A stretch of DNA of 64,000 nucleotides from an uncultured Ignavibacteriales bacterium (GTDB lineage: Bacteria > Zixibacteria > MSB-5A5 > GN15 > FEB-12), in the NCBI GenBank assembly GCA_964416195.1, contig CAYQDB010000003.1:8555-72554 (forward strand). The letters are read 5' to 3'. The notes beneath the pieces were generated by a model. That model was not told the DNA's origin, searched no databases, and saw only the letters and a list, made by a program, of their open reading frames with translations. How positions within the stretch are numbered: the first letter of the stretch is position 1; every line of letters starts with the position of its first letter. The position numbers and the translations under genes are program-made. Positions 1 through 64,000 of this stretch are shown one piece after another.

Positions 1-185
1 TTACCAGTTTATTTTACACTACAATCAATACGTAAGTCAAGTTATAAGAAGAAAGAGGCTTTGACAGCGGCTGCCCTTAGGGTAAATTTGTATTTGTCGA
101 CAATAGGAATAGTAGTTATTTTAGTCATGAAACTAAGAACGTTGGACTAAAAACGGAGCAAATTCATCTGATATTTTGTTGAGAT

Positions 186-1328
186 ATGGGTAAAACATCA
201 AAGAGAATCGGCGTTCTAACAGGTGGAGGCGATTGCCCCGGCCTGAATGCTGTCTTGAGAGCAATCGTCAAGACGGCTGATAATGACTACGATATCGAAG
301 TCATTGGCTTTGCTGATGGCTATGAAGGGCTTGTCGAAGGCCGTTACCGGGAGCTGGGCACCAAGGATGTTTCCGGCATCCTAGCACAGGGCGGTACCAT
401 CCTGGGGACTTCCAACCGGGCGGATCCTTTTCATTATCCTGTTCTGGAGGGTGAGGATTTTGTTTACCTTGACCGCTCCAGCCAAGCCCTACGCAACTTC
501 GAATCCCTTGGGCTGGGTGCCTTGATTGCAATCGGCGGGGACGGTACAATGGCTGCCTCAGCAGGTATGGTCGACAAAGGGCTGCCCATTGTCGGGGTGC
601 CAAAAACAATTGACAACGACTTGGTTGGGACAGATGTTACCTTCGGTTTTGATTCCGCCTTTACAACGGCAACAGAAGCAGTTGACAAGATTCATACGAC
701 AGCCCAATCGCATCACCGGGTTATGATTGTTGAGGTGATGGGCCGGTATGCCGGATGGCTGGCCTTGTATTCGGGTATGGCTGGTGGTGGCGACATTATC
801 CTGATGCCGGAGTTTCCATACGACATCGATGCTGTCTGCGAAGCCGTTAAGACCAGAAACGCCATGGGCAAGAACTTCTCGATAGTTGTCGTTGGCGAGG
901 GGGTCAAGCCGTTTGGCGGAAAGATAGTCGTGAAGCGCACGGTCAGGGGCTCTCCTGATGCTATCCGACTGGGTGGGATATCTCACCAGATTGCCTCCCA
1001 AATAGAGGGTCTGACAAATATTGAGTGCCGGGTGACAATTCTGGGGCACTTGCTCAGGGGTGGATCACCGACACCGTTCGATCGCATACTGGCGACCAGG
1101 TTTGGCGCCGAAGCGGTGCGCATGGTGAGCCGAGGCGAGTTTGGTCAGATGGTCGCTTTGAAGAAAGGGAATATGAGCGCTACGCCTCTCAAGGACGTGG
1201 CCGGCAAGCTGCGTACTGTCACACCTGATCATCCCCTTGTGAAAACGGCTGAATCGCTGGGAATATGCTTGGGAGTTTCTGCTGGGACTCTCCTTGAAAA
1301 GCCGGAGTCGCAGGAGGTCACCCCATAG
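186..1328 (+). CDS. pfkA: 6-phosphofructokinase (PFK-A family)
   Basis: 380-aa ORF with GVLTGGGDCPGLNA, IGGDGT and PKTIDND motifs. GGDG is the ATP-type residue but PKTIDND carries the Lys typical of PPi/group III enzymes, so the phosphoryl donor cannot be called by eye. Confidence 0.9.
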   Translation: MGKTSKRIGVLTGGGDCPGLNAVLRAIVKTADNDYDIEVIGFADGYEGLVEGRYRELGTKDVSGILAQGGTILGTSNRADPFHYPVLEGEDFVYLDRSSQALRNFESLGLGALIAIGGDGTMAASAGMVDKGLPIVGVPKTIDNDLVGTDVTFGFDSAFTTATEAVDKIHTTAQSHHRVMIVEVMGRYAGWLALYSGMAGGGDIILMPEFPYDIDAVCEAVKTRNAMGKNFSIVVVGEGVKPFGGKIVVKRTVRGSPDAIRLGGISHQIASQIEGLTNIECRVTILGHLLRGGSPTPFDRILATRFGAEAVRMVSRGEFGQMVALKKGNMSATPLKDVAGKLRTVTPDHPLVKTAESLGICLGVSAGTLLEKPESQEVTP

Positions 1329-1605
1329 GCACTGCGGCAGGTGTATGGCAGTCCATCTTCTCCCGACCTAATGGAATCCGAAGAGATGAACGCCGCAGAG
1401 GTAGTTTGTCCGGATTCTTCAGGCGATGGGACAGCCTGTTACTACGAGAGTCAATTCAATAGCCTGCGGGATGAACAAATCTTTAGGTACCTATGTTGAT
1501 GGTAGTGTATTATAGTTCTGTGCTGGTGGCGGTGCCTGTAATAAGGCGGAGATTTTGAGTAATGCTCAGATGGTCTCATGGTAAGACTTAGTATTGGTAC
1601 GTGTT

Positions 1606-2478
1606 ATGTCAAAAAAGAAAAACGATGTGGAAGTGATGGTCAAGCGCCTGAAGAGGTCACCTGCCTATAAGATTGCCTATTACGACAATGATTTCATAGA
1701 TACGGATGACCTCCGCCCGGTGCGGCTGCAGTTAGAGCTGCTGAAACCTGAGCTCATTCTCCGTAAAGAAAAAATCGTATCGACTATCGTGGTCTTTGGT
1801 GGCACCCGTATTTTGGAGCCAAAAAAGGCTGAAGCCCGGGTGAAAAAACTTGAAGTGAAGCTCAAACGAAATCCTATGGATCGTTCTCTCAAGAGACAAT
1901 TGAGAATTGCCAGGTCGATTCGGGCTAAGTCTCATTTCTACGATGAGGCGAGAGAACTTGGCCGTCTGGTCTCTATGGAAGGCCAGAAACACAATGACCA
2001 CCAGTTCGTCATTGTTACCGGCGGTGGGCCGGGAATTATGGAGGCTGCCAATCGAGGAGCGCATGATGTTGACGCCAAGTCTGTTGGTCTGAATATCACA
2101 ATCCCTCAGGAGCAGGAGCCAAACCCATACATTTCTCCGGAACTCTGTATGCAGTTCCATTACTTTGCCTTGAGGAAAATGCACTTTTTCCTTCGCGCTA
2201 AGGCGCTGGTGGCGTTTCCAGGCGGCTATGGAACGATGGACGAGTTGTTCGAGGCTCTGACACTGGTCCAGACTGGAGTCGTGAAACGGCTGCCGATTAT
2301 TCTGTTCGGTGAGAAATACTGGCGTAAGTTGATTAACTTCGACTATCTGCTCAAAGAGGGTACTATCGACGAGGAAGACATCAATCTGTTTGTTTATGCC
2401 GACAAAGCAGCCGACGCCTGGAATTACATCAAGTATTTCTATGAATCCCGCGGTAACAGTCTCCCACGCCCCCTCTGA
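1606..2478 (+). CDS. LOG / TIGR00730 family Rossmann-fold protein (lysine-decarboxylase-like)
   Basis: GGGPGIMEA and PGGYGTMDELFE motifs. ATG at 1606 preferred over the upstream TTG at 1594. Confidence 0.75.
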   Translation: MSKKKNDVEVMVKRLKRSPAYKIAYYDNDFIDTDDLRPVRLQLELLKPELILRKEKIVSTIVVFGGTRILEPKKAEARVKKLEVKLKRNPMDRSLKRQLRIARSIRAKSHFYDEARELGRLVSMEGQKHNDHQFVIVTGGGPGIMEAANRGAHDVDAKSVGLNITIPQEQEPNPYISPELCMQFHYFALRKMHFFLRAKALVAFPGGYGTMDELFEALTLVQTGVVKRLPIILFGEKYWRKLINFDYLLKEGTIDEEDINLFVYADKAADAWNYIKYFYESRGNSLPRPL

Positions 2479-2696
2479 AAGCCACTTCCTGTGGGCATGT
2501 TCAGGTAATATGTGAATGGCTATGCTTCTATTTTCTCAAAAAACCCTGCTTTTGCAGGAACGACATCATATTCAGTCGTAGCACATTAGGCTCAGTGTTG
2601 GCCATGCGCCGAGCCGAATGTTCTGACCAGGAGTGCCTATCCGTACCATTAACGGCCAACTGTTTCGCTTCGTGAAATGTTATTGACAGATTGGTA

Positions 2697-3329
2697 TCAA
2701 CTGTTGTGAGTCCTATGATAGTCAAGGTAGGCTTTCCCTTTTTCAGTCAGATCGTAATAGGTATGGTTACGGTGCTTGATCCACTTGTTGTCGACAACTC
2801 CCTTGCGGTACTGCACTATTCGCGGCTCGACGCGCTGTAAAAGTCCCAGGTCTCGCAGCCGCTTATGCCGCTCGAACGCATCCTGTTTGGGAATAGCCAG
2901 CGCTTTTGCAACCATCAGGGAATAGTCAATGCCGTAGTCAAGATGATGCCTTAGCACCGCAAAGTCATCAACCTCCAATTCGTTGTAATCCTGCCCTGGG
3001 GTGAAACCTGCATCCTCCAGTATGTCATCCCATGACAATGCAACGAGCCTGGTTGGTTCGGCCTTTTTGAGACTGGCGCAGTCGTGATGGTGCACCTTGA
3101 GGTAATTGTCGTGGCTGTAGTAGCCGACAATCTTATCTTCAAGTGACGGAGAGCAACACTTCGCAAGGATATATTTTTCTTTGAGTTTTATTTCATTGGG
3201 CATGATTGTAATATACATCGGCTTGAAGAAAAAGGCAGCATGTTTTGCATTCACGGTGGCATCAGGCAGGTCGAGGTTGTCCCAAACCCTGTCTGCCGCG
3301 CACGGAAAGTCTTGTAGGTCAAGCTCCAA
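2697..3329 (-). CDS. hypothetical protein with RelA/SpoT zinc-finger (CC) domain-like motif and C-terminal winged-helix-like region
   Basis: AKCCSPSLEDKIVGYYSHDNYLKVHHHDC resembles the AKCC.P.PGD.IVG....G..VH..DC motif of the RelA/SpoT ZFD. The C-terminal part (RLRDLGLLQRV...YYDLTEKG) looks wHTH-like. Start is uncertain. Confidence 0.45.
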   Translation of the reverse strand: MELDLQDFPCAADRVWDNLDLPDATVNAKHAAFFFKPMYITIMPNEIKLKEKYILAKCCSPSLEDKIVGYYSHDNYLKVHHHDCASLKKAEPTRLVALSWDDILEDAGFTPGQDYNELEVDDFAVLRHHLDYGIDYSLMVAKALAIPKQDAFERHKRLRDLGLLQRVEPRIVQYRKGVVDNKWIKHRNHTYYDLTEKGKAYLDYHRTHNS

Positions 3330-3396
3330 GTGGGCTTGACCTACTTATTGCTATTAGATACATTCGGGCAAACATTAGGCGACCCTGAAAGGAACT

Positions 3397-4572
3397 ATGC
3401 AGCAATCACTCATCACATCCCCAGCCGGCATTCTAGCCGTGCTGGCGGCGGTAACTTCGTTTTTCTTTTTCCTGGAAAAGAAAACGGGGTGGAAGTTCTT
3501 CAATTACTTCCCACCGCTGATCTTTATTTATCTTATACCAGTAGCATTATCAAACAGCGGTCTCATCCCGACCAAGTCGCCCGTCTACGATTTTATGGGC
3601 GCCAACATCCTGCCCATGTTCCTTGTAATCATGCTTTTGGATGTCGATATACTGGCCACGGTCCGTGTAATGGGTAAAGGGGTGTTTGTAATGCTCGCCG
3701 GTACGCTGGGTGTTGTGGTCGGAGCGCCAATTGGATTCTTCATAGTCAAGCAAGGGCTGGGGCCGGAGGCCTGGAAAGGGTTTGGGGCACTGGCGGGAAG
3801 CTGGATCGGCGGCACGGGCAATATGGCCGCGGTGGCGATTGCGCTGGACCTTGACGAAAGCACGCTCGATTTCGGTTATGCCGTGATCGCCGACAACGCC
3901 GTCTATTTGATATGGTTGCCGATTATGCTGGCTTCGAAGAATCTGGCCGGGTGGTTCAACCGCTTCACCGGAATAGCGAAGGACAGGTTGGAAACGATGG
4001 AAAAGGCCGCTGCCGAACTGACCATGGACAAAGGCAAGGTCGAGATGCGCCACTATCTGTATTTAGCCTTTTTCGGGTTTGGCGTTACGGCTTTGGCTAC
4101 ATGGATCGCAAACATGCTCCCACCGGTACCGCCTGTGTTCTCCGTGAATACGTACAAGATTCTTATCGTGACGGTGGTCGGCATCATCCTGTCGTTTACC
4201 AGAGCCAGCAAGATACCCGGTTCCCACGCTCTGGCCATGGCGCTGGTCTATCTGTTCGTGGCGCGGATGGGGGCTAAGGCCGACCTGTCGAATTTGAGCA
4301 CGTCCGTCTTCTGGTTCTTGCTGGGGGCATATATCTGGATTTTCATACATGGAGCTTTTCTCGTTACGGCGGCCAAGATATTCAAAGTCGACGTCCACAC
4401 AGCGGCCATTGCCTCGGCAGCGAATATCGGCGGCGCAGCCTCCGCGCCGATTGTGGCGGCGTATCACCGGACGACGTTGGTGCCAGTCTCGATATTGATG
4501 GCGCTTTTGGGCTACGCCATTGGCAACCCCGCTGCGATATTAGCAGCTACGTTGTGTAAATGGGTGGGGTGA
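3397..4572 (+). CDS. multi-pass membrane protein, DUF819-like
   Basis: 391 aa and hydrophobic throughout, with GSWIGGTGNMAAV and ANIGGAASAPIVAA motifs recalled from the DUF819 family. Confidence 0.55.
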   Translation: MQQSLITSPAGILAVLAAVTSFFFFLEKKTGWKFFNYFPPLIFIYLIPVALSNSGLIPTKSPVYDFMGANILPMFLVIMLLDVDILATVRVMGKGVFVMLAGTLGVVVGAPIGFFIVKQGLGPEAWKGFGALAGSWIGGTGNMAAVAIALDLDESTLDFGYAVIADNAVYLIWLPIMLASKNLAGWFNRFTGIAKDRLETMEKAAAELTMDKGKVEMRHYLYLAFFGFGVTALATWIANMLPPVPPVFSVNTYKILIVTVVGIILSFTRASKIPGSHALAMALVYLFVARMGAKADLSNLSTSVFWFLLGAYIWIFIHGAFLVTAAKIFKVDVHTAAIASAANIGGAASAPIVAAYHRTTLVPVSILMALLGYAIGNPAAILAATLCKWVG

Positions 4573-4640
4573 TAAATCATGAAGTTTTTTGTCATGTACT
4601 TATGTAATGATCCTTTCAAGGATTAGCATCGTAATAACGT

Positions 4641-5627
4641 TCACTCCTCCACCAATCCAATCCGTTGTTTATCTACTTGCTCCTTCACATAGTCGATTAT
4701 CATGTCTATCGATATAACCACTGCGAGGTCGGAGTTCTCTTCGTACGTGAAAGTATAATCCTCAGAAAGTAACTGCAGTACGAGTGAGCTATCTGCTAGT
4801 CTGGTTGAGTCTACAAGTTCAATAACAGCTGGTATCTTCGATAGCGGAATCGTGTGTGGCTTAATGATGGGATAGTGTTTGCAGATGATTCCGGCAAGTC
4901 TCATATCATAAGAAACTGTCAACTTGCCATCTGAAGTTTCCGAAACGTAAGCCCTTCTAATAAACACTGGACCGCCGCTATTTCCACCCAAAGAAACGCC
5001 ATCAATCAGATACATGCCCGGGATCAAGAACTTCGAACCTGCGAAGTAAACGTCCTGAGTAGCAAAGAAGGCAACCGAACCATCTCGGCAAATGGGTAGA
5101 TTCCACACATTCCCATACAAACCATAATCGGCATAATTGGGATAGCCAAAGAAGAGAACCTGTTCACCGTATTCAAGGTCGTTGTGACGGATTGTTTTTT
5201 CTTCCGTAATTGGATTAATGCTTAATGAGTCATGTGGGCGAGCGATTGGTATTGCAACAAAATCAGAATCCGCATCTTCAGGCATAAGAGCCTTAGTTGT
5301 GTTCTTATGGAAAGTGGCAAATGCTTCTACTGCAAAAATACGCCCTTCTGAATGTCTGAAATTGGGGAAACTTATCTTAAGTGAATCTTTGTTAACGTAA
5401 ATATGTCTATTAGTAATCAGATAAATATCTGGAAATGTCGAATCTATATCACATAGAACTCCGGTTCCGAAAGGATACCACGACTGACTGGCGGTATCGA
5501 ATGCCATAATTAGAGCGATAGGTTCCAACAAACTTTTAGACCTCCAATGTGGTTTCAGAAGTGTTCCTGCCGCAGCTGCTTGGACGAGCCATACTACAAG
5601 AACTACTGCAATTACCAGTTTTCTCAT
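4641..5627 (-). CDS. secreted trypsin-like (S1/S1C) serine protease
   Basis: Internal ATG at 5627 is preceded by AGGAGG and followed by the signal peptide MRKLVIAVVLVVWLVQAAAAG. Triad context: TNRHIY (His), DSDFVAIPI (Asp), GGNSGGPVF (Ser). The region looks AT-richer than its flanks. Confidence 0.75.
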   Translation of the reverse strand: MRKLVIAVVLVVWLVQAAAAGTLLKPHWRSKSLLEPIALIMAFDTASQSWYPFGTGVLCDIDSTFPDIYLITNRHIYVNKDSLKISFPNFRHSEGRIFAVEAFATFHKNTTKALMPEDADSDFVAIPIARPHDSLSINPITEEKTIRHNDLEYGEQVLFFGYPNYADYGLYGNVWNLPICRDGSVAFFATQDVYFAGSKFLIPGMYLIDGVSLGGNSGGPVFIRRAYVSETSDGKLTVSYDMRLAGIICKHYPIIKPHTIPLSKIPAVIELVDSTRLADSSLVLQLLSEDYTFTYEENSDLAVVISIDMIIDYVKEQVDKQRIGLVEE

Positions 5628-5658
5628 AATCCAAATCCTCCTACATACAGTTAGAGTT

Positions 5659-5916
5659 TTATTGATTCGTTTTGTTGTACCGTGGGTTCTTTCCCTTGTG
5701 AGAGTGTCGATACTGTTCAAGCCTATTCTCCTCCCACTCTTCAGCTGAATCCTTTGTTACAAAGGGGCCCGCCTTGTTTACAGAAGTAAAACGCTTTCCG
5801 TCTTGGCGATGTTGCTCTGCACGTTCGTCAAGAGACTGACTCGTAATCCCTACATAGACTAATTTCCCTTTTTCTCGAAGCTCATACCTGGCGAACCCTC
5901 TCTTTTTTGACATCAT
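5659..5916 (-). CDS. small stand-alone GIY-YIG nuclease-superfamily protein
   Basis: 85 aa. YEL-x7-VYVG spacing fits GIY-x10-YIG, followed by RAEQH (Arg/His) and EEWEENRLEQY...N (Glu/Asn). Lies 31 nt upstream of the protease on the same strand. Confidence 0.6.
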   Translation of the reverse strand: MMSKKRGFARYELREKGKLVYVGITSQSLDERAEQHRQDGKRFTSVNKAGPFVTKDSAEEWEENRLEQYRHSHKGKNPRYNKTNQ

Positions 5917-6329
5917 AGTCTCCTATAGTTTAATTAAGTGTGACTTTTTGTTTAATTAACCAATCCAAGATAGCCTTTCGTAAAGAATACCAAACGCTAT
6001 TATAGGTGTTTTTTCTCTAACCCATAATCCCATACATTGCAATAACTTAGAGCTGAGACAAGCATACATAAAATGCGCATTTGTGCAGCGAATCTGAACA
6101 ATTGAAAAGTCTATTAATGTAACCACTATTCCAGTAACCACTTACGAACCGATCGGTTGTGATTGAATATAAGACCGCAAGACAGTAATTTTTTGGATGG
6201 CCGTAATCTTTTGGAAATTATATGATTAGAGAGGATTTTCTTAAGGGAGCCCAATAATGGGTAGCTCTTTGTAAATACTGGATGGACGGTTGGCCCACAG
6301 CTCTGGGAGTGTTGAAAAAGTCACATTTT

Positions 6330-6625
6330 TGTCATTGCGAGCAACAGCGTGGCAATCTCGGTTATTGAATGCAAACAAGATAGCCATATCACTTGGCTCC
6401 TCGCTATGACGCTTGTCATGTTTTTCAACAAGCACATTTGCCTGGTGCCCGGGTGCCCCATAGCTTGCTATGGGAAGCCTTAATCCAAGCACCCTTTTTC
6501 ATCCTTCGACTCCGCTCAGGATGACTATGTACGAGAGATAGGAGTGGCTTGCCACCGTCATGGTGAGCCGTCCATCCGCCTTTGGCGGACTGTCGGGCGA
6601 AGTCGAACAATGACATGTTTGTGAC
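6330..6625. repeat. cluster of dispersed hairpin repeats (cattgcgag...gcaatc type and TCGACTCCGCTC-core type)
   Basis: gtcattgcgagcaacagcgtggcaatc; tcatcct-tcgactccgctc-aggatga (7-bp stem); gtcatggtgagc...gaagtcgaacaatgac. The track ORFs here (6241..6492, 6425..6667) are built from these repeats. Confidence 0.6.
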
Positions 6626-6939
6626 CGGCGGGTAGGTTTGTGACGACTCTGCTGTCCACGATCGCATTCAAACCCACCTGTTAGGCGGGGTACAATGTAA
6701 CACCAAAAACCGCGAGGTTAAGACCCGAAAATGCCGCTTGCAGTGACGCTCTTAAACGGATATCGGGCTGTTTTTGAGGTGGACAAAAACAGTTTTTTTC
6801 TATATATTTGTGTTGAGTCAGAAAAAACGGAATACTTACGGAGTCCTTGCCTGCCGGAGAGCAAGAGAACGCTCCTATTTCAGTGTCTTTCTTGGCAGGC
6901 TGTTTGTCATCTCGCATTTGTTACGAAAGGATCTTGGTT

Positions 6940-9735
6940 ATGGAGTCTTTGGGAACATTCAGGAGAAAACGTGATTGCTTGGGGTTTGTCCTCTCTGCGA
7001 CTCTCGTTGCCGTTCTGATGGTGGCAACAGTCCCGGTTTATGGGCAGTTGACAAGTGAAGATATAGCTGTCCTGGAAGAACAAGGCAGGGAAGAGGGCTG
7101 GTCTTTTACGGTCGGCGAGAACCCTGCTACTCAGTATTCGCTCGATCAATTGTGCGGTTTGAAGGAGCCGGATAATTGGCGTGAAGGTGCCCGCTTTGAT
7201 CCCTGTAAGCCGGGTCGGGGCCTTCCGGTGTCATTCGATTGGCGGGATTCGGCTGGTTGTACGCCGGTGAAGGCTCAAGATGGCTGCGGAAGCTGCTGGG
7301 CGTTTGGAACGGTGGGGCCTCTTGAATGCAACATCAAGATCAGAGATGGTGTGACAGTGGACCTGTCAGAACAGTGGCTGGTAAGCTGTAATCGTGATGG
7401 GTGGGATTGTGATGGTGGCTGGTTTGCGCATGACTATCATGAGTGGAAGACGGATGATTGCGATAGTACCAGGGCAGTTTTGGAAGCCGATTTTCCGTAT
7501 GTTGCTTGGGACGCTCCATGTAGTTGTCCCTATCCTCACTCCTATGGCATAGAATCCTGGGCCTATATCGGCGATGCATATAGTGTTCCAAGTGTTGCGG
7601 CTATGAAGCAGGCGATTCTGGATTACGGTCCCATCTCCGTCGCTGTTTACGCCAATTCAGCTATGCAGGCGTACACTGGCGGTGTATTCAACGGCTGTTC
7701 GGGCGGTACTGTCAATCACGCCATTACTCTTGTTGGCTGGGATGATAACCAGGGGACGGACGGCGTTTGGTTCATGCGCAATTCATGGGGCCCCGGCTGG
7801 GGTGAAGGTGGCGGATACATGCGCATTCCCTATGGCTGCTCCAGTATCGGTTATGCTGCCTGTTACGTGAACTACATCACAGTGCGGAATATCTCTTTTG
7901 AGTATCCCAATGGAATCCCCACGAGCGTTATTCCAGAAGAGACGACTGTATTCGAGGTGGTTGTGAATGGCGTTGGGGGTGGAACACCAGTACCAGGCAG
8001 TGGGCAACTTCATTATGCCATCAACGGCGGATCGGTCCAAACCGAGTCGATGATGGAGAAATTGCTCAATCACTATGAGGCGACTTTGCCAGAGCTTACC
8101 TGTGGTGACCGGTTGGAGTTCTATATCAGTGTAGAGGAGTCTACCGATGGAAGGGTATATGATCCCGATCCCAGCTCCCCTAACGTGGCCATTCCGGCTA
8201 CTAACCTGATTACAGTTTTTGAGGATAACTTTGAAACCAACAAAGGATGGACAGTGTCAGGCGATGCAGTCGACGGACAGTGGGATCGCGGAGTTCCGGT
8301 CGGCGGCGGCGATCGCGGTGACCCGACAACCGATTTCGACGGTTCCGGGAGATGCTATCTCACCGACAACGTGGATGGCGATTCCGATGTTGACGGCGGG
8401 ACAACAATACTGACCTCTCCTGTCTTTGATCTCTCAGATGGTAACGCGCAGATACATTATGCCCGCTGGTACTCGAATGATTTCGGCAGTACTCCCCACA
8501 GCGATGTCTTTGAGGTATACATATCGAACAATAACGGCGGTAATTGGGTCCTTGTTGAAACTGTGGGGCCTACCGAAGAGGCTTCCGGTGGCTGGTATGA
8601 ACACGCTTTCTGGGTGAGTGACTTTATCACACCTACTACTCAGATGCGGCTGCGCTTTGACGCGTCTGACCTGGGTGATGGCTCTGTTGTTGAAGCCGGT
8701 ATCGATGATGTTAACATTACAGTATATGAGTGCGGGGTTTCGACGCCGCAGATCATCACCGTGGCTCTTCCCGATTGGACAATCAATAGCCCATATTCCC
8801 AGCAGTTGCAGGCAATGGGGGGTACCGGGACACTGACCTGGATTGACGAGTACGGTGATCTTATAGGAAGTGGCTTGATGCTCTCTTCTGCCGGTCTGTT
8901 GTCCGGGACTCCGGTCTCTACCGGGCAAATCTCATTCACTGCGCAGGTGACGGATGAAGCCCTTGAATCTGACGAAAGACTCTTCAGCTTTTTCATTAAC
9001 GCTGCGCTGGTCATTGTTACAGATTCGCTACCAAACTGGACAATTGATCAAGCCTATAGTGAGCAGTTGCAGGTAACCGGTGGCACCGGGATAAAGGTCT
9101 GGTCGGATAGGAACGGCGATCTCAGCGGGACGGGTTTGAGCCTGTCCATGACCGGAGTGCTATCGGGTGTGCCTGGTGTGGCATCAGTCATAACTTTTAC
9201 GGCTCACGTGAGCGATGATGGGGGAGACACTGAAGATAAACCCTTCTCGTTTACGATAAACCCTGCTGTAGCAATTACTACCGACTCGCTTCCGGCTGGT
9301 ACCGAGGGTGATCAGTATTCAGAGCAGCTTGAGGCCAGCGGGGGCACGGGCACAAGGACCTGGGATGACAAAGACCATGACCTCGAAGGAACCGGAATCA
9401 GTCTTTCACCAGCCGGTCTCCTTTCCGGAACACCGATTGACACCGGTACGGTTAATTTCACCGCACAGGTTGAAGACATAGCTGGCAGTACCGATGAGAG
9501 GCTGTTTACTCTTATCATCGGACCGTCGTACATCTGCGGTGACGTTGACGGCAGCGATTCCGATCCAAATGTCGCTGACGTAACCTACCTTGTTGATTAT
9601 CTCTTTTTGGGTGGGCCACCACCACAGCCTATAGAAGCGGCCGATGTCGATGGTGCAAATGGTGTGAACATTGCGGACCTGACTTACTTAGTGAACTACC
9701 TGTTTGGAGAAGGGGCCGAATTGAACTGCCCCTGA
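6940..9735 (+). CDS. secreted papain-like (C1A) cysteine protease with beta-sandwich module, four Ig-like repeats and C-terminal dockerin-like domain
   Basis: ATG at 6940 precedes a signal peptide. Catalytic motifs: QDGCGSCWAFG, VNHAITLVGWD, NSWGPGWGEGGY. Four repeats of LP.WT....YS.QL...GGTG...W. C-terminus has two DVDG...V(N)(I/V)AD(L/V)TYLV.YLF segments. Confidence 0.85.
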   Translation: MESLGTFRRKRDCLGFVLSATLVAVLMVATVPVYGQLTSEDIAVLEEQGREEGWSFTVGENPATQYSLDQLCGLKEPDNWREGARFDPCKPGRGLPVSFDWRDSAGCTPVKAQDGCGSCWAFGTVGPLECNIKIRDGVTVDLSEQWLVSCNRDGWDCDGGWFAHDYHEWKTDDCDSTRAVLEADFPYVAWDAPCSCPYPHSYGIESWAYIGDAYSVPSVAAMKQAILDYGPISVAVYANSAMQAYTGGVFNGCSGGTVNHAITLVGWDDNQGTDGVWFMRNSWGPGWGEGGGYMRIPYGCSSIGYAACYVNYITVRNISFEYPNGIPTSVIPEETTVFEVVVNGVGGGTPVPGSGQLHYAINGGSVQTESMMEKLLNHYEATLPELTCGDRLEFYISVEESTDGRVYDPDPSSPNVAIPATNLITVFEDNFETNKGWTVSGDAVDGQWDRGVPVGGGDRGDPTTDFDGSGRCYLTDNVDGDSDVDGGTTILTSPVFDLSDGNAQIHYARWYSNDFGSTPHSDVFEVYISNNNGGNWVLVETVGPTEEASGGWYEHAFWVSDFITPTTQMRLRFDASDLGDGSVVEAGIDDVNITVYECGVSTPQIITVALPDWTINSPYSQQLQAMGGTGTLTWIDEYGDLIGSGLMLSSAGLLSGTPVSTGQISFTAQVTDEALESDERLFSFFINAALVIVTDSLPNWTIDQAYSEQLQVTGGTGIKVWSDRNGDLSGTGLSLSMTGVLSGVPGVASVITFTAHVSDDGGDTEDKPFSFTINPAVAITTDSLPAGTEGDQYSEQLEASGGTGTRTWDDKDHDLEGTGISLSPAGLLSGTPIDTGTVNFTAQVEDIAGSTDERLFTLIIGPSYICGDVDGSDSDPNVADVTYLVDYLFLGGPPPQPIEAADVDGANGVNIADLTYLVNYLFGEGAELNCP

Positions 9736-10222
9736 TTAGCGTTTCACTTCAGGCAGCCGTTTATTCATCTCTGCTGAGTAATGGGCGTTCGGGCCAACGA
9801 GCAGAGCTATGATATTTCCAAGCAACCCATTGATTGGCTGTCAAATAGGCGCAACACATCAAGTATTACATTAGCAGTGAAGTAACCACATGTAGCCGGC
9901 ATCGAGGCGAACAGGCAATCCTTTAGGGTCTGTTCAATTAATTAGTTTTCCTGATTTCGTCTTTAGGAAATCTTTATGAAAAAAAGGGGGTATCTTGACT
10001 GATGGATTATGGGCATATGCTTATAATGCGTCGGCAATGATTATGTTAGGAGGTAACAGGGTTGGTCAGTCCGAGATATCCTGGACGAGTAGGAAGGCTG
10101 CCCAGGAAAAGCCGTGAAAACGCTGTTTGTTTGTAAGGTGCTGTGAATAGAAGGGGGTGAAATCGAGATGGCAGAAATGAATATGTACATGGAGAATGAT
10201 TAGGCCATAAAGGAGATAGGCG

Positions 10223-10438
10223 ATGGCAGAGATGAATAAACAACGGTATGGACCAAGTGGATACTGTATCTGCCCGAAGTGTGGTTACAGAAAACCCCAC
10301 GGGAGGGGTGTCCCCTGTCAGGAAGAGCGCTGTCCTAAGTGCAGAGGTAAGATGGTTCGGGAAGGTGGCCTGCACCACATACAGATCATGGAAGGACAGA
10401 AAAAAGCCGCACAGCGGAAGAATAAAAACGGTGAGTGA
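10223..10438 (+). CDS. small zinc-ribbon protein (CxxC...CxxC)
   Basis: 71 aa with [30 protein letters not shown]. Good SD (aaaggag) upstream. Confidence 0.55.
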
Positions 10439-10559
10439 TTTGTGAAGCTGTTGCCTAAAGGATCAGAAGATCGAATCAAACGGGCGGGACTTGCTATCGT
10501 TTCTGTTGAGATGTACCTTGAGAAAGTTACATGGAACCGTGTACCGGAGGCTATAGCAA

Positions 10560-11045
10560 TTGCAGGAGATTCAGTATCGACCGATAGGCATCATACATTC
10601 GCCATTCCAACAACCCCACGGGGCGCCGATCCAGCCGCGAGCAGCAGAGGGTGTCCAAGGCACGGTTGAAGTGTTCGATGAATTCAAGGAGGGACTGGCC
10701 GACCTCGATGGCTTCTCACACATCATTCTGGTTTACCATCTCCACTTGTCGGATGGCTATGCGCTAAAAGTGAAGCCGTTTCTCGATGATACTCGTCGCG
10801 GCCTTTTTGCTACCCGCGCCCCTCGGCGACCGAACCCGATCGGCATTTCTGTTGTTCCTCTCAGGAAGATAGACGGCGACACGCTGTACATAACAAATGT
10901 GGACATAATTGAAGGCACGCCGCTGCTGGATATCAAGCCGTACGTTCCTGAGTTCGACAGGGAGGTAGACATACGGGTTGGATGGCTTACGGGCAAATCC
11001 CACCGTGTCAAAGACACGTTTTCCGATGACCGGTTCAAGAAGTGA
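10560..11045 (+). CDS. trmO: tRNA (t6A37-N6)-methyltransferase TrmO (YaeB/TsaA-like)
   Basis: IGIIHSPF, FSHIILVYHLH, RRPNPIGISVV and GTPLLDIKPYVPEFD motifs. TTG start with GGAGG 9 nt upstream. Confidence 0.8.
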   Translation: MQEIQYRPIGIIHSPFQQPHGAPIQPRAAEGVQGTVEVFDEFKEGLADLDGFSHIILVYHLHLSDGYALKVKPFLDDTRRGLFATRAPRRPNPIGISVVPLRKIDGDTLYITNVDIIEGTPLLDIKPYVPEFDREVDIRVGWLTGKSHRVKDTFSDDRFKK

Positions 11046-11088
11046 GGATGGCTGAGCGATCGGCGACAGCCTCGATAGGGCTTGATGG

Positions 11089-12027
11089 GTGATGATTGTT
11101 TACACGGACAGTATCGAGTACGCTGAACAAGTTCTCTCGCCAGGGCTGTCCTGGGAGATGGCATCCCCGGCATCTGCCAGAAAAGAGGTCAAGAGCCTGG
11201 TGTCTAACCTCTTTTGCACCAGCTCCCTTGCCGTGTCCGCTGTAGATTGGAATCAGGTTTGGAAATACCTGTTCATTGTCAAGTCTGCTCCTGAGTCCCA
11301 GTACGATGCGCTGATCGAGCTGGCACGGTCGGAATGGCAGCTTCCGAACGGGGTGCTCTGCCTGGCCGGTTCGGGAAGTAAGCTGCATGGGTACAAAAAC
11401 AGGCCCTGGGTCAGCCTGGCTGGAAACATTCACCTGTCAGCTTACCTAACGCCTCAACAGAAAGTGGACCATTTTGGCGTTGGATTTACCATGCTATCCG
11501 CGGTCTCGGTGATTGAAACCATTGATTCCATTGCAGGCCTACAGCGAGAAGCATCCGTCAAGTGGGTAAATGATATACTGATTGAGAATGCCAAGGTATC
11601 GGGTGTGTTAGCCCAGACGCAGAGCCAGGGGGAGGTCGTGACCGGCGCCGTTTTAGGGATCGGCCTCAACGTTGAGGTCACTCCCCACATCGAGCGCGAT
11701 CCCTTCGTACCCAGGGTCGCTTCGCTGAGAGATTTTGTACAGGATGCGAATGAGTGCAATCAGAGAATGGCGTTTAATAAGCTAGCGTATATCCTGAATA
11801 AGAACTACCGACTCCTCTTGGGTGGGCACTATAGTCGGTTGCTTGATTTCTACCGGGAAAGGTCATTGGTTGTCGGCAGAAAAGTGAGCATTTACCCTGA
11901 TTCTTCTGATGGTTCCTGCCATGAAGTAGTTTACGGCACTGTCGTTTCGATCGGTGAAAACCTGGAACTGTACCTTGAAGGTATCGACACGCCTGTTTCC
12001 AGAGGCAGGTTGGTGTTACAAACTTGA
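11089..12027 (+). CDS. biotin--protein ligase-like (BPL/LplA family) with divergent biotin loop
   Basis: KWVNDILIENAKVSGVLAQT and GIGLNV match BirA. The GRGRxGRxW loop is replaced by GSGSKLHGYKNRPW. Start is GTG 11089 or ATG 11092. Confidence 0.65.
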   Translation: MMIVYTDSIEYAEQVLSPGLSWEMASPASARKEVKSLVSNLFCTSSLAVSAVDWNQVWKYLFIVKSAPESQYDALIELARSEWQLPNGVLCLAGSGSKLHGYKNRPWVSLAGNIHLSAYLTPQQKVDHFGVGFTMLSAVSVIETIDSIAGLQREASVKWVNDILIENAKVSGVLAQTQSQGEVVTGAVLGIGLNVEVTPHIERDPFVPRVASLRDFVQDANECNQRMAFNKLAYILNKNYRLLLGGHYSRLLDFYRERSLVVGRKVSIYPDSSDGSCHEVVYGTVVSIGENLELYLEGIDTPVSRGRLVLQT

Positions 12028-12142
12028 ATTACCGCTTCATGGTTTGGTAGGTGGAGTTCTCAGTGGCAAAACCCTGCAGCAGTGGGTTCGACCTCGCGTG
12101 TTGCCGTGCATGAGATTTAGTGTACATGCTGCCTGTTTCACG

Positions 12143-12166
12143 AAAAAGGCGCCCGTGGGGACGCCT
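12143..12166 (-). terminator. rho-independent terminator of the S41 protease gene
   Basis: The minus strand reads aggcgtcc-ccac-gggcgcct followed by ttttt, about 30 nt downstream of the stop at 12194. Confidence 0.55.
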
Positions 12167-12193
12167 CGAATGAACCCGGGAAGCATAAAGTGC

Positions 12194-14005
12194 TTAATTC
12201 AACTCTGCTTTTTTCTGCCCCCGTGAAATCAACTCTGAGTATTCGCCGGGAGTGGTGAGAATCTCAACTGCCTTCAAAATGGCCTTATCGGTTTTAAGAA
12301 CCACATTTTCATAGACACCTCGTTGACCGGCAATGGCCGCGACCACCTCGCGCTTGATCGTCTTTCTGATGTAATCGAGAGAGCGGTTGAAATCCTGGGC
12401 CTTCTCCAACTTCACAAGCTTCTGGAGACTGTCAATCATTCCTGTGAAGAGGCTGTCATTACCCTCGGAAGTGATGGATTCCTGAAGTTCTTCCATGGCG
12501 GCCTCAAGTGTAGACTTATAGTCGAACTCTCTATCCTTGATATACTGTCTGAACTCTTCGACTATCTCGTCGGTGATTTCAAGACTTGGTTTCACTTCAG
12601 GATATTCGGCAACATACTTCACGGCGAAATCGAAAAACATTGACTGCCGCCAGAGGTTGATATCAATAGGTTTCCAGGTCTCACGCTCAATCTCAATGTC
12701 CGGTACAATTCCACCGCCACCGTAGACAACCCGACCGCCATTAGTGTAGTAGATTTCCTGCTGGGGCGGCACTGTGAGCGAGTCGCTCTCTTCGGTGCCC
12801 TCTTGGGCTTCGGGAGGAGGAGTCTTGCTCTTTTTGTTCTGATTCTCCGGCTTTTGGATGCAGCGTCCGGAGGGGACGTAGTACTTGGCAGTGGTTAGTT
12901 TCAGTGCCATGCTGCCATCACTCGATAGCGGGAATATCTGTTGAACGAGACCCTTCCCATAGGTGGCATTGCCGAGAATAAGGCCTCGGTCCCAATCCTG
13001 TATTGCTCCGGAGACAATTTCCGAGGCTGAGGCAGTGCCCTCATCAACCAGAACGATTAACGGCTTGTCCGGGAACAAAGGAGGGCGCTCCGACGAATAG
13101 TGGCGTTCAGTGTTTTCCCATCGGCCCCTGGTGTAAACGATTTCACTGCCCTGCTCCAAAAATAACTCGGAGGTTTCCTTGGCCTGGTCAAGAAGTCCGC
13201 CACCGTTGGAGCGGAGATCGAATACCATAGCTGAGATATTTTGATCATTGAGAGAGCTAATAGCTTCTCGCAGTTCGTGACTTGTCTCTTCAGCAAAACG
13301 GGAAAGGCGCACATAACCGATATTGGTACTGGGAATAATGCCGTAATAATTGACCGACTTTAACTCAATGAGAGCCCGCTCAATTTCAAATTCTATCGGA
13401 TCCTTGATACCGGTTCTTTTGATTTTAAGTATTATCGAGGTACCCGCCTTACCGCGCATCAGCTTGGAGGCTTCCGAGGCGGTCATCCCTTCGGTTGACT
13501 GGCCCTCAATTTCCCAGACGACATCGCCGGCCTTGAGTCCCTTTCGATAGGCTGGTGTTCCTTCTATAGGGGCAATGATACGAATCCGGTTATCGCGGGC
13601 GTCAATCTGCATTCCCAGCCCTTCGTACTTCCCGTGCGTGGACTCCATGAGGGCATCATAGGTGGATTTCTCCATCAGTGTCGAGAACCGATCGAGATCG
13701 CTCAGCATACCTTTGATACCAGCCTTGATGATCTCCCCGGTGTTGACTTCCTCCATGTACTGGTTCCTGATGTTAAAGGCTGTCTGTGTTAGTTTCTTGA
13801 CATCTCTGAGGAATGAATCCCGCTTATTGGCCTGTTCTTCTTGCTCGGATGAACCGGCTTCGAGGTTTATGTGAACGGTGTCAGCCCAGAGAACAGGCTC
13901 ATCAGAGTTGGAGTTCTGGGTGGCTTCACCGGAACCGACAAACCAGATTGTCGCGAGTGCAAAGAGGGTAATACCAAAGAGCTGAAGTGTATAGCGAACC
14001 ATCAA
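12194..14005 (-). CDS. S41 family C-terminal processing (tail-specific) peptidase with PDZ domain
   Basis: 603 aa. N-terminal signal anchor, PDZ segment (GLKAGDVVWEIEG), DLRSNGGGLL and TASASEIVSGA motifs. Confidence 0.85.
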   Translation of the reverse strand: MMVRYTLQLFGITLFALATIWFVGSGEATQNSNSDEPVLWADTVHINLEAGSSEQEEQANKRDSFLRDVKKLTQTAFNIRNQYMEEVNTGEIIKAGIKGMLSDLDRFSTLMEKSTYDALMESTHGKYEGLGMQIDARDNRIRIIAPIEGTPAYRKGLKAGDVVWEIEGQSTEGMTASEASKLMRGKAGTSIILKIKRTGIKDPIEFEIERALIELKSVNYYGIIPSTNIGYVRLSRFAEETSHELREAISSLNDQNISAMVFDLRSNGGGLLDQAKETSELFLEQGSEIVYTRGRWENTERHYSSERPPLFPDKPLIVLVDEGTASASEIVSGAIQDWDRGLILGNATYGKGLVQQIFPLSSDGSMALKLTTAKYYVPSGRCIQKPENQNKKSKTPPPEAQEGTEESDSLTVPPQQEIYYTNGGRVVYGGGGIVPDIEIERETWKPIDINLWRQSMFFDFAVKYVAEYPEVKPSLEITDEIVEEFRQYIKDREFDYKSTLEAAMEELQESITSEGNDSLFTGMIDSLQKLVKLEKAQDFNRSLDYIRKTIKREVVAAIAGQRGVYENVVLKTDKAILKAVEILTTPGEYSELISRGQKKAELN

Positions 14006-14349
14006 GGCCTCCAGTCATGTTATAATAGCACTGAGTATAATGTAACCGCCATTCTCAACTTGTCAAGCCCGGCGGGATTTGTATCTTCAGACGTATCCAC
14101 TTGCCAATTATACGTTTATCATATTCGTTTAGTTGCCATGCCCGCGACTGATAAGTAGAAAAAATGAATAACTCATTGTACATTTAACAGTTAGGTCATT
14201 ATTTTCATGGCAGCCAGTAACTTTTTTGAGACTGGGTCCGTTAGCAATATTGGGACGATGATGTTAACTTGTTTGGTTACATCGGGATGGTTCTGTAAAT
14301 CCGCCACAAGGAAAGGGGAAATAGTGCGCTTTTTGAACAGGGGGCGCTT

Positions 14350-15135
14350 GTGCCCAAGATAGATGGTCGGTCACTGCCGTACAACCTTTTCTTGCACCTC
14401 CTACTGCCCGGGCTGGGACATCTCCTGTGGCGCGAGTATCTGTTTGGCATTTTTATCTTCCTGGTGACGTTATTGGCGTCGGTTCTCTTCATTGTCTCGC
14501 TTTTCATACATCTTCCAGTGGGAGTGAAGCTGGTCTTGTACGCTCTGCCTCTGTTGTTCTATGCTTTTACGTTTCTTGATCTGGTGCGCACAGTCAAAGA
14601 CAGGCGGCAGAAAATAACACCTGGCCGCAAGATAATCATCATTATCCTACTGCTGGGAGTGGCCTACCAGTTTTTATCCCCGATTGCGCCACTCAATTTC
14701 TCTTTGAGAAACTTCCCGGAGATATTCATTCAAAAGGATAATCGCCTCAGTCCTCTATATTCTGAGGGTGATTTGCTGAAGGCGAGTCGGCTTTCATACA
14801 TGGTTGATGTGTTTGTCGTTAACAGACCCATTGTGCACGCTCTGCCGCAGAGGTATGACATCGTCAGGTTCTCTGACAGTTCCGGCAGACGCCTCAACGG
14901 TATCGTCGTCGGTCTTCCCGGAGAAGAGATTGAAATAGCGGGTGGCGTTGTTGTGGCCAACGGTTTGCCTGATTTCGGAGAAGCGCCGGGAGGAATTATT
15001 CTCTCTGGTGAGTGTCCGTTGACTTTGGTGGGGGCATACTCTATTTTGGTGGCGACATTGAACTTGGGCAGGATCGATGGGGTCCAAGAGGTACCCCTGA
15101 CGGATGTGATTGGAGAAATAGGCAGGCTTTTTTGA
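14350..15135 (+). CDS. membrane protein with signal-peptidase-I (S26)-like C-terminal domain, catalytic dyad not evident
   Basis: About four N-terminal TM helices. The C-terminal GDLLKASRLSY...RYDIVRF...NGIVVGLPGEEIEIAGGVVVANG parallels GD...V.K..Y...RGDIVVF...KR.IGLPGD.V...G....NG. GTG start. Confidence 0.45.
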   Translation: MPKIDGRSLPYNLFLHLLLPGLGHLLWREYLFGIFIFLVTLLASVLFIVSLFIHLPVGVKLVLYALPLLFYAFTFLDLVRTVKDRRQKITPGRKIIIIILLLGVAYQFLSPIAPLNFSLRNFPEIFIQKDNRLSPLYSEGDLLKASRLSYMVDVFVVNRPIVHALPQRYDIVRFSDSSGRRLNGIVVGLPGEEIEIAGGVVVANGLPDFGEAPGGIILSGECPLTLVGAYSILVATLNLGRIDGVQEVPLTDVIGEIGRLF

Positions 15136-15800
15136 CGCTCATTAAGAATCTGATCTTCGACCTTGACGGCACATTGATAGACTCGTCTGAAGGAGTGGTC
15201 GATGCAGTAAACTATTCCCTCAGACAGATGGGCCAACCCGAACAGAAGCCGGAGGCAATAAAAGCCTTCATCGGCTATCCACTGGAAAAGATGTATCCCC
15301 ACTTTACCGACGCATCCCTGGATGACCTCTGTACCCACTTCCAAGCGAAGGCGAATAAAACGGTTGTAACCTCCACACAGATGCTACCCGGTGTCGAAGA
15401 GACGCTTCGCCGGCTTGAAGAGTGTGGATACCGTATGGCCATAGCAACGACCAAGATTAGAGTCAATGTCGATGGGATACTTAAGAAGTTAGGATGGCAG
15501 AAAATCTTTCACGTGGCAACAGCCGGGGACGAAGTTGAGAAGGTCAAGCCTGACCCGGCTATATTCAGATTGACGCTGGAGCGTCTCAAGGCTGAGCCCC
15601 ACGAAACCTTGGTGGTTGGTGATACCGTCAATGATGTTCTCGCCGCAAGGGCGGTACCGATGAAGGTCGTCGCGGTGGCCTCGCCATATGGCGGCAGAAG
15701 GAGAGTAGCAGCTGTCGGTCCTGACTTTTTTATCGACTCGATAACGGAGCTCGTGGATCTGCTGGATAATCACAACAGGAGGAAACTGAAAAACCAGTGA
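15132..15800 (+). CDS. HAD-superfamily phosphatase (phosphoglycolate phosphatase-like)
   Basis: Motif I FDLDGTLIDS, ATTK, and VGDTVNDVLAA. TTG start at 15132 overlaps the upstream stop (TTGA). The track ORF start at 15012 lies inside the upstream gene. Confidence 0.75.
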   Translation: MTLIKNLIFDLDGTLIDSSEGVVDAVNYSLRQMGQPEQKPEAIKAFIGYPLEKMYPHFTDASLDDLCTHFQAKANKTVVTSTQMLPGVEETLRRLEECGYRMAIATTKIRVNVDGILKKLGWQKIFHVATAGDEVEKVKPDPAIFRLTLERLKAEPHETLVVGDTVNDVLAARAVPMKVVAVASPYGGRRRVAAVGPDFFIDSITELVDLLDNHNRRKLKNQ

Positions 15801-16297
15801 GAAAGCTTTACCTGCATTCGTTTGCTTCGAGGATTGGAACTATCCGCACAGTGGCCACCGATAAAGGCCTAGCGCTTGTATTTCTCCCCAGTGAGCCCAG
15901 GAAGCTCTTCGAAGGGAAGATCAAGAAGCTGTTCCCCGGATATGAGATCTCTGCCGGGGGAAAAATAAACAAGCAGGCGCAGAAGCAGCTTAACGCTTAT
16001 CTGGATGGTCGGCTCAGGAAGTTCACGTTGAAGCTTGACATTTACGCATCTCCTTTTCATAAGAAGGTGCTTAAGCGCGTTGCAAGAATCCCCTATGGGA
16101 AGATACTGACCTATGGCGAAGTTGCGCGTGCTATCGGGTATCCAAAGGCATATCGTGCGGTCGGTGCCGCCAATGCGCGAAATAACTTGCCGTTGGTAAT
16201 CCCTTGTCATCGCGTTGTAGCCTCGACCGGCCTTGGCGGCTATGGGGGAGGGCTTGAAATGAAGAAGAGGCTGTTGCGTCTGGAGGGAGCGCCATGA
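15797..16297 (+). CDS. ogt: methylated-DNA--protein-cysteine methyltransferase
   Basis: IPCHRVV active-site motif and YGEVARAIGYPKAYRAVGAANARN. GTG start overlaps the upstream stop. Confidence 0.85.
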   Translation: MRKLYLHSFASRIGTIRTVATDKGLALVFLPSEPRKLFEGKIKKLFPGYEISAGGKINKQAQKQLNAYLDGRLRKFTLKLDIYASPFHKKVLKRVARIPYGKILTYGEVARAIGYPKAYRAVGAANARNNLPLVIPCHRVVASTGLGGYGGGLEMKKRLLRLEGAP

Positions 16298-16339
16298 ACG
16301 ATTTTCCCATGTCGTGAGAGATGTTATCTGGCAAACACA

Positions 16340-16585
16340 AAGGCATGTCACCCTGAGCGGAGTCGAAGGACCCTGTCATCCTGCCTGACGGAGTGTCATG
16401 GTTCGACTCCGCTCACCATGACTATAAGAGAAAGAGTAGGTCGGGTTTCTCGGTCGTCCGCCTGAGGCGAGCTCCCTCGGAACGCCGACCTACGGGTCTT
16501 CCGTTTATATAGTCAAGCACACGTACTGTCTCCAGAAAGGTAGGTCGGGTTCCGATCCGCCTATTGCGGGGAGAAACCCGACATA
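16340..16585. repeat. cluster of dispersed hairpin repeats
   Basis: gagcggagtcga core; gtcatggt-tcgactccgctc-accatgac (8-bp stem); gtaggtcgg...ccgacctac (9-bp stem); gtcgggtt...aacccgac. Confidence 0.6.
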
Positions 16586-16690
16586 GTAACAGTAAAGGAC
16601 GCCCTGTTCCTAACCAGATTCGATTGACCCATCATCTCATTTTCGCTACATTGCTGTCAGAATGATATAACAACAAAACGGAGTTGAGCT

Positions 16691-17947
16691 ATGTCATATC
16701 TCAAACAAGTCGACCCGGAAATATACGATGCCATTATCAAAGAGACTGACCGCGAGGCCAGCAAATTGGAGTTGATTGCCTCCGAGAACTTCGTTTCTGA
16801 GGCGGTCCTGGAAGCGGCGGGCGGCGTCATGACCAACAAGTATGCAGAGGGTTACCCCGGCAAACGGTACTACGGAGGATGCGAGTTTGTCGATATTGCC
16901 GAGGACCTTGCCCGCGAACGGCTCAAGCAGTTGTTTGGCTGCGAGCACGCTAACGTTCAGCCGCACAGCGGCTCCCAGGCTAACATGGCAGTGTATTTTA
17001 CTGCCTTGAAGACGGGAGATAAGGTAATGGGGCTTGATCTCTCTCACGGCGGGCACCTCACTCATGGTCACCCGATCAACTTCTCCGGCTTCCTTTTCGA
17101 TTTCGTCAGTTACCAGGTCGACAAAGAAACCGAAGTTATCAACTATGACCGCCTGATTGAGCAGGCCAAAGAGGTCAAGCCGAAAATGATTGTCGCCGGT
17201 GCCTCGGCCTACCCGCGCTTCTGGGATTTCGATAAAGTCCGCGAGGCCTGCGACGTCTGCGGGGCGTACATGATGGTCGACATTGCCCACATTGCAGGCC
17301 TGATTGCAGCCGGTGTGCATCCATCGCCGATTCCGATGGCCGATTTTGTAACTTCCACGACTCATAAGACACTGCGAGGGCCGAGGGGCGGAGTGATTAT
17401 GTGCAAGGAGAAATATGCCGCCGATCTCGACCGCATGGTCATGCCCGGTATCCAGGGCGGACCGCTGATGCACATCATTGCGGCCAAGGCTGTCGCCTTC
17501 AAGGAAGCCTTGACGGATGAGTTCAAAGCGTATCAGAAACGCATCATAGAGAACGCCAAAGCTCTTGCTGAAGCTCTCAAGGGATACGGCTATCATATCG
17601 TCGCGGGTGGTACTGATACCCATCTGATGCTGGTGTCATTTATCGATGTCCCCAAACTCACCGGAAAGAAAGTCGAAAAGGCGCTGGATAAAGCCGGTAT
17701 CACGGTCAATAAAAACACCGTTCCGTTCGATCCCGAGAAGCCGTTTGTCACTTCCGGCATTCGGATTGGTACACCAGCCATCACAACACGTGGCATGGGG
17801 ATAGAAGAGATGAAGCAGATTGCGGATTTTATCCACCGCGGTATCCAGAACCGTCGCAACGATGAAGCTCTGGCCGAAATAGCCAAGGAAGTGGCGGCGT
17901 TGTGCGAAAAGTTTCCGCTCTATCCAGAGCGCTTACAGGAGGCGTAA
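16691..17947 (+). CDS. glyA: serine hydroxymethyltransferase
   Basis: 418 aa with full-length SHMT signature, including [13 protein letters not shown] (PLP lysine). Confidence 0.95.
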
Positions 17948-17949
17948 CA

Positions 17950-18258
17950 ATGTTGTTTCAGTTAGCAATGTTTCCCACCAGTAAGGGGACGGTGTCGGTC
18001 TCGGCGGATGTCGCCAAAGTAATCGACATTATTGACAAGTCCGGCCTGCCCTACAAGCTGAGTGCCATGTCAACCGTAATCGAGGGCGACTGGGAGCCGG
18101 TGATGAAGGTTATCAATAAGGCGCGCCTGACGCTGCGCAAGAGGCACAACCGCATTTACATTGTGCTGACGATTGATGACCGCAAAGGAGCCAGAAACCG
18201 CCTGACCGGTAAGGTCAAGTCGATTGAAAACAAACTCAAGCGAGAGGTGAAAAAGTAA
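17950..18258 (+). CDS. MTH1187/YkoF-family (DUF77) thiamine-binding-like protein
   Basis: ATG at 17950, MLFQLAMFPTSKG...STVIEGDW, about 100 aa as typical of the family. Confidence 0.65.
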   Translation: MLFQLAMFPTSKGTVSVSADVAKVIDIIDKSGLPYKLSAMSTVIEGDWEPVMKVINKARLTLRKRHNRIYIVLTIDDRKGARNRLTGKVKSIENKLKREVKK

Positions 18259-18264
18259 TGGAAA

Positions 18265-18383
18265 TTGCTTTTTCTGTCGGTTCTTGCACGCCAAAGGCGG
18301 GTGTGAACCGACAGTTTGCCAGTTGGTCGTCAGGTCACATCCGCTTTCGCGGACAAGACCTGACGAAACTCAGGGAAAAAAGG
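18265..18383. repeat. 119-bp double-hairpin insertion between DUF77 gene and cutA, flanked by 30-nt junction duplication
   Basis: Flanks 18235-18264 and 18384-18413 match 28/30. Inside: ctgtcggttc...gaaccgacag (10-bp stem) and tcgtcaggtc...gacctgacga (10-bp stem with an inner tccgc/gcgga hairpin). Confidence 0.65.
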
Positions 18384-18406
18384 CTCAAGCGAGAGGTGAG
18401 GAAGTA

Positions 18407-18727
18407 ATGGAAACAGTGCGAGTAGTTTTTATCAGTATCCCGCGCGACGAGGCCAACAAACTGGCGCGCACCCTGGTGGAGAAACGTCTGGCCGCCTGTA
18501 TCAACATTGTACCCAAGATCGAGTCCTATTTCCGGTGGGTTAACAAAGTGGAGCATGACGAGGAGGCGCTTTTGATTGCCAAAACCACCCAGCAACGCAT
18601 CGACGAATTGATGCTCTATGTGCAAGCCAACCACCCCTACGAATTCCCCGAGGTAATATCATTGCCTTTATCCGAAGGCCTCCCCGACTACGTCGCCTGG
18701 GTGAAGAAGGAGACAAAACAGGGGTAG
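18407..18727 (+). CDS. cutA: divalent-cation tolerance protein CutA
   Basis: ATG at 18407. LAACINIVP.IESYFRW...EEALLIAKT...HPYEFPEVISLP matches the CutA1 family. Confidence 0.85.
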   Translation: METVRVVFISIPRDEANKLARTLVEKRLAACINIVPKIESYFRWVNKVEHDEEALLIAKTTQQRIDELMLYVQANHPYEFPEVISLPLSEGLPDYVAWVKKETKQG

Positions 18728-18748
18728 GGTGCACAGTTAGCGTGTCAA

Positions 18749-19498
18749 ATGGGTAAGAAAAAAACTCAGATTACAGTTCGCACGGAGGATAAGTCGAAGT
18801 TTCTCGGCCTAACTGCGGTGTGGTGGGTCGTCGTAATCATGGTAGTGGGAATTCCTGTCAGCATCTGGCTGGCATTTCGTGATGGTGGCAACGGTGAGAA
18901 ACAACTACTTGAACAGAGGGTTGAGAAACTGCAAGCCGATAAGGAAGAACTGTATTCACTGTTACACCAATGCCTTGGCAATACCCCTATCATTCTTGAT
19001 AAAGACAATCCACCACCTGAGCCTGACTGTTTTGACACGGTTGAAATTGAAGTCAGAAACATCATTGAACAGGGAGGCTATGTAAACGGAGCGGATTTGC
19101 TGAGAGTTGGTAACGTTCTTTATACAAAGGGCGATTGTCAGAAAGCACTGTCCTATTATCAAGTTGCCCTTAACCAAGCTGGGCAGCACGATGACAGTTC
19201 GCTCATTGCTTCTGCAAAGGGTAATATCGGTCTGATCTATTCTGACAAGGGTGATCTGGATGAGGCGTTGAAATATCACCAGGCGGCGTTGGAAATTCAC
19301 AAGGAAGTTGGGTACCGCCAGGGTAAGGCGAATCAGTTAGGTAATATCGGTCTGATCTATAAAGCTAAGGGTGATCTGGATGAGGCGTTGAAGTATCTGA
19401 AGGAAGCTTTGGAGATTTTTGAAGCCCATGGCTATACGAAAGAAGTCGAACAGACCAAAAGAAACATTGCTGAGATTGAGCGAATGAAGAATGAGTAG
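18749..19498 (+). CDS. membrane-anchored TPR-repeat protein
   Basis: N-terminal TM helix. Tandem units GNIGLIY..KGDLDEALKY..(A/E)ALEI recur with 120-nt periodicity and long identical nucleotide runs. Confidence 0.75.
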   Translation: MGKKKTQITVRTEDKSKFLGLTAVWWVVVIMVVGIPVSIWLAFRDGGNGEKQLLEQRVEKLQADKEELYSLLHQCLGNTPIILDKDNPPPEPDCFDTVEIEVRNIIEQGGYVNGADLLRVGNVLYTKGDCQKALSYYQVALNQAGQHDDSSLIASAKGNIGLIYSDKGDLDEALKYHQAALEIHKEVGYRQGKANQLGNIGLIYKAKGDLDEALKYLKEALEIFEAHGYTKEVEQTKRNIAEIERMKNE

Positions 19499-19499
19499 T

Positions 19500-19965
19500 T
19501 GTTACACTTCGACTCCGAAACTGTGTCATAAATCGCAATTCACGCTTTCTCATGGTGGCGTCAGGCGTCTCTGCCTGACGCTTGCACGACGTATTGGTGT
19601 ATTGCGTATTCACTTGTGGCTGTCGGGCAGAGACACCCGACAGCACCTTGTAAGCTCAGGACAGGCAGGGCTTTTGACCTACGGGGATTGTTGGGGCAGA
19701 TGTGGACATCTGCCACCCACGATACTCGCCTTTGGCGTACTGCCCACAGTACACGGATGTCATTCCCGCGAAAGCGGGAATCCAGGTACTTAACGTTGAG
19801 AAAAGAGACACGAATGGATTCCTGCTTCCGCAGGAATGACGGGCGAGTAGCCTTATTGAGTCAGGTGCAAAAGGAACCTGAGCTACTAGGGCAGATGTGG
19901 ACATCTGCCGCATACAAGCAAGAAGGGTATGACAACATAGGCGAATTGGCGAGCCGAACACGGAA
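19500..19965. repeat. intergenic array of at least six unrelated perfect hairpins (REP/MITE-like)
   Basis: Hairpins at 19558-19581 (9 bp), 19620-19643 (8 bp), 19695-19714 and 19890-19909 (identical ggcagatgtggacatctgcc), 19762-19781 (attcccgc gaaa gcgggaat) and 19818-19837 (attcctgc ttcc gcaggaat). Confidence 0.7.
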
Positions 19966-19966
19966 A

Positions 19967-20029
19967 ATGAAATACTCCAAGTGCGGACATGAGGAAGATA
20001 AGGTCATAGGCAGCAAAAGTGGATATTGA
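19967..20029 (+). pseudogene. decayed duplicate of the nrdR 5' end (20-codon remnant ORF)
   Basis: 19967-20005 matches nrdR 21115-21153 at 35/39 nt. Remnant MKYSKCGHEEDKVIGSKSGY versus NrdR MKCPKCGHEEDKVVDSRPS. The first zinc-ribbon Cys is lost. Confidence 0.65.
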
Positions 20030-20972
20030 AATCCTGGGAACGGAGTCTCTGGGGGTCAGGGGGCTTTCGTGTTTTGTCAGAGCCGGAAATCAAAGAATAC
20101 TGATCGATCCGGGTATTGCCTTAGGTTACATCCGCCACGGGTTGCTGCCGCACCCTTTTCAGGTAGCCGTTGACGAAAGGATACAGAAGAAAATCGTGCA
20201 GAGATGGTCTGACGCTACGGATATAGTCATCAGCCATTTTCATGGAGACCATGTTCCCCTTGCGGATGCCAACCCGTATCAGTTCAATATCAGGAAGGTA
20301 ACCGGATTGAATCCGCACGTCAGGATATGGACAAGGAGTCTGTCGCATCTCTCAATGGTGCAAAAACGAAGAGCGGAGTCCCTTTCCACAGTATTACGCA
20401 CTGATCTGTTACCGGCGGAAGGGACCACACAGGGAATAATGACTTTTTCCGGGCAGGTATGTCATGGCGAAAAAAGCAGCCATCTGGGAACTGTAATAAT
20501 GACCAGGATTGAGGAAGATGGTGTGTTTGTGCACGCTTCTGATATTCAGCTTCTCAACGACGAAGCGATTTCCATAATACTGTCCTGGAAACCTGATATT
20601 GTATTCGCTGCCGGACCGCCTCTCTACCTGTACCACAAGGTTTTCAAAAGCAAAATGAGAATAGCCTGGCATAATGCCAGAATTCTTTCAGAGCGGGTTG
20701 GCATTTTAATTCTTGATCATCACTTGATGAGGAGTTATGAAGGGATTACATGGCTGAAGCGTCTATCGGTGGAGACAGGGAACAAGGTTATCTGCGGAGC
20801 GGACTTCATGGGGAAGCCGCGGATGTTGCTCGAAGCCAGGCGCAGGGACCTGTACAAGGATATGCCTGTCCCGTCCGGCTGGCATGAAGCCTATGGCAGG
20901 GGTGAGGTAAGCACTGATGCTTATTGGAGGTCAGCAAAGAGACTCTACAAGGAGATGAGGCTAAGCGACTAA
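20019..20972 (+). CDS. MBL-fold metallo-hydrolase, archaeal UPF0282-like
   Basis: SHFHGDH motif. The N-terminus LGTESLGVRGLSCFV....RILIDPGIALG..R.GLLPHP recalls the UPF0282 family. GTG start overlaps the nrdR remnant ORF. Confidence 0.65.
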   Translation: MDIEILGTESLGVRGLSCFVRAGNQRILIDPGIALGYIRHGLLPHPFQVAVDERIQKKIVQRWSDATDIVISHFHGDHVPLADANPYQFNIRKVTGLNPHVRIWTRSLSHLSMVQKRRAESLSTVLRTDLLPAEGTTQGIMTFSGQVCHGEKSSHLGTVIMTRIEEDGVFVHASDIQLLNDEAISIILSWKPDIVFAAGPPLYLYHKVFKSKMRIAWHNARILSERVGILILDHHLMRSYEGITWLKRLSVETGNKVICGADFMGKPRMLLEARRRDLYKDMPVPSGWHEAYGRGEVSTDAYWRSAKRLYKEMRLSD

Positions 20973-21114
20973 GGAAGTAGCGTAGGTCGAAGCCCCGTGG
21001 TTTCGACAAAGATATGAGACTTTGACGTGTGACCTACATGAATAAAGAGATTACCCACAGCAAAGCTGTGGGGTACCTCTGGTGTGTGAACGAACAATCA
21101 TGATTGGTTACTGA

Positions 21115-21567
21115 ATGAAATGCCCTAAGTGTGGACATGAGGAAGATAAGGTCGTGGATAGCAGGCCGTCACAGGATGGCCGGGCGGTGCGCCGTCGCCG
21201 TGAATGCCTGAAGTGCCACGAACGCTTCACGACATACGAGTATGTTGAGCACGGCACATTAACCGTCCTCAAGTCCGACGGCCGTAGGGAGCCGTTTGAC
21301 CGCAATAAAATCCTGACCGGCATCAAGCTGGCCTGCAACAAACGCCCGGTGACCGGCCAGCAGATGCAGTCAATGCTGGACAGTATCGAGGCCGAGCTCA
21401 GCGCCCGTTTTCGCACTGACGTCACCAGCAAGGAGATCGGTGAGGTGGTTATGCAGAAACTACGCGAGGTGGACGAGATCGCCTATGTCCGCTTTGCGTC
21501 GGTATACCGCCGTTTCCAGGATGCGGCTGAGTTCCTTGAGGAGATCAAGAAGCTGCTCGACAAGTAA
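21115..21567 (+). CDS. nrdR: transcriptional repressor NrdR
   Basis: MKCPKCGHEEDKVVDSR...RRRRECLKCHERFTTYE zinc ribbon plus ATP-cone. Confidence 0.95.
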   Translation: MKCPKCGHEEDKVVDSRPSQDGRAVRRRRECLKCHERFTTYEYVEHGTLTVLKSDGRREPFDRNKILTGIKLACNKRPVTGQQMQSMLDSIEAELSARFRTDVTSKEIGEVVMQKLREVDEIAYVRFASVYRRFQDAAEFLEEIKKLLDK

Positions 21568-21609
21568 CATGCGAAGAAACCCACCGCAAGCTGTGGGCCA
21601 CCCTGTCAG

Positions 21610-21690
21610 CACTATTTCTTTGTTGTCATGGTGAGCGGAGTTGAACTATGAACGTTGCCCCTCGACTCCGCTCGGGGTGACGGTATCGTG
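21610..21690. repeat. hairpin repeats of the TCGACTCCGCTC-core family
   Basis: gtcatggtgagcggagttgaac and cccctcgactccgctcggggtgac. nrdR is also flanked by CCCACAGC-loop-GCTGTGGG hairpins at 21054-21072 and 21580-21597. Confidence 0.55.
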
Positions 21691-21741
21691 CGGGGCAAAA
21701 CCATTTGACATCTATACGGATCATCCACACATTCCGGTTTA

Positions 21742-22476
21742 ATGGTAGACGATGAAGAAAAGCACGAGGTATCGGAGTCCGGTTCTATGCCATTCGTAGA
21801 CCACCTTGAAGAGCTGCGGTGGCGTTTATTGAAGTCGCTTCTCGCCGTAGTGATTCTGTCGCTAGCTGCCTTTTACTTCTCTGACTACCTGATGAAATTC
21901 TTCGTTGTCCCCGCCGGTAATATCAAGCTTCATGTCACCGAGGTGACCGGCTCATTCTATGCTTACCTGAAGGTTTCGTTGATAACAGGAATCGTAGCAG
22001 CCTCTCCCATTGTTTTTTATCAGCTGTGGGCGTTTGTGAGCCCGGGGTTGTATCCCAGAGAGAAAGCTCATGTGTTGCCAATGGTGTTTGTATCGACGGT
22101 ACTCTTCCTGGTCGGGGCCGGATTCTGTTACCTTGTCATGCTTCCCTTCTCGTTGAAATTTCTTATTAGTTTTTCCGGTGAGTTGCTGAGTCCGATCATC
22201 ACGGTCGGCAGCTATCTGACCTTTGCAGGCGTAATGATGCTGGCTTTTGGGATTGGTTTTGAAATGCCGGTTGCGGCCTATTTCCTTGGTAAAGCCGGTA
22301 TTGTGTCATCGCGTTTCCTGGCCAAGGGCAGGCGCTACGCCATTGTACTGATTCTCATCGTTGCGGCACTCCTCACCACTCCCGATGTGGCCACTCAGTG
22401 CCTGCTGGCGCTTCCCCTGTACGTGCTGTACGAGGTTTCCATTATTGTTGTGAAGGTAACGGGTAAGAAGAGATAG
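21742..22476 (+). CDS. tatC: twin-arginine translocase subunit TatC
   Basis: 244 aa with six TM helices and a conserved N-terminal region, MPFVDHLEELRWRLLKSL. Confidence 0.9.
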   Translation: MVDDEEKHEVSESGSMPFVDHLEELRWRLLKSLLAVVILSLAAFYFSDYLMKFFVVPAGNIKLHVTEVTGSFYAYLKVSLITGIVAASPIVFYQLWAFVSPGLYPREKAHVLPMVFVSTVLFLVGAGFCYLVMLPFSLKFLISFSGELLSPIITVGSYLTFAGVMMLAFGIGFEMPVAAYFLGKAGIVSSRFLAKGRRYAIVLILIVAALLTTPDVATQCLLALPLYVLYEVSIIVVKVTGKKR

Positions 22477-22535
22477 GCGAGGTAGGTTACCTTTCTCTGT
22501 CTTGCCTCCGGCTGGTATTGGTGTGTCTAAGCCTG

Positions 22536-22564
22536 TTGACAATCAGACTGCCCAAGGCTAAATT
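22536..22564 (+). promoter_or_regulatory. sigma70-type promoter (TTGACA-N17-TAAATT) upstream of the truncated tRNA-Gly copy
   Basis: TTGACA at 22536-22541, a 17-nt spacer, TAAATT at 22559-22564, about 20 nt before position 1 of the tRNA sequence. Confidence 0.45.
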
Positions 22565-22584
22565 GCATCAGGTAATATTGGATA

Positions 22585-22630
22585 GCGGGCGTAATTCAGT
22601 GGTAGAATGCAAGCTTCCCAAGCTTGACGC
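22585..22630 (+). pseudogene. truncated tRNA-Gly (nt 1-46 only); left direct repeat of the islet
   Basis: 46/46 identical to 25313-25358. The T arm and 3' acceptor strand are absent. Confidence 0.85.
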
Positions 22631-22793
22631 TACCAGAACAAGTCTAATTGTCTGCCATAACTCCAAGTCTTTCAAGGGGGAACGCCAATATTGAGATCAA
22701 CCCATCTCCGATAATTGGGGCTATATAAGACAAGCCCCAAAGAGATGAAGCCGGAGAATTAGTAGGTGGTTTTTGGTTTGCCGACTCGCCTAC

Positions 22794-22825
22794 AAAAAAG
22801 CCAACAGTTAACGAGTGCTGTGGGC
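22794..22825 (-). terminator. rho-independent terminator of the islet operon
   Basis: The minus strand reads gcccacag-(10-nt loop)-ctgttggc (7/8 bp) followed by tttttt, about 20 nt after the stop at 22844. Confidence 0.5.
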
Positions 22826-22843
22826 TTTCTGTTATCTGTTTAT

Positions 22844-23266
22844 TCACCAGTTGCCGGAATCGACAATTTGCTGCTGTTGCTTTCGATCTGCATACCAATG
22901 TCCATTCCATAGAATTCGCCGGTATTTGTATTCCTCATTATCGCTGTTAGCGTATCTGATGCTGAATGTACGCTCACCGTCAATGCGGTGTCCTACAGCA
23001 TCAACCACAGTGCCGACAAATACCATTGGCGATTGGCTATTAACACGATAATACAGCTTGACTCCAGGATAGATTCGAGGTTCACACCATCTGGACTGTT
23101 CAACAGCAGAGAGGGTGTGCTGTGATTTTTCTACTTGTGGTTTACTGGTTTGTGGTTTGGTATTCTGTACATTGTAGCCCGTTATTGCTGAAAAAACAAT
23201 AAACGCCAATACTGCAGCTATAATAAAAAGCCAGCCTGTTGCTGAGGGATTCTTATATTGTTTCAT
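22844..23266 (-). CDS. hypothetical N-terminally anchored protein (islet ORF4)
   Basis: ATG at 23266 with an agagg SD. MKQYKNPSATGW followed by a TM helix. No family recognised. Confidence 0.55.
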   Translation of the reverse strand: MKQYKNPSATGWLFIIAAVLAFIVFSAITGYNVQNTKPQTSKPQVEKSQHTLSAVEQSRWCEPRIYPGVKLYYRVNSQSPMVFVGTVVDAVGHRIDGERTFSIRYANSDNEEYKYRRILWNGHWYADRKQQQQIVDSGNW

Positions 23267-23279
23267 TGTCAAACCTCTG

Positions 23280-23672
23280 TTAAAGAATAGTCCAATTGTT
23301 AGGATTGTGAGGATTGCCGCCATCCCATACCACTTTACAATCCGCCACCGAAGAATCATAAGCAGCACCGTTCACATAAAGTATCCAGTATCCTGTAACA
23401 GTCCACGTATACTTACTACTGTCTTTATTGATGACAGTAATGGTGTCTATTGCACCATGATATTCCATATTATAATCCCACGGAACAGGAGTTTTGTGTA
23501 AGTCCCGCATCATGTCTTTATATACACGAGCTATAAATTTGTTGACAACTACTGTTGCGTCATCTGTGGTAGGCGGATGTGGCACATATCTGTTATAAAG
23601 CCAAGACCAAGCAGCAATTTGACTTATTATTGCTACCACTGCCAGTACTACAATCCATCTTGTTTTCATCAC
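23280..23672 (-). CDS. hypothetical N-terminally anchored protein (islet ORF3), paralogue of ORF1
   Basis: TM helix, PPTTDDA, C-terminal GGNPHNPNNWTIL (compare ORF1 GRNPAISHNWRIL). Confidence 0.55.
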   Translation of the reverse strand: MMKTRWIVVLAVVAIISQIAAWSWLYNRYVPHPPTTDDATVVVNKFIARVYKDMMRDLHKTPVPWDYNMEYHGAIDTITVINKDSSKYTWTVTGYWILYVNGAAYDSSVADCKVVWDGGNPHNPNNWTIL

Positions 23673-23691
23673 GACCTCTTAATTTTGTTAT

Positions 23692-24156
23692 TTAAGGCAG
23701 GCTATAATGAGCCTCTGCGATTACATATTCTCCACTGCTGGCGGATGTCTTCATTTTTACACCATCTACATAAATCGACACATGCAAACCCACACATGCT
23801 GGATCCGTCAATTGAGCACTGACGTATAGAAAATTGCCTTTTATCGCTCCAAACGAATACGTCCAAGGTTCGTTCCTTTTGAAGTATGCTTCTTTTTGTG
23901 ATGTTCCACCATCAGCATTGGTGTAAGTAATAAAAACTTCAGAATATTCAGTATATCCGGTGCGGACCTCATATTCGATATTGTGTACTGTGTATTCGTC
24001 AACATAAGCAGAAACAGAGACATTTTCACTATATGCTGGTTTCTTGTTGTTGTGACCAGTACCAGTATGTGTCAAAGCTATGATGAATACTATAAAAACA
24101 GGTACGATAACGAGCCACAACAAAAAGGGAGTTTTTTTCTTTTGCTGTTTCATCAC
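23692..24156 (-). CDS. hypothetical N-terminally anchored beta-rich protein (islet ORF2)
   Basis: TM helix followed by YEV..G....V.ITYTNADGG..Q......PW.......VSAQ.......V.IYVDG, loosely MmpS-like by eye. Confidence 0.5.
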   Translation of the reverse strand: MMKQQKKKTPFLLWLVIVPVFIVFIIALTHTGTGHNNKKPAYSENVSVSAYVDEYTVHNIEYEVRTGYTEYSEVFITYTNADGGTSQKEAYFKRNEPWTYSFGAIKGNFLYVSAQLTDPACVGLHVSIYVDGVKMKTSASSGEYVIAEAHYSLP

Positions 24157-24620
24157 GACCTCCTTTCACCAATTGCTCGATTGCGATTGTCAACTGACAT
24201 AAGGCTGGTTCCCATTGAAAAATAAAGGATTCGCCAATTATGAGATATCGCCGGATTGCGACCCATCCATTGCATATCCAATACTAATGTTGTCGAATCT
24301 ACAACGGTATTACCCTTATCTTCGGACATCAAGAACCAGCCTTCGGCTCTCCACACATTATACTGCATCTTGGGATACAAATCTGCATCTCTCTTCGATA
24401 CTGTAAGACAGTAATGTGTGTAATAACCCTCCTCCAAACCAATACTTGCAGCCACAAGAGCAGAATCACAGAGCGTCTTCATTGCATTCACCGCATCTAA
24501 CGTTGTTGGTCGCAGTGGCATACCATACCAATATTGTGCTGTTACCAGCAGAACAACAGAAGCGACAATAGTAATAGCAGTCCACCAACCTGCTGAAAGA
24601 TGATCCTTATATTGTTTCAT
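24153..24620 (-). CDS. hypothetical N-terminally anchored protein (islet ORF1)
   Basis: MKQYKDHLSAGWW followed by a TM helix. 4-nt overlap with ORF2. Shares a 15-nt start region (cttatattgtttcat) with ORF4. Confidence 0.55.
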   Translation of the reverse strand: MKQYKDHLSAGWWTAITIVASVVLLVTAQYWYGMPLRPTTLDAVNAMKTLCDSALVAASIGLEEGYYTHYCLTVSKRDADLYPKMQYNVWRAEGWFLMSEDKGNTVVDSTTLVLDMQWMGRNPAISHNWRILYFSMGTSLMSVDNRNRAIGERRS

Positions 24621-24676
24621 TTTATATTTCCCCCTAATTTAAAAGTTATCCATATACTTCATCGGCAATGGTGACC

Positions 24677-24826
24677 TTATTTATTATTAAGTAGTAGCAT
24701 CTCCATTTCGTCAGCAATATCTTCAAGCTGCGCATACTGTTTGCTGGTGCCAAATTCTGATTCGGTTAAATGCACACGTAGACGTATTACCAGATTATCA
24801 AGTATTTTATACATTATTACTGTCAT
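24677..24826 (-). CDS. possible 49-aa small ORF upstream of the islet operon
   Basis: MTVIMYKILDNLVIRLRVHLTESEFGTSKQYAQLEDIADEMEMLLLNNK. Below the track cutoff. Preceded by a possible 27-aa basic ORF at 24829..24912. Confidence 0.25.
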   Translation of the reverse strand: MTVIMYKILDNLVIRLRVHLTESEFGTSKQYAQLEDIADEMEMLLLNNK

Positions 24827-25162
24827 AACTACATTTCCTGCACCTGCTGTTTTGATTTAGTTTGCATTTTCATCTTACGCCTGCCTTTCTTGGTGGATGA
24901 GTATGTCATCATTCTAATTTATTAGAATGGCAAAGAACGTGCCGATTGATCGAAGCTAAGGAGAGGTATTGCCCTTGGCCTTTGTTTTGGATGTACTCTC
25001 GCACGGTATATACCTTAAACGCTTACGTACGGGGAAGAGCTTCCGAGACGCACTCCTGTGGACAGGAGCCGGTGGATTAGACCAGCATATATAGAGCAAG
25101 ACCTATATTGGTAAACTGTATATATAATTTGTGGATTTGTTCCTACATCTTCGATATATCTG

Positions 25163-25191
25163 TTGACTATATTGGAATGCGCCAATATAAT
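25163..25191 (+). promoter_or_regulatory. sigma70-type promoter (TTGACT-N17-TATAAT) inside the islet, pointing at the intact tRNA-Gly
   Basis: TTGACT at 25163-25168, a 17-nt spacer, TATAAT at 25186-25191, about 120 nt upstream of the tRNA. Confidence 0.4.
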
Positions 25192-25312
25192 ACACGCCTG
25201 TGCAACTTGACAGAGACGGCTTTGTGTATTTTTTTGTATATAGAGACATTTTGAGACGTCAAGTCTTGGAGATGAACAGTATCTCGAAGATGACGTTTCT
25301 TCTTGGAGACAA

Positions 25313-25384
25313 GCGGGCGTAATTCAGTGGTAGAATGCAAGCTTCCCAAGCTTGACGCCGTGGGTTCGAGTCCCATCGCCCGCT
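25313..25384 (+). tRNA. tRNA-Gly (anticodon CCC)
   Basis: 72-nt cloverleaf drawn by hand: acceptor gcgggcg/cgcccgc, D arm attc-agtggta-gaat, anticodon arm caagc-ttCCCaa-gcttg, T arm gtggg-ttcgagt-cccat. No encoded CCA. A T-run follows. Confidence 0.9.
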
Positions 25385-25402
25385 TTTTTTAATGGATGCG
25401 AC

Positions 25403-26686
25403 ATGAAAATAGTCAATGTCGACCTCTCCTCGCCGTTGTACGGACGCGTTCTCCCCGGCTACAAAGTTCTGGCAATAGATGGTAAACGCGTCCTCGACTC
25501 GATTGACTTTTACTACCGGACTGCCAGTGAGTCGGTGACGATCCGATTCTCCGACCGCCGTGGACGGGAGCTGGAGCTGCGGCTTGACGAACCGACTGCC
25601 GGCGGTTTGGGGTTGACGCTTGATGAGGACAGGATAAAACGGTGTAACTGCAATTGCATCTTCTGCTTTGTTCACCAGCAGCCAAAAGGGCTGCGAAGTA
25701 GCCTCTATGTCAAGGATGAGGACTATCGTCTTTCCTTTACTCACGGTAACTTCATTACTCTTTCCAATGTGACCGAACAGGATATGGCGAGGATCATCGA
25801 GCAACGGCTCTCACCACTTTATGTCTCTGTGCATGCTACTGATGACAGCCTGCGCCGCTACATGCTTGGTAATGAAAAGCTGACACCAATTCTGCCGCGC
25901 CTGCAGCGCCTGACTGAGAACGGGATTGCTATTCACTCACAGGTCGTTCTCTGTCCGGGCATAAATGATGGTCCTCAGTTGGAGAAGACAGTCGATGACC
26001 TCTCGCGGCTTTACCCCGGCGTTGAGACTCTGGCGGTGGTGCCGGTCGGTCTAACCCGGTATCGTGACAACCTGCCGCAGTTGCGTGCCTATACGAGTGA
26101 TGAGTCAGCGGCTATTGTTGATTTCCTTGAGGTTTGTCAGAAAGATTTGCTTGCAAGGCTCGGCACCAGGTTTGTCTGGCCCGCTGACGAGTTCTACGTA
26201 CTGGCGGAGAGGGATTTCCCCAACCGGTCTTCATATGAACAGATGGCCCAGTTTGAAAACGGGGTCGGCATGGTACGGGAGTTTATCACCCTGTTCAATC
26301 GACGCCGGGCGTACCTCAGACGGATACGGTCCGACCGACGGGTGCTGTTTTTGACCGGTTACTCTGCATACCCTTTCCTGAGCCGGGAAGTTGCACCTTT
26401 CATACAGGATGAACTCGGGATAAACCTTCTTGTACAACCTGTGAGAAACATCTTTTGGGGAGAAACTGTTACGGTCTCAGGTCTGCTGACAGGGCAGGAC
26501 CTGCTTGCTGAAGCTCTGGCAATGGCGAATGAGTATGACGTCCTAGTTCTGCCGCCGAACTGTTTGAACACGGATGATCTACTCTTGGACGATATGTCGC
26601 TTTCGCAGTTTCGGACATCCCTGGGCAAGCCGGTTGTTGTCGGTCGGTACAACCTGGCTGAGAGTATCAGGGAGGCCTTTGGGTGA
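25403..26686 (+). CDS. DUF512-type radical SAM protein
   Basis: ATG at 25403. CNCNCIFC (CxxxCxxC) cluster, PDZ-like N-terminus and long DUF512-like C-terminus. Confidence 0.75.
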   Translation: MKIVNVDLSSPLYGRVLPGYKVLAIDGKRVLDSIDFYYRTASESVTIRFSDRRGRELELRLDEPTAGGLGLTLDEDRIKRCNCNCIFCFVHQQPKGLRSSLYVKDEDYRLSFTHGNFITLSNVTEQDMARIIEQRLSPLYVSVHATDDSLRRYMLGNEKLTPILPRLQRLTENGIAIHSQVVLCPGINDGPQLEKTVDDLSRLYPGVETLAVVPVGLTRYRDNLPQLRAYTSDESAAIVDFLEVCQKDLLARLGTRFVWPADEFYVLAERDFPNRSSYEQMAQFENGVGMVREFITLFNRRRAYLRRIRSDRRVLFLTGYSAYPFLSREVAPFIQDELGINLLVQPVRNIFWGETVTVSGLLTGQDLLAEALAMANEYDVLVLPPNCLNTDDLLLDDMSLSQFRTSLGKPVVVGRYNLAESIREAFG

Positions 26687-27996
26687 GAATCCCAACCATT
26701 GCCATTATCGGACGTCCCAACGTCGGGAAATCCTCGCTATTCAATCGTATGCTCCAGAAGCGGGTAGCCGTAGTGCATGAACGGCCGGGTATTACCCGTG
26801 ACCGCAATTACGCCATCTGTGATTGGGCGGGAGTGAGCTTTCGGTTGATTGATACCGGCGGGATGGTGCCGGAGACGGACGATCTGATGGAAAAGCTGAT
26901 TTACGACCAGACCGAATTCGCTATCAACGAGGCTGACTTAGTGCTGTTTCTTGTAGACACACTTGTTGGCCCTGACCCCGCTGACCGTCAGATTGCCCGA
27001 CGACTGCACCACTCAGGCAAAAAGTACATCCTAGTCGCAAACAAGGCGGATAATGAGAGGATTGAAAGCGAGATATTCGAGTTTCTTGCGCTGGGGCTTG
27101 GCGATCCTGTTCCGGTCTCGGCGAAGATCGGGCGAGGTATCGGGGATCTATTGGACAAGGTGATCTCATTTCTCCCAGTGTCCGACCATGTCACCGAACC
27201 TGACGGGGGGGCCATCAGGGTAGCTCTGGTGGGACGGCCTAACGTCGGTAAATCTTCTTTTATCAACTACTTGATTGGACAACCGCGACTGCTTGTTACT
27301 CCAACTGCCGGCACTACTCGTGATGCGGTTGATACGCTGTTAGAGCTCGATGGTCAGAACTACGTTATGGTTGATACTGCCGGACTAAGGCGAAAATACA
27401 AAGTGCGCGAAAATGTAGAGTTCTATACAGTGTTGCGCGCCACCAGAGCTATTGAGGAATGCGACGTTGCGATTGTTCTTGTTGATGCCACAGAGGGACT
27501 TACGACCCAAGATCAGCGGATTCTGGAGCAGGTTTTTGCCAACCGTCGGTCCGCGGTGCTGGTAGTGAACAAGTGGGACCTGGTGGAAAAAGACCCCACC
27601 ACGGCTGATAGATATACAAAGGCCATCAACGCCATCCTGGCCAAGTATGCCTACCTCCCGGTTATCTATGTTTCAGCCCTAACCGGTCAACGTACCGGCA
27701 AAGTTATGTCGCTGGTCAAGCAAGTTTACGCTGAGGCCAGAAAAAGGATTCCCACTGCAGAACTCAACACATTCCTCCAGAAGGTTGTCAAAAGGCGTCA
27801 GCCTCCGGCTCGGAGAGGTAAGTATATCAAGATCAACTACATGGCCCAGACAGAAGTGGCGCCACCGACATTTGTATTCTTTACCAATCAGCCCAAATTG
27901 ATTGACAAGGCGTATATCGGATACCTCAGTAACCGGATTCGGCAGGAATTCGGGTTTGAAGGGGTTCCCTTCCGCGTGAAGTTTCGGAAAAAGTAG
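26683..27996 (+). CDS. der: ribosome-biogenesis GTPase Der (EngA)
   Basis: Two tandem G domains (GRPNVGKSSLFN, GRPNVGKSSFIN) and a KH-like C-terminus. Confidence 0.95.
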   Translation: MRIPTIAIIGRPNVGKSSLFNRMLQKRVAVVHERPGITRDRNYAICDWAGVSFRLIDTGGMVPETDDLMEKLIYDQTEFAINEADLVLFLVDTLVGPDPADRQIARRLHHSGKKYILVANKADNERIESEIFEFLALGLGDPVPVSAKIGRGIGDLLDKVISFLPVSDHVTEPDGGAIRVALVGRPNVGKSSFINYLIGQPRLLVTPTAGTTRDAVDTLLELDGQNYVMVDTAGLRRKYKVRENVEFYTVLRATRAIEECDVAIVLVDATEGLTTQDQRILEQVFANRRSAVLVVNKWDLVEKDPTTADRYTKAINAILAKYAYLPVIYVSALTGQRTGKVMSLVKQVYAEARKRIPTAELNTFLQKVVKRRQPPARRGKYIKINYMAQTEVAPPTFVFFTNQPKLIDKAYIGYLSNRIRQEFGFEGVPFRVKFRKK

Positions 27997-28061
27997 CCTA
28001 TTTCCCTTTATAATACCAGTCTCAAGCTCAAAAGCCTTCCCTCCGTGTCGATATATTATAC

Positions 28062-29354
28062 ATGTCTGCCCATATTGATATCGACGATAAGCTGAATGAG
28101 CTGGAAGCCAAATTGGCGACCACCAAAGCCCAACTGTGCGACTTGGCAACTATGGGGGCGATTATCACCTCCATCCATGAGATCAATGCTGTGCTCTCGG
28201 TTGTCATGGATATGGCTATCAGACTTGCTGACGGCGAGGTTGGTCTGATCATGTTGGAAGAAGACGGCCAGTTGAAGGTCAAGATTGGTTGGGGTGTGAG
28301 CGAGGAGTTTGTCCATTCGTTGATCTACCAGGACGGTATGGATCTTCCAAGCTATTGTTTCAAAATCCGTGAGACAATTGTCCTTAACAATCTCGGCGTG
28401 AAAGATGACAGCGGCTTCTCGATAGAGTCGATTATCTGCCTGCCCATTAAGACGGCTGAGAAATGTCACGGAGTGCTGATGATTATCAACAAAGTGGGGG
28501 CAGGCGAATACGATGAGGAGGACAGAGAAAGCTTGGAGATGTTCCTCAACTTTGTAGCCGTCGCCATCGACAACGCAATTCTCCTCAAGGACAAACTGAA
28601 GCAGCAGAAGGTGGCCCAGGAGATGGTCATCGCGAAGCAGATACAGGAGACGATTCTGCCGCAGGATGTTGACGCTATTACCGGCGCTGAGATAGGCGCT
28701 GTCTATTATCCCGCCAGGGAAGTTGGCGGCGATTTCTATAACATCTTCAAACTGGATGATGAGCGGTTCATGGTCGTCATCGGAGATGTGTCCAACAAAG
28801 GAGTCCCCGCGGCGTTGGTCATGTCGGCAGCCTCTGGGATTATCAGCTCCCTGTTGTCAACGAATCCCAACATAACAGTCTCAGAATTGGTCGAATGTCT
28901 GAATAACCTGTTGGCCAATGAGATAATCAAAGATCGAGAGATGTTCGTCACGCTCTTCTTTGGAAGATTTGACCTCGAAAGCTCTTGCTTGACCTATTGC
29001 AACGGCGGCCACCTGCCGGGACTTCTCTGGGACGCTGAGAAACAGAAAATATGCGAGCTGGCTGAGGGGGGACCGATTGTGGGGCAGTTTGCCGAGATTC
29101 CTTTCAAGCAAGGGCACAGGCATCTGGGCAGCGGTGATCGTCTGTTGCTTTTTACGGATGGTCTTACGGAAGCTGCTGATGTTGATAACAATCTCTTTAG
29201 TTTCGAAAGAGTCGGGCAGGTCTTTACTACTGAGATCGAGCTGCCCCCAAAAGAGTTTTGTATGAAAGTCAAGCAGACGGTAGATCGTTTTGCAGAAGGA
29301 GCGCCGGAGGAAACGCGCGACGACTTCACTGTCCTGCAGATCAAAGTCAACTAA
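28062..29354 (+). CDS. GAF-domain PP2C (SpoIIE/RsbU-type) serine phosphatase
   Basis: N-terminal GAF-like region followed by GGDFYNIF, VVIGDVSNKGVPAAL and FTDGLTEA. Confidence 0.85.
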   Translation: MSAHIDIDDKLNELEAKLATTKAQLCDLATMGAIITSIHEINAVLSVVMDMAIRLADGEVGLIMLEEDGQLKVKIGWGVSEEFVHSLIYQDGMDLPSYCFKIRETIVLNNLGVKDDSGFSIESIICLPIKTAEKCHGVLMIINKVGAGEYDEEDRESLEMFLNFVAVAIDNAILLKDKLKQQKVAQEMVIAKQIQETILPQDVDAITGAEIGAVYYPAREVGGDFYNIFKLDDERFMVVIGDVSNKGVPAALVMSAASGIISSLLSTNPNITVSELVECLNNLLANEIIKDREMFVTLFFGRFDLESSCLTYCNGGHLPGLLWDAEKQKICELAEGGPIVGQFAEIPFKQGHRHLGSGDRLLLFTDGLTEAADVDNNLFSFERVGQVFTTEIELPPKEFCMKVKQTVDRFAEGAPEETRDDFTVLQIKVN

Positions 29355-29356
29355 CC

Positions 29357-29788
29357 ATGCCTGTCTACGAATATACATATCCGTCGGTGACGTCGTCGGA
29401 AGACAAGATGCTTGATGACATGCTGGAAGTTCTGCGCGCGAACTGTATACCAGAAGACACGCTGAACAGGTTTACACTGGCTGTTTCGGAAGCGTTTACC
29501 AATGCTTTGGTGCACGGAAACGAGTATGATCCAAATAAATCGATAAAGCTAATACTCGATGTCAACAGCAGCCACCTTGCTGCCGATATTATTGATGAGG
29601 GAGTGGGGGGCATCAACAAGGTGAGACACAGGCGCTCCCCAGCGATACTCTCAGAAGGGGGACGTGGCGTTGATCTCATGGCACATTATGCGGGTGTCTT
29701 GAGATTCACTGAGACGGAAGGCGGAGGCTTGAAGGTCTCCATACGACTTGACTGGAAGAAGAAAAACGAAGTAGAGAGCATATCATAG
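29357..29788 (+). CDS. RsbW/SpoIIAB-like anti-sigma serine kinase (HATPase_c_2)
   Basis: ATG at 29357. EAFTNALVHGN (N box), IIDEGVGG and GGRGVDLM. Confidence 0.8.
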   Translation: MPVYEYTYPSVTSSEDKMLDDMLEVLRANCIPEDTLNRFTLAVSEAFTNALVHGNEYDPNKSIKLILDVNSSHLAADIIDEGVGGINKVRHRRSPAILSEGGRGVDLMAHYAGVLRFTETEGGGLKVSIRLDWKKKNEVESIS

Positions 29789-29806
29789 TTGAATGTGGAG
29801 GAGATC

Positions 29807-30157
29807 ATGGAAATCACTATTAGAGATGAAACAAACGTGACTATTCTCGCCCTGAAAGGCAGGTTGGACCTAGGCACCGGTTCAGCAGTGAAGGAGCAGG
29901 TCAAAAATCTGTTTGAAAAGGAAAAAACGATGATTCATCTCAACCTTGCCGAAGTTGAGTTTATCAATAGTTCCGGTCTGGGATCGCTGGTCTCGATAAT
30001 GAAGGAAGTTCGGTTGCGCAAGGGTCGTCTGACACTATCGAATTTGGATAGCTACGTTCAGGAGATATTTGAGATCACGCAACTGTCTCACATTTTCGAG
30101 ATCTTTGCTACGGAAGAGGAGACCCTGAACTCCTATCGGGCTGTTCCGGTCAGCTGA
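29807..30157 (+). CDS. STAS-domain anti-sigma-factor antagonist (RsbV/SpoIIAA-like)
   Basis: ATG at 29807 after GGAGGAG. FINSSGLGSLV carries the phosphorylatable Ser. Confidence 0.85.
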   Translation: MEITIRDETNVTILALKGRLDLGTGSAVKEQVKNLFEKEKTMIHLNLAEVEFINSSGLGSLVSIMKEVRLRKGRLTLSNLDSYVQEIFEITQLSHIFEIFATEEETLNSYRAVPVS

Positions 30158-30202
30158 CACACTACGTTGCCTGATGAACTGAGCAATTCAGGAGCCCGGC
30201 AG

Positions 30203-32071
30203 ATGCACACCGTTGTCGATCGAATGGGACGGTTTCTCGCGCAACTGCAGTCGTCTGACTTCGCTGACCGCGAAAAAGCCGTCAAAGAGCTGGCGACATT
30301 CTATGGGGATGAAGCTATAGCCGGGCTTGTACTCGCACTGGAAGATTCCGACCCACGCATCAGGGAGTTGGCGGCGGATTCGTTAGGGCGGACAAATGTC
30401 TGCTTTGCGTCCCAGTTGTTGATTCGTTCTCAGAATCACAGAAATATCGAAACACGCAAGCTCGTCACCGAGTTTCTGGTGCGGATAGGTTCTCCTGCAG
30501 TGCAATTCCTTTTGGACGCTCTCGACGATGATGACCCGGATATCCGCATGTTTGCAGTCTGTATGTTGGGTCGGATCAGGGACGACACAACCGTGGGAGC
30601 CTTGTGCGAACGGTTGTCAGACGGCAACCTCAAGGTGGTCCGTTCTGCCGTCGAGGCCTTGGGCGAAATCGGCTCCAGCAAAGCTATCCCGGCCTTGGTA
30701 GCTACTTATGAAAAAATAGCGGATGTCCGCCTGCAAGTGGTCGAGGCGTTGGGAAAGATTGGCGATCCTGCCGCGGTGGAAGCCTTGTTAGGATACCTCA
30801 AGGCGGATGATCCACTGTTGTTGTGCGCTGTTATCGAGGCAGTCGGCAACATTGGAGCAAAAGACTCGGTGGAAACTCTGCGAGAGCACTTAGATTCCAA
30901 AGACCCTGCCATTGCCGAGACGGCTCTTGCCGCTATTATCAATATCACTGCAAAGTATGGCCAGGATTTTGGCTACGATCTGCCGGTGAAGCAGTTCCAA
31001 GGCTTTCTGATATCCAGCATCAAGAATGGAGACAAGAAGATTACTGAATTCATCCTCAATCGTCTCACCGGTCTCTGCGAGCAGCAGATGGTCGGGTTCG
31101 CCCTCGATGCTCTTGATTTCGTCGAGGAAGGTGCGGTCAAGCGCATATTGGAGGCCCTTGGCAAGGTTGGACCCTCCGCGAGCGAGCTGATCCTTGAGAG
31201 ATTTGTGGAGTCTACCTACCGCACCAAGTTGATTCTGCTGGATATCCTCGGTTGGTTTGTTGATGAGAGTATTGCTGGAAGGCTGGTGGATTTTGTAGAT
31301 GATCCGCATCCTGAGGTCCGCCGGAAGATCGCCTATACGCTTGGGAAAGCCGGGTGGAGCGGTGCGGCGGCAACTCTGAAAAAGCTGGCAACTGATGAGG
31401 TAGGTTATGTCAGGGAGGCTGCCTTTGTCGCCCTGGGATGGCTGTGCTCGGAACGTGACGTCGATTTCCTGCTTACGGGTCTTAAGGACGAGTACTCTGA
31501 TGTCCGCGAAGCGGCTCTGGGTGCCCTCGTCATTATAAGTGGCCCCAAAGTCATCGCGAAACTCGCAGCTGACCTCTACCACCACGATAGCGGACGGCAA
31601 CACCTAGCCGTGACAGGTTTGGGCCTGATAGGGGAGAGGGAGGTGATTGACCCATTGATGAAGGTCCTCAATCATCCTGAGCCTTCCATCCGAAAAGCAG
31701 CCCTTACATCACTGGCTCGGATCGGTGAGATCACCGATATCGAACCGTTGAAGCTGGCCTTGCACGACGAGAACAGTGGAGTCCGAAAAGCAGCGGTGTC
31801 AGCTCTCATTACCATTCAGGGAGAGCGGGCTGTCGGTGAAATTAGATTCCTACTTGATGACAAAGATGTCTGGGTACGGTACCACACTATCAGTTCGATC
31901 GGACGTCTCGGCTTTGATAAACATAGCGAGTACCTGTTGCCCTACCTGGAGGAAGAAGAGGACATTGTAAGGATTGCGGCCACTAAGGCTGTAGCTCAGA
32001 TGGCGAACAGGAGGGTTTTGCCGCAGCCAGAGGCCTCGCCGAAAGAAGAAAGATACTGTCGAGGCTGCTGA
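30203..32071 (+). CDS. HEAT-repeat (PBS-lyase type) protein
   Basis: More than 12 repeats of D..(V/I)R..A..ALG.(I/L)G. ATG at 30203 with an AGGAG SD is preferred over TTG at 30167. Confidence 0.75.
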   Translation: MHTVVDRMGRFLAQLQSSDFADREKAVKELATFYGDEAIAGLVLALEDSDPRIRELAADSLGRTNVCFASQLLIRSQNHRNIETRKLVTEFLVRIGSPAVQFLLDALDDDDPDIRMFAVCMLGRIRDDTTVGALCERLSDGNLKVVRSAVEALGEIGSSKAIPALVATYEKIADVRLQVVEALGKIGDPAAVEALLGYLKADDPLLLCAVIEAVGNIGAKDSVETLREHLDSKDPAIAETALAAIINITAKYGQDFGYDLPVKQFQGFLISSIKNGDKKITEFILNRLTGLCEQQMVGFALDALDFVEEGAVKRILEALGKVGPSASELILERFVESTYRTKLILLDILGWFVDESIAGRLVDFVDDPHPEVRRKIAYTLGKAGWSGAAATLKKLATDEVGYVREAAFVALGWLCSERDVDFLLTGLKDEYSDVREAALGALVIISGPKVIAKLAADLYHHDSGRQHLAVTGLGLIGEREVIDPLMKVLNHPEPSIRKAALTSLARIGEITDIEPLKLALHDENSGVRKAAVSALITIQGERAVGEIRFLLDDKDVWVRYHTISSIGRLGFDKHSEYLLPYLEEEEDIVRIAATKAVAQMANRRVLPQPEASPKEERYCRGC

Positions 32072-32104
32072 GATGACTTTCTGCAGCTTTGAGGAGGGAC
32101 AACT

Positions 32105-32479
32105 GTGAAAACGCACTCCATATTAGTTGTGGATGATGAGCTGTTGATTCGGGACCTGCTGTATGACTTCTTTCACGGTCAGGGGTGGGAAATAGCTGTC
32201 GCTGAAAATGGAGAAAAGGCGCTGGAGGTGCTCCGCTCGCGGAAAATCGACCTTGTTCTGACCGATATCAAAATGCCTCAGATGGACGGGCTGGAGTTGA
32301 CGTCAGAGATGAGAGAATCATACCCCGATATTCCCGTGGTGCTGATGACCGGCTTTCCATCGGTCGACTCGGCAGTGATGGCGCTCAGATACAAGGCCAC
32401 AGATTACATTACCAAACCATTCAACATCAACCAGCTCTACAAAGTTGTGGAAGCGAAGGTGAAGGAGAATGAGGGTTGA
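32105..32479 (+). CDS. single-domain response regulator (receiver only)
   Basis: VVDDE, LVLTDIKMPQMDG and ITKPF. Confidence 0.85.
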   Translation: MKTHSILVVDDELLIRDLLYDFFHGQGWEIAVAENGEKALEVLRSRKIDLVLTDIKMPQMDGLELTSEMRESYPDIPVVLMTGFPSVDSAVMALRYKATDYITKPFNINQLYKVVEAKVKENEG

Positions 32480-32913
32480 TGAGGGGCGGCGTTGAAACGG
32501 AACTAACGGTCAAGAGAATCCTTGTGGCTGACAGCGAAATGGGGGTTCGGGAGAGCCTGACGGATTTCTTTGTCGGGCTCGGATACTGGGTAGATGGAGC
32601 GAGGAACGCTCAGGATGTGCTGGATAAAGCAGCTACCAGCGACTACGCAGTAATCCTGATAGATTGCCGGCTTTCGGGGAACCGGGGCCTCGAAGTGCTG
32701 ACGGAGCTGTCAGCTTTATACCCGGATATTTCGGTTATCATGCTCAGTGCCGAGTCATCACTTGAGATTGTCACTGCTGCTCTGCGGAAGGGAGCTTTTG
32801 ATTTCGTGATCAAACCGATTGATGTCGGCCAACTTACAGAGATTATGCAAAGGGCATGGGAGCACCATGAATTGACGAAAATGTATCAGGACATGTGTGC
32901 ACAAGTGCGCTAA
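32479..32913 (+). CDS. single-domain receiver protein with atypical acidic pocket
   Basis: LVADSE (DS in place of DD/DE), ILIDCRLSGNRG and VIKPI. The ATG overlaps the upstream stop. Confidence 0.7.
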   Translation: MRGGVETELTVKRILVADSEMGVRESLTDFFVGLGYWVDGARNAQDVLDKAATSDYAVILIDCRLSGNRGLEVLTELSALYPDISVIMLSAESSLEIVTAALRKGAFDFVIKPIDVGQLTEIMQRAWEHHELTKMYQDMCAQVR

Positions 32914-33057
32914 GACAGCGATCGAAGAAAAGTGTCGCTGATAGTGAGGGGAGGTCGGGCGCTGGTTCCTATCGGACAGGATGGTTAAGGCTCTGTCGCT
33001 GAACGTAGTCTTGAACCGCTTGAAATGAAACAGAATTGATAGAAAAAAGGGGGTTAG

Positions 33058-33432
33058 ATGGCTGATCTTAGGGTTCTGGCTGTTGACAACAATCTCACCA
33101 TGAGGCGGATTATTGTCAATACGCTTAGAAGAATTGGCTACAGTGACGTTGTGGAAGCCAGCAATGGTAAAGATGCCTTGGCGAAGTTGAAAGTTGAGAA
33201 AATCGACTTTGTTGTCACTGATTGGAACATGCCGGAGATGGATGGCCTGGAGTTCGTTACTACGCTGCGTTCAATAGCGGAATACAAGGACCTGTCGGTC
33301 TTGATGGTAACAGTTCGATCAGCTAAGGATGATGTTGTGGAAGCTTTGAAGGCAGGGGTCAATAGTTATATTGTGAAACCTTTTACAGCCAATACACTTA
33401 AACAGAAGATTGAGCAAATGCTGTTTGGGTAA
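33058..33432 (+). CDS. cheY: CheY-like chemotaxis response regulator
   Basis: VDNNLTMRR, VVTDWNMPEMDGLEF and YIVKPFT. Confidence 0.8.
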   Translation: MADLRVLAVDNNLTMRRIIVNTLRRIGYSDVVEASNGKDALAKLKVEKIDFVVTDWNMPEMDGLEFVTTLRSIAEYKDLSVLMVTVRSAKDDVVEALKAGVNSYIVKPFTANTLKQKIEQMLFG

Positions 33433-33652
33433 CGGACCAACCGGTCGGAAGGAGGAGGAACCTGCCTGATAGATATTCGATTCGCAGCACAGTTTCCGGA
33501 CAAGATATTAGAAATTGCCTCACTCAGGTAAAGCCACATTATTCCCTTGAGGGTATCGCCGGTAGAAGAGTCATCCGTTTGCCGAAAAAGTTTTAGTTGT
33601 AAACCGTTGCGAGCAATTCTATCATTTCACCAATGGATGGCTGAGGTTTGTC

Positions 33653-34996
33653 ATGGATGATATCAGGAAAGTTCTCAACGATCCGACACTTGATATGGAT
33701 GAGGTGTCGAAATTTGCTGAGTCGTATGCTTCATTTAGCCGCATAATCAACTCTTTACAACGCAGATACATCGAACTCAAAGATGAGTTCTCAGATCAGA
33801 ACGAGAAACTTGTTCAGGCTAATAAAAAGCTGGTTGAACTCACCGAACGCAACCTTGCTGCGACAGAGTTCCTCAATGGAATCCTGAATTCGATTTCAGC
33901 CGGTGTTATTGCAGTTGATCAAAGCGGGTGGATAACCCATTTTAACCCGGCTGCTTCCATGATTCTGGGAATCCCTGTCAATCAACCGTTGGGGAAGCAT
34001 TATCGGGATATGGTCTCCCCCGGTAATCCTGTGGATGCCAACGCATTACGGGCGACTGAAAGTGGTCGCGAGGTAGCCTCGATAGAGAAAAAGATCGAGC
34101 TGTCCGATGGTACCAGGCTTCACCTCTCAGTTTCGACTGCGATTCTGAGGGATGATCAGGGTCGCTCAAGGGGCGCTGTGGAAGTTTTTCAGGACATAAC
34201 CAAAATAAAGAAAATGGAGCAAGAGATCGCCCGCCTGAATACGCTGGCCGCACTGGGCGAGATGGCAGCCACCGTAGCTCACGAGGTGCGCAACCCACTG
34301 TCGGGAATAGTCGGCTTTGCTTCGCTTTTGGAAAAGGAGCTGGATCCGGCTGATCCCAAAAGAAAGCTGGCGAGCAACATTATCCGTGGTGTCAACAGTC
34401 TTAATGAAACTGTTACGACCCTGCTGAACTACACAAGGTTGGAGGAAGTCAACCGAACGGAAGTCATCTACGACGATTTCTTGAGAACCACCATAGAGCA
34501 GTTTCGGCAGGAGTTCTTGGAGAAGTCGCAGCTGGCTGAGATCTGGCTTCATGTCCCCGACAGACCGTCTGAGAGTCCGATCAGATTGACTCTTGATCGG
34601 TTGTTGATGCGTCAGGTGCTGTTCAATATCCTATCGAACGCAGTCGATTCGTTTTCCGGCGAGGGGGAAATCGAAGTGCGGTTTCGCTGTTTGCCCCGGC
34701 AGCGAGCAGTTGCACTCTATGCCGAACGAATTCTACTCGGTCTGGATGAGACCGTCGTTGAAACATCAATTTCTGACAACGGTTCCGGTATTAGTCCGGA
34801 GAACATAGACCATGTCTTTTCGCCTTTTTTCACGACAAAGAAAGAGGGCAACGGCCTCGGGCTGGCGGTGGCGTGGAAGATCATGAAAGCCCACGGGGGA
34901 GACATTGTTGCTGAAAACGGCTCCGAAGGCGGCGCTGTCTTTCGCCTTCTTATGCCAGCCAAGACAGATGGCGTAATCCGGGAGAGCACAACATGA
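33653..34996 (+). CDS. cytoplasmic PAS-domain sensor histidine kinase (FlrB/FleS/NtrB-like)
   Basis: PAS region, H box HEVRNPLSGI, N box NILSNAVDS, DNGSGI and GNGLGLAV. No TM helix. Confidence 0.85.
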   Translation: MDDIRKVLNDPTLDMDEVSKFAESYASFSRIINSLQRRYIELKDEFSDQNEKLVQANKKLVELTERNLAATEFLNGILNSISAGVIAVDQSGWITHFNPAASMILGIPVNQPLGKHYRDMVSPGNPVDANALRATESGREVASIEKKIELSDGTRLHLSVSTAILRDDQGRSRGAVEVFQDITKIKKMEQEIARLNTLAALGEMAATVAHEVRNPLSGIVGFASLLEKELDPADPKRKLASNIIRGVNSLNETVTTLLNYTRLEEVNRTEVIYDDFLRTTIEQFRQEFLEKSQLAEIWLHVPDRPSESPIRLTLDRLLMRQVLFNILSNAVDSFSGEGEIEVRFRCLPRQRAVALYAERILLGLDETVVETSISDNGSGISPENIDHVFSPFFTTKKEGNGLGLAVAWKIMKAHGGDIVAENGSEGGAVFRLLMPAKTDGVIRESTT

Positions 34997-36339
34997 AGTA
35001 TTCTGTGCTGGTAGTTGATGATGATGCTCTGGTCAGTGAGGTCCTTGTAGAAACTATCACCCGGGCTGGTTACGAGTGCTTTGCAGCCGGTTCGGGTGAA
35101 GAGGCGATGGCCAAGTTTGACGAGCGGTCGTTTGATATTGTTTTAAGCGACCTCAGGATGAAGGAAATGGATGGCCTGGTGCTCCTGAAAAACATCAAAA
35201 CGATCAGCCCTGAGACCGTCGTAATCATGATCACAGCCTTTGGAACGATAGAAAATGCTGTCAAGGCTATAAAGCAAGGGGCTTACGATTTTCTCTTGAA
35301 ACCGATTTTACCGGAAACGGTGGAGCATATTCTCAATCGCGTGACTGAGATTCTCAGGCTCAGGTCAGAGAATGAAATCCTTCGCAAGGACCTGACTAAC
35401 AGGTTTCATAATCTTATCGGCAAGTCCAAGGTGATGACGGAAGTATTCGATCTGATCCAGGCTGTGGCAGATGCCCGCTCAACAGTGATGATTACTGGCG
35501 CCTCCGGCACGGGCAAGGAATTGGTGGCTCGGGCGATTCATTACACTTCCAGCCGCAAGGAGGGTCCCTTCATCAAGTTGAACTGTGCTGCGTTGCCCGA
35601 GAACCTGGTAGAGGCAGAGTTGTTTGGTTACGAAAAGGGCGCTTTTACTGACGCGAAAAAGACCAACCGAGGGCGGTTTGAACTGGCTGACGGAGGTACC
35701 CTATTGCTTGATGAAATTTCGGAGATGCCCTTGAACTTGCAGTCCAAGTTGCTCCGGGTAATCCAGGAGCGGGAGTTTGAGCGAATCGGTTCCAGTACAA
35801 CCATTAAGGTTGACGTGCGGTTGATTGCCACCTCGAACCAGAACCTGAAGGAGGCAATCAGTAAGTCTCGCTTCCGCGAGGACCTGTTTTACCGGCTCAA
35901 CGTCATCCCGATTCACCTGACAACCCTGGAAGAGCGAACAGAAGACATCCCTCTTCTGGTTCGACACTTCATTGAGAGATACAACCATGAGAACAGCAAA
36001 ATGATCAAGGGAATTGACCAGGGGGCGCTGGGGCTCTTAATGAAGTACCACTGGCCGGGGAATGTCAGGGAGTTGGAGAACCTCGTTGAAAGAGCAGTAG
36101 TTACCAGCAAGCGTGAGCTTTTGAGCGAGGATGACTTCCCCGCCGATTTGGCCCTTGGTCGGGTCGCCGAGGCACTACCTGCTTTGCGGGTCCCCATGAG
36201 GCTTGAAGAGGGTAGCAAGTATCTCATCCTCAGAACCCTTGAGAAGTTCAACGGAAACAAGACCAAGGCAGCCGAAGCGCTGGGGATCACCACCAGGACT
36301 ATCAGGAACAAGCTGGCTGAATATCGGCTTGTCGAATAG
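34993..36339 (+). CDS. sigma54-dependent response regulator (NtrC/FlrC/FleR-like enhancer-binding protein)
   Basis: Receiver (LSDLRMKEMDG), AAA+ (GASGTGKE, GAFTDA variant of GAFTGA) and Fis-type HTH (AAEALGITTRTIRNKL). Confidence 0.9.
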   Translation: MKYSVLVVDDDALVSEVLVETITRAGYECFAAGSGEEAMAKFDERSFDIVLSDLRMKEMDGLVLLKNIKTISPETVVIMITAFGTIENAVKAIKQGAYDFLLKPILPETVEHILNRVTEILRLRSENEILRKDLTNRFHNLIGKSKVMTEVFDLIQAVADARSTVMITGASGTGKELVARAIHYTSSRKEGPFIKLNCAALPENLVEAELFGYEKGAFTDAKKTNRGRFELADGGTLLLDEISEMPLNLQSKLLRVIQEREFERIGSSTTIKVDVRLIATSNQNLKEAISKSRFREDLFYRLNVIPIHLTTLEERTEDIPLLVRHFIERYNHENSKMIKGIDQGALGLLMKYHWPGNVRELENLVERAVVTSKRELLSEDDFPADLALGRVAEALPALRVPMRLEEGSKYLILRTLEKFNGNKTKAAEALGITTRTIRNKLAEYRLVE

Positions 36340-36423
36340 TAGTCTCCGGCCAACCGGCCACTACCCTCCATTGCTCATTCCCTATCCAAAGCCGCTACAG
36401 CGGCTTCATAATACACTGCTTGT

Positions 36424-36431
36424 GCCGATAA
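36424..36431 (+). promoter_or_regulatory. possible sigma28 -10 element (GCCGATAA) upstream of motA
   Basis: Exact GCCGATAA lies 70 nt before the motA start. No convincing TAAA -35 at 15-nt spacing. Confidence 0.3.
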
Positions 36432-36500
36432 CAGATAGGAATGGCCTCCCTTTGGCCTGTGACACTAATTGACACATCGGAAACAAGGTGTTCGGTACCT

Positions 36501-37265
36501 ATGGACTTAGCCACTTTAATCGGTCTGATTGTTGCTTTTGGATCTGTTGGCAGCTCGTTTCTGCTGGAGGGAGGGCACCTTCATTCACTAATCCTGACGG
36601 CCCCGATGCTCATAGTGCTTGGCGGCACACTTGGTGCAACCACTGTGACTACTTCAATTCAGACCGTAGTGCATATCCCCCACTACCTGAAGGTTGTTGG
36701 CTTTGGCAAGACGTACCCCTTTAATGAGTCCATTGACGCCATCGTAGGGTTGGCAGAGAAAGCGCGACGGGAAGGTATCCTGGGTCTGGAAGCGGATCTC
36801 AAGACGATTACTGATCCTTTCCTCAGAAAAGCTATCCGTCTTGTTATAGATGGCACCGAAGTCACCGCCCTGCGCGAAATCCTTGAAACAGAAATCGCTT
36901 ACATTGAAGAGCGCCACAAGAGGGGGATAATCTTTTTTCAGAAGGCCGGGGGGTTTTCACCGACAATGGGAATTTTGGGTACTGTGCTGGCTCTTATTCA
37001 CGCTTTTGGCAATGTCTCGGACGCATCTGTGATGGCGACTAGGATTGCAAGTGCCTTCATAGCTACTCTTTGGGGGGTTGGCTTGGCCAACCTGTTTTTC
37101 CTGCCGGTATCCGACAAGCTGAGAATGCGCCACGAGGAGGAGATCGCCCACCTGGAACTGGTCATGGAGGGCGTGCTGGCCATACAATCCGGCGAAAATC
37201 CTCGCTATGTGCGGACCAGACTGCTTTCCTTCATTGCCCCCCGTAACCGTTATCATGAGGACTAA
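36501..37265 (+). CDS. motA: flagellar stator protein MotA
   Basis: ATG at 36501, MDLATLIGLIVAFGSV, four TM helices and a conserved C-terminal TM3/4 region. Confidence 0.9.
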   Translation: MDLATLIGLIVAFGSVGSSFLLEGGHLHSLILTAPMLIVLGGTLGATTVTTSIQTVVHIPHYLKVVGFGKTYPFNESIDAIVGLAEKARREGILGLEADLKTITDPFLRKAIRLVIDGTEVTALREILETEIAYIEERHKRGIIFFQKAGGFSPTMGILGTVLALIHAFGNVSDASVMATRIASAFIATLWGVGLANLFFLPVSDKLRMRHEEEIAHLELVMEGVLAIQSGENPRYVRTRLLSFIAPRNRYHED

Positions 37266-37268
37266 ACC

Positions 37269-38015
37269 TTGCGTCGTACACGGAAAAAACACGACTCCAA
37301 GGAAGACCTCGAACGCTGGCTTCTGACATACACCGATCTTGTTACTTTGCTGCTGGCGTTCTTTGTCGTGATGTACTCGATGTCGCAGATCGATGCCAAG
37401 AAATTTGGCAAGGTGGCTGAGGCCTTGCACGGGGCGTTGAGAGGGGGAGACAACCTATTATGGCGCGATGCCCGTGAGCAGAAAACAAAGGGGTATGGAT
37501 TGCTCAAGCTGGGCGACCTGCGCATGCTTCAGACAAAAATCGACGAGAAGTTCCAACATCTTGGGCAACAGGGTGAGGTACAGACTGAACTGACTGAACG
37601 CGGACTGGTGGTGCACATTCTTGAGTCAGCGCTTTTCAAAGAAGGTTCTGCAAAACTGCAGCTAAAGGCCATGGAACTCTTGGACATCGTATCCGACAGA
37701 ATCAAAAACATACCCAATCACATCCGTGTCGAGGGGCACACCGACGACCGTCCCATCAACACTGTCCGGTACCCCTCCAACTGGGAGCTCTCTTCTGCCC
37801 GCGCCACCGAGGTGGTGCGTTACTTTGTCAATAATCACTCAATACCTTCGGACAAAATATCAGCGCTCGGTTATGGTCAATACCGACCTATCCATCCTAA
37901 CAATTCGATAGAGAATAGAGCCTTCAATCGACGGGTCGATGTGGTCATTCTGACCATGGAATTATCAATGAAGGAACCTGGCTCGCAGATGTATTATCTG
38001 GCTAATAACGAGTAA
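37269..38015 (+). CDS. motB: flagellar stator protein MotB (OmpA-like)
   Basis: WLLTYTDLVTLLLAFFVVM plug/TM with the conserved Asp. OmpA-like C-terminus: EGHTDDRPI...NWELSSARA. Confidence 0.9.
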   Translation: MRRTRKKHDSKEDLERWLLTYTDLVTLLLAFFVVMYSMSQIDAKKFGKVAEALHGALRGGDNLLWRDAREQKTKGYGLLKLGDLRMLQTKIDEKFQHLGQQGEVQTELTERGLVVHILESALFKEGSAKLQLKAMELLDIVSDRIKNIPNHIRVEGHTDDRPINTVRYPSNWELSSARATEVVRYFVNNHSIPSDKISALGYGQYRPIHPNNSIENRAFNRRVDVVILTMELSMKEPGSQMYYLANNE

Positions 38016-38132
38016 TCTCTTCTCAGCCCTGACGGAAATCATTTCCCTTCTCTTTTCTTGCGACTCCCGTAGCTATCCGGGAAGCGGGCGTAAGTCGCTG
38101 TTGCGCAAGATAATTGAAGCCGCTGCCAGTTA

Positions 38133-38148
38133 TGGCATCGGGGTTGCT
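38133..38148 (+). promoter_or_regulatory. sigma54 promoter (TGGCAT-N5-TTGCT) upstream of flgB
   Basis: TGGCATcggggTTGCT matches the -24/-12 consensus TGGCAC-N5-TTGCW with one substitution, about 40 nt before flgB. Confidence 0.6.
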
Positions 38149-38185
38149 TTGCAGCAAAGTGAGTAAGTGTAAGTGAGTGTATACT

Positions 38186-38605
38186 ATGCCGAACAAATTA
38201 ACACAGTTCATGTTCGACCGGATTGGGTTACCAACCTTCGGTAAGTACTTAGACCTGGCTGCGCTTCGTCATAAGCTGATCAGCGGTAATATTGCCAATG
38301 CTTCCACTCCTGGTTACCAGAGGCGCGACATTGATTTCCAGGCAGAGTTTGAGAAAATGACCGGCAAATCCTGCGGTATGGTCGGTAAACTAACCCACTG
38401 CAGCCATATTCCCCTTGGGAATAATACGAAAAAACCTCACGATATTGATATTAATGAGGCTAAGATTGCCGATGGCGACATGAACTCCGTGGATATTGAC
38501 CATGAGGTTGCTACTCTCGCAAAGAACGAGTTGTTGTTTTCTGTCGGAGCCCGACTGCTCCAGAAGAAACTCGGCAGTCTCAAGCATGCGATTACAAGCA
38601 AATAA
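38186..38605 (+). CDS. flgB: flagellar basal-body rod protein FlgB
   Basis: ISGNIANASTPGYQRRD rod-protein motif. Start is ATG 38186 or GTG 38177. Confidence 0.85.
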   Translation: MPNKLTQFMFDRIGLPTFGKYLDLAALRHKLISGNIANASTPGYQRRDIDFQAEFEKMTGKSCGMVGKLTHCSHIPLGNNTKKPHDIDINEAKIADGDMNSVDIDHEVATLAKNELLFSVGARLLQKKLGSLKHAITSK

Positions 38606-38616
38606 AAGGATAATGT

Positions 38617-39111
38617 ATGGCCGGTATTCTAAGCGCGATTGAGATTTCGTCACAGGGCTTATCCGTTCAGCGAGCCAAGATGAACACTGTTGCTGAGAAC
38701 ATCGCTAACGCGGAGACAACCGAAACGGAAACAGGCGGCCCCTACCGGCGCAAACGGATTGTGGTCAATGAAGACAAGGTTAAAGGGACCTTCAGTTCGC
38801 TGGTCAAGGAGGCCGGCCTCCGTTTGTTGCGAACAAGTCAGCGGCATCTTGGAGTCAGGCCACATCGTACTGGAGGCGACATTGAGCTTTCGACAGTGAC
38901 CGCCAAGGAGATTGCCGATCCTGACTCCAGCTTTCGGTTGGTGTATGATCCCTCTCACCCTGAGGCTGATGAGGAAGGCTATGTAAAGATGCCTGACATT
39001 GAAGTAATCAACGAGATGGTCGATATGATGGCTGCCTCACGAGCTTATGAAGCAAACACTGTGGCTATCTCCGCAGCCAAGAATATGGCGAAAAATGCTC
39101 TGGACATATAG
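38617..39111 (+). CDS. flgC: flagellar basal-body rod protein FlgC
   Basis: VAENIANAETT....PYRRK and C-terminal EMVDMMAASRAYEANTVAI. Confidence 0.9.
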   Translation: MAGILSAIEISSQGLSVQRAKMNTVAENIANAETTETETGGPYRRKRIVVNEDKVKGTFSSLVKEAGLRLLRTSQRHLGVRPHRTGGDIELSTVTAKEIADPDSSFRLVYDPSHPEADEEGYVKMPDIEVINEMVDMMAASRAYEANTVAISAAKNMAKNALDI

Positions 39112-39130
39112 CTGAGGTAAGGACAGACAG

Positions 39131-39460
39131 ATGAAAATCAATCCCATAGGTATTCAATCATATCAACAACTGGAACGCCGTGACTTACCGACAGAGTCAA
39201 CCACCGATAGCAGGGGACTGCCCGAGGGCGAACCTTCGGTAACGATTTCACCACAGGATACCGAAACAAGCCCCCGGCTTGCCGTCCAAGCCCCCTTGGG
39301 CGACTACGCAGAGTTTCTAACCCCGGAGGAGAGAGGTGCGCTGGAACTCCTGTTTCATCGGTTCCGCGATCCAGCTCGCTTGGGGCCCGCCTACCGGAAA
39401 GAAGCTGGTACCTCAGGTGAAAACGCGACAGTGGGCCACATTATTGATGTGAAGGTGTGA
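39131..39460 (+). CDS. hypothetical protein embedded between flgC and fliE
   Basis: 109 aa, Pro/Glu/Thr-rich. The N-terminus MKINPIGIQSYQQ resembles the start of Bacillus FlgM, but the sigma28-binding C-terminus is absent. Confidence 0.5.
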   Translation: MKINPIGIQSYQQLERRDLPTESTTDSRGLPEGEPSVTISPQDTETSPRLAVQAPLGDYAEFLTPEERGALELLFHRFRDPARLGPAYRKEAGTSGENATVGHIIDVKV

Positions 39461-39462
39461 AA

Positions 39463-39783
39463 ATGACAACGCCCCTTGTAAACGTGAACCATCTTCTGGC
39501 CGGCGTGGTGCAACGAGTCGGCCAGCAGCAAGTGAATGAGGTTCAGTCCGAAACCAAAACGGAGGGGAGTTTCACCGATCTGTTCTCAGACTTGGTCAAC
39601 TCGGTTAATGACCTGCACAAGGAGTCGGCTCAGATACAGGATGCCTTTCTATCCGGTGAGCCGGTGGAGTTGCATCAGGTTATGATCAAAGCGGAAGAGG
39701 CCGGTCTGGCGACAGAGCTGCTTCTTGAGATCCGCAACCGGGTTGTGGAGGCCTGCAAGGAATTGCTGCGAATGCCTATGTAA
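39463..39783 (+). CDS. fliE: flagellar hook-basal body complex protein FliE
   Basis: FTDLFSDLVNSVNDL......F..GE.VELHQVMI..EEA...L.L..E(I)RN(R)VVEA(C)KE(L)LRM. Start is ATG 39463 or GTG 39457. Confidence 0.85.
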   Translation: MTTPLVNVNHLLAGVVQRVGQQQVNEVQSETKTEGSFTDLFSDLVNSVNDLHKESAQIQDAFLSGEPVELHQVMIKAEEAGLATELLLEIRNRVVEACKELLRMPM

Positions 39784-39841
39784 AACAGCGCCGTTTGTAT
39801 TTGTAACCATGGATGGTCGGGTGCAGTAAATAGGAATTAAC

Positions 39842-41398
39842 ATGGAAAGAATCAAAGCGTTCTTCAAGAATGTAACAGAGTATATCGGCAGAATGACCCC
39901 CAGCCAGGTCATGATGCTGCTGGGGATCGTCGCCGGAACCCTCGTGGGGATTTTCTTTGTTGTCGGTTGGGTCAATGATAATACCTATTCCCTTCTCTAT
40001 TCCAATCTCGATGAAAGCGAAGCCGGTGATGTAATATCTTACCTGAACGACAACGGTATTTCCTACCAACTGAAGGATGGCGGACGGACAGTTTCGATCC
40101 CTGCCGATGAAGTGTACAAGACCCGCATCGCCCTTGCCTCGGAAGGCCTTCCACGATCGGGGACTGTCGGGTATTCGATATTCGACCAGAACAACCTTGG
40201 GATGACGGACTTCCTGCTCAACCTCAATTTCCGTCGGGCTCTGGAGGGAGAGTTAACTCGGACGATAATGCAGCTAAGCGAGGTGGATGCAGCTCGCGTG
40301 CACATTGTGATCCCCAAGGATCGGCTGTTTAAGGAGGACAAGAAGGAAGCCACCGCGTCCGTGGTCTTAAAGCTGAAAAGTGGCGGAGGTCTTTCCAAGC
40401 GCCAGGTCTCCGGCATTACCCACCTGGTGGCGTCCTCGGTGGAAGGGTTGACTCCCGACAACATTACGGTAGTCGATTATGATGGCAATCTTCTTTCCTC
40501 GGGCCAGCGCTCAGATCCAATTGCCGGCCTCAGCGCTAATCAACTGGAAGTGCGGCAGCAAGTGGAGAATTATCTTGAACACAAGGCGCAAACGATGCTG
40601 GATGATGTTCTTGGCAACAGTAAGTCGGTAATCCGCGTGACGGCGGATCTCAACTTCCAGCAACTGGAGAAAACCTCGGAACTATACGACCCGAACACGC
40701 CCTCTATACGCAGTGAGGAGCGGGTAACGTCGTCAAATAAGACGTCAGACAAGCAAGACGAGTCAACCGAGAGCCAGGAGGACGGTAATTCCGAAAGCAT
40801 CGTTACTAACTATGAGTTGAACAAGTCTGTTGAGCATATTATAAACGCGGTGGGATCGATAGAGCGCCTGTCTGTGGCGGTTATGGTTGATGGTATTTAC
40901 TCGCCTGTTGAAAACGACAAGGGCGAAACGGAGCTGGTCTACCAGCCGCGCGGCCAGGAGGAGCTCGATCGGCTGGCAGCAATTGTCAAGAACGCCGTGG
41001 GTTTCGATCAGCAAAGAAACGACCAGATTGAGATGGTCAATATCGCTTTCGACCGTCAAAACCTGGAACAGGAGAGACAACTCCTGGACTCCATGTACAT
41101 GCGGGATTTCTACCTCCAGATTGCTAAGAAGATTGGCTATGTTGTTCTCTTTGTTCTCCTCTTTTTATATCTCAGAAAGAAGTCTAAGAAGTTGTTCACC
41201 GCGCTGGCGAAATTAGTACCGCCTTCTCGCATGTCCCCGCAGCCGCCGACTTCTGCTGAGCAACTTGGGGCGAGTCCCATGGCCAAACACGTTGTTCCTG
41301 AGAAACGCCAGCCACGTCTTGTTGACGAGATGCAGGAAGCGGCAAAAGGGGAGCCGGAGGAGATTGCCAGAGTAATAAAGACCATGATGATCGAGTAA
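39842..41398 (+). CDS. fliF: flagellar M-ring protein FliF
   Basis: 518 aa, two TM helices and conserved YSNL....A..V...L...GI.Y. Confidence 0.9.
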   Translation: MERIKAFFKNVTEYIGRMTPSQVMMLLGIVAGTLVGIFFVVGWVNDNTYSLLYSNLDESEAGDVISYLNDNGISYQLKDGGRTVSIPADEVYKTRIALASEGLPRSGTVGYSIFDQNNLGMTDFLLNLNFRRALEGELTRTIMQLSEVDAARVHIVIPKDRLFKEDKKEATASVVLKLKSGGGLSKRQVSGITHLVASSVEGLTPDNITVVDYDGNLLSSGQRSDPIAGLSANQLEVRQQVENYLEHKAQTMLDDVLGNSKSVIRVTADLNFQQLEKTSELYDPNTPSIRSEERVTSSNKTSDKQDESTESQEDGNSESIVTNYELNKSVEHIINAVGSIERLSVAVMVDGIYSPVENDKGETELVYQPRGQEELDRLAAIVKNAVGFDQQRNDQIEMVNIAFDRQNLEQERQLLDSMYMRDFYLQIAKKIGYVVLFVLLFLYLRKKSKKLFTALAKLVPPSRMSPQPPTSAEQLGASPMAKHVVPEKRQPRLVDEMQEAAKGEPEEIARVIKTMMIE

Positions 41399-41404
41399 GT
41401 TGCC

Positions 41405-42415
41405 ATGGATTTTGAGCAAATGACCCCCATTCAGAAGGCGGCTGTCGCACTGGTTGCTTTTGGTCCGGAAGTTTCGGCGCATGTCCTCAAGGGATTGCCC
41501 GAGGAAGATATTGAGAAACTTACCGTTGAGATCGCCGGTATGCGTGACGTACCAATAGAAGTAGAAGATAAGGTTATAGAAGAATGTTACCAGATTTTCA
41601 TGGCCCGTCAGTATATATCTCAGGGCGGTGTTGACTTCGCTCGGGAGATACTCGAAAAAGCCGTCGGTCTCGAAAAAGCCAAAGAGATTATGGGTCGCCT
41701 GGAGTCGTCTATCAAGTCCACCGGTTTCTCTCTCCTTAAGGATATTGACCCTAAACAGCTAACCAGTTTTCTGCAGAATGAACATCCACAAACTATTTCG
41801 CTAATTCTCACTCAGCTTTCACCGCAGCATGCAGCCGCGATCCTGGCGGAACTGACACCGGAGTTGCAGGCTGAAGTATCCCTTCGTGTCGCCACTATGG
41901 AAAAGATCGCGCCTGAGATTCTTGGGGAGATCGAACAGACGCTACAAGGCCATTTTGAGCAGTCAACAGGTGCCGGAGTGACAGCATCCGGGGGAGCCAA
42001 AGCGGTGGCGGAAATACTGAACCTTATTGATGCCACAGCGGAAAAGAACATCCTGCAATCCCTGGAAGCCGAAGACCCCGACCTTGCCGCTGAAGTCAAG
42101 AATATGATGTTCGTCTTTGACGACATTACGTTGCTTGATGACCGTTCGATCCAGCGTCTGCTCAAGGATGTGGAGACGAAAGACCTTGCTATCGCACTGA
42201 AGGCGGCCAGCGAGGAAGTGAAAGGGAAAATCTTTGCCAACGTGTCGGAGCGAGTGGCGGTAATGATCAAAGAGGAAATGGAATTCATGGGTCCGACACG
42301 TCTTTCCGATGTTGAGGCTGCCCAGAGCCGCATCGTCGAATCGGTGCGCCGCCTGGAAGAAGAAGGTCAGATTATCGTAGCCGGGCGGGGAGGCAAAGAG
42401 GAAATTATTGTCTAA
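41405..42415 (+). CDS. fliG: flagellar motor switch protein FliG
   Basis: 336 aa with HPQTISLIL, MFVFDDI and RLEEEGQI. Confidence 0.95.
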   Translation: MDFEQMTPIQKAAVALVAFGPEVSAHVLKGLPEEDIEKLTVEIAGMRDVPIEVEDKVIEECYQIFMARQYISQGGVDFAREILEKAVGLEKAKEIMGRLESSIKSTGFSLLKDIDPKQLTSFLQNEHPQTISLILTQLSPQHAAAILAELTPELQAEVSLRVATMEKIAPEILGEIEQTLQGHFEQSTGAGVTASGGAKAVAEILNLIDATAEKNILQSLEAEDPDLAAEVKNMMFVFDDITLLDDRSIQRLLKDVETKDLAIALKAASEEVKGKIFANVSERVAVMIKEEMEFMGPTRLSDVEAAQSRIVESVRRLEEEGQIIVAGRGGKEEIIV

Positions 42416-43121
42416 GCTCATCCGACATACCACCCAGGCTCCCACGGTGTACATCGGGGGGAAGCATCTTGACTTTGAAAGAGAGGCGCTGGCCGAACGG
42501 AAACTCGGTAGTATCTTTCCATTGGTTTCAATTGTTACCGACCCCGACGGCGCTAAGCTGATCCCGATTCAAGAGGTGTTCAAGATAGAAGGGGTATATG
42601 AAGATGAGACGCGCCAGGCGCGCCAGGCGGGGTACGATGAAGGTTACCGGACAGGTTTGAACCAGGGACGGGCCGAGGGACGGGCCGAGGCGGAAAAGGT
42701 TTTGCAGCAGTTTAACCAGGCCATCACGGACGCCGTGCAACAGCGAGAAATACTTCTTAGTGAGGCAAAACAGAAAGTACTTGATCTGGTCATTCAGATA
42801 AGTCGCAAGGTGACCTTCGACGCTGTTACTGTCGACCCGGAGTCGACACTGGCCACGATCAGCGGCGTGATTGATACCCTGATAGATCGCTCGAAGCTGA
42901 AAATCAGAGTCAACCCCAATCATCTCCCGATTGTTGAGCAGAATATTGAGCGTTTTGTGGCAGGTTCGGTAACCATCAAAGAAATATCAATTGAACCTGA
43001 TCCTCGTGTCCGCTATGGAGGCTGCCTGATCGAAACACCGACCGGCGATATCGATGCTCGCCTGGAATCACAGCTCGAGGTTATCGAGGAGATGATTCTG
43101 TCGGACGAGGAACGGCCGTGA
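42408..43121 (+). CDS. fliH: flagellar assembly protein FliH
   Basis: GYDEGYRTGLNQGRAEGRAEAE and position between fliG and fliI. TTG start. Confidence 0.8.
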   Translation: MSKLIRHTTQAPTVYIGGKHLDFEREALAERKLGSIFPLVSIVTDPDGAKLIPIQEVFKIEGVYEDETRQARQAGYDEGYRTGLNQGRAEGRAEAEKVLQQFNQAITDAVQQREILLSEAKQKVLDLVIQISRKVTFDAVTVDPESTLATISGVIDTLIDRSKLKIRVNPNHLPIVEQNIERFVAGSVTIKEISIEPDPRVRYGGCLIETPTGDIDARLESQLEVIEEMILSDEERP

Positions 43122-44458
43122 GCCTTATCGCCTATGATGTCTATGCCGAGCGGATCAAGAGCGCCAGGACAATCACGCACTTCGGCAAAGTAACCCAGGT
43201 GATCGGGCTGGTCATAGAATCGGCTGGGCCGGCTGTCTCAATTGGTCGGCTCTGCAATATAGAGAATTGTGAAACCGGCAATAAAGTAATGGCAGAGGTG
43301 GTTGGTTTTCGTGACGACCGTATCCTGTTGATGCCCCTAGGGCCGATTTTCGGAATCACGCCGGGAGGTATCGTTACCTCGACTTCTGAGCAACTGCGTA
43401 TTCCCGTAGGCACCGAGCTTATCGGTCGTGTGCTGGGCGGCTTGTGTCAACCAATCGACGGCAAGGGTCCGATATTGACTAACGTTACCCGCCCCATAAA
43501 CGCCCAGCCGATTCCAGCCCTCAGGCGAAAGCGAATCACCGAGCCGCTGCTAACAGGAATCAGGGCAGTCGACCTTACGACGGCTGTTGGCAAAGGTCAG
43601 CGCCTGGGCATTTTCTCAGGGTCCGGTGTGGGGAAGTCGATCATGTTAGGTATGATGGCGCGTGGATCTTCGGCTGATGTCAATGTCGTTGCTCTGGTTG
43701 GGGAACGGGGGAGAGAGGTTCGCCAGTTTATCGAGACCGACCTCGGCCCGGAAGGCATGAAAAGGACGGTTGTGGTTGCGGTTACCTCTGATCAACCGTC
43801 GTTAATTCGGATCAAGGGAGCTCTTGCCGCCACCACCATTGCCGAGTATTTCCGTGATCAGGGGAAAGATGTCCTGCTTTTGATGGATTCTCTCACCCGC
43901 ATAGCAATGGCCCAGCGTGAAATCGGCATTGCTGTCGGTGAACCGCCCACAACAAAAGGATACACCCCATCCGTTTTTGCCCTTCTTCCCAGATTGCTGG
44001 AAAGAGCCGGATATACGGAGGTAGGATCGATCACCGGTTTATATACGGTGTTGGTGGAGGGGGATGACTTCAACGAACCGATATCAGACGCCGTCCGATC
44101 TATTCTCGATGGTCATGTTACTCTCTCCCGGAGACTGGCCTCGTTGAATCAGTACCCAGCGGTTGACATCCTTGACTCCATCAGCCGTTTGATGGTTGAT
44201 GTATGTACTGACGAGCAGGTAGCGCTGGCAGGGCAGCTACGGGAGCTGGTTTCGGTCTACCGGGAAGCTGAAGATTTGATCAACATCGGCGCCTACGTCA
44301 AAGGCTCCAGCCCCAAAATCGACAGAGCCATTTCGAAGATTGACGAGATAAATGCTTTTTTCCGACAGGGAATAAACGAGCTGGCTGATTACGAGGAGTC
44401 GTTTCGGCAGTTACAGGCCATCATGGAAGATGAACCGCCACCATGTGCAAAAGAATGA
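43118..44458 (+). CDS. fliI: flagellum-specific ATPase FliI
   Basis: Walker A GSGVGKS. F1/T3SS ATPase signature throughout. Confidence 0.95.
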   Translation: MSLIAYDVYAERIKSARTITHFGKVTQVIGLVIESAGPAVSIGRLCNIENCETGNKVMAEVVGFRDDRILLMPLGPIFGITPGGIVTSTSEQLRIPVGTELIGRVLGGLCQPIDGKGPILTNVTRPINAQPIPALRRKRITEPLLTGIRAVDLTTAVGKGQRLGIFSGSGVGKSIMLGMMARGSSADVNVVALVGERGREVRQFIETDLGPEGMKRTVVVAVTSDQPSLIRIKGALAATTIAEYFRDQGKDVLLLMDSLTRIAMAQREIGIAVGEPPTTKGYTPSVFALLPRLLERAGYTEVGSITGLYTVLVEGDDFNEPISDAVRSILDGHVTLSRRLASLNQYPAVDILDSISRLMVDVCTDEQVALAGQLRELVSVYREAEDLINIGAYVKGSSPKIDRAISKIDEINAFFRQGINELADYEESFRQLQAIMEDEPPPCAKE

Positions 44459-44467
44459 TATAACCAC

Positions 44468-44914
44468 ATGAAAAAGTTCAAATACCGCCTCGAATCTCTG
44501 CTTAAGGCAAAAGAACACATCGAAAAGGAAAAGCAGAAGCAACATGCCGGCGCCTTGCAGCAAGTCAACAACCAGCAACAGGCTCTAAAACAAATCGACC
44601 AAAATAAAACGACGACCCTTTCCAAACAATGCAATGGAATGATCGGCTCGATGTCGGTAGCTGAAATGCTCATTTATTCTCGGTATATTCTCAAGCTAAA
44701 GCGTGATATGCTCGCCGGCAGTGAATTGTTAAAGGCTCTTAACAAAACTGAGGGGGAAAAGCGAGAAGCTTTGGTGGAAGCGTCAAGGGAACGCAAGGTG
44801 TACGAGAAATTGAAGGAACGTCGCCACGAGCAATTCAACGAGTCTGTACGGTTGCAGACCGCCAAAGAAAACGATGAAATCGCCCTCAACAGCTACCGTC
44901 TGAAAAGAGATTAG
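44468..44914 (+). CDS. fliJ: flagellar export chaperone FliJ
   Basis: 148-aa coiled coil starting MKKFKYRLESLL, downstream of fliI. Confidence 0.75.
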   Translation: MKKFKYRLESLLKAKEHIEKEKQKQHAGALQQVNNQQQALKQIDQNKTTTLSKQCNGMIGSMSVAEMLIYSRYILKLKRDMLAGSELLKALNKTEGEKREALVEASRERKVYEKLKERRHEQFNESVRLQTAKENDEIALNSYRLKRD

Positions 44915-45004
44915 CTCCCTCTATTCTGCAAAAGCGGTAAAAATTGAGTCTTCTGCCCCGATTTTGAAACTACCACGAGATTTGCGCCAGCCATAAAAAG
45001 CTTA

Positions 45005-45769
45005 TTAGAAGCACAGAGGTGGCGGGTCTCCGCCTCGGAAGAGAAAGTTGACCAGATAGGTCAGATCGGCGACGTTGATGTTTTCCCCGGGATCGCCATC
45101 GACGTTGGCCTCCATAATACATGGCGGCGCCGGGCCACTCCGAAACAGGTACAATACAAGGAAGGTGATGTCGGCCACGTTAACCTCATCACCCGGCAGG
45201 TAGTCAACATTGCCCCTGATGCCAATACAACAGCTCGTATTTTCCTGAATATCGAGATAGCCCTTCTGGAACTGTGGTTTGAAGGAATTCGCTAATGAGT
45301 CTGAGAACGTGGTTGAGGATTCAATATCGCCGACAACCAGTGTGACGCTATCGATAGAAACGACCTGCGGGTTGATGGTCGGCAGGTAGGAGAAGTGCAG
45401 CCGGCCAAACAGCCCACTCCCCGGTGGTAGCAGGTCTTGGCCTGAAAAGGGAAAGCAGTAGATTGTGACGGTGCTGTCACTGGAGGACACCCCCTTAAGA
45501 GAGGTATATTCGACCCGTGAGCCCACGAATGAAAAGGAGTCCAGAACAACATCCGGAGAATCCCAGATCAGAGTTACCTCTATGCCAGCCAGAGGTTCGT
45601 CGTTGTAGAAATTGATCGGTACAATTCCGGGGCCGGTGTTGAAAGCGACGACCGAATCTACCAGAACCGAGTCCGGTATACCCGGGTCGTCCCGCAAGAC
45701 CTGACTATCAGCCGCTGTGGCGAAAAGAACCACGGCAGCAGATATATTGAGCAGCGTCTTAACATTCAT
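45005..45769 (-). CDS. secreted protein with cohesin-like N-terminal domain and dockerin-like C-terminal domain
   Basis: Signal peptide MNVKTLLNISAAVVLFATAADS. The segments GIVPINFYNDEPLAGIEVTLIWDSPDVVL and GLFGRLHFSY parallel cohesin strands by eye. C-terminal NVD...NVAD(I/L)T(F/Y)LV..LF occurs twice. Confidence 0.55.
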   Translation of the reverse strand: MNVKTLLNISAAVVLFATAADSQVLRDDPGIPDSVLVDSVVAFNTGPGIVPINFYNDEPLAGIEVTLIWDSPDVVLDSFSFVGSRVEYTSLKGVSSSDSTVTIYCFPFSGQDLLPPGSGLFGRLHFSYLPTINPQVVSIDSVTLVVGDIESSTTFSDSLANSFKPQFQKGYLDIQENTSCCIGIRGNVDYLPGDEVNVADITFLVLYLFRSGPAPPCIMEANVDGDPGENINVADLTYLVNFLFRGGDPPPLCF

Positions 45770-46450
45770 ACGGTTATCCTCTTCTCAGTAGATTTGACAT
45801 AGCAAAAACAGTGCTATTTAGACAGTGCAAAGATGTAATGCCCAAAATCTCGGCTATGGATTTGGGGCAGCGCCGTAAGTACTTGATATCACTTCTACAC
45901 AGACAAGATTAATATAATATCCTGCTGCCCTGGGCGCAACTTATTTTTGATTTTCGGATACCGGTGTGCAAGCATATTCAGTATTTCGTGAAAAGCGGTG
46001 GTTGCGCTGCTTGGTCGAGTCACAGCACTTATTGGGCCAACATCTTACTTTGTATGCTGCTGATAAAGTTGGATACGCCTCGCAACAAAACGCTAAAAGT
46101 GGCTAAAAGATGTGCTTGTATCAATGTCTGCTATACAGCCGAAGAGCTCAAATGCCTTGGTTACAAGATGAACTATTCACTGTACTGCCAACCAAAGGTC
46201 TGGTACCTGAGCGGGGAGCGTTTCATCGCTGCTGTCGATCGATTGATTGACAGGGCCAGAGCCAGGTACGAAAAACTGTCTCATTGAACAAAGGATCAGG
46301 GTTAGTAAGAGTATCATTCGGTGGTCGGAAAAATACTCCCCTAACGGGAAGAAATCGCTTCCTTTCAACAGGCATTCAGTGCTATTAAAAACGCAGATAC
46401 ATCTCCGTAACACTCAGGCAATCAATTAGTTAATTACACTCCGCAGCTTT

Positions 46451-46466
46451 TGGCACAGGCTGTGCT
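46451..46466 (+). promoter_or_regulatory. sigma54 promoter (TGGCAC-N5-GTGCT) upstream of flgF
   Basis: TGGCACaggctGTGCT has correct GG-N10-GC spacing. GGAGGA SD at 46480-46485 and GTG start at 46490. Confidence 0.6.
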
Positions 46467-46489
46467 AAAAAGGGACAGCGGAGGATGCC

Positions 46490-47221
46490 GTGATCAAGGG
46501 AATGTACACATCTGCTTCGGGGATGCTTCCTCGAATCAAGAAGCAGGAGCTGACGGCCAACAACATCGCCAACGTCAGTACTCCGGGCTACAAAAGAGAT
46601 ATGCTCTTTACGAAAGAGCTGACCCGGGCAGAACAGAAACTGGTGCACAAGCAATCCGACTGGCAACGTCCGATGGTTAATGAAGTCTATACCGACTACG
46701 CTCCGGGAATATTCGACAAGACCGGGAATCCCCTTGATCTGGCTATCGACGGCGATGGTTTTTTCACCCTTGAGCTGGCTGATGGCACCAGGGCTCTTAC
46801 CAGAGCCGGCTCATTTACTGTCAGCAACGATGGTTTTCTGGTTTTCCCTGGCGGCCCTCTGGTGCTTGGCGAGGGGGGGCCAATCGAGGTCGGTAACGGT
46901 AAGGTGACTATTTCTCAGTCTGGGGAGGTAGATGTTGACGGCTCGGTCATCAGCCGAATTGTCCCCGTGACTGTGGACAATGTGGACCTTCTGACTAAGC
47001 TGGGAGGCTGTCTCTTTGCGGTGCCGGAGGGAGTTGAGCTTCGGCCGGTGACAACCGCCAGTATCAGGCAGGGATATCTGGAAGCGGCCAATGTCGATAT
47101 CGTTGGAGAAATGATTGACATGATCGTTTCGTTCCGCACTTACGAAGTCAATGCGCGAGCTTTGCAAACACAGGACCGATCGCTGGAGAATCTCTTCAAT
47201 CGGGTCGGCGGGCGAGGGTAG
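46490..47221 (+). CDS. flgF: flagellar basal-body rod protein FlgF
   Basis: MIKGMYTSASGM, NNIANVSTPGYKR and C-terminal EMIDMIVSFRTYEVN. Confidence 0.85.
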   Translation: MIKGMYTSASGMLPRIKKQELTANNIANVSTPGYKRDMLFTKELTRAEQKLVHKQSDWQRPMVNEVYTDYAPGIFDKTGNPLDLAIDGDGFFTLELADGTRALTRAGSFTVSNDGFLVFPGGPLVLGEGGPIEVGNGKVTISQSGEVDVDGSVISRIVPVTVDNVDLLTKLGGCLFAVPEGVELRPVTTASIRQGYLEAANVDIVGEMIDMIVSFRTYEVNARALQTQDRSLENLFNRVGGRG

Positions 47222-47249
47222 AGCAACGCGAAGGGAATAAGGAGTAAAG

Positions 47250-48038
47250 ATGATTAAGGCGATGCGAACAGCGGCCTCCGGTATGGTGGCGCAACAAATG
47301 AACGTGGATAATATCGCCAACAACCTATCCAACGTCAGCACCACCGGTTTCAAAAGCAGCAAAGTGGAGTTTCAAGATGTCTTGTACCAGAATTACCGGC
47401 GTGCGGGAACGGCTTCTGCCGTTGGTTCCGAACTGCCAACCGGTCTGGCGATAGGGTACGGAACAAAAGCCGCCGCGACTGTCCGGCACTTCAGCGAGGG
47501 TAATCTGACGCTCACCGGCAACCCTCTTGATCTGGCTATCAGCGGCGACGGGTTCTTCCAGATCCAGTACCCGGACGGCACCACGACCTACACCCGTGAT
47601 GGCGCCTTTAAGCTCTCTGCCGATGGCAGGATCGTGACCAGCGACGGCTTCTTTATGCTACCAGAACTCACTATACCAGAAGATGCCACAGCAGTTTCTG
47701 TGGGCGCCGATGGAGTGGTGGAAGTCATAATAGCCGGACAGGAGGAGCCAACCCAGATCGGTCAGATTGAGCTGGCCCGCTTCATCAATCCGGCCGGGCT
47801 CAAGGCAATTGGGCGTAACCTACTGGTGCAGACCGGCGCCTCCGGCGATCCTATAACGGATGTGCCCACCCAGGGCGGTCTTGGCCAGATTGATCAGGGG
47901 TACCTTGAGATGTCCAATGTGAAGGTCGTCGATGAGATGGTGAACATGATTGTTGCCCAACGGTCATACGAAATGAATGCCAAGGCGATTCAAACGGCCG
48001 ACGATATGGCCGGTATTGCCAACAATCTAAAGAAATAG
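47250..48038 (+). CDS. flgG: flagellar basal-body rod protein FlgG
   Basis: 262 aa with MRTAASGM, DNIANNLSNVSTTGFK, GYLEMSNV and EMVNMIVAQRSYEMN. Confidence 0.95.
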   Translation: MIKAMRTAASGMVAQQMNVDNIANNLSNVSTTGFKSSKVEFQDVLYQNYRRAGTASAVGSELPTGLAIGYGTKAAATVRHFSEGNLTLTGNPLDLAISGDGFFQIQYPDGTTTYTRDGAFKLSADGRIVTSDGFFMLPELTIPEDATAVSVGADGVVEVIIAGQEEPTQIGQIELARFINPAGLKAIGRNLLVQTGASGDPITDVPTQGGLGQIDQGYLEMSNVKVVDEMVNMIVAQRSYEMNAKAIQTADDMAGIANNLKK

Positions 48039-48045
48039 GGCCAAG

Positions 48046-48741
48046 ATGAACTACTGCAAGGCAGTCTTTTTTCTCCCGCTCGTGGCAATCACGTTAGCGC
48101 TTGCGGGGCCGGTGCAGGCAGTTACCTGTGACCAGGCAATTATTGAGAAGATGATGGCGATGTACAATCTGGACACAAACTCGTATCAGATTGAAATCCT
48201 GTCCAACAGGCTTGCCTCGGCTGAGGCGACTGTGGACAATATCGCTATCCGTCCTCTAACGGCAAAAGAACCTTTGGGGTTGTTCACTGTCATGGCCAAG
48301 GTTAGCGAAGGCAGCGAGTTTGTTGAAAGCGGCCAAATTCGTATGAGGATCAGGCAGTTTGCAGATGTGGTCGTACTCTCCGACAGAATCCGGAGCCGTC
48401 AACCGCTGACTGCGGATTGTCTGACTGTCAAGCGGATGGACATTACTTCTCTACACGAAAAACCGCTGCCATCACTTGCTGCCATCGATGGTTATCGGGT
48501 TAGGCGAAACCTGCGCCGAGGCACGATCCTCACAACATCGGCTATCGAACCTATACCGGACATCGAATCCGGACGGGAGCTCTCCATTGTCTATGTTGAT
48601 GGCCTGTGTCGGATCACGACCGTCGGGGTGGCTCTTCAAACGGGTATGGCTGGTGACTACATAAAGGTCAAGAATAAGGGGTCCGGCAAAATAATCCTGG
48701 CCCGCGTTGTTGATGGCGCTGCGGTGGCCGTCGATCCATGA
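48046..48741 (+). CDS. flgA: flagellar P-ring assembly chaperone FlgA
   Basis: Signal peptide, SAF-like C-terminal region (G..I.V.N..SGK...A.V) and position before flgH. Confidence 0.8.
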   Translation: MNYCKAVFFLPLVAITLALAGPVQAVTCDQAIIEKMMAMYNLDTNSYQIEILSNRLASAEATVDNIAIRPLTAKEPLGLFTVMAKVSEGSEFVESGQIRMRIRQFADVVVLSDRIRSRQPLTADCLTVKRMDITSLHEKPLPSLAAIDGYRVRRNLRRGTILTTSAIEPIPDIESGRELSIVYVDGLCRITTVGVALQTGMAGDYIKVKNKGSGKIILARVVDGAAVAVDP

Positions 48742-48767
48742 TAAGCGGTTGAAGCCTGAGGTGTAAG

Positions 48768-49355
48768 ATGAAATATAAGAAAGCATTTATTATTCTGTTG
48801 GTGTTGCTCCTGTTGCCGTTCACCTTAAAACTGCGAGGTGAAGATTTTGGTCAGAACCAGTCGTTGTTCACGGATATCAAAGCACACAAAGTGGGCGATA
48901 TTCTCACGGTGCTCATTTATGAGCAGAACCGTGCCTCGCAGCAAGTGCAGGCCAAGACCGAAAAGACAACCAAGTTTTCAGCTAAAGGCGGACCAGGGGT
49001 CGGCACGCTTGATTTTCTACCTCTGTTTGGCGTTGACGGCACCAGTAAGGGCACCCATGACGGCAAGGGGGAGAACATCCGCAACGGGAGCCTGCAGGCC
49101 AAGATGTCGGTCACCGTTATCGAGGTGAAGCCCAACGGTGATCTGATCATTGAAGGGTCCCGCACAATCGGCATCTCCGGCGATCGCGAAACGTTGGCTC
49201 TGACGGGCGTCGTTCGCCAAAAGGACATCACTCCTGACAATACTATTGATTCGTACCTGATTGCCGATGCTGAGATTCACTACACCGGGAAGGGCAGCGC
49301 CACCACTGGCTCTCGCCCGGGGCCGCTTATGCGCTTTCTCAACTGGCTATTTTAG
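48768..49355 (+). CDS. flgH: flagellar L-ring protein FlgH
   Basis: SLF.D.KA.KVGDILTV.I and GNL.I.G....I. motifs. Confidence 0.9.
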   Translation: MKYKKAFIILLVLLLLPFTLKLRGEDFGQNQSLFTDIKAHKVGDILTVLIYEQNRASQQVQAKTEKTTKFSAKGGPGVGTLDFLPLFGVDGTSKGTHDGKGENIRNGSLQAKMSVTVIEVKPNGDLIIEGSRTIGISGDRETLALTGVVRQKDITPDNTIDSYLIADAEIHYTGKGSATTGSRPGPLMRFLNWLF

Positions 49356-49364
49356 GAGTGTTCG

Positions 49365-50498
49365 ATGCTGACAGGACTCTTTAGCAGAATGGCAATGCCT
49401 TCGCCCCTGGTGCTCGTGTTGTCTTTGGTGGCAGCGTTCTATGTTCCCGCAGAGGCGGGAAAGGTGAGAGTGAAGGACATCTGCTCATTTCAGAACAAGC
49501 AGGAAGTCGATTTGATCGGCTACGGGCTCGTGATCGGTCTGGACGGGACCGGTGACGGAACCGGCACGCAGTTTACAGTGCAATCTCTGGCCAACATGAT
49601 GGAACGGATGGGGCTGACCGTTGAGGCCGGTAAGATCAAGGTAAAAAATGTCGCCGCTGTCATAGTTACGGCGCGCATCTCCAGCCAGCAGACCGAAGGC
49701 TCTTGCTTTGACGTCACCGTGTCGTCGCTTGGCGACGCCTCGTCGCTCCAGGGTGGGATGCTGTTGTTGACGCCGCTTGCCGGGCCGCATGGGAGCGTCC
49801 GGGCTATGGCGCAAGGGCCGGTTTCAATCGGTGGTTTCAATGTTCAAGTCGACGAAAATAAAATAGTTAACAACTACACGCTCGTAGGGAGGGTCCCGGG
49901 AGGGGGGAAAATAACAAATCCGCTGGAAACACCGGAAAAGTGCGCATCGGAGATTTATCTATCACTATTTGACCCCGATGTCACGACTGCCTACCGTATT
50001 GCTGAGCGGATCAATATCAAGTATGGACTGACGTCTTCTCCTGTTAATGGGGGAACGGTCCGGGTAGTAGTTCCGGACTCGCTGGCTCAACCGACTGCGA
50101 GAATGAAATTCATCTCCGATATCGGTCTTCTCCAGGTGGTGCCTGATAACAACGCTCGTGTTGTTATCAATGAGAAGACAGGTACTATCGTAGCTGGCCA
50201 GCATGTCACTATCGAGCCGGTGGCAATCGCGCACGGAGCGATAACCGTCAACATTCAGTCAACCCCGGTTATCTCACAGCCGGAGCCGTTTAGCGATGGC
50301 GAAACAGTCGTTACTCAGCAGGCGCGCATCAGCGTGAACGATGAACCGGCACACGTGGTGCACCTGAAACGCTCAGTCTACCTTTCAGACATAGCTAAAG
50401 CCATGAACAAGATCGGCGCCACGCCGCGAGACATCATCGCCATCTTTCAGGCTCTCAAACAGGCAGGCGCCCTCAGAGCAGAGCTGATCATACTGTAA
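49365..50498 (+). CDS. flgI: flagellar P-ring protein FlgI
   Basis: VRVKDI, L.GYGLV.GL.GTGD and C-terminal ALKQAGAL.AEL(I)I(L). Confidence 0.95.
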   Translation: MLTGLFSRMAMPSPLVLVLSLVAAFYVPAEAGKVRVKDICSFQNKQEVDLIGYGLVIGLDGTGDGTGTQFTVQSLANMMERMGLTVEAGKIKVKNVAAVIVTARISSQQTEGSCFDVTVSSLGDASSLQGGMLLLTPLAGPHGSVRAMAQGPVSIGGFNVQVDENKIVNNYTLVGRVPGGGKITNPLETPEKCASEIYLSLFDPDVTTAYRIAERINIKYGLTSSPVNGGTVRVVVPDSLAQPTARMKFISDIGLLQVVPDNNARVVINEKTGTIVAGQHVTIEPVAIAHGAITVNIQSTPVISQPEPFSDGETVVTQQARISVNDEPAHVVHLKRSVYLSDIAKAMNKIGATPRDIIAIFQALKQAGALRAELIIL

Positions 50499-51451
50499 TG
50501 GTGCCTACCGTTAAATCTCATGTAGGGATTTATCCCCAGACCGCGATCGAGAGACTGAAAGACTCTAACGGCGGCGATATCGGGATGGAAAAGCAACGTC
50601 TGCGAAAGGCGACAAAAGAGTTCGAATCGCTTTTCATGTATGAGATGCTCAAAACGATGCGCAAAACGATACCGGGTGACGACTCATCCGAAAACAACGT
50701 CTTCTCAACTGATCTGGGGAAAGACACTTATACACAAATGTTTGACATGGAACTGGCCAGGAAGTTAACCAGCGGCGGGCAGGGCTCAATCGCTGATATG
50801 CTCTATAACTCTCTTGAGAGGGTGATTGCTGACCAACCCCGGTCTGAATCTTCACCGGTTAAGATCAAAGCTCTGAATCAAGCGGAGACAAAACTGACAA
50901 CTCTTGATCGGGAGCAAAAGAATATCCCGCTGCATCGGCTGCGGCCGGTCTCAATGCTTCCCAGGACACCGGGATTTGTTCCCATCCGGTCTGTCACGGC
51001 AAGTCGCTCACAGGACCCGATTATCTCCCAGTTTGGCCGGTACATCGAAGAAGCTGCCCAACAGACCTTGCTCGATTCATCCTTGATCTATGCCGTAATC
51101 AAGACTGAGTCTGACGGTGACCCACGCGCCATTTCACAGGTAGGAGCCAAGGGTCTGATGCAACTGGCGGACTCAACAGTGCAGGATTACAACGTCTCCC
51201 AGGTGTTTGATCCCAGGGAAAACATCCTCGCCGGCAGCAAGTATCTCCGGGACCTGGTCGACCGCTTTGGCAACCTGGAATTGGCACTCGCCGCTTACAA
51301 TGCGGGCCCACGGAATGTAGAGCGGCACGATGGTGTCCCGCCGTTCAAGGAAACAAGGGCATTCGTTGACAGAGTAATGCGCATTGTCGCGTCGCATAAT
51401 CGCACACTGCCGGAGCGTGAAGCTAAAGTAAGCACAGGAAGTGACCGATAA
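50498..51451 (+). CDS. flgJ: FlgJ-like rod-assembly protein: rod-binding N-domain fused to SLT-type lytic transglycosylase
   Basis: N-terminal KEFESLFMYEMLKTMRKT (rod-binding). C-terminal ESDGDP.A.S..GAKGLMQL...AAYNAGP (family-1 lytic transglycosylase). Confidence 0.8.
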   Translation: MVPTVKSHVGIYPQTAIERLKDSNGGDIGMEKQRLRKATKEFESLFMYEMLKTMRKTIPGDDSSENNVFSTDLGKDTYTQMFDMELARKLTSGGQGSIADMLYNSLERVIADQPRSESSPVKIKALNQAETKLTTLDREQKNIPLHRLRPVSMLPRTPGFVPIRSVTASRSQDPIISQFGRYIEEAAQQTLLDSSLIYAVIKTESDGDPRAISQVGAKGLMQLADSTVQDYNVSQVFDPRENILAGSKYLRDLVDRFGNLELALAAYNAGPRNVERHDGVPPFKETRAFVDRVMRIVASHNRTLPEREAKVSTGSDR

Positions 51452-51483
51452 AAATGATACGCGAACCGTCGAAACAGTGAAAT

Positions 51484-51969
51484 ATGGTAGATCGGTTAAT
51501 TGACATCCTTGGAAAAGAGGCGGCTCTCTTTGAATCGTTTCTCGATTTGCTGGAACAGCAGCAGCAGATGCTGGTCGCAAACAACCTCGAGGGACTGAAC
51601 AAAGTCACTGACCTGCAGCGAGAGAAGCTGATCGAAAGTCGGATATTGAATCGTCAGCGTGAGGAGCTGGTTGAGCGGATCAAAGTGGCCAATGAGATCG
51701 ACGGAGACCTGAACGTGGCACGCCTCCTGGAATTGGTTGATACCAACCGTGCGGGCCAGTTGACCAAATTGAGGGAGATTATTCTTAACCTCAGTGAGAA
51801 AATTACCCAGACCCGTAATCAGAATGCGATGCTGTTGAACCGGTCGCGTGAGTATATCGCGAAGACAATGGAAATGTTGTCACAAATTCACAACCCCAAA
51901 GGCGCCTATGCGTCGAGTGGGGCTGAGCAGCAGCGAACGGCAAACGTTGCCGTAGACAGGAGAGTCTGA
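51484..51969 (+). CDS. flgN: FlgN-family flagellar chaperone
   Basis: 161-aa helical protein with L..E...F..LL.LLE.QQQ.L. Lies immediately upstream of and overlapping flgK. Confidence 0.65.
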   Translation: MVDRLIDILGKEAALFESFLDLLEQQQQMLVANNLEGLNKVTDLQREKLIESRILNRQREELVERIKVANEIDGDLNVARLLELVDTNRAGQLTKLREIILNLSEKITQTRNQNAMLLNRSREYIAKTMEMLSQIHNPKGAYASSGAEQQRTANVAVDRRV

Positions 51970-53363
51970 TGCCGGGATTGTTCCAGGGACTTGAGCTGGG
52001 AAAACGGGCGCTGCTCACACACCAGACTTACCTGCAGACAATAGGGCACAATATTGCCAACGTCAATACCCCGGGCTACAGCCGTCAGCGGGTGAGCATT
52101 TCATCGACTTTTCCCGAACACAACGCGATAGGAACGATTGGCACCGGCGTAGCCGTTACCGACATCCGGCAGGTTCGCGATTTATTCCTGGGTGAGCAGT
52201 TTCGGAAGGAGAACAAGTCGCTTGGGCAGTGGTCGTACAAGCACAAGATTATGTCCCAGATTGAGGCTGTCTTTGGTGAACCAAACAGCAATACTCTCTC
52301 AGACCTGCTGAACGACTTCTGGGATGGTTGGGATGATCTTTCCACCAACCCAAGTTCTACCAGTCCCCGGGTGGCTCTCATTGAAAACGCTAACCTGCTG
52401 ACTAATCGTTTCCACGAGGTGGCCGCACAGCTAAATACTCTGCGCGATGCTATCGACGGCAACCTGGTTGCTATGACCAGCAATATCAACAGTCTCACCG
52501 CCGATGTGGCCCGTCTGAATGGCCAGATCAAAAAGCAGGAACTTGGCGGTGGTCGAGCCAACGACCTTCGTGATGTCCGCGATCAGCTCATTGATGAGTT
52601 GTCCGAGTATATCGACGTCAATACTATTGAGCAGAAAGACGGTCAGGTGCGCGTTTTTATTGGAGCAATGGAAATCGTAAATGGTGTCGATCAGGTGAAT
52701 ATCAACACAAGGGTCTTCAATGATAATGGTACGATCACGCACCAGCTCGTTTGGGAAAACAGCAACATGGTCGTGGGAAATACCAATGGTCAGTTCAAGG
52801 GGCTCCTGGATGCTCGCGATGATATTGTCCCCAGATACCTGGAACAACTGGACATACTGGCACAGGAACTGATTCAGCAGGTTAATAGCTTACACAGCAC
52901 CGGCTATGGCCTTGATGGCTCAACTGGTGTCGATTTTTTCGATAGCGCTTGTACCGGAGCTGCCAGCATCAGCTTAAACACGGCACTGGCCCAGAACCCG
53001 GACCGAATTGCCGCCTCCGCCAGTGGAGAGGAGGGCGATAATACTATTGCCCTGGCGATACAGGACTTGCGCAACCAGAGAGTCATGGAAAACAACACGA
53101 CAACGATGAGCGACTATTATAACAGCGTAATAGGCAAGCTCGGTGTCGAGGCACACGGAGCCCAGTCCCTTTCTGAAAACTATGAACTTCTGGTGCATCA
53201 GGTGTTGAGTGCCAGGGAATCAGTTCAGGGAGTTTCCCTCGATGAAGAGATGACGAACTTGGTGAAGTTTCAACATGCCTATGACGCGGCTGCCAGAGTC
53301 ATTACGACGATGGATGAAGCGCTTGATATGGTGATTCTCAGGATGGGGGTCACGGGTCGATAG
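51969..53363 (+). CDS. flgK: flagellar hook-associated protein 1 FlgK
   Basis: IGHNIANVNTPGYSRQR and C-terminal VSLDEEMTNLVKFQHAYDAAARVI. Confidence 0.9.
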   Translation: MPGLFQGLELGKRALLTHQTYLQTIGHNIANVNTPGYSRQRVSISSTFPEHNAIGTIGTGVAVTDIRQVRDLFLGEQFRKENKSLGQWSYKHKIMSQIEAVFGEPNSNTLSDLLNDFWDGWDDLSTNPSSTSPRVALIENANLLTNRFHEVAAQLNTLRDAIDGNLVAMTSNINSLTADVARLNGQIKKQELGGGRANDLRDVRDQLIDELSEYIDVNTIEQKDGQVRVFIGAMEIVNGVDQVNINTRVFNDNGTITHQLVWENSNMVVGNTNGQFKGLLDARDDIVPRYLEQLDILAQELIQQVNSLHSTGYGLDGSTGVDFFDSACTGAASISLNTALAQNPDRIAASASGEEGDNTIALAIQDLRNQRVMENNTTTMSDYYNSVIGKLGVEAHGAQSLSENYELLVHQVLSARESVQGVSLDEEMTNLVKFQHAYDAAARVITTMDEALDMVILRMGVTGR

Positions 53364-53407
53364 CTGGGACCTGAGCCACAAAAACTACTATTACCACGGA
53401 GGGTGGT

Positions 53408-53743
53408 GTGCTCATACTTACACGGAGGTTGGGTGAATCAATCACCATTGGAGACAACATTAAGGTCTCCGTACTCGGTATTCATGGACGGCAAGTGCGG
53501 TTGGGAATCGATGCCCCGCCGGAAGTGGTTGTGCATCGAGAAGAGATATACGTTAGAATTCAGACAGAGAACCGCAAGGCGTCGAAGTCTATCAAGAAAG
53601 ACTTGGTCGGCATGGTGCATTTGATCAAGGATAAGATAAAAAAGAAGGACCATCGGCAGACTAACTCGGCGAAGATTAACTACAAAGATAAGCCGCCAAA
53701 AGGCGGACGTAGCAGTAAGGGCAGAGAGGGAACGGTTGGGTAG
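53408..53743 (+). CDS. csrA: carbon storage regulator CsrA with about 50-aa Lys-rich C-terminal extension
   Basis: [48 protein letters not shown], then a basic tail [22 protein letters not shown]...[11 protein letters not shown] start. Confidence 0.9.
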
Positions 53744-53777
53744 CGATTACCGATAAGGCACCGTAAGGAGTATAGCA

Positions 53778-55697
53778 ATGCGCATCACTACTAACATGCT
53801 CACCGACCAAGTTGCCTACAATATGCAGCGTAATATCAGGCGCTACATGGAGATACAGACTCAGTTCTCTTCGGGACGAAGGATTAACACCCCGTCGGAC
53901 GACCCTGTCGGGACTCAGCGCGATCTTATGTATCGTACTGAGCTGGCCAAAGGCGAGCAGTACCGCAAAAACATCAGCCAAGGTCAGAATTGGATGCAAT
54001 CGTATGACAGCATCCTCTGCGACCTTAAGGATCTGTTTTCCAGCGGTAAGGAAATCGCGATCGATATGTCCAACGGTATCTACGATAGTGTGGCGCGCGA
54101 AGGTGCGGCCAACGAGATTGAGTCTGCTTTTAACCGACTGATCCAGTTAGCCAACAGTGAACTTGAAGGGAAATTCCTGTTTTCCGGTTTCAGGACCAGC
54201 ACGAAAGCTATCGTGGCTTCTGCCAATGGCGTGGTTTACGGAGGAGACGAGGGCCGGATTGAGTTCCAGATTGACTCCTCTTCACGCATGGGAGTCAACT
54301 TGACGGCTCAGGATGTTTTCCTTGCCTCTCTGTCTGTTATAGGCCAGAACGCTGATCTGAACCCGGTGATTATCAGTTCCACCTCATTGTCGGACCTCCA
54401 TAACGGGCAGGGAGTCGATCAGAGTCCAGGCACCTTTACCATTACCGATCAGAACCTGGGTATCGTTTCCACCATCGACGTGAGCGCCGCTGTCGATATC
54501 AATGACGTTCTCGCAACCATAAATACCCAACTGGCTGCCGACGGAATCACTAACCTTCAGGCTACGATCGGCCAGGAGAAGAACAATATCCTGCTGGATA
54601 CGACTCAGAACGGTCTCATATCGAACGTGACGACTCTGGACAAACTGAATAGCGGGACCGGTATTGACCTAACCCCCGGGAAGATACTCGTGACCGATGG
54701 TGGAACCATCAACGCCACGATCGATTTCTCTGGTTCTACTACCATCGGGGATATCATCACGGCCTTCAATACCCAATTGGCGGCGCAGGGAGCAGCCAAT
54801 GTCACCATGCAGATAAATGCCGCCAACACTGGCTTGGAGATCATTGACTCCAACGGGGCGCCGCTTGGTTTGAGCATTATGGAGGCTGACCTATCTGAGA
54901 ACACTGCCTCCAACCTCGGCATCCTGGGCGATGTCGATCCCATCCTGGTAGGGGGCGATCTTGACCCGGTAGTCAGCTTCAAAGTTGAAGAGATCACAGG
55001 CACAACGGCTACCGATCTGGGAATCATAGGCGAGTTTTCCGGGGATTTCGCCGGTACGGACCTTGACCCATTATTGCTTGCCACTTCGAACATAGCGGAT
55101 CTAAATGCCGGTGGTGGCTATGAGCTCGGTGAGATTGTCATATGCCAGGGGGATACCAGCCGAACTATTGATCTCTCCAGCCTCGCAATTGTCACTGTGC
55201 AGGACATACTGGATGCCATCAATGGTTGCGGCCTGGACATCACTGCCTCTATTAACGCCAATGGACAAGGTATTCAGATTGTCAACGATGATCCTACCCG
55301 ATCGTTAACCGTTGAGGACGTCCCCGGTGGCAGAACAACGAAGGATTTGGGAATCTTCGGCTCAAGTGACATGATGGGAACAATGCTGGTCCTCATGAAC
55401 TCCCTGCGCAACGATGATCAGGAAGGTACCGGACTGCTGTTACAGAACCTGGATGACAGCATGCAGCACTTGTTGAATCAGCGTGCGTCAGTGGGCGCCA
55501 AAGCTATGCGTCTCGAGGGTACCCACGCTCGTCTGGTGGATCTCGACATGAGCTTTATTAAGCTGCTCAGCGAAGTGGAGGACGCTGATATCACCAAGTT
55601 GGTCACGGACTTGGCAACCTACGAAAACAATTACAAAGCCTCGCTGATAGCAAGCTCCAAGATTATACAGTCGTCGCTATTGGATTTTCTGGAGTAG
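53778..55697 (+). CDS. flgL: flagellar hook-associated protein 3 FlgL, expanded (639 aa) with internal repeat modules
   Basis: Flagellin-type N-terminus (MRITTNM...SSGRRINTPSDDP) and C-terminus (RASVGAKAMRLE). The central part has three modules of about 75 aa with Flagellin_IN-like motifs. Confidence 0.8.
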   Translation: MRITTNMLTDQVAYNMQRNIRRYMEIQTQFSSGRRINTPSDDPVGTQRDLMYRTELAKGEQYRKNISQGQNWMQSYDSILCDLKDLFSSGKEIAIDMSNGIYDSVAREGAANEIESAFNRLIQLANSELEGKFLFSGFRTSTKAIVASANGVVYGGDEGRIEFQIDSSSRMGVNLTAQDVFLASLSVIGQNADLNPVIISSTSLSDLHNGQGVDQSPGTFTITDQNLGIVSTIDVSAAVDINDVLATINTQLAADGITNLQATIGQEKNNILLDTTQNGLISNVTTLDKLNSGTGIDLTPGKILVTDGGTINATIDFSGSTTIGDIITAFNTQLAAQGAANVTMQINAANTGLEIIDSNGAPLGLSIMEADLSENTASNLGILGDVDPILVGGDLDPVVSFKVEEITGTTATDLGIIGEFSGDFAGTDLDPLLLATSNIADLNAGGGYELGEIVICQGDTSRTIDLSSLAIVTVQDILDAINGCGLDITASINANGQGIQIVNDDPTRSLTVEDVPGGRTTKDLGIFGSSDMMGTMLVLMNSLRNDDQEGTGLLLQNLDDSMQHLLNQRASVGAKAMRLEGTHARLVDLDMSFIKLLSEVEDADITKLVTDLATYENNYKASLIASSKIIQSSLLDFLE

Positions 55698-55718
55698 GCC
55701 AGATTAAGGACAGAGATT

Positions 55719-56198
55719 ATGCTTGTACAAACTGTGCGATTTGGGCAGCTTGAGGTTCCTGAGAGCAAGTTGATCAGAATGCAGAAGCCGATACTGGGCT
55801 TTGAACGTCTTGGCCTTTACTGCCTGGTCGAGAGAGAGGAGTTTCGGCCGTTTCTCTGGCTGCAGTCGGTGGAGGATCCGGCGGTCGCTTTCGTTGTGGT
55901 CAACCCCCTTGTGTTCTTCGCAGATTACCGAATTGAAGTGCATTCCAACGAGCTTGCTGAGCTGATGATTACCCACACCGATCGTGTGGAGACGTATGTC
56001 ATTGTTACGATACCTGAGGATCCTACTCAGATGTCCGCCGATCTGCAGGGTCCGATTGTGATCAATACCGAAAACAACCGAGCTAAACAACTGGTGCTGG
56101 TCAACTCGGACTACCATATTGCGCACAGTATCTTCGATGCCATCCAGGGTGCAGGTGCGCCGGTAGTGGCGGTAGAAAAAGAGCCTGTCGGTGTCTGA
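55719..56198 (+). CDS. fliW: flagellar assembly factor FliW
   Basis: FGQLEV.ES.LI.....ILGFE.L......E......FLWLQS.ED..VAFVVVNP. About 150 aa. Confidence 0.9.
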   Translation: MLVQTVRFGQLEVPESKLIRMQKPILGFERLGLYCLVEREEFRPFLWLQSVEDPAVAFVVVNPLVFFADYRIEVHSNELAELMITHTDRVETYVIVTIPEDPTQMSADLQGPIVINTENNRAKQLVLVNSDYHIAHSIFDAIQGAGAPVVAVEKEPVGV

Positions 56199-57939
56199 AT
56201 CTCCACTGGGCTCAGTCCGAAAGGACAGTGCCCAACAAAAAGGGACGGAGCATACCCACAAAGCTAAACAACTTGGAAATCGGAATTCCAGTATGGAGCG
56301 AACCGACGGCAAAATGGAACAGACCGACCAGCTCCCTGCAGACCTTTCAGTCGAGGAGCTCACGCGTCGGGCGAATACCTATCTTGAGAAGAATGACTTA
56401 ACACAGGCCTATCCCTATGTCTCCCGTCTGGCTGAGCACGAGGCATCCCAGCCGCAAGCGGCCGTTACTGCTGGCCTGATGGCGCTGACGCTTGGCAAGA
56501 AGGACGAAGCGGCAAAACAGTTCCGGTGCGCCAGAGACCGAGCTCCAGACAACTTCGATGCCAACTACAATCTTGCCCTGCTGGACATGATCGAAGGTAA
56601 TTACGATGAAGCTGTAATCATTCTTCAGTCCTTAGTTCGGCTCCAGTCGGACAACGCCGCTTTGCACAACGACCTTGCCGTTGTCTTGATGAACAAGGAA
56701 GAGTCCCAAGGAGCGCTCCGGTCGTTCGAAAAAGCTCTACGTCTGGACCCGAACTTTGCCAAGGCCCGCCGGAATAGTATGCAGTTCGTTTTGAGAAAGG
56801 GTCTTTTTGACGAGGGCAGACACCTCCTTCAGATTAACGCTAATCATCCCCAAGTCTCAGAGGCATCTCTGGCGGATATCAAAAGGTGGCGCAGCGCCAT
56901 TGACCAATCGTCTCCTGGCTCACATGTCGCTGAGTCCAGTGAAACCAAGCCTGCGCTAATGTCTGAATCCTGTAACGGACGTCTGAAAGGTAAAAAGATC
57001 GCCTTTTTTGCTAGCCAGCGGACTTTCATAAAAGACATCATTGCGCGCTTGTCGAAGGAAAACGAAGCCCGGATATTCGGAGGCGAGTCGCTGCAGGAGA
57101 TGAAAGACCTGATGGCTTGGGCCGATCTCACCTGGTTCGAGTGGTGTGATTCCCTGATAATTGAAGCAACCAAGCATCCGAAGCTGTGCCCGATCATATG
57201 CCGACTGCACAGCTACGAAGCCTTCACGGATATGCCGAGCAAGGTAGACTGGAGCAAGGTTGACAGGTTGGTGTTCGTCAATGAATCGGTTAAGGAGATA
57301 TTTCAACGCCAGGTGCGTACCAATGTCCCTGTCAGCATCGTTCATAATGGCGTTGACATCAACAGGTTTAACATTCCCGCTGACAAAGAGTATGGAAAGA
57401 AGATAGCTTCGGTAGGTTATATCAATTACAAGAAGAATCCGGCTTTGCTGCTATATTGTTTCAAAAAGATACATGCCTATGATTCCGAATACAGCCTTCA
57501 CATTGCCGGACAACATCAAGACTCCCGCATCCAACTCTATTTTGAGCACTTCCTGCGCAAAAACCCACTTCCAGTGCGTTTTCACGGCTGGATTGATGAC
57601 ATGCCAGCATGGTATGCGGACAAAGACTATGTCATCTCAACCTCTCTGTTTGAATCGTTCCATTATTCAATTGCCGAGGGAATGGCCTCGGGATTGATGC
57701 CGCTCATTCATGACTGGTACGGTGCCAAAGGGGTCTATCCGCAGGAGTTTCTTTTCACTGATCCCGACGAATGTCTCAGCCTGTTGAAGCGCCAAGAGAA
57801 GCTCGAGAAACATCAATTAGCTCAGGAGAACCGGCGGTTCATTGTGGAACGTTATAACCAGGCTGATAAGTACAGACAGATAGAAGAGCAATTAGCTCTG
57901 GTAATAGAAAACAGCCATGCCGAACTATCGATGTTATAA
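56191..57939 (+). CDS. TPR-repeat protein fused to GT-B (GT4-like) glycosyltransferase; candidate flagellin glycosyltransferase
   Basis: N-terminal TPRs. The C-terminal ESFHYSIAE (E-x7-E) motif is followed by GMASGLMPLIHD. Start is uncertain: GTG 56191 or ATG 56293. Confidence 0.7.
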   Translation: MSESPLGSVRKDSAQQKGTEHTHKAKQLGNRNSSMERTDGKMEQTDQLPADLSVEELTRRANTYLEKNDLTQAYPYVSRLAEHEASQPQAAVTAGLMALTLGKKDEAAKQFRCARDRAPDNFDANYNLALLDMIEGNYDEAVIILQSLVRLQSDNAALHNDLAVVLMNKEESQGALRSFEKALRLDPNFAKARRNSMQFVLRKGLFDEGRHLLQINANHPQVSEASLADIKRWRSAIDQSSPGSHVAESSETKPALMSESCNGRLKGKKIAFFASQRTFIKDIIARLSKENEARIFGGESLQEMKDLMAWADLTWFEWCDSLIIEATKHPKLCPIICRLHSYEAFTDMPSKVDWSKVDRLVFVNESVKEIFQRQVRTNVPVSIVHNGVDINRFNIPADKEYGKKIASVGYINYKKNPALLLYCFKKIHAYDSEYSLHIAGQHQDSRIQLYFEHFLRKNPLPVRFHGWIDDMPAWYADKDYVISTSLFESFHYSIAEGMASGLMPLIHDWYGAKGVYPQEFLFTDPDECLSLLKRQEKLEKHQLAQENRRFIVERYNQADKYRQIEEQLALVIENSHAELSML

Positions 57940-57944
57940 AAGGA

Positions 57945-60659
57945 ATGTGTATGAGCAGGTCGAAAGGTAAAAGCAGCCGAAGACGAAAGCTGCCTAAGAA
58001 AAGCAGCAATCGGGAGCGAAAGTTGAGGAAAGAGTTTCCTCCCGAATCACTTGATACTCTTCTAGCTGCCGTCCGGACGAACCCGGATGACATCCTGGCC
58101 CGATTGGAACTGGGTGAGTACTATTTGAGAAACGACCTGGAAGAAAAGATTCTTGACGCTATTGCCAACCTCGAGAGACAGTATCCTTTTCCCAATCGGT
58201 TCACACGTGGGTACTACAACCGGCTACTGGCTTTTGGCTATGCCCATCGCAATCAGTTTGTTGAGGCTGAGGAAGCGGCCCGCCGGGGAGTCGAGGAGTA
58301 CCCCGACTCGCTGGATTTCTATTTCGTACTTAGTTATGTCCACTTGTCGCTGAAAGAAGTTGATCGGACCATAGAGCAGGCGGAGCGCTTTGTTTCCATA
58401 TGGAATAAGATTAAGCAGGGGCGTCTGTCGCCGACAGATTTCAGCTTCACGGGCCGGGATATAACACAGTTGTATAACATCCTTGCCACCGCCTACCGTG
58501 ATAAAGGGGATGTGTCACAGGCTCGTCGATATTATGAGAAGGCAATCAAAGCTGACCCCGGCAACCACCTGCCATATACCAACCTTGCCAATCTGCTCAA
58601 ACAATATGGTGAGCTTGACAGAGCCGAAGAAATCATCCGGCGCGGTTTGTCACAATGCCGTCAAATAAATGAGTTGCGCATGATCGCCGGGTCGCTCGAG
58701 CACAAGGCGGCTGTTTCAGCCTGTATGATAGTCAAGAATGAAGAGGAACTGCTACCGGGTTGCCTTGAGTCAATACGGGACTGGATTGACGAGCTTATTG
58801 TCGTCGATACAGGTTCGACCGACCGTACGGTCGAGATTGCTGAATCCTACGGTGCTCATGTCTTTCATCAATCCTGGGAGGGCGATTTCTCCAAACATCG
58901 CAACTTCTCCATCGCCCAGGCTACCCGTGAGTGGGTTTTCATCATCGATGCCGACGAGTGTATTTATCAAGAAGATGTTTCCCTTATCAAGAAAGTTCTG
59001 AACCAACAAGACTATAATATCATCTCCATAAATGTTTTCAACGTTACCGGTAAGAACGAAGAGCAGGTTACTTTCCTGCCCTCTATCCGGTTCTTCAGGA
59101 GGAACCTGGGCTTAAAGTATGAAGGAATTGTCCACAATCTCCTGCTTCCCCCGGCTGACCAACCCATAATGCGAGCCGGCATCAGGCTGAAGCACTATGG
59201 GTACGGACTGTCGCCGGAGAAAATGAAAGCCAAGATGTCTCGCTCTAAGGAGCTGTTGGAAAAACAGATAACGGAAAATCCCAACAATTCCTTTGCCTTG
59301 TTCAATTATGCCCAGTTGCTGCGTGGGGAGGGAGTAGAGGGCCGCCCTGAAAATGCCTCAAAGATCATCGAAGCGGCAGGCCGTGCATTGGAACTAACTC
59401 ACCCTGATATCGCCTCCGAGCGCCATATTCACATCATGGCTCATCACCAGCTTGCCTGGGTCTACTTTGTCCTCGGCAAGTACGAGAAAGCTGAACGGTA
59501 TTGCTTCGATGTTCTCCTATTCAAACCTGACTATCTGGACGCCCTGCTTCTGCTGGGGCATATCTACCTGAGGCAAGAGTTCTTCGACAAAGCGGAACAG
59601 TATTATCGGAAGTACATTGAAGCTCAGAGAAAATACAATGAGACCTGTGAGGTCGACAACATCATCATTCTCAACCCGCGCAGCCTGCCTGCCGCCTACT
59701 ACGGCCTCGGGTTGGCGGCGGAACATACGGGCGATTTGGAAAAAGCCGGGCAGCACTATCGCAGGACATTTCAACTGTCTCCGGGGTATATGGATGTCAG
59801 TTTTCGCCTTGGCCGGTTATATTTGATCGACCATGACTATGGGGAAGCGGAACGATGCTTCTTAAAGCAGTTGGAATTGGATGAGAAGTCGCACCAGGCT
59901 GTAGTTGGGCTGGCCGATCTATATTTCGCCCAGAAGAACTTTGAAAAAGCAGAAGAATACTATCAACGGGCTCTCGAGATCAGCCCAACAGATAATGCCT
60001 CGCTCATAAGATACGGCCATTTCCTCCTGGAGAGGGGGGAGAAAAATCGGGCTGTCGAGATGTTCAAGAAAGCAGCCGAGTCCGCCGGTTCCCCAGGAAA
60101 GGCTGAGCGTTACTTAGCTGAAACCTACTTCCGGCAGAACCGCTTTGAAGAGGCTGCCGACGTTTATCGGAAGCTACTGGAAGTCGAGCAAGATGACGGC
60201 GAGATCCTAAACGATCTGGGTAACTGCTATTACAAGTCCGGTCAGTGGGAAGAGGCGGAAGATCAGTATTTGCAGGCCATTGAGTCTCCTTCGGTTCTGG
60301 CTGTCGCCTATCGGAATCTGGGACTGGCCCGGGTGAAGCTCGGCAAACTCAATGAGGCCATTGTCGCCCTTGAGAAGTATGTTGAGCTGGATCCTGAGCA
60401 ACGCGATATCTACCATATTATAGGCGACCTCTATTCCAGACTGAGCGAGTACGACCTCGCAATCCCTTACTACGAGAGGTTTCTCCAGGCCTGTCCCAGT
60501 GACCCGCTGGCCCTGTACCACCTGTCGGAGTGCTATCTTAACATGGGACATAGAGATTCAGCCCTTCTTGGGTATCGCCGTGTTCTCGAGCTGGATAGCA
60601 GTTTCAAGCCGGCTCAAAAGCGGCTGGTCGAGCTGGCAGAGCTGGCCACCAAAGCCTGA
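57945..60659 (+). CDS. TPR - GT2 glycosyltransferase - TPR protein; candidate flagellin glycosyltransferase
   Basis: SACMIVKNEEELL..CLESI....DELIVVDTGSTDRT and IIDADE (DxD), flanked by many TPR units. Confidence 0.8.
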   Translation: MCMSRSKGKSSRRRKLPKKSSNRERKLRKEFPPESLDTLLAAVRTNPDDILARLELGEYYLRNDLEEKILDAIANLERQYPFPNRFTRGYYNRLLAFGYAHRNQFVEAEEAARRGVEEYPDSLDFYFVLSYVHLSLKEVDRTIEQAERFVSIWNKIKQGRLSPTDFSFTGRDITQLYNILATAYRDKGDVSQARRYYEKAIKADPGNHLPYTNLANLLKQYGELDRAEEIIRRGLSQCRQINELRMIAGSLEHKAAVSACMIVKNEEELLPGCLESIRDWIDELIVVDTGSTDRTVEIAESYGAHVFHQSWEGDFSKHRNFSIAQATREWVFIIDADECIYQEDVSLIKKVLNQQDYNIISINVFNVTGKNEEQVTFLPSIRFFRRNLGLKYEGIVHNLLLPPADQPIMRAGIRLKHYGYGLSPEKMKAKMSRSKELLEKQITENPNNSFALFNYAQLLRGEGVEGRPENASKIIEAAGRALELTHPDIASERHIHIMAHHQLAWVYFVLGKYEKAERYCFDVLLFKPDYLDALLLLGHIYLRQEFFDKAEQYYRKYIEAQRKYNETCEVDNIIILNPRSLPAAYYGLGLAAEHTGDLEKAGQHYRRTFQLSPGYMDVSFRLGRLYLIDHDYGEAERCFLKQLELDEKSHQAVVGLADLYFAQKNFEKAEEYYQRALEISPTDNASLIRYGHFLLERGEKNRAVEMFKKAAESAGSPGKAERYLAETYFRQNRFEEAADVYRKLLEVEQDDGEILNDLGNCYYKSGQWEEAEDQYLQAIESPSVLAVAYRNLGLARVKLGKLNEAIVALEKYVELDPEQRDIYHIIGDLYSRLSEYDLAIPYYERFLQACPSDPLALYHLSECYLNMGHRDSALLGYRRVLELDSSFKPAQKRLVELAELATKA

Positions 60660-60707
60660 GGACTATCGGGCGCTGTTTTTTTCCTCAACCCCTCTCTCTG
60701 TTACCGG

Positions 60708-60734
60708 TTAAGCTGCTCAGTATTCTGCCGATTA
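60708..60734 (+). promoter_or_regulatory. sigma28 (FliA)-type promoter TTAA-N15-GCCGATTA upstream of fliC
   Basis: Compared by eye with the consensus TAAA-N15-GCCGATAA. Lies about 205 nt upstream of the flagellin ATG. Confidence 0.5.
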
Positions 60735-60940
60735 AGAACTTAGAAAAACCTTAATAAGGAAATGAGGGAAACTCAAAACCAAACAAAGGAGGAAAAGAAA
60801 CAAGTTTGTTGAGGGGTTAAATGGACCGTTAACTCGGGGCAACTACTCTAGACATTGGAAGTGACATATGTTGAGTATGTAACCAAAAACAAAGGGGGTG
60901 TATGATGAGACGTTAAAACAGTTCAAGGAGGAATGAGCAT

Positions 60941-63112
60941 ATGGCACTTCGTATTAACCACAACCTGGCAGCTCTCAATGCCCACCGGAACCTGGTGACT
61001 ACCACCAACAGTCTGTCGGCATCGATGGAGAAGCTGTCTTCTGGTTTTCGTATCAACAAGGGGTCGGACAATCCGGCCGGCTTGGTCATATCCGAGCAGT
61101 TCCGCGCGCAGATAGCGGGCCTGAATCGCGCCATTGAAAACTCCGAGGGATCAATAGACATGATCCAGACGGCTGAGGGCGCTCTCACAGAAATCAGCAA
61201 CCTGTTGATCTCCATGAGAGAGCTGGCCATTCATGCCGCGAACGAAGGTTTCAACGATGCCGATCAGCTGGCTGCCGACCAGGCTGAAATTGACAATGCG
61301 ATCAAGACAATTGACCGTATCGCAGCCAACACTCAGTTTGGCACAAAGAAGCTCATTGATGGTTCTAAGGCCAACATCGCTACCGTCACCAGCGCCAATG
61401 CCTCGCAGGCGACAATTTATCAGTCGAGTCTTACCACTGGTATTCACTCCATCAGTGCGACCAAGACTGCCGATCCGACGGCTACGTTGAATACCACGTC
61501 GCTGGGTCTCAGCCTGGCCAATACCGACGGCGACCCCTATAATCTGGAAGAGAAGATCCACAATCTCGACGTTGTGCAGGCTTCCGACGTTGCCAAGAAA
61601 ACGTCTGACCAGGTTACTATCGCCGACGCTTGGGGCAACAACCTGACCATCGCCACCACCGCCACTTACGCCCAGATTACGTCTGCTGCCGCTCTCGCTG
61701 TTGCAACGGCTTCGCACGTGGGCACCTACACGGTCGTCTTCAACTATCAGGAAAGCGGCGAAGCGGTCACGGGCGAGCAGACGATCCAGGTAGCTGTTGA
61801 GGTTGGCGATGACGCTAACACCATCGCTTCTAAGTTCAGCACCCAGATCGCTCTGAATACCGCCCTTGCCGGGAAGGTCCAGGCGAGTGGTACCGCTGGT
61901 GCTGGCAATAGCCTGTTTTTCACAGCGGCCAACGCCGGTGCGCAATTCTCGATGAAGACGAATACTTCGACAACGGATGCTTCCAGTGCACTGTTCTCTA
62001 TCACTTCCCAGTCCTCGCGTGGTTACTCCGGGCGTGATTTGAGCCTCACGGCTACGACCGTCAAGAATAGCTCCGTAACCCAAACGGTAACGCTTGCTTC
62101 CGGTACTTACTCCTCTCTATCCTCGCTTGTGTCAGCTCTTGATACGGCGCTGCTGACTGCCTTTGCTACAGTCTCAGGCGGCACGATAGCCGACGTTGAT
62201 GCGTTGGTCGTCAACAGCAACCAAATACAGCTTGCTACCTGGGATGAAGGCTCTGACTACAAGATCAAGTTGAACACCGTTGGCGGCGGCACTGGCGACC
62301 TCGAGAACGTGCTGCAGCTCACGCCGGATACTTTGGCCAGCAGTGGCACCGATGCACTGGTGAGTTTTGACAACTATACTACCAGCGTAACCAGCGTGAA
62401 ATATGGTTCGACCACCCAGGTTACAATCGGTAGCAAGGCTAGCGGAGAAACCGGCAGAGGCACTGTCAAACTCACGATTTCCAACGCTCAGGTTGGCGTG
62501 AATGTCGGTAACCTGTTACTGGATGTGAAAGCGGCGCGGTTTGACGTCCGTCTTGACGGCGGTCCGGCCACTGCGGTCACGGGAGGCGTGAAGACTAATA
62601 TCTTTAATGCCGACCGTAGCCAATCGCTGATTGTGAAGTACGACTTGGCGTCTACAGGTGGAACGGAAACGATCAATAACACCGATCAGTCTCTTGTTTT
62701 CCAGATTGGCGCCAACGTCGGTCAGACGGCGCGAATTGGCCTGCGCAATATGAGCGCCTCCTCATTGGGCAAGAACCTGCCCGGCAATTTGTACACCTCT
62801 CTTGCCGGGATTGATGTGACCACGGTTCAGGGAGCCCAGGATGCGCAGGCGGTAGTCGATGCCGCCATCAATGAGGTATCTACAACACGTGGTACCCTGG
62901 GTACCTTCCAGAAGAATACGCTGGAATCCAACTTGAGAAACCTCCGGATTGCCTCACAGAACCTGACTGCATCCGAATCCCGAATCCGCGATACGGATAT
63001 GGCGAAGGAGATTTCGAACTTCACCAAGAACCAGATCCTGCTTCAGGCCGGTACCGCTATGCTGGCCCAAGCTAACCAGGTTCCACAAGTTGTTCTCTCC
63101 CTCTTCGGTTAA
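60941..63112 (+). CDS. fliC: flagellin (723 aa, large Ser/Thr/Ala-rich central domain)
   Basis: N-terminal MALRINHNLAALNAHRNL...SSGFRINKGSDNPAGL. C-terminal QILLQAGTAMLAQANQVPQVVLSLFG. Confidence 0.9.
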   Translation: MALRINHNLAALNAHRNLVTTTNSLSASMEKLSSGFRINKGSDNPAGLVISEQFRAQIAGLNRAIENSEGSIDMIQTAEGALTEISNLLISMRELAIHAANEGFNDADQLAADQAEIDNAIKTIDRIAANTQFGTKKLIDGSKANIATVTSANASQATIYQSSLTTGIHSISATKTADPTATLNTTSLGLSLANTDGDPYNLEEKIHNLDVVQASDVAKKTSDQVTIADAWGNNLTIATTATYAQITSAAALAVATASHVGTYTVVFNYQESGEAVTGEQTIQVAVEVGDDANTIASKFSTQIALNTALAGKVQASGTAGAGNSLFFTAANAGAQFSMKTNTSTTDASSALFSITSQSSRGYSGRDLSLTATTVKNSSVTQTVTLASGTYSSLSSLVSALDTALLTAFATVSGGTIADVDALVVNSNQIQLATWDEGSDYKIKLNTVGGGTGDLENVLQLTPDTLASSGTDALVSFDNYTTSVTSVKYGSTTQVTIGSKASGETGRGTVKLTISNAQVGVNVGNLLLDVKAARFDVRLDGGPATAVTGGVKTNIFNADRSQSLIVKYDLASTGGTETINNTDQSLVFQIGANVGQTARIGLRNMSASSLGKNLPGNLYTSLAGIDVTTVQGAQDAQAVVDAAINEVSTTRGTLGTFQKNTLESNLRNLRIASQNLTASESRIRDTDMAKEISNFTKNQILLQAGTAMLAQANQVPQVVLSLFG

Positions 63113-63130
63113 GAAACAACAATACCGCGT

Positions 63131-63160
63131 TTCCGGGGGAAGGTAAAACTTCCCCCGGAA
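63131..63160 (+). terminator. strong hairpin downstream of fliC (terminator or mRNA stabiliser; no U-tract)
   Basis: ttccgggggaag-gtaaaa-cttcccccggaa, a 12-bp perfect stem beginning 19 nt after the stop. Confidence 0.5.
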
Positions 63161-63218
63161 ATAGGAAGTTGTTGCATAGGGTAGAGTGACATTGAGGTTG
63201 TGAGCTACAGGAGTAGAT

Positions 63219-64000
63219 ATGTCGAGTCTTTATTCAATTGATGGAATTAACTCGGGTCTCAATACCGCCGAGATTATTGACGCCATCATGGCCTCCGAAC
63301 GGCGCAACGTCGATTTTCTTGAGCAGGAGCAGACCGAAAAGACACAAATCGTCACAACACTTAAAGCTCTCCAAGCCAAGTTCCTGGCACTCCAGACGAA
63401 CCTTGCCAAACTCACCAAAAGCAGCACCTTTGAGGCAGCTACAGCCACGGTGTCGGATGAATCGATCCTGAATGCTTCGGTCAGTGGGCGGGTTGGCACC
63501 GGATCATACGATATTCAGGTGCTTTCTCTGGCTCGCAACCACCAGATAGCCAGCCAGGGTTCTACCGATCAGTCGCTTGGTATTTTCGGTACAGGGACGA
63601 TCAATATAAGCGTTGGTGACGGGTCACTGCACGCTATTGTTGTCGATGCCAAGAACAACTCGCTCATCGGTATCAAGAGCGCTATCAACGATGCCAACAT
63701 GGGGGTTAGAGCCACGATAATAAACGACGGGTCCTCTTCGAATCCATACCGTCTGATCCTGGCATCTGAGGATACCGGTGTCGCCAACAAGATCAACGTA
63801 ACATCGAATCTAACCGGTGGGAGTAATCTCGATTTCAACGCAGCTTCGTTTGACGATCCGGAGACTATTGCAATGGATTCGAGCTCGAGCTCCCAGATAT
63901 CGCTGGGCGCCACAGCTTCCTATTCGGGCTCGGTAAACAAGATTTATACCTTTACTGTTGCCGGCAGTGGAACACAAACGGTCGGGACCGATACGATCAC
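63219..64000 (+). CDS. fliD: flagellar filament cap protein FliD (5' partial, runs off the window)
   Basis: Hand translation from ATG 63219 gives MSSLYSIDGINSGLNTAEIIDAIMASERRNVDFLEQEQ...GSYDIQVLSLARNHQIAS. The frame stays open to position 64000. It is absent from the track because no stop is reached. Confidence 0.85.
   Translation, partial: MSSLYSIDGINSGLNTAEIIDAIMASERRNVDFLEQEQTEKTQIVTTLKALQAKFLALQTNLAKLTKSSTFEAATATVSDESILNASVSGRVGTGSYDIQVLSLARNHQIASQGSTDQSLGIFGTGTINISVGDGSLHAIVVDAKNNSLIGIKSAINDANMGVRATIINDGSSSNPYRLILASEDTGVANKINVTSNLTGGSNLDFNAASFDDPETIAMDSSSSSQISLGATASYSGSVNKIYTFTVAGSGTQTVGTDTI

Follow-up and report, generated by a model that had tools for sequence, protein, structure and literature searches.

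How did a foreign-looking DNA segment that encodes no recombinase come to lie inside a tRNA-Gly(CCC) gene of an uncultured bacterium, between the intact gene and a second copy of its 5′ part? We addressed this question in a window of 64 kb, which is the whole stretch of DNA analysed. Five features define the locus:

22536-22564, plus strand: ancestral tRNA-Gly promoter TTGACA-N17-TAAATT, now ahead of the partial copy (consensus scan, 10/12; aligns with the corresponding box of relatives)
22584-22630, plus strand: putative attL core, the displaced tRNA-Gly(CCC) 5′ fragment (positions -1 to 46), 47/47 identical to 25312-25358
22631-25311, unstranded: inserted islet, 2,681 bp enclosed by the repeats (GC about 0.40; flanks, about 0.52; missing in all relatives with the same synteny; no DNA match in phage and plasmid collections)
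25312-25358, plus strand: putative attR core, the islet-supplied tRNA 5′ part (47/47 identical to attL; the DNA upstream is islet DNA that cannot be aligned with the promoter region of relatives)
25313-25384, plus strand: regenerated intact tRNA-Gly(CCC) (ARAGORN; Rfam, 67.9 bits; 3′ half, downstream T-run, and DUF512 start collinear with relatives)

Sequence comparison revealed a perfect direct repeat of 47 nt, the unit of which corresponds to positions -1 to 46 of the tRNA gene. This confirmed the preliminary description of the locus, in which the repeat had been read as the tRNA 5′ part. The 5′ fragment lies 2,728 bp upstream of the tRNA gene on the same strand, and the anticodon stem-loop, CAAGC-TTCCCAA-GCTTG, is entirely within the identity block. 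Exactly four nucleotides beyond the anticodon stem, identity falls abruptly from 47/47 to 12/26 (22631-22656 against the true tRNA 3′ half), as an att identity block would predict, in contrast to drift. The sole intact tRNA-Gly(CCC) gene was placed at 25312-25385 by ARAGORN, and no further tRNA copy longer than 12 nt was present elsewhere in the window. GC content was 0.36-0.44 within the insert and 0.50-0.56 in the flanks, in agreement with its reported AT-richness.

In relatives, the order is tatC, a conserved TTGACAA promoter, one intact tRNA-Gly gene, the DUF512 gene, and der. In the relatives with the empty site at 60-79% protein identity (loci L038, L056, L024, L042, L050, and L039), tatC and the tRNA gene are about 80-300 nt apart (80-130 nt in five of these). 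Deletion of 2,728 bp from the window restores this layout. The promoter on the left and the 3′ half on the right are therefore ancestral, and the second tRNA 5′ part came with the insert. The islet-free relatives do not carry the partial copy, whose presence there would have counted against the preliminary interpretation. The repeat and the synteny of the relatives together support the earlier claim of an insertion into the tRNA gene with the 5′ part as the duplicated core. In DUF512, even the closest sequenced relative reaches only 79% identity, and the empty site is therefore reconstructed across a genus-level distance. None of 54 metagenomic loci with the same tRNA 5′ half contained such an islet. 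A conserved box, GTTGACAA...TA(A/C)ATT, was found at an equal distance upstream of tRNA-Gly in the 13 aligned relatives (L015-L017, L038, L056, L025, L051, L049, L024, L042, L050, L039, and L072). The left promoter of the window aligns with this box, which bears out the earlier proposal that the partial copy now holds the stranded promoter of the chromosome.

The sequence that follows the left copy was also informative:

22631-22656, plus strand: putative islet-derived pseudo 3′ part completing a degenerate tRNA-like sequence (Rfam, 37.1 bits for 22585-22656; acceptor pairing 7/7)

The left copy had been described as lacking the T arm and the 3′ acceptor strand. The T arm is indeed broken, but the copy is not cleanly truncated, because the next 26 nt close the acceptor stem, pairing at 7/7 positions with the 5′ acceptor strand (three pairs are G-U). 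Only 4 of 5,348 islet 7-mers could close this stem, and only 6 of 5,310 islet 26-mers had at least 13 matches to the true 3′ half. The Rfam tRNA model aligned with 22585-22656 over its full length with a score exceeding the gathering score of 29, while ARAGORN made no tRNA call there. A natural control, L057, in which a 5′ fragment is followed by unrelated DNA, scored only 27.5 bits with the same model. An attP derived from a whole tRNA is suggested by this tRNA-like remnant.

The non-coding share of the islet, about 23%, is located at its two ends, where arms of 213 nt and about 485 nt have been kept. The following features were found in the right arm:

25163-25191, plus strand: promoter-like site of the islet, TTGACT-N17-TATAAT (11/12 consensus match), 121 nt ahead of the live tRNA gene
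25253-25299, plus strand: long inverted repeat (imperfect) or hairpin, separated from the core by 12 nt (fold of 25196-25312, z = -3.5)

Both promoter-like sites of the preliminary description were recovered at the scores given above, and the live tRNA copy is preceded solely by islet DNA with one strong promoter-like site. Sites with at least 11/12 matches occur only twice in the whole window, and when the 430-nt right arm was shuffled, about 2% of the resulting sequences contained one. The site at 25163-25191 contains an inverted repeat, TATATTGG-N6-CCAATATA. None of 200 shuffles folded as well as 25196-25312. The hairpin contains CAAGTCTTGGAG, a motif that recurs beside the left core; the repetition of this anticodon-stem-like motif beside both cores had a p value of about 0.03. 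The arms contained no statistically strong set of arm-type repeats.

All plausible open reading frames of the islet are on the minus strand, consistent with the opposite-strand coding noted earlier, and the cargo consists of five small co-oriented genes, four of whose products have a predicted N-terminal membrane anchor:

24910-24929, unstranded: perfect 9-bp palindrome CATTCTAAT-TT-ATTAGAATG, operator-like, upstream of the operon (read from the sequence; self-reverse-complement BLAST match)
24677-24826, minus strand: ORF5, 49 aa, leading gene of the islet operon (annotated as a gene in JGI and Logan records)
24153-24620, minus strand: ORF4, 155 aa, N-terminal membrane helix (ORF list)
23692-24153, minus strand: ORF3, 153 aa, membrane helix and MmpS-like beta-sandwich (remote homology and structure model)
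23280-23669, minus strand: ORF2, 129 aa, N-terminal membrane helix, weakly paralogous to ORF4 (BLASTP)
22844-23266, minus strand: ORF1, 140 aa, N-terminal membrane helix (ORF list)
22794-22825, minus strand: terminator-like hairpin and U-run after the last islet gene (fold of 22780-22840, a stem followed by UUUUUUG; energy not significant against shuffles)

The terminator reported earlier was found again as a hairpin and T-run about 20 nt past the last stop codon. Only ORF3 had relatives in the sequence collections searched; the other four products had none. ORF3 had 523 remote homologues, several of which match PF05423 (Mycobact_memb), and ORF3 itself scores under the Pfam threshold of this family. 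Its AlphaFold model (pLDDT 86) gave MmpS5 structures as the top Foldseek matches (9mvz_A, E = 7e-7; 8em5_A, target-normalised TM 0.83). MmpS proteins are defined by an N-terminal membrane helix and the MmpS beta-sandwich and have an MmpL transporter as partner; ORF3 has the fold and the remote homology, and no MmpL/RND gene was found in the islet. ORF2 and ORF4 share a C-terminal GxNPxxxxNWxIL motif (BLASTP, E = 8e-4). ORF2 had no homologues among 5.8 billion clusters, ORF4 matched only itself in the protein collection and gave an unusable single-sequence structure model (pLDDT 41), and ORF1, without a match in Pfam, PHROG, PADLOC, and NCBIfam, formed a singleton cluster on contigs of the same strain only. 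The sole match of ORF5, a weak one to PADLOC Cas2d (E = 1e-3), is probably due to chance. All five proteins are confined to 7-8 contigs of one strain, always in the identical context. This distribution would be expected of a mobile element and equally of DNA acquired only once.

Profile searches of six-frame translations bore out the reported lack of a recombinase: no recombinase, transposase, or Rep domain was detected by Pfam at E ≤ 1 in 22560-25400. The same six-frame search gave no replication gene on the 2.7 kb, and no relaxase or transfer domain was found in Pfam, PHROG, PADLOC, and NCBIfam searches. Searches of protein, phage, plasmid, viral-contig, and metagenome collections yielded no related element. 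Neither a cognate integrase nor an excised circle was found, nor an empty site in the same population. A transposon, insertion sequence, or casposon was rejected as the origin: no inverted repeats pair the islet ends, no DDE, HUH, or Cas1 domain was found, and the 47-nt duplication begins at the tRNA 5′ end. Target duplications of the transposon type are short, about 15 bp or less.

We consider it probable that the islet was acquired horizontally and entered the tRNA-Gly(CCC) gene by recombination between attB and attP, with a tyrosine-type integrase as the likeliest catalyst. A foreign origin is suggested because the composition is distinct and the relative-less cargo is restricted to one strain. 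In this scheme, attB would be the chromosomal tRNA gene and attP a tRNA-like attachment site on a circular element, and the integrase would be one whose gene the islet has lost or has always lacked. The anticodon stem-loop is a classic crossover site, and strand exchange may have occurred there. The polarity, with the 5′ part as the core, mirrors the usual arrangement of tRNA islands. The insertion left the promoter of the chromosome, together with the original 5′ part, at the left junction (attL). Integration would have joined this 5′ part to the degenerate tRNA 3′ remnant of the element and rebuilt a working tRNA at attR from the 5′ part of the element and the chromosomal 3′ half. Having lost its native promoter, the rebuilt gene would depend on islet DNA for its transcription, with the 11/12 site at 25163-25191 as the most plausible promoter. 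At present, the islet is an att-flanked, integrase-less cassette with the architecture of a cis-mobilizable element (CIME), and it could move only if a cognate integrase came in trans or with an element integrating alongside. A survey covering six nosocomial species found that just 6% of att-delimited islands had no integrase vestige and that nearly all integrative elements were larger than 4 kb (bioRxiv 10.64898/2026.01.13.699239); for simple decay, a clean islet of 2.7 kb with no remnant of int is therefore unusual.

Other origins were weighed against integrase-mediated entry. An assembler might have threaded a small circular element sharing the 47-mer into the chromosome, in line with the differing GC of the insert and with the Logan contigs (k = 31), all of which end within the 47-nt repeat. 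Breaks at this k are, however, expected at any 47-nt repeat. Both junctions are spanned by independent JGI contigs: besides the source contig, five of these, from four samples, reach across attL or attR and extend hundreds to thousands of bases to either side. No contig has an attB or attP arrangement, and we judge an artefact extremely improbable. RecA-dependent, Campbell-type insertion of a small circular DNA bearing a tRNA-Gly-like sequence would need no site-specific recombinase, as befits the islet; the left junction points to incoming DNA with a whole degenerate tRNA-like sequence, and one crossover in the 47-nt identity would produce exactly the observed structure. We nevertheless regard this route as unlikely, given that efficient homologous recombination has its lower length limit near 47 nt, that the step from 100% to 46% identity and the left boundary at the tRNA 5′ end look like a selected att block and not a chance homologue, and that no replication gene was found on the 2.7 kb. 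It is also improbable that the islet, at about 2.7 kb, represents a minimal type of integrative element that by nature encodes no recombinase, with a full-length degenerate tRNA-Gly mimic as attP and its own replacement promoter for the rebuilt tRNA gene, and that it depends entirely on a recombinase of the host or a helper. Such an element would be a tRNA-gene counterpart of the Xer-exploiting IMEX, and a second insertion nearby, at the nrdR 5′ end, might then reflect the same process; if this class exists, standard island finders that require an integrase would systematically overlook it.

This second insertion, a lineage-specific MBL-fold gene 2.5 kb upstream, has nrdR as its target, is likewise preceded by a 50-nt copy (84% identity) of the nrdR 5′ end, and bears on two further explanations. 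It may indicate a local non-specific process, in which case the islet would be no mobile element but foreign DNA fixed after a one-off illegitimate or homology-facilitated insertion that duplicated 47 nt by chance. The presence of the islet in a single near-clonal population, always at the same site, and its cargo without relatives agree with such an event, which we judge quite unlikely because it leaves unexplained the start of the duplication at the tRNA 5′ end and its span over the anticodon stem-loop, the in-register closure of the acceptor stem after the left copy, and the strong promoter-like site facing the regenerated tRNA. Alternatively, an unfamiliar mechanism without a self-encoded recombinase may have inserted DNA about 47-50 nt into each gene and regenerated its 5′ end, with at least two events in a 5-kb stretch: both insertions have the same geometry, similar repeats (47 nt, 100%; 50 nt, 84%) starting 1-2 nt ahead of the target gene, and no recombinase. 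Yet there are only two cases, the nrdR repeat has diverged, its insert is a conserved hypothetical MBL-fold gene without mobile features, and self-BLAST of 568 kb of related loci gave no more examples. Known integrases that target gene 5′ ends account for each case separately, and we regard this mechanism as very unlikely. An unfamiliar mechanism, one of the options in the preliminary description, is not required by anything observed at the locus. Islands with 5′ fragments and integrase-less att-flanked elements are already documented, and the locus alone does not reveal a new recombination mechanism.

If integrase-mediated entry is the right reading, integration with 5′ polarity cuts a tRNA gene off from its conserved promoter and makes it dependent on foreign DNA, and the old promoter is left transcribing a tRNA-like dead end, possibly with antisense RNA running into the islet. 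Small att-flanked islets of this kind would be overlooked by programs for which an integrase gene and a certain minimum size are prerequisites. We found no described mobile elements for Zixibacteria in this analysis, and the locus would add a data point for that group.

Among known systems, the tDNA islands of Islander resemble the islet in having an intact tDNA and a cognate terminal fragment of the same orientation around foreign DNA; like them, the islet is absent from relatives and foreign in composition. Islander contains 159 islands with a 5′ tDNA fragment among 3,919, against 3,760 with a 3′ fragment, so the rarity of a 5′ core had been overstated, and its rule that a 5′ fragment has to lie upstream of the tDNA (PMC4383910) describes the configuration seen here. 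The identity block over the anticodon stem-loop matches the anticodon-centred site class. The islet differs in having no Phage_integrase domain, so that the tyrosine integrase filter would reject it, in its size of 2.7 kb at the very bottom of the range, and in its host, an uncultured Zixibacteria lineage. CIMEs have lost integration and transfer genes and kept attL and attR (PMC5704250), an architecture shared by the islet with its perfect 47-nt repeats at both ends. The described CIMEs of streptococcal ICE/IME families, however, have recognisable ICE/IME ancestry, use the 3′ ends of their targets, and have known helpers, whereas the islet has 5′ polarity and no detectable parent element, helper, or int vestige. 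Islands with dusA-associated integrases (DAI) replace the 5′ end of their target, leave the original 5′ end as a remnant, and are predicted to have putative upstream promoters after integration (PMC4482086). The logic of stranded and replacement promoters is thus the same, although DAI islands are large, encode their own integrase, and use a protein-coding target with 21-bp semi-conserved att sites. IMEX elements (for example CTX phage and TLC) encode no recombinase and integrate at dif using the XerCD of the host. They are a conceptual analogue only, in that the recombinase comes from the cell, and the islet lies in a tRNA gene instead of at dif. On the best reading, the islet belongs to a known, though rare, class of tRNA-targeted islands with mirror-image polarity and is now in stripped-down form.

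A repeat search of the sequence identified one perfect 47-nt direct repeat (22584-22630 and 25312-25358). ARAGORN predicted a single tRNA in the 64-kb window, tRNA-Gly(CCC) at 25312-25385, which the Rfam tRNA model placed at 25313-25384 with 67.9 bits; from these coordinates, the repeat corresponds to position -1 to 46 of the tRNA gene. It spans the acceptor 5' strand, the D arm, and the whole anticodon arm (CAAGC-TTCCCAA-GCTTG), plus four bases, and BLAST of the tRNA against the window revealed no other tRNA copy longer than 12 nt. The GC content was 0.36-0.44 between the repeats and 0.50-0.56 outside, and every plausible ORF of the insert was on the minus strand. The preliminary description of a repeat, a tRNA, an AT-richer insert, opposite-strand genes, and two promoter-like sites was thereby borne out. 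With the repeat as the core, the left junction (attL) is ...ATTGGATA + core + TACCAGAAC..., and the right junction (attR) is ...GGAGACAA + core + CGTGGGTTC...; the predicted chromosomal site (attB) is ...ATTGGATA + core + CGTGGGTTC..., and the predicted site on a circular element (attP) is ...GGAGACAA + core + TACCAGAAC.... In window coordinates, this attP comprises 24830-25311, the core, and 22631-22843. Both window copies have C at the last repeat position (22630/25358, tRNA position 47); the ten close relatives all have T there, as do most of the 54 metagenomic loci described below. This C could be element-derived or lineage-specific.

The islet was present in all same-strain contigs (four JGI samples and several Logan runs), which were a handful of SNPs apart. 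Exact-protein look-ups with TatC, DUF512, and the islet proteins gave islet-bearing contigs only, with no empty site or excised circle from the same population. The Logan contigs break within the repeat, as expected at k = 31. The closest genome matches of the DUF512 protein were Candidatus Zixiibacteriota MAGs, and its best homologue among 5.8 billion protein clusters was only 79% identical; no near-identical genome lacking the islet was present in the data, and because of this divergence the comparison was made at roughly genus-level distance.

Searching metagenome contigs for the 45-nt tRNA 5' half yielded 54 loci, all of which contained one intact tRNA, with small tandem scars additionally found in one separate lineage. 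Six loci (L038, L056, L024, L042, L050, and L039), whose TatC proteins were 60-77% identical, had the order tatC, approximately 80-300 nt, tRNA-Gly, DUF512, and der, and the tatC-tRNA interval was 80-130 nt in five of them. The left flank of the window aligned with a promoter conserved in all relatives, GTTGACAA...TA(A/C)ATT, about 20 nt before the tRNA, and the right-hand 3' half, the T-run, and the DUF512 start aligned with the relatives as well. The DNA upstream of the right copy did not align to the relatives, and joining 22630 to 25359 gave the exact ancestral layout. The anticipated arrangement of tatC, promoter, intact tRNA-Gly, and DUF512 was thus found without the islet, and since none of the islet-less relatives had the partial copy, the earlier attribution of the duplication to the insertion stands.

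Other variation was also observed at this site. In the closest relatives, L025 and L051 (DUF512 approximately 79% identical), a gene encoding a polytopic membrane protein of 485 aa (L025, 766-2223; L051, 3417-4874) separates tatC from the tRNA promoter, so the tatC-tRNA interval is variable even without insertion into the tRNA. In four contigs (L078-L081), the tRNA was absent and an ABC/FtsX transporter gene abutted DUF512. Nested tRNA-Gly(CCC) scars occurred in the different lineage represented by L054 (3859-4167) and by L032, L043, L044, L047, L048, L052, L057, L068, and L076: about 136 nt before tRNA-Gly(CCC) there is a 52-nt 5' fragment together with its upstream region, and about 16 nt after it there is a 20-nt 3' fragment (position 53-72). 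Both breaks are in the T loop, and the scars could be footprints left by site-specific recombination or by tandem duplication.

The left copy had been described as truncated. It is partial, with 47 perfect nucleotides, but not a bare truncation, as the following 26 nt close the acceptor stem in an alignment to the full Rfam tRNA model, to which 22585-22656 aligned with 37.1 bits (gathering score, 29). These 26 nt of islet DNA (TACCAGAACAAGTCTAATTGTCTGCC) form 7/7 pairs with the 5' acceptor strand, with G-U pairs arising from three C-to-T differences, and are identical to the genuine tRNA 3' half at 12/26 positions. Only 4 of 5,348 islet 7-mers could close the acceptor stem, and only 6 of 5,310 islet 26-mers reached at least 13 matches to the genuine 3' half. 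The scarred locus L057, a natural control in which the 5' fragment is followed by unrelated DNA, scored 27.5 bits, with the T arm deleted to get there. Judging from its sequence, the left copy resembles a complete but degenerate tRNA that is perfect over its 5' 47 nt and has drifted in the rest; given its broken T arm and the lack of an ARAGORN call, it is predicted to be functionally dead. Tandem tRNA duplication with decay of the left copy was ruled out by the sharp boundary between 47/47 and 12/26 identity.

A consensus scan detected promoter-like sites at 22536-22564 (10/12) and 25163-25191 (11/12). Only two sites in the whole window scored at least 11/12, and when the 430-nt right arm was shuffled, such a site arose about 2% of the time. 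With its native promoter stranded, the rebuilt tRNA gene would have to be transcribed from islet DNA, for which 25163-25191 appears to be the only good candidate promoter; the predicted leader would be structured and 121 nt long. An operator-like palindrome, TATATTGG-N6-CCAATATA (25167-25189), lies within this tRNA-facing promoter, and another, CATTCTAAT-TT-ATTAGAATG (24910-24929), lies upstream of the operon; both are in the divergent control region of the islet, which has no evident regulator gene.

The public-record gene callers and the ORF list concurred on five co-oriented genes in the islet, followed by a hairpin and U-run.

Genes of the islet, in operon order
24677-24826, minus strand: ORF5, 49 aa, first gene of the islet
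24153-24620, minus strand: ORF4, 155 aa
23692-24153, minus strand: ORF3, 153 aa
23280-23669, minus strand: ORF2, 129 aa
22844-23266, minus strand: ORF1, 140 aa

Each of the five proteins formed a singleton cluster, seen only on 7-8 contigs of the same strain. Searches of Pfam, PHROG, PADLOC, and NCBIfam gave no assignment except a weak PADLOC match of ORF5 to the N-terminal half of Cas2d (E = 1e-3, 17.6 bits), which had no Pfam support and is probably spurious. Homology searches found no relatives of ORF1, ORF2, ORF4, and ORF5, with ORF2 and ORF4 matching only themselves. An exhaustive HMMER search retrieved 523 remote homologues of ORF3, several of which matched PF05423 (MmpS or Mycobact_memb family). 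The AlphaFold model of ORF3 (pLDDT 86) consists of one helix and an eight-stranded sandwich, and its best Foldseek matches were MmpS5 structures (9mvz_A, E = 7e-7; 8em5_A, target-normalised TM 0.83); no MmpL partner is present. The single-sequence structure model of ORF4 was unusable (pLDDT 41). Each of the four larger proteins has an N-terminal hydrophobic helix, and from these helices and the MmpS likeness of ORF3, the cargo is a small operon of envelope-anchored proteins with no assigned role.

A six-frame search of 22560-25400 against Pfam (E <= 1) detected no integrase, resolvase, DDE, HUH/Rep, or Cas1 domain, in agreement with the preliminary description, in which no recombinase motifs could be found. 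The ten largest ORFs upstream of the islet in the window were all housekeeping genes with no integrase among them, and the contig gene tables list signalling and flagellar/motility genes downstream. An SSV-type split integrase was ruled out, as no long ORF crosses the circular junction (right arm, core, and left arm). DNA similarity to the islet was not found in phage or plasmid collections, and neither the attL junction nor the anticodon-arm core was found in viral contigs. The only viral contig with this tRNA, L022, proved to be unrelated, being a high-GC prophage of classical layout with an integrase adjoining the tRNA 3' end.

The observed structure, a perfect terminal-fragment repeat with foreign DNA between the copies and the gene regenerated on one side, is the one that results when a tRNA gene on the chromosome and a circular DNA sharing 47 identical nucleotides with it undergo a single reciprocal exchange. 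Three details speak for a specialised att site rather than chance homology. The block starts with the first tRNA base, the part needing restoration; it includes the anticodon stem-loop, in which a 5-bp inverted repeat flanks a 7-nt spacer, which is the core geometry of tyrosine recombinases and Islander's anticodon-centred class; and identity falls from 100% to 46% four bases past the anticodon stem. Non-coding DNA makes up about 23% of the islet and is concentrated at both ends; the right end has a strong imperfect palindrome (z = -3.5) 12 nt from the core. Three copies of a CAAGTCT/CTCCAAG motif, which resembles the anticodon stem, adjoin the cores, at a marginal p of about 0.03 for a motif picked after the fact, and k-mers common to both arms were not enriched overall as arm-type repeats would be. 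Because of the att-block details together with the end-clustered non-coding DNA, palindrome, and motif, we rank first integrase-type site-specific integration with reversed polarity, by which the islet probably entered. The integrase may have decayed or left with an excised tandem partner, or it may always have been supplied in trans.

RecA-mediated Campbell insertion of a small circle requires no recombinase, but the homology is very short and the boundaries of the block are left unexplained, making it unlikely. The single-strain distribution agrees with a one-off illegitimate insertion, for which we see a slightly smaller chance still, because it explains neither the in-register tRNA remnant nor the tRNA-facing promoter. 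A nearby nrdR insertion with the same geometry speaks for some unfamiliar mechanism duplicating the 5' ends of genes; however, no other examples emerged when 568 kb of related loci were compared with themselves by BLAST, and we consider such a mechanism quite improbable. An assembly chimera is the least credible explanation, as each junction is crossed by several independent contigs. It is conceivable, and also unlikely, that the islet is a mini-element that naturally lacks a recombinase and uses a tRNA mimic as its attP, perhaps with a link to the nrdR insertion.

The nrdR insertion is 2.5 kb from the tRNA islet and alike in geometry. A 50-nt direct repeat (84% identical; 19966-20015 and 21114-21163), comprising the first approximately 16 codons of nrdR and starting 1-2 nt before the ATG, bounds an insert at 20016-21113. 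The upstream copy has decayed, with C3Y among its changes, and between the copies is an MBL-fold gene (20019-20972; PRK04286-like) found at this site in no relative; in relatives with nrdR here, nrdR directly follows the TPR or cutA gene. Approximately 470 nt of repeat-rich non-coding DNA (19500-19960), resembling a miniature inverted-repeat element, separates the TPR gene from the nrdR fragment, with two copies of a 21-nt palindrome, GGGCAGATGTGGACATCTGCC (19694 and 19889), and several GC-rich hairpins; the gap there in relatives is only 16-37 nt. A 39-nt direct repeat (87%; 18226-18264 and 18375-18413) flanks a 49-aa ORF between a thiamine-binding-like gene and cutA. Compared with the same-strain contig L012, the window shows 22 differences, and the clustering of 21 of them within 18287-18664 suggests a recombination tract or polymorphic mini-insertion. 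A 30-nt intergenic hairpin repeat family (TCATCCTTCGACTCCGCTCAGGATGACTAT and variants) occurs at 6499-6528, 16396-16425, and 21655-21684, one copy being located between nrdR and tatC.

The structural interpretation in the preliminary description was right. The 5' core and the missing integrase had been presented there as anomalies, but each has documented precedents. Islander allows an upstream 5' fragment, with 159 such islands vs 3,760 with 3' fragments (PMC4383910), and dusA-specific islands swap the 5' end of the target gene, with putative promoters predicted upstream after integration (PMC4482086). CIMEs are elements that keep attL and attR and have lost their integration genes (PMC5704250). 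A recent survey of six nosocomial species found no vestige of an integrase in 6% of att-delimited islands and hardly any integrative elements shorter than 4 kb (bioRxiv 10.64898/2026.01.13.699239); the islet therefore lies at the unusually small, clean end of the known spectrum. It matches the upstream 5' fragment layout of Islander islands but differs from them in lacking the integrase that Islander requires, and it shares both structural features of CIMEs, with no helper or parent element seen. We classify the islet as a Zixibacteria tDNA-integrated island that has 5' polarity and is in a CIME-like, integrase-less state.

Follow-up and report, generated by a model that had tools for sequence, protein, structure and literature searches.

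What are the small membrane-anchored proteins encoded back to back beside a tRNA gene in an uncultured Zixibacteria-like bacterium, how did their genes come to lie there, and what might they do? We examined this locus in a 64,000-nucleotide stretch of DNA (the window), for which a preliminary description had reported a tight operon of such proteins at 22844-24620. Our preferred reading, to which we give a probability of about 0.55, is that the operon is envelope cargo of a mobile element kept in a decayed tRNA-Gly islet, with a role that may be of the exclusion type.

The operon and its tRNA-Gly(CCC) islet

The operon lies inside an islet of 2,728 bp with a GC content of 0.40, compared with a background of ~0.51. 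The features of the islet and its borders are as follows.

22536-22564, plus strand: native tRNA-Gly promoter-like site (TTGACA-17-TAAATT; 10/12 in a promoter scan), now left driving only a tRNA 5' fragment
22584-22630, plus strand: attL, the left islet boundary, a 47-nt copy of tRNA-Gly(CCC) positions 1-47
22792-22832, minus strand: hairpin and U-run directly 3' of the ORF4 stop, the likely intrinsic terminator of the operon
22844-23266, minus strand: ORF4, 140 aa from ATG; anchor, Pro/Gln/Lys-rich linker and conserved, beta-rich C-terminal domain of ~85 aa
23280-23672, minus strand: ORF3, 130/129 aa; predicted N-terminal anchor and helix-and-four-strand ectodomain; paralogue of ORF1
23692-24156, minus strand: ORF2, 154 aa from GTG or 153 from an ATG one codon in; TM anchor and MmpS-like beta-sandwich
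24153-24620, minus strand: ORF1, 155 aa; predicted N-terminal anchor or signal peptide and helix-and-four-strand ectodomain
24677-24826, minus strand: ORF0, which heads the operon; 49 aa, small and acidic, no TM segment
24827-25311, no strand assigned: non-coding end of the islet, expected to hold the minus-strand operon promoter
25163-25191, plus strand: islet-borne promoter-like site for the intact tRNA (TTGACT-17-TATAAT; 11/12 in the promoter scan)
25312-25385, plus strand: intact tRNA-Gly(CCC) (ARAGORN; Rfam 67.9 bits), whose first 47 nt are the attR core and right boundary

Recomputed coordinates agree with the four minus-strand ORFs of 155, 154, 130 and 140 aa described earlier, with a 4-nt overlap between ORF1 and ORF2 followed by gaps of 19 and 13 nt, and each of the four genes has a GGAGG/GAGG-type ribosome-binding site. 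The original view of a four-gene operon is right in that these genes are real and tightly spaced, but it overlooked ORF0; the four are genes 2-5 of a five-gene operon running from ORF0 to ORF4. The terminator hairpin (-13.3 kcal/mol, z=-2.4) is followed by UUUUUU and was overlooked by a simple terminator scan because its loop is 10 nt long. No competing long ORFs were found on the other strand of the operon region. As had been noted, ORF1-4 each have a basic N-terminal stretch followed by a single, strongly hydrophobic segment (19-residue Kyte-Doolittle maxima 1.97-3.0), and homologous domains in relatives sit behind lipoprotein or cleavable signal peptides. The products are predicted from these sequences and from structure models to be exported, or anchored with the N-terminus in and the C-terminus out, with small globular periplasmic domains. 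They thus look extracytoplasmic, in keeping with the envelope exposure first proposed for them.

The islet is flanked by a direct repeat that is identical at 47/47 positions (22584-22630 and 25312-25358). The region 22585-22656 scores as tRNA-like in Rfam (37 bits); we rejected the attL fragment as a working tRNA, as it has no T-arm and received no ARAGORN call. The promoter-like site at 22536-22564 aligns with the DNA that precedes tRNA-Gly(CCC) in three loci from Zixibacteria metagenome-assembled genomes (MAGs; L010-L012). In these loci the tRNA gene lies directly upstream of a DUF512 gene, and the window tRNA likewise adjoins a DUF512 gene. The conserved promoter region of the relatives aligns with the attL side of the window and not with the DNA upstream of the intact tRNA. 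Since related Zixibacteria MAGs keep the native promoter beside the tRNA, the islet is a true insertion. The exact empty site was not recovered in L010-L012, where the upstream neighbour differs among the relatives. On the other side, a related element, L020, has at its att end a homologue of 25189-25311 (68% identity over 164 nt to L020 789-947), and there the region precedes a tRNA-Gly(TCC)-like 5' half. By sequence comparison, the islet is inserted into the 5' part of tRNA-Gly(CCC) in a Zixibacteria-like chromosome and brought its own positions 1-47 together with the region upstream of them.

When an element integrates into a tRNA gene it usually restores the tRNA 3' end; the arrangement here appears to be the reverse. 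Because the repeat corresponds to the tRNA 5' part, the islet supplies the promoter side of the intact gene. We found no integrase-sized ORF in the islet, and tblastn with the integrase of another related element, L003, gave no match across the window. An integrase elsewhere in the window was rejected with this single query, which a divergent recombinase could escape. The islet is best compared with CIMEs, the integrase-less, att-flanked remnants of integrative elements known from the streptococcal ICE literature. Like them it is short, has perfect direct repeats at a tRNA gene, lacks integrase and replication genes, and shows homology to larger elements that look autonomous. It differs from CIMEs in that its repeat is drawn from the tRNA 5' part (positions 1-47) in place of the usual 3' part, and in that its parent elements are small primase-helicase/ParA elements and not ICEs.

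An MmpS-like protein and three unnamed families

The preliminary description saw no recognisable family in any of the four proteins, although it called ORF2 loosely MmpS-like. For ORF2 the likeness turned out to be real, whereas ORF0, ORF1/ORF3 and ORF4 do represent unnamed families. Scans of all five ORFs against Pfam, PHROGs, NCBIfam and PADLOC gave nothing significant, and no enzyme or toxin family was found in these databases, in keeping with the lack of such motifs noted at the outset. Direct PDB sequence searches with ORF1, ORF2 and ORF3 and profile searches with the ORF4, ORF1 and ORF0 families returned nothing meaningful, and word-index homology searches with ORF1 and ORF2 returned only the queries themselves. 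ORF2 alone did not match PF05423 (Mycobact_memb) at E<=1. We then used a concatenation of the four ectodomains as the query of an exhaustive search and examined the best 150 of 401 matches (E<=1e-3). Nearly all of these best 150 fell on the ORF2 segment, and 143 of 151 proteins re-matched ORF2 locally. When ORF2 was aligned with 44 relatives from the matches listed, 26 of the 45 members matched PF05423 (best 1.3e-9). Furthermore, the family profile matched PDB chains of MmpS5 and MmpS4 with E-values from 4.6e-7 (MmpS5, 8em5_A) to 0.023, a distant and transitive relationship.

Structure prediction followed by Foldseek, which had been proposed as a check, pointed the same way. The AF2 model of ORF2 has eight strands (pLDDT 89), carries the family-conserved residues, and matches MmpS5 9mvz_A at E=5.3e-6 and 8em5_A at E=1.6e-5 with a TM-score of 0.83. 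The hydrophobicity maximum of 3.0 at residues 10-29 corresponds to a single N-terminal TM helix. Together, profile and model predict that ORF2 is a TM-anchored beta-sandwich with a clear MmpS fold. It shares with mycobacterial MmpS4 and MmpS5 (PF05423) a short basic N-terminus, one TM helix and an all-beta periplasmic domain of ~100 residues. It differs in its low identity to MmpS5 (16-19%), in its Zixibacteria-like rather than actinobacterial host, and in being encoded on a mobile-element remnant with no MmpL/RND partner found in the islet or among the large ORFs scanned. These were 10 of the 26 window ORFs of at least 300 aa, including both of at least 900 aa, and encode a papain-like protease, a TPR-glycosyltransferase, flagellins and others.

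Among the matches listed, the wider ORF2 family consists mostly of stand-alone small proteins with diverse N-termini, including zinc ribbons and lipoboxes. The two closest relatives with usable context in this set both adjoin integrases, and one of them is flanked by an ImmA-like peptidase and a serine recombinase in DNA that resembles a prophage. Actinophages, too, encode small MmpS-fold proteins that are membrane proteins or lipoproteins. An IMG/VR scan with the ORF2 family gave one partial match, at a contig end, and a literature search on MmpS and prophages found nothing but matrix-metalloproteinase noise.

ORF1 had no family or PDB match, and ORF3 had none in Pfam, PHROGs, NCBIfam, PADLOC or the PDB sequences. 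ORF1 does have a relative in another related element, L017 (4381-4791; E=9e-13, 31% identity over 137 aa), encoded immediately 5' of an ORF4-like gene, and ORF3 matches the same protein at E=3e-6. On this sequence evidence, ORF1 is the founding member of an unnamed family that also comprises ORF3 and this metagenomic relative; weaker relatives of ORF1/ORF3 may lie beyond the best 150 of the 401 exhaustive-search matches. A second structure model, built on a fusion of the ORF1, ORF3 and ORF4 ectodomains, is of low confidence (pLDDT 58). In it, ORF1/ORF3 appear as a TM anchor followed by a single long helix that packs against an antiparallel sheet of four strands, with a weak pLDDT of ~55-75. 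All Foldseek matches of this part were NTF2/cystatin-like and none was significant (best E=0.22, 2rgq, probability 0.96), and the VirB8 homologues CagV, TrwG and TraM appeared at non-significant E-values of 0.6-1.5. From sequence and model, ORF1 and ORF3 are predicted to form paralogous domains of one helix and four strands that are possibly NTF2-like. The predicted anchor and helix on a four-stranded sheet recall VirB8-like and NTF2-like TM-anchored domains, whereas the ORF1/ORF3 domain, with ~100 aa and one helix, does not reach the size of VirB8; neither the islet nor the related loci inspected contain type IV secretion or conjugation genes.

ORF4 had no match in Pfam or the PDB sequences, and, like ORF1 and ORF3, no significant structural match. 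It is modelled, with low confidence, as a small beta-barrel. Its relatives are P0004, P0005, P0007, P0008 and P0010 together with loci L003 and L017-L021, and the ratio of non-synonymous to synonymous differences (pN/pS) is 0.25-0.6 with saturated synonymous sites. We therefore regard ORF4 as a predicted small beta-rich domain of a small unnamed family that, judging from these loci, is carried by mobile elements. ORF0 is 45-53% identical to proteins encoded at L017 3779-3916 and L019 3741-3884 and has a further relative at L020 6234-6347; it lies upstream of ORF4-type genes in these elements too, with a pN/pS of 0.22-0.5. A PADLOC match of ORF0 to Cas2d (E=9.6e-4) was rejected, as it was absent from both relatives checked. 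For ORF1 against its relative, pN/pS is below 1 with saturated synonymous sites. The family alignments of ORF4, ORF0 and ORF1 had no match in IMG/VR, and the ORF4 family had none among GenBank phages or the plasmids of PLSDB. Two JGI metagenome contigs (L001 and L002) differ from the window at 1 and 0 positions over 4883 and 3164 nt, respectively; they represent the same population and thus offer no independent evidence of conservation for ORF2 and ORF3.

Shared modules and a variable slot in related elements

The operon had been read as two paralogue pairs, of which one held. The ORF1 and ORF3 ectodomains align with a Smith-Waterman score of 61, compared with 27.5 +/- 5.0 for shuffled sequences (z=6.6; none of 3000 shuffles reached 61), a BLASTP E-value of 9e-4 and, in the low-confidence model, the same order of secondary-structure elements. 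By these comparisons they are true paralogues with a common C-terminal domain. The likeness of ORF1 to ORF4 is confined to the first ~26 residues (1/3000 shuffles). At the DNA level, the identical 15-nt start reported earlier (24606-24620 and 23252-23266) is present and lies within a 37-nt stretch at 76% identity. On sequence grounds these two genes are not whole-gene paralogues and have only the signal-anchor region in common. Since proteins of the ORF1 family natively begin with MKQ(Y/L)K, it is ORF4 that seems to have gained this start. In addition, ORF2 and ORF3 are both headed by a second identical 15-mer, GAGGTCGTGATGAAA, which covers the RBS/start.

The homologues of ORF0 and ORF4 sit in small (~8 kb) elements from sediment metagenomes. 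These elements encode a primase-helicase, ParA and a DNA methyltransferase, and one contig adds a tyrosine integrase. They are incompletely assembled and unclassified as plasmid, virus or satellite; an inovirus-like origin was rejected, as they have no Zot/pI-type ATPase or rolling-circle Rep. The informative loci are these.

L003: ORF4 family, primase-helicase and tyrosine integrase, at the 3' end of tRNA-Asn
L019: ORF0 and ORF4 types and a prim-pol, with an empty slot between ORF0 and ORF4
L020: ORF0 and ORF4 types, ParA and methyltransferase, with an empty slot
L017: ORF0 and ORF4 types, with a lipoprotein gene and an ORF1-type gene in the slot; no integrase in the stretch examined
L021: a second integrase-less islet with an ORF4-type gene, flanked by a tRNA-Pro repeat

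In the window, the same slot between ORF0 and ORF4 is occupied by ORF1-ORF2-ORF3. Among these loci, ORF0 and ORF4 types occur together in L017, L019 and L020, and the tRNA neighbour is tRNA-Gly-like in L020, tRNA-Asn in L003 and tRNA-Pro in L021. The position of L003 at a tRNA 3' end indicates that the element family is not uniform in its mode of integration. The idea that the operon arose by module duplication needs revision accordingly. Modules were shuffled, as seen in the ORF1/ORF3 domain, the ORF1/ORF4 5' end and the ORF2/ORF3 RBS/start, but not simply in situ, since relatives of ORF0, ORF1 and ORF4 occur in the same order in elements and islets elsewhere. We propose that genes may be added to the slot and rearranged there through recombination at the short identical start regions.

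A more far-reaching version of this proposal is a long shot. It would make the ORF0 to ORF4 operon an undescribed cassette slot of small tRNA-targeting elements, in which genes for exported proteins (NTF2-like, MmpS-like, lipoproteins) are swapped at short identical RBS/start sequences. The slot would diversify exclusion or defence at the envelope and be useful enough to the host to persist in integrase-less islets, and integration of the parent elements would be unusual in targeting the 5' half of tRNA-Gly genes, for which they would supply a replacement promoter and 5' half.

Possible roles of the operon

If the operon is cargo, its proteins would act at the envelope for the element or the host, and the most plausible role would be to block related elements or phages through superinfection exclusion, entry exclusion or receptor masking. 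A role of this sort would account for the survival of the module when the integrase and replication genes were lost. The ORF4-type genes that survive in the integrase-less islet L021 and in the L017 stretch examined, where no integrase lies, provide weak context for this idea, as do the MmpS-fold proteins of actinophages and the integrase neighbours of the two closest ORF2 relatives with usable context among the matches listed. Prophage-encoded Sie (lactococcal) and Ltp-type membrane proteins are kept in lysogens and remnants. The operon products resemble these superinfection-exclusion/moron proteins in being small and element-encoded, with a predicted N-terminal anchor or lipobox and extracytoplasmic domain, and the closest ORF2 relatives among the matches listed occupy the integrase-proximal positions typical of such genes. 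They differ in that the operon combines four different ectodomains with ORF0, which has no TM segment. Known exclusion families gave no significant match to the operon; the best was PHROG 8545 ('Sie-like') against ORF2 (E=0.011, residues 3-82, mostly the TM region), and PADLOC returned nothing for ORF1-4. A lysis cassette (holin/spanin) was rejected, as no endolysin accompanies the module, which has been kept in a remnant.

Three other explanations were weighed. ORF2, perhaps with the other three proteins, could be an accessory subunit of a host inner-membrane transporter, as MmpS4 and MmpS5 are; these two proteins are required for siderophore and drug export in mycobacteria. The MmpS architecture and the match of ORF2 to MmpS5 by profile and fold favour this, and published work (PMC12122801) places MmpS5 between neighbouring MmpL5 subunits of the trimeric pump. 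However, the islet has no RND/MmpL gene and none of the 10 large ORFs scanned is an RND protein. Furthermore, ORF2 itself falls below a PF05423 match, its wider family is mostly stand-alone, and its gene lies on horizontally acquired DNA, with its two closest context-bearing relatives in the matches listed adjoining integrases. We consider a transporter subunit quite improbable. A structural or transfer function in the parent element is also unlikely. The proteins would then be virion-membrane or spike components of a small membrane-containing virus, or a VirB8-like scaffold of a minimal transfer apparatus, kept by accident of decay. Conservation of ORF0 and ORF4 in several elements of ~8 kb, the rest of whose genes are uncharacterised, would suit such parts, as would the non-significant fold matches of ORF1/ORF3 to the TM-anchored NTF2-like CagV, TrwG and TraM. 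Yet several elements lack slot genes (ORF1-3 types) and so can propagate without them, and the islet encodes no ATPase, capsid-like or secretion protein. IMG/VR gave no relatives beyond the partial ORF2 match, and GenBank phages and PLSDB plasmids gave none of the ORF4 family. The persistence of ORF4-type genes in L021 and L017 also speaks against structural parts, and argues for a benefit at the level of the host.

It is very unlikely that the ORFs are decaying, non-functional or spurious leftovers in a dead islet. The integrase and replication genes have indeed been lost, and ORF1-3 are found in one population only, so that there is no sequence variation by which to gauge selection on them. 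Against this, none of the five ORFs is broken and they are tightly coupled; their ribosome-binding sites are good, a terminator hairpin follows and the opposite strand is free of competing long ORFs. ORF0, ORF1 and ORF4 are conserved at the protein level with saturated synonymous sites, and ORF2 gives a confident MmpS model with the residues conserved in its family.

Current understanding would change only if a function such as exclusion or defence were shown experimentally. The analysis defines three unnamed protein families (ORF0, ORF1/ORF3 and ORF4), and an islet that apparently integrated into the 5' part of a tRNA and supplies its promoter is of separate interest. The MmpS fold, otherwise known from mycobacterial efflux and siderophore pumps, gains mobile members that have no transporter. 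If the cargo reading holds, the locus would be a compact case of decayed mobile elements leaving modules of envelope proteins in the uncultured phylum Zixibacteria.

A five-gene operon in the islet

The islet carries five small genes on the minus strand, in a region with a GC content of about 0.40 versus about 0.51 in the surroundings:

24677-24826, minus strand: ORF0, 49 aa, without a TM segment, 56 nt upstream of ORF1
24153-24620, minus strand: ORF1
23692-24156, minus strand: ORF2
23280-23672, minus strand: ORF3
22844-23266, minus strand: ORF4

The ORF map confirmed the four tightly packed ORFs of the preliminary description, with a 4-nt overlap between ORF1 and ORF2 and gaps of 19 and 13 nt further along. 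Each of the four has the short basic N-terminus and single strongly hydrophobic segment that had been reported, and also a Shine-Dalgarno-like site. The count of four genes has to be extended by one. ORF0, predicted by gene callers on the identical metagenome contigs L001 and L002, lies upstream, and the ORF4 stop is followed immediately by a hairpin (-13.3 kcal/mol) and then a U-run; the transcription unit is therefore a five-gene operon, ORF0 to ORF4.

The operon had also been described as two paralogue pairs. We found that the ORF1 and ORF3 ectodomains are indeed related (Smith-Waterman score 61, z=6.6, reached by 0 of 3000 shuffles; BLASTP E=9e-4), but that ORF1 and ORF4 resemble each other only over their first ~26 residues. 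This shared start does include the identical 15-mer that had been noted, together with a 37-nt stretch at 76%. The remaining ectodomain pairs scored at background level against shuffles, and ORF2 and ORF3 have an identical 15-nt RBS/start in common.

Searches of ORF0-ORF4 against Pfam, PHROGs, NCBIfam and PADLOC yielded no significant match for any of them. In 5.8 billion proteins, word-index searches returned no more than self-matches for ORF1 and ORF2, and two relatives for ORF4. The concatenated ectodomains were then compared exhaustively with 1.84 billion representatives using phmmer, and the best 150 of 401 matches were examined. Among the matches listed, ORF1 and ORF3 found only themselves, ORF4 found a handful of relatives, and nearly all the others fell on the ORF2 segment; in a local re-search 143 of 151 proteins matched ORF2.

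Predicted folds and related elements

The Pfam MmpS family (PF05423) was matched by 26 of 45 aligned family members, namely ORF2 and 44 relatives (best E=1.3e-9). A 43-sequence profile headed by ORF2 matched MmpS5/MmpS4 PDB chains, best 8em5_A (E=4.6e-7), with further matches to 9mvz_C, 8zkp_F, 9rgb_A, 9syj_D and 2lw3_A. The AlphaFold2 model from the 43-sequence alignment is an eight-stranded beta-sandwich (pLDDT 89), and its significant PDB neighbours in Foldseek were MmpS5 only (9mvz_A, E=5e-6; 8em5_A, E=1.6e-5, TM 0.83). ORF2 is therefore predicted to be a TM-anchored protein of the MmpS fold and a distant member, in keeping with the loose MmpS-like impression first given. The view that no family is recognizable thus fails for ORF2, and three protein families (ORF0, ORF1/ORF3 and ORF4) are unnamed.

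A fused model of the ectodomains of ORF1, ORF3 and ORF4, whose alignment included five ORF4 relatives as rows, was weak (pLDDT 58). In it ORF1 and ORF3 showed the same order, one long helix and then four long antiparallel strands, and ORF4 formed a small domain that is rich in beta structure and ends in a C-terminal helix. Foldseek gave no significant match for this model (best E=0.22), and the top non-significant ones were consistently cystatin/NTF2-like, including TM-anchored VirB8 homologues. An NTF2-like fold for ORF1/ORF3 is a lead rather than a result.

Loci with ORF4 relatives

L003: 12.9-kb contig (1-12936); 7.4-kb repeated unit, PriCT/AAA_25 primase-helicase, tyrosine integrase beside tRNA-Asn
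L019: prim-pol gene
L020: ParA, D12-class methyltransferase, ParB-like fragment
L017/L018: chromosomal context
L021: 2.4-kb islet, flanking 32-nt repeat of tRNA-Pro 3' end

In L019 and L020, the gene of a conserved protein of 78-118 aa precedes an ORF0 homologue, and this precedes the ORF4 homologue. The order in L017 is a 118-aa remnant, an ORF0-like gene, a 123-aa lipoprotein, an ORF1 homologue (E=9e-13 to ORF1, E=3e-6 to ORF3) and an ORF4-like gene. These gene orders thus indicate that ORF0 and ORF4 frame a putative slot, either empty or filled with exported-protein genes; in the window it holds ORF1, ORF2 and ORF3. An identical 19-nt RBS/start (AGGAGAAAGTAAAATGAAA) heads the lipoprotein and ORF1-like slot genes of L017 (3971-3989 and 4368-4386) and, with the 15-mer starts in the window, suggests that cassettes have been swapped at gene starts. 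MKQ(Y/L)K is the native start of the ORF1 family, and ORF4 relatives start otherwise; the 5' end of the window ORF4 appears to have come from an ORF1-type gene. In ORF4-domain and ORF0 comparisons pN/pS was 0.2-0.6 with synonymous sites saturated, consistent with purifying selection.

Two of these loci have further features. The L021 mini-islet (8399-10842; 2,412 bp) lacks an integrase, carries one gene of the ORF4 family and another of 343 aa without an assigned family, and its 32-nt flank repeat spans the 3' end of tRNA-Pro(TGG). In L003 a five-gene block occurs in two copies, 96-100% identical and spaced 7,376 bp, and the tyrosine integrase abuts the 3' end of tRNA-Asn(GTT). Pfam and PHROGs gave no match for any gene of the block (272, 92, 110, 56 and 290 aa), and L003 may be a case of small integrative elements that are in tandem or mis-assembled.

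Predicted location and proposed role of the operon products

Lipoboxes or classical signal peptides were found on proteins related to the ORF2 and ORF4 domains and on the extra L017 slot gene, supporting a predicted extracytoplasmic location for these ectodomains. Of the ORF2 relatives whose surroundings were usable, the two closest each adjoin a recombinase. P0009 has an ImmA-like M78 peptidase and a TM2 protein on one side and a large serine recombinase on the other, with an Amidase_3 gene near, and the gene for P0011 converges with that of a tyrosine integrase. In BFVD there are small membrane proteins or lipoproteins of the MmpS fold from phages of Mycobacterium and Gordonia. Furthermore, genes of the ORF4 type are retained in the L021 islet, which lacks an integrase, and in L017, where no integrase was seen in the stretch examined. 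Taken together, this makes accessory envelope cargo carried by mobile elements the favoured reading. From this context, the role that we consider most likely for the products would be superinfection or entry exclusion, or else receptor masking; no known exclusion family in PHROGs or PADLOC matched them.

A transporter-adaptor role is possible given the MmpS likeness. Mycobacterial MmpS5 is placed between MmpL5 subunits of an RND pump in PMC12122801, whereas for ORF2 there was no RND partner gene in the islet or among ten large window ORFs scanned (0/10), which argues against such a role. A structural or transfer function of the proteins in the parent element loses support because the slot genes are optional and no relatives turned up in the viral and plasmid collections searched. 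Non-functional remnants are unlikely, as the ORFs are intact and coupled, there is conservation, and the ORF2 fold is confident. The feature is best described as a mobile-element remnant carrying an operon of small, predicted exported proteins, and it belongs to a kind already known, accessory cargo of integrative elements that have decayed. The preliminary observation stands in extended form, and its interpretation is supported in part.

Insertion at tRNA-Gly(CCC)

22584-22630 and 25312-25358: perfect 47-nt direct repeat, tRNA-Gly(CCC) positions 1-47
25312-25385: tRNA-Gly(CCC), intact

The repeat copies are spaced 2,728 bp, with no integrase-sized ORF between them, and the L003 integrase as query found nothing similar in the whole window. 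The flanking DUF512/radical-SAM-like gene led to Candidatus Zixiibacteriota MAGs as the closest genomes found (59-64% identity), and tRNA-Gly(CCC) lies directly upstream of this gene in all three usable related loci. The sequence before the tRNA in these loci (TGTTGACAA...TAAATT) aligns with the left repeat copy of the window, at a promoter-like site (22536-22564), and not with the sequence preceding the intact tRNA, which indicates that the islet is an insertion inside the tRNA gene with a putative crossover within its 5' 47 nt. The upstream region of the intact tRNA is now islet-supplied and includes a TTGACT-17-TATAAT site (25163-25191); the predicted phylum-conserved native promoter appears to be left driving a 47-nt tRNA fragment.

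The tRNA-proximal end of the islet (25189-25350) is 68% identical to L020 across 164 nt (789-950 region). There, the homologous upstream region is followed by a tRNA-Gly(TCC)-like 5' half ending at the anticodon loop and then by unrelated sequence, an arrangement that fits an attP-type site of promoter plus tRNA 5' half.

Several other features were observed. The attL tRNA fragment with islet-left-end bases (22585-22656) scores 37 bits against the Rfam tRNA model (gathering score 29) and folds with a 7-bp acceptor-like stem and no T-arm; ARAGORN makes no call, and transcription of the fragment from the native promoter may still yield a tRNA-like RNA. The sequence immediately preceding the intact tRNA (25255-25309) contains an imperfect direct repeat of 18 nt and a hairpin (GGAGAT...ATCTC), the latter retained in L020 (~845-880) with bases altered on both sides; it could be a recombinase arm site or RNA-processing signal. 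A 50-nt direct repeat (84%; 19966-20015 and 21114-21163; spacing 1148 nt) copies the nrdR 5' end and flanks a metallo-beta-lactamase-fold gene (20019-20972), and may mark a second small insertion at a gene 5' end, ~1.5 kb from the islet. Upstream of this gene, an identical 21-nt palindromic repeat (GGGCAGATGTGGACATCTGCC; intergenic, 19694-19714 and 19889-19909) looks like a REP-type hairpin. A low-GC stretch (4641-6000; 0.414 at 5001-6000) overlaps a minus-strand trypsin-like peptidase gene with plus-strand neighbours. The 53778-63112 region has TPR-glycosyltransferase genes (582 and 904 aa) between two flagellin genes of unusual length (639 and 723 aa), which looks like a flagellin-glycosylation cluster.

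Elements that target tRNA genes normally restore the 3' part of the tRNA. Integration in the 5' half of a tRNA with replacement of its promoter would be a more unusual aspect of this islet than the operon.

Follow-up and report, generated by a model that had tools for sequence, protein, structure and literature searches.

GmaR of Listeria monocytogenes, a member of the GT2 family, is a flagellin beta-O-GlcNAc transferase as well as the anti-repressor of MogR, and the UDP-GlcNAc that serves as its donor belongs to housekeeping metabolism. FlmG joins a TPR domain to a GT-B domain and serves as a flagellin pseudaminyl/legionaminyl transferase, and in SunS and ThuS helical repeats bind the peptide substrate. 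FliW is a flagellin-binding partner-switch protein, and CsrA is its partner in the translational control of flagellin. The TPR domain binds flagellin both in FlmG (PMC7591256) and in Maf-1 (bioRxiv 10.1101/2023.12.03.569772); FlmG is reported to be confined to Caulobacterales and to use CMP-nonulosonic acids (bioRxiv 10.1101/2023.12.03.569772). GmaR reportedly transfers N-acetylglucosamine (PMC9638930), and flagellin binding is the proposed role of its TPR. In C. difficile several glycosyltransferase genes adjoin fliC and act in sequence, with CD0240/GT1 adding O-GlcNAc and, in type B strains, GT2 adding rhamnose and GT2 and GT3 extending the glycan (PMC5207246). In Clostridium islands, GT2 enzymes that carry TPR repeats have been predicted to glycosylate flagellin (PMC13317340), and the flagellar islands of Geobacillus often contain enzymes of the GT2 and GT4 families (PMC5109656).

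Here we describe two TPR-glycosyltransferase ORFs (56191-57939 and 57945-60659, + strand) that lie, as originally predicted, between fliW and fliC in a 64,000-nt stretch of Zixibacteria DNA (the window; Table 1). Together the two genes probably specify a pair of cytoplasmic enzymes that O-glycosylate flagellin and form the smallest core of a flagellar glycosylation island. An established type of system would thereby occur in an unstudied phylum, and it would include an enzyme type without an experimentally tested member.

Table 1. Coordinates of the transferase pair, its domains and flanking elements in the window
Feature	Coordinates	Strand	Details
csrA	53408..53743	+	PF02599, E 1.2e-24; same gene string as the pair
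fliW (159 aa)	55719..56198	+	PF02623 FliW, E 1.1e-37; immediately 5' of the transferase pair
TPR + GT-B transferase (ORF582)	56293..57939	+	probable 548-aa product; Pfam TPR + Glycos_transf_1 / Glyco_trans_1_4
N-terminal TPR domain of GT-B enzyme, about 11 helices	56350..56910	+	AF2 helices aa 20-206; Pfam TPR
GT-B catalytic domain, GT4-like	56995..57936	+	PF00534, E 8.8e-12; PF13692, E 2e-12
E-x7-E motif ESFHYSIAE	57652..57678	+	aa 488-496 of the 582-aa ORF
TPR + GT2 (GmaR-type) + long TPR transferase (ORF904)	57945..60659	+	904 aa, or 902 aa from ATG 57951
GT2 (GT-A) catalytic domain	58710..59285	+	homologous to GmaR glycosyltransferase domain
DADE, DxD-type metal and nucleotide-sugar binding motif	58947..58958	+	lines up with IDADE of GmaR
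C-terminal TPR superhelix of GT2 enzyme, about 24 helices	59352..60656	+	AF2 helices 467-896
Terminator-like hairpin and T-run, weak	60654..60681	+	6-bp stem then GCTGTTTTTT; overlaps GT2 gene stop codon
Sigma-28 (FliA)-type promoter-like element	60708..60734	+	TTAAG-N14-GCCGATTA; about 206 nt 5' of flagellin ATG
Flagellin (723 aa), presumed acceptor	60941..63112	+	Flagellin_N, E 6.6e-35; Flagellin_C, E 2e-24

Architecture of the two enzymes

The Pfam domains and motifs of both proteins are those of the original prediction, TPR plus GT-B with E-x7-E in one and TPR, GT2 and a TPR array in the other, and their lengths were revised. The GTG at 56191 opens the longest ORF, which does encode 582 aa; a 100%-identical database protein (P0001) has 548 aa and the N-termini of homologues line up with the ATG at 56293, so that the GT-B enzyme is probably 548 aa long and 582 aa merely the longest possible reading. 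Likewise, an ORF of 904 aa exists for the GT2 enzyme, and the database version starts at 57951 and has 902 aa.

In ORF582, Pfam places TPRs at about aa 60-225 and Glycos_transf_1 / Glyco_trans_1_4 at aa 399-542 (E about 1e-12). The AF2 model (pLDDT 90.1) has a disordered linker at aa 210-228 (pLDDT < 50) after the TPR domain. Sequence matches of the enzyme in the PDB are TPR proteins, the OGT TPR domain among them, and the catalytic domain has no PDB sequence match at E <= 1. The best Foldseek superpositions of this domain are on GT4 enzymes, namely BshA (6n1x/3mbo; TM 0.66-0.68, rmsd 4.3-4.9) and 6eji. Both glutamates of the E-x7-E motif (E454 and E462 in the 548-aa numbering) are invariant in 48 homologues, and the motif starts within an invariant block, S-T-S-x-F-E-S-F-H. 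A total of 675 clusters at 50% identity match the domain at E <= 1e-30; it belongs to a large family in which no characterised member was found. No transmembrane segment is predicted (maximum 19-residue Kyte-Doolittle score 0.83).

The top whole-chain Foldseek matches of the ORF582 model are eukaryotic and bacterial OGT and SPINDLY, protein O-glycosyltransferases of family GT41 (E 1e-15 to 1e-12), a rank explained by the plan common to both, N-terminal TPR followed by C-terminal GT-B. These whole-chain superpositions are poor, with rmsd about 20 A against 4.3-4.9 A for the catalytic domain on GT4, and ORF582 differs from these enzymes in further ways: the protein has no Pfam GT41 match, it contains E-x7-E, and its catalytic domain superposes better on GT4. 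The comparison with FlmG of Caulobacter and Brevundimonas, drawn in the original prediction, holds for the overall plan (548 aa compared with 596 aa; PMC7591256), for the probable cytoplasmic location and for encoding with flagellar genes. The two differ in that the catalytic domain of ORF582 is GT4-like (Pfam Glycos_transf_1, E-x7-E) and nonulosonic-acid pathway genes are absent among the ORFs scanned around it. The resemblance is one of architecture and is best treated as analogy.

Between ORF904 and GmaR there is real homology. In ORF904, Pfam detects an N-terminal TPR, GT2 (PF00535, aa 258-384, E 1.9e-22) and a long C-terminal TPR array (TPR families, E down to 1e-61). The GT2 domain matches GmaR 22ao at E 2.8e-39 (phmmer, PDB) and aligns with GmaR residues 10-203 at 38% identity and 62% positives over 189 aa (BLASTP, E 1e-39), with VKNEE, DTGSTD, DADE and HYGY common to both; every GT2 motif named in the original prediction recurs in GmaR. 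VKNEE (263-267), DTGSTDRT (288-295) and DADE (335-338) each contain residues invariant in 37 homologues, and D333-A334-D335-E336 (902-aa numbering) are all invariant. Shared features also include TPR helices after the glycosyltransferase domain, a flagellar-gene neighbourhood and a predicted cytoplasmic location. ORF904 differs in its extra N-terminal TPR block (about 210 aa) and disordered, highly basic N-terminal tail, in a much longer canonical C-terminal TPR superhelix, and in being paired with a second TPR-glycosyltransferase. The linker and antirepressor domains of GmaR have no detectable match in ORF904, and the structure of GmaR 141-637 is not among the PDB matches of the full-length protein at E <= 1e-10. 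Thus the catalytic half of the predicted GmaR likeness is real, and the anti-repressor role should not be transferred, since GmaR is matched in its catalytic domain alone; nor is a MogR partner to be expected, as MogR is reported in Listeria and the Bacillus cereus group only (PMC7793685).

The next-closest solved relatives of the GT2 domain are SunS (7msp/7msn, about 1e-21) and 7msk, listed as ThuS (1.6e-17; phmmer, PDB), which likewise have a GT-A domain followed by helical repeats. Foldseek superposes the domain on SunS 7msp with TM 0.72-0.74 and rmsd 5.3-5.6, and the NCBIfam SunS family scores E 1.2e-25 and 90 bits, well under its 350-bit curated cut-off. SunS differs in targeting a Cys of a small ribosomal peptide, and a glycocin precursor or transporter is absent near ORF904. 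The AF2 model of the GT2 enzyme (pLDDT 88.1) contains about 650 residues of TPR and no predicted transmembrane segment. The TPR arrays of both window enzymes resemble the OGT TPR domain (1w3b/6eou; Foldseek TM 0.68-0.77 for the GT2 enzyme). In family terms the GT2 domain is a GmaR homologue and the GT-B domain GT4-like, and Pfam finds no MAF_flag10 domain in either protein. The Maf (MAF_flag10/DUF115) flagellin nonulosonic-acid transferases share presumed cytoplasmic flagellin O-glycosylation with the pair, and some of them, such as Maf-1, also bind flagellin by a TPR domain (bioRxiv 10.1101/2023.12.03.569772); they differ from the pair in catalytic folds and donors.

Conservation of the locus

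The two genes share a same-strand string with flgK-csrA-flgL-fliW, an order kept in the related loci. The fliW product matches NCBIfam FliW models at E 7e-41, yet under their curated cut-offs. Conservation of gene position had been set beforehand as a test of the prediction, and it was found across a sample of 68 related loci, almost all from Zixibacteria MAGs, with glycosyltransferase domain identity down to about 50%. In all 60 testable loci the GT-B gene is directly preceded by one for a FliW homologue, and in 57 of 57 it is followed by a GT2-TPR gene (adjacent in 46). Flagellin is encoded within the 8-kb downstream flank in 33/47 loci and is absent there in 14/47; on one complete chromosome a histidine kinase and a response regulator take its place. 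The ATG of the GT2 gene falls -8 to +26 nt from the GT-B stop in 42/50 related loci, and in the window the GT2 gene starts 5-11 nt past that stop, a short gap that suggests translational coupling. Zixibacteria are an uncultured phylum.

In other Zixibacteria the slot between fliW and fliC is enlarged: the GT-B enzyme carries additional GT2 domains as fusions (1153-1159 aa), and there are further genes for methyltransferases, NAD-dependent epimerase/dehydratases, a GNAT acyltransferase and a radical SAM/SPASM protein. Flagellar glycosylation islands grow in this way. The window itself was predicted to be free of nucleotide-sugar biosynthesis genes, and a Pfam scan of flgN and the 40 larger ORFs upstream of flgI agrees; 11 further ORFs of that stretch, of at least 100 aa and up to about 240 aa (e.g. 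42408-43121, 48046-48741) and all shorter ORFs lay outside that scan.

Proximity to flagellin genes also occurs in other bacteria. Six relatives of the GT-B domain beyond Zixibacteria were sampled (37-39% identity, BLASTP), and four (Clostridium sp. CX1 L084, L086, L088 and L089) lie in flagellar islands among genes for flagellin, fliD, fliS, fliW and csrA. Three of these four islands have a GmaR-like GT2 right beside the flagellin gene, and these GT2 share 36-46% identity with that of ORF904. In Clostridium sp. CX1 a GmaR-like GT2 (41% identity to that of ORF904) and an ORF582-type GT-B domain (37% identity) directly follow the flagellin genes; there the protein with the ORF582-type domain also contains a fused GT2 domain, and its TPR is short, and the Clostridium islands contain sugar-biosynthesis genes, in contrast to the scanned window ORFs. 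The two remaining relatives lie in a radical SAM/SPASM and ABC-transporter cluster of Latescibacteria (L085) and on a phage-like contig (L087). More distant GT-B relatives, on plasmids (22-32% identity) or in Rheinheimera (about 30%), are non-flagellar where inspected.

A proposed mechanism and its alternatives

Homology to GmaR and synteny support the original prediction of two flagellin-directed transferases, with flagellin as the likely acceptor. The proposed donors and order of action follow by analogy with characterised counterparts. Likewise by analogy, the TPR array of each enzyme would grip unfolded or chaperone-bound flagellin. Most likely the GmaR-type GT2 enzyme then puts a HexNAc, probably GlcNAc drawn from the housekeeping UDP-GlcNAc pool, on Ser/Thr of the surface-exposed central domain, and the 548-aa GT-B enzyme would add a second sugar, either extending the first or acting at other Ser/Thr sites. 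Sequential flagellin glycosyltransferases have a precedent in C. difficile type B: GlcNAc is added by GT1, and rhamnoses by GT2 (PMC5207246). The lack of sugar genes among the scanned ORFs fits housekeeping UDP-sugars as donors and, given GmaR-type GlcNAc transfer, would leave no gap in the model.

An alternative that differs only in the order of action is that each enzyme independently adds its own sugar at its own Ser/Thr sites without building a sequential glycan. This is the less likely reading. Both proteins bear their own TPR array, the acceptor-binding module in FlmG and Maf-1 (PMC7591256; bioRxiv 10.1101/2023.12.03.569772), an arrangement that suits direct action of both enzymes on the protein in parallel no less well than extension of a chain, and in Shewanella Maf-1 and Maf-2 modify different serines (bioRxiv 10.1101/2023.12.03.569772). 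However, additional GT2 or methyltransferase domains recur as fusions to the ORF582-type domain of other lineages, as is typical of enzymes that extend or modify glycans such as C. difficile GT2 (PMC5207246), and the GmaR-like enzyme stays separate, beside the flagellin gene. It is improbable that the main acceptor is instead another exported axial protein encoded nearby (FlgL, FlgK or FliD), with flagellin perhaps modified too: the pair is strung with flgK and flgL, whereas a promoter-like element of its own precedes fliC, FlgL is unusually long and its central part is 18% Ser+Thr, and 14 loci lack flagellin nearby, but the characterised homologue GmaR works on flagellin (PMC9638930), the GmaR-like gene immediately adjoins flagellin genes in the islands beyond Zixibacteria, and among Ser/Thr-rich substrates exposed at the surface flagellin is much the most abundant.

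The bifunctionality of GmaR (PMC9638930), the extensive TPR and basic tail of ORF904 and the adjoining FliW-CsrA regulatory pair could also suggest that the TPR arrays give one or both proteins a mainly regulatory or chaperone role, in which transferase activity is secondary or has been lost. Invariance of the catalytic residues (VKNEE/DTGSTD residues, all of DADE and both E-x7-E glutamates) across 37-48 homologues makes this very unlikely, as do the match to GmaR in its catalytic domain alone and not in its TPR, linker and antirepressor part, and the reported restriction of MogR to Listeria and the B. cereus group (PMC7793685). Least credible is the idea that the pair are envelope or polysaccharide glycosyltransferases located in a flagellar operon by chance. 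Three inspected distant GT-B relatives do occur in polysaccharide-type or unrelated contexts (27-32% identity; Rheinheimera, Pantoea, Cytobacillus), but chance is dismissed because all testable related loci show the arrangement. Moreover, the two proteins bear TPR arrays and are predicted to be soluble, genes for a flippase, polymerase or undecaprenyl-phosphate transferase are absent near the pair, and the GT2 domain has a protein glycosyltransferase as its homologue.

Flagellin and its upstream region

The downstream flagellin has the Ser/Thr-rich central domain that had been predicted (aa 146-635, 25.7% Ser+Thr vs 12.2% in other window proteins), which is weak evidence because such richness is usual for flagellin variable domains. 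The FlgL encoded upstream, at 639 aa, is about twice the usual size. The two transferase genes would be co-transcribed with flgK-csrA-flgL-fliW from a promoter further upstream. Flagellin has a sigma-28-like promoter of its own and a leader that is long, and the enzymes are therefore probably present before flagellin is translated. The hairpin between pair and flagellin is only suggestive of a terminator, because such sites are no commoner in the region than in shuffles. The sigma-28 consensus is TAAA-N15-GCCGATAA. A CCGAT-containing box (mostly GCCGAT) stands at equal distance in 26 of 40 flagellin upstream regions, including that of the window, usually with T(T/A)AAG 14-15 nt 5' of it. The Shine-Dalgarno sequence CAAGGAGGA at 60924-60932 is kept in all 40, with a one-base variant, CAAGGAGGT, in L064.

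The transferase pair and its gene string

From 49 to 64 kb the window carries a single plus-strand string of late flagellar genes. The two transferase genes were confirmed to lie between fliW and fliC, and re-reading found the coordinates, domain order and quoted motifs given in the original prediction to be correct for both proteins (see table). The first gene, ORF582, encodes tetratricopeptide repeats (TPR) and a GT-B domain, and had been described as specifying a 582-aa protein. That open reading frame exists, but it is only the longest one, with a GTG start that overlaps fliW, and it does not hold as the gene product: a 100%-identical database protein is only 548 residues long, and 47 homologues have N-termini that match the internal ATG at 56293. 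The second gene, ORF904 (TPR, GT2 and a long TPR array), starts 5-11 nt past the ORF582 stop codon. The best-named homologues of both transferases come from Candidatus Zixiibacteriota / GN15 MAGs, and the labels Ignavibacteriales, Acidobacteriota or Deferrimicrobium carried by some named homologues are taken to be labelling or binning noise.

Features of the window discussed in the text (window coordinates)
Feature	Position	Strand	Remarks
Low-GC stretch	22001-26000		GC 0.444-0.446 vs ~0.50-0.53 elsewhere
ORFs in low-GC stretch	22844-23368, 23692-24156, 24153-24620	-	no Pfam match
Signalling block	28062-36339		immediately 5' of motA/motB
flgI	49365-50498	+	named via Pfam-annotated equivalents in related loci
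flgJ	50498-51451	+	named via Pfam-annotated equivalents in related loci
flgN	51484-51969	+	
flgK	51969-53363	+	
csrA	53408-53743	+	
flgL	53778-55697	+	unusually long, 639 aa
fliW	55719-56198	+	
ORF582	56191/56293-57939	+	longest ORF from GTG 56191; supported ATG 56293
ORF904	57945-60659	+	first 35 residues, 57945-58050
Sigma-28-type promoter-like element	60708-60734		TTAAG-N14-GCCGATTA
Flagellin Shine-Dalgarno	60924-60932		CAAGGAGGA
Flagellin	60941-63112	+	723 aa
fliD	begins 63219	+	

A terminator-like hairpin overlaps the ORF904 stop codon, and the promoter-like element, which agrees well with the FliA/sigma-28 consensus, lies 206 nt 5' of the flagellin ATG. With a hairpin at the end of ORF904 and a separate promoter-like element for flagellin, the transferase pair is therefore probably part of the flgK-fliW transcription unit and made ahead of flagellin. 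A CCGAT-containing box (mostly GCCGAT) is found at the same distance in 26 of 40 flagellin upstream regions, the window's counted. The flagellin Shine-Dalgarno sequence is kept throughout the 40, differing by one base in the related locus L064. Expression of FlmG, the TPR and GT-B flagellin transferase of Caulobacter, likewise precedes flagellin secretion (PMC7591256). The flagellin leader is GGA-rich, which fits FliW-CsrA control; CsrA hairpins within it were set aside, the predicted fold being non-significant (z = -1.1).

Catalytic domains and class assignment

The proposed comparison of ORF904 with GmaR, the Listeria flagellin GlcNAc transferase and anti-repressor, is borne out by homology in the catalytic domain. 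The GT2 domain (aa 256-447) matches the solved GmaR glycosyltransferase domain, PDB 22ao, with E 2.8e-39 in phmmer, and BLASTP aligns the two over 189 residues with 38% identity, 62% positives and E 1e-39; SunS and ThuS, two glycocin S-glycosyltransferases, come next among the PDB matches. Both proteins share VKNEE, DTGSTD, DADE and H-x-G-Y, most residues of which are invariant in 37 family members, and E264, E265, D286-S289, D291, T293 and D333-E336 are invariant across these homologues and aligned with the GmaR motifs. The likeness does not extend to the MogR-binding linker and antirepressor domains of GmaR, which are unmatched: of GmaR, a PDB search with full-length ORF904 picks up the GT-domain entry alone at E <= 1e-10. 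It is the N-terminal domain of GmaR that transfers GlcNAc to flagellin (PMC9638930), and ORF904, directly 5' of fliC in the window, is encoded among flagellar genes as GmaR-type transferases are. In the AlphaFold2 model (pLDDT 88.1) the protein has four parts, namely an N-terminal tail that is disordered and very basic, ~210 residues of TPR, a GT-A domain, and a C-terminal canonical TPR superhelix of ~24 helices, like the TPR domain of OGT by Foldseek. The first 35 residues, disordered in the model, include 14 Lys/Arg.

The catalytic domain of ORF582 is a GT4-like GT-B domain by Pfam, motif and fold. Glycos_transf_1 (PF00534) and Glyco_trans_1_4 (PF13692) both score above their cut-offs, and the E-x7-E glutamates E454 and E462 are invariant among homologues. 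The AlphaFold2 model (pLDDT 90.1) shows 11 TPR-type helices (aa 20-206) joined by a disordered linker to a compact GT-B domain (aa 235-548). Since this domain alone gave zero matches to PDB sequences at E <= 1, the predicted structure was used instead; in Foldseek its best superpositions are with GT4 enzymes, BshA among them (TM 0.66-0.68, rmsd 4.3-4.9 A), and the compact matches are BshA, 6eji and a sucrose-phosphate-synthase-like protein (rmsd 4.3-5.1). Transmembrane segments are absent from both transferases.

Several other assignments were weighed. As a whole chain ORF582 ranks closest to OGT/SPINDLY because the TPR and GT-B plan is common to both, and ORF904 to Ctr9, SKI3 and TTC21B; in each case the TPR architecture dominates and the rmsd is 20-30 A, and for both proteins Foldseek was read from compact superpositions only. 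Assignment of ORF904 to the SunS family of peptide S-glycosyltransferases is not supported: its TIGR04195 score, 90.2 bits, falls well short of the cut-off (350), and the gene's neighbours are flagellar. Membership of the Maf family, put forward for checking in the original prediction, is not indicated for either protein: no MAF_flag10 or DUF115 hit occurs at E <= 0.01 in Pfam/NCBIfam, for ORF904 among the best 25 of 46-48 families. The suggested kinship of ORF582 with FlmG (596 aa), in which the TPR domain binds flagellin and the GT-B domain picks the donor (PMC7591256; bioRxiv 10.1101/2022.03.25.485807), stands as architecture, with an N-terminal TPR and a C-terminal GT-B domain in a soluble protein of ~600 aa, but not as class membership. 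FlmG reportedly occurs in Caulobacterales only (bioRxiv 10.1101/2023.12.03.569772) and was compared by published description rather than sequence, so the shared plan is best read as functional analogy; the ORF582 catalytic domain is Pfam GT4-type with E-x7-E.

Conservation of the locus in Zixibacteria

A genome scan with one genome per GTDB species gave 80 loci, 68 of which have a GT-B domain at least 45% identical to that of ORF582; nearly all of these are in Zixibacteria MAGs. Gene position is conserved, as the prediction of a flagellar role had called for: a fliW homologue lies directly 5' in 60/60 loci, and a GmaR-type GT2 gene lies 3' in all 57 testable loci, adjacent in 46 and, in the other 11, set apart by inserted genes that take up 2.7-6.4 kb. 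The gap from the stop of the ORF582-type gene to the ATG of the ORF904-type gene is -8 to +26 nt in 42 of 50 loci. Flagellin falls inside the flank in 33 of 47 testable loci and is absent within 8 kb downstream in the other 14. The gene order also holds, from flgG to fliC-fliD-fliS, in three loci taken from the protein index. On the complete Zixibacteria chromosome CP070756.1 (L001/L008) the genes after the pair encode a histidine kinase and a response regulator in place of a flagellin.

In other Zixibacteria the slot between fliW and fliC is larger (for example L047 7162-15271, L057 7905-15486 and L042 12156-16300, in the coordinates of those loci). Its additional genes encode TPR-GT-B-GT2 fusions (1153-1159 aa), a second GT-B paralogue, a further GT2 enzyme, methyltransferases, NAD-dependent epimerase/dehydratases, a GNAT/FemAB-like acyltransferase and a radical SAM/SPASM protein. 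The slot thus acts like a flagellar glycosylation island, of which the window holds the minimal two-gene form. In one further locus, L067, a GmaR-like GT2 domain is present as a tandem pair.

The GT-B family outside Zixibacteria

When 1.84 billion cluster representatives were searched in full with HMMER, 3491 proved related to the ORF582 GT-B domain; 675 of these matched at E <= 1e-30, each match being a cluster at 50% identity. Domains of this type at 38-46% identity occur in proteins of 300-1850 aa, often with a short TPR before and GT2 or methyltransferase domains after. Genomic context was inspected for six non-Zixibacteria representatives, and four of them, from Clostridium sp. CX1 and three metagenomic bacteria, lie in flagellar islands. 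The Clostridium order is fliW-csrA-flaG-fliS-fliD-fliT-fliC-fliC-GT2-[TPR-GT-B-GT2]-epimerase and onward, and one metagenomic island mirrors the Zixibacteria layout with fliW ahead of csrA (flgK-flgL-fliW-csrA-...-GT-B-...-GT2-TPR-fliC). In three of the four islands a GmaR-like GT2 domain, 36-46% identical to that of ORF904, immediately adjoins the flagellin gene.

The two exceptions have other surroundings. A Latescibacteria gene (L085, 8563-10341) encodes TPR and an ORF582-type transferase with 46% identity in the GT domain among non-flagellar neighbours; these include two radical SAM proteins (one with SPASM), an ABC transporter, and PP-binding and AMP-binding genes, and the cluster may serve peptide or other glycosylation. 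The other is a stand-alone 324-aa ORF582-type GT-B protein (L087, 9001-9975) on a phage-like contig, ENA scaffold ERZ28563735, which carries an intein-containing ribonucleotide reductase, HNH and MazG, the GT-B gene adjoining UDP-GlcNAc 2-epimerase and GT2 genes. Neither the ORF582 GT-B domain nor the L087 copy had a match in the GenBank phage collection. A plasmid search with the GT-B domain gave five weak matches, and the two inspected (27-32% identity) have no flagellar context. Matches to Rheinheimera and marine group II archaea in the genome scan (24-32% identity, GT half only) were put down to general GT relatives; those of Rheinheimera are domains in giant multi-GT proteins lacking TPR, and the one at ~30% identity is non-flagellar.

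Sugar donor

In keeping with the original prediction, a Pfam scan of 40 of the 51 ORFs of at least 100 aa upstream of flgI, plus flgN, finds no nucleotide-sugar gene, the other eleven ORFs of that size class being up to ~240 aa long. CMP-pseudaminic or CMP-legionaminic acid pathway genes are likewise not found among these scanned ORFs of the window, which spans 64 kb. With a GmaR-type enzyme a lack of nucleotide-sugar genes nearby is to be expected, since UDP-GlcNAc is a housekeeping metabolite. In three unrelated loci a UDP-GlcNAc 2-epimerase gene (PF02350) lies beside or near the ORF582-type gene (L084 14137-15192, L087 7910-9004 and L088 7880-8992); as only a lead, these neighbours hint at a ManNAc-type or related donor for the GT-B family.

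Interpretation

We consider it quite likely that both transferases modify flagellin. The order in which they would act is more evenly balanced, the GT2 enzyme adding a HexNAc first and the GT-B enzyme following it being about an even call. Flagellin glycosyltransferases acting in sequence have been demonstrated in C. difficile (PMC5207246).

TPR-bearing glycosyltransferases of flagellar loci are already established in GmaR, FlmG and Maf-1, and such enzymes are routinely predicted in flagellar islands: GT2+TPR enzymes in those of Clostridium (PMC13317340), as are GT2 and GT4 enzymes in those of Geobacillus (PMC5109656). The window locus therefore belongs to a known kind, here in a phylum not yet studied, and it reveals no new principle. 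What appears modestly new is the ORF582-type TPR-GT-B module as a widespread partner of GmaR-type enzymes tied to flagellar islands; no characterised member was found. More tentatively still, this module, with a short or long N-terminal TPR, a GT4-like GT-B domain and the motifs WFEWCD, HSYE and FESFHYS, might represent a further widespread class of flagellin glycosyltransferase beside Maf, FlmG and GmaR/CD0240, an obligate partner of a GmaR-type initiator, with the Zixibacteria two-gene locus as a minimal form running on housekeeping nucleotide sugars only. We found no literature joining GmaR and CD0240, and none on glycosylation of Zixibacteria flagella.

If confirmed, these activities would add Zixibacteria, an uncultured FCB-group phylum, to the bacteria that O-glycosylate flagellin in the cytoplasm. 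They would also provide a very compact model of two enzymes and one acceptor, no dedicated sugar pathway having been found close by. Rebuilding the system in E. coli would thus be practical, as a way to study how TPR domains select flagellin and its sites. A function for the ORF582-type GT-B domain would also improve the annotation of many flagellar glycosylation islands, given its 675 clusters.

Other features of the window

FlgL, at about twice its usual length, has a large central insertion with 18% Ser+Thr, is 639-643 aa long in related loci, and could be a second glycosylation target. The low-GC stretch and its three minus-strand ORFs may mark a small foreign insert. The signalling block, which comprises a GAF-SpoIIE phosphatase, a STAS protein, a 634-aa HEAT-repeat protein, three receiver-only response regulators, a PAS histidine kinase and a sigma-54 activator, probably serves flagellar regulation.
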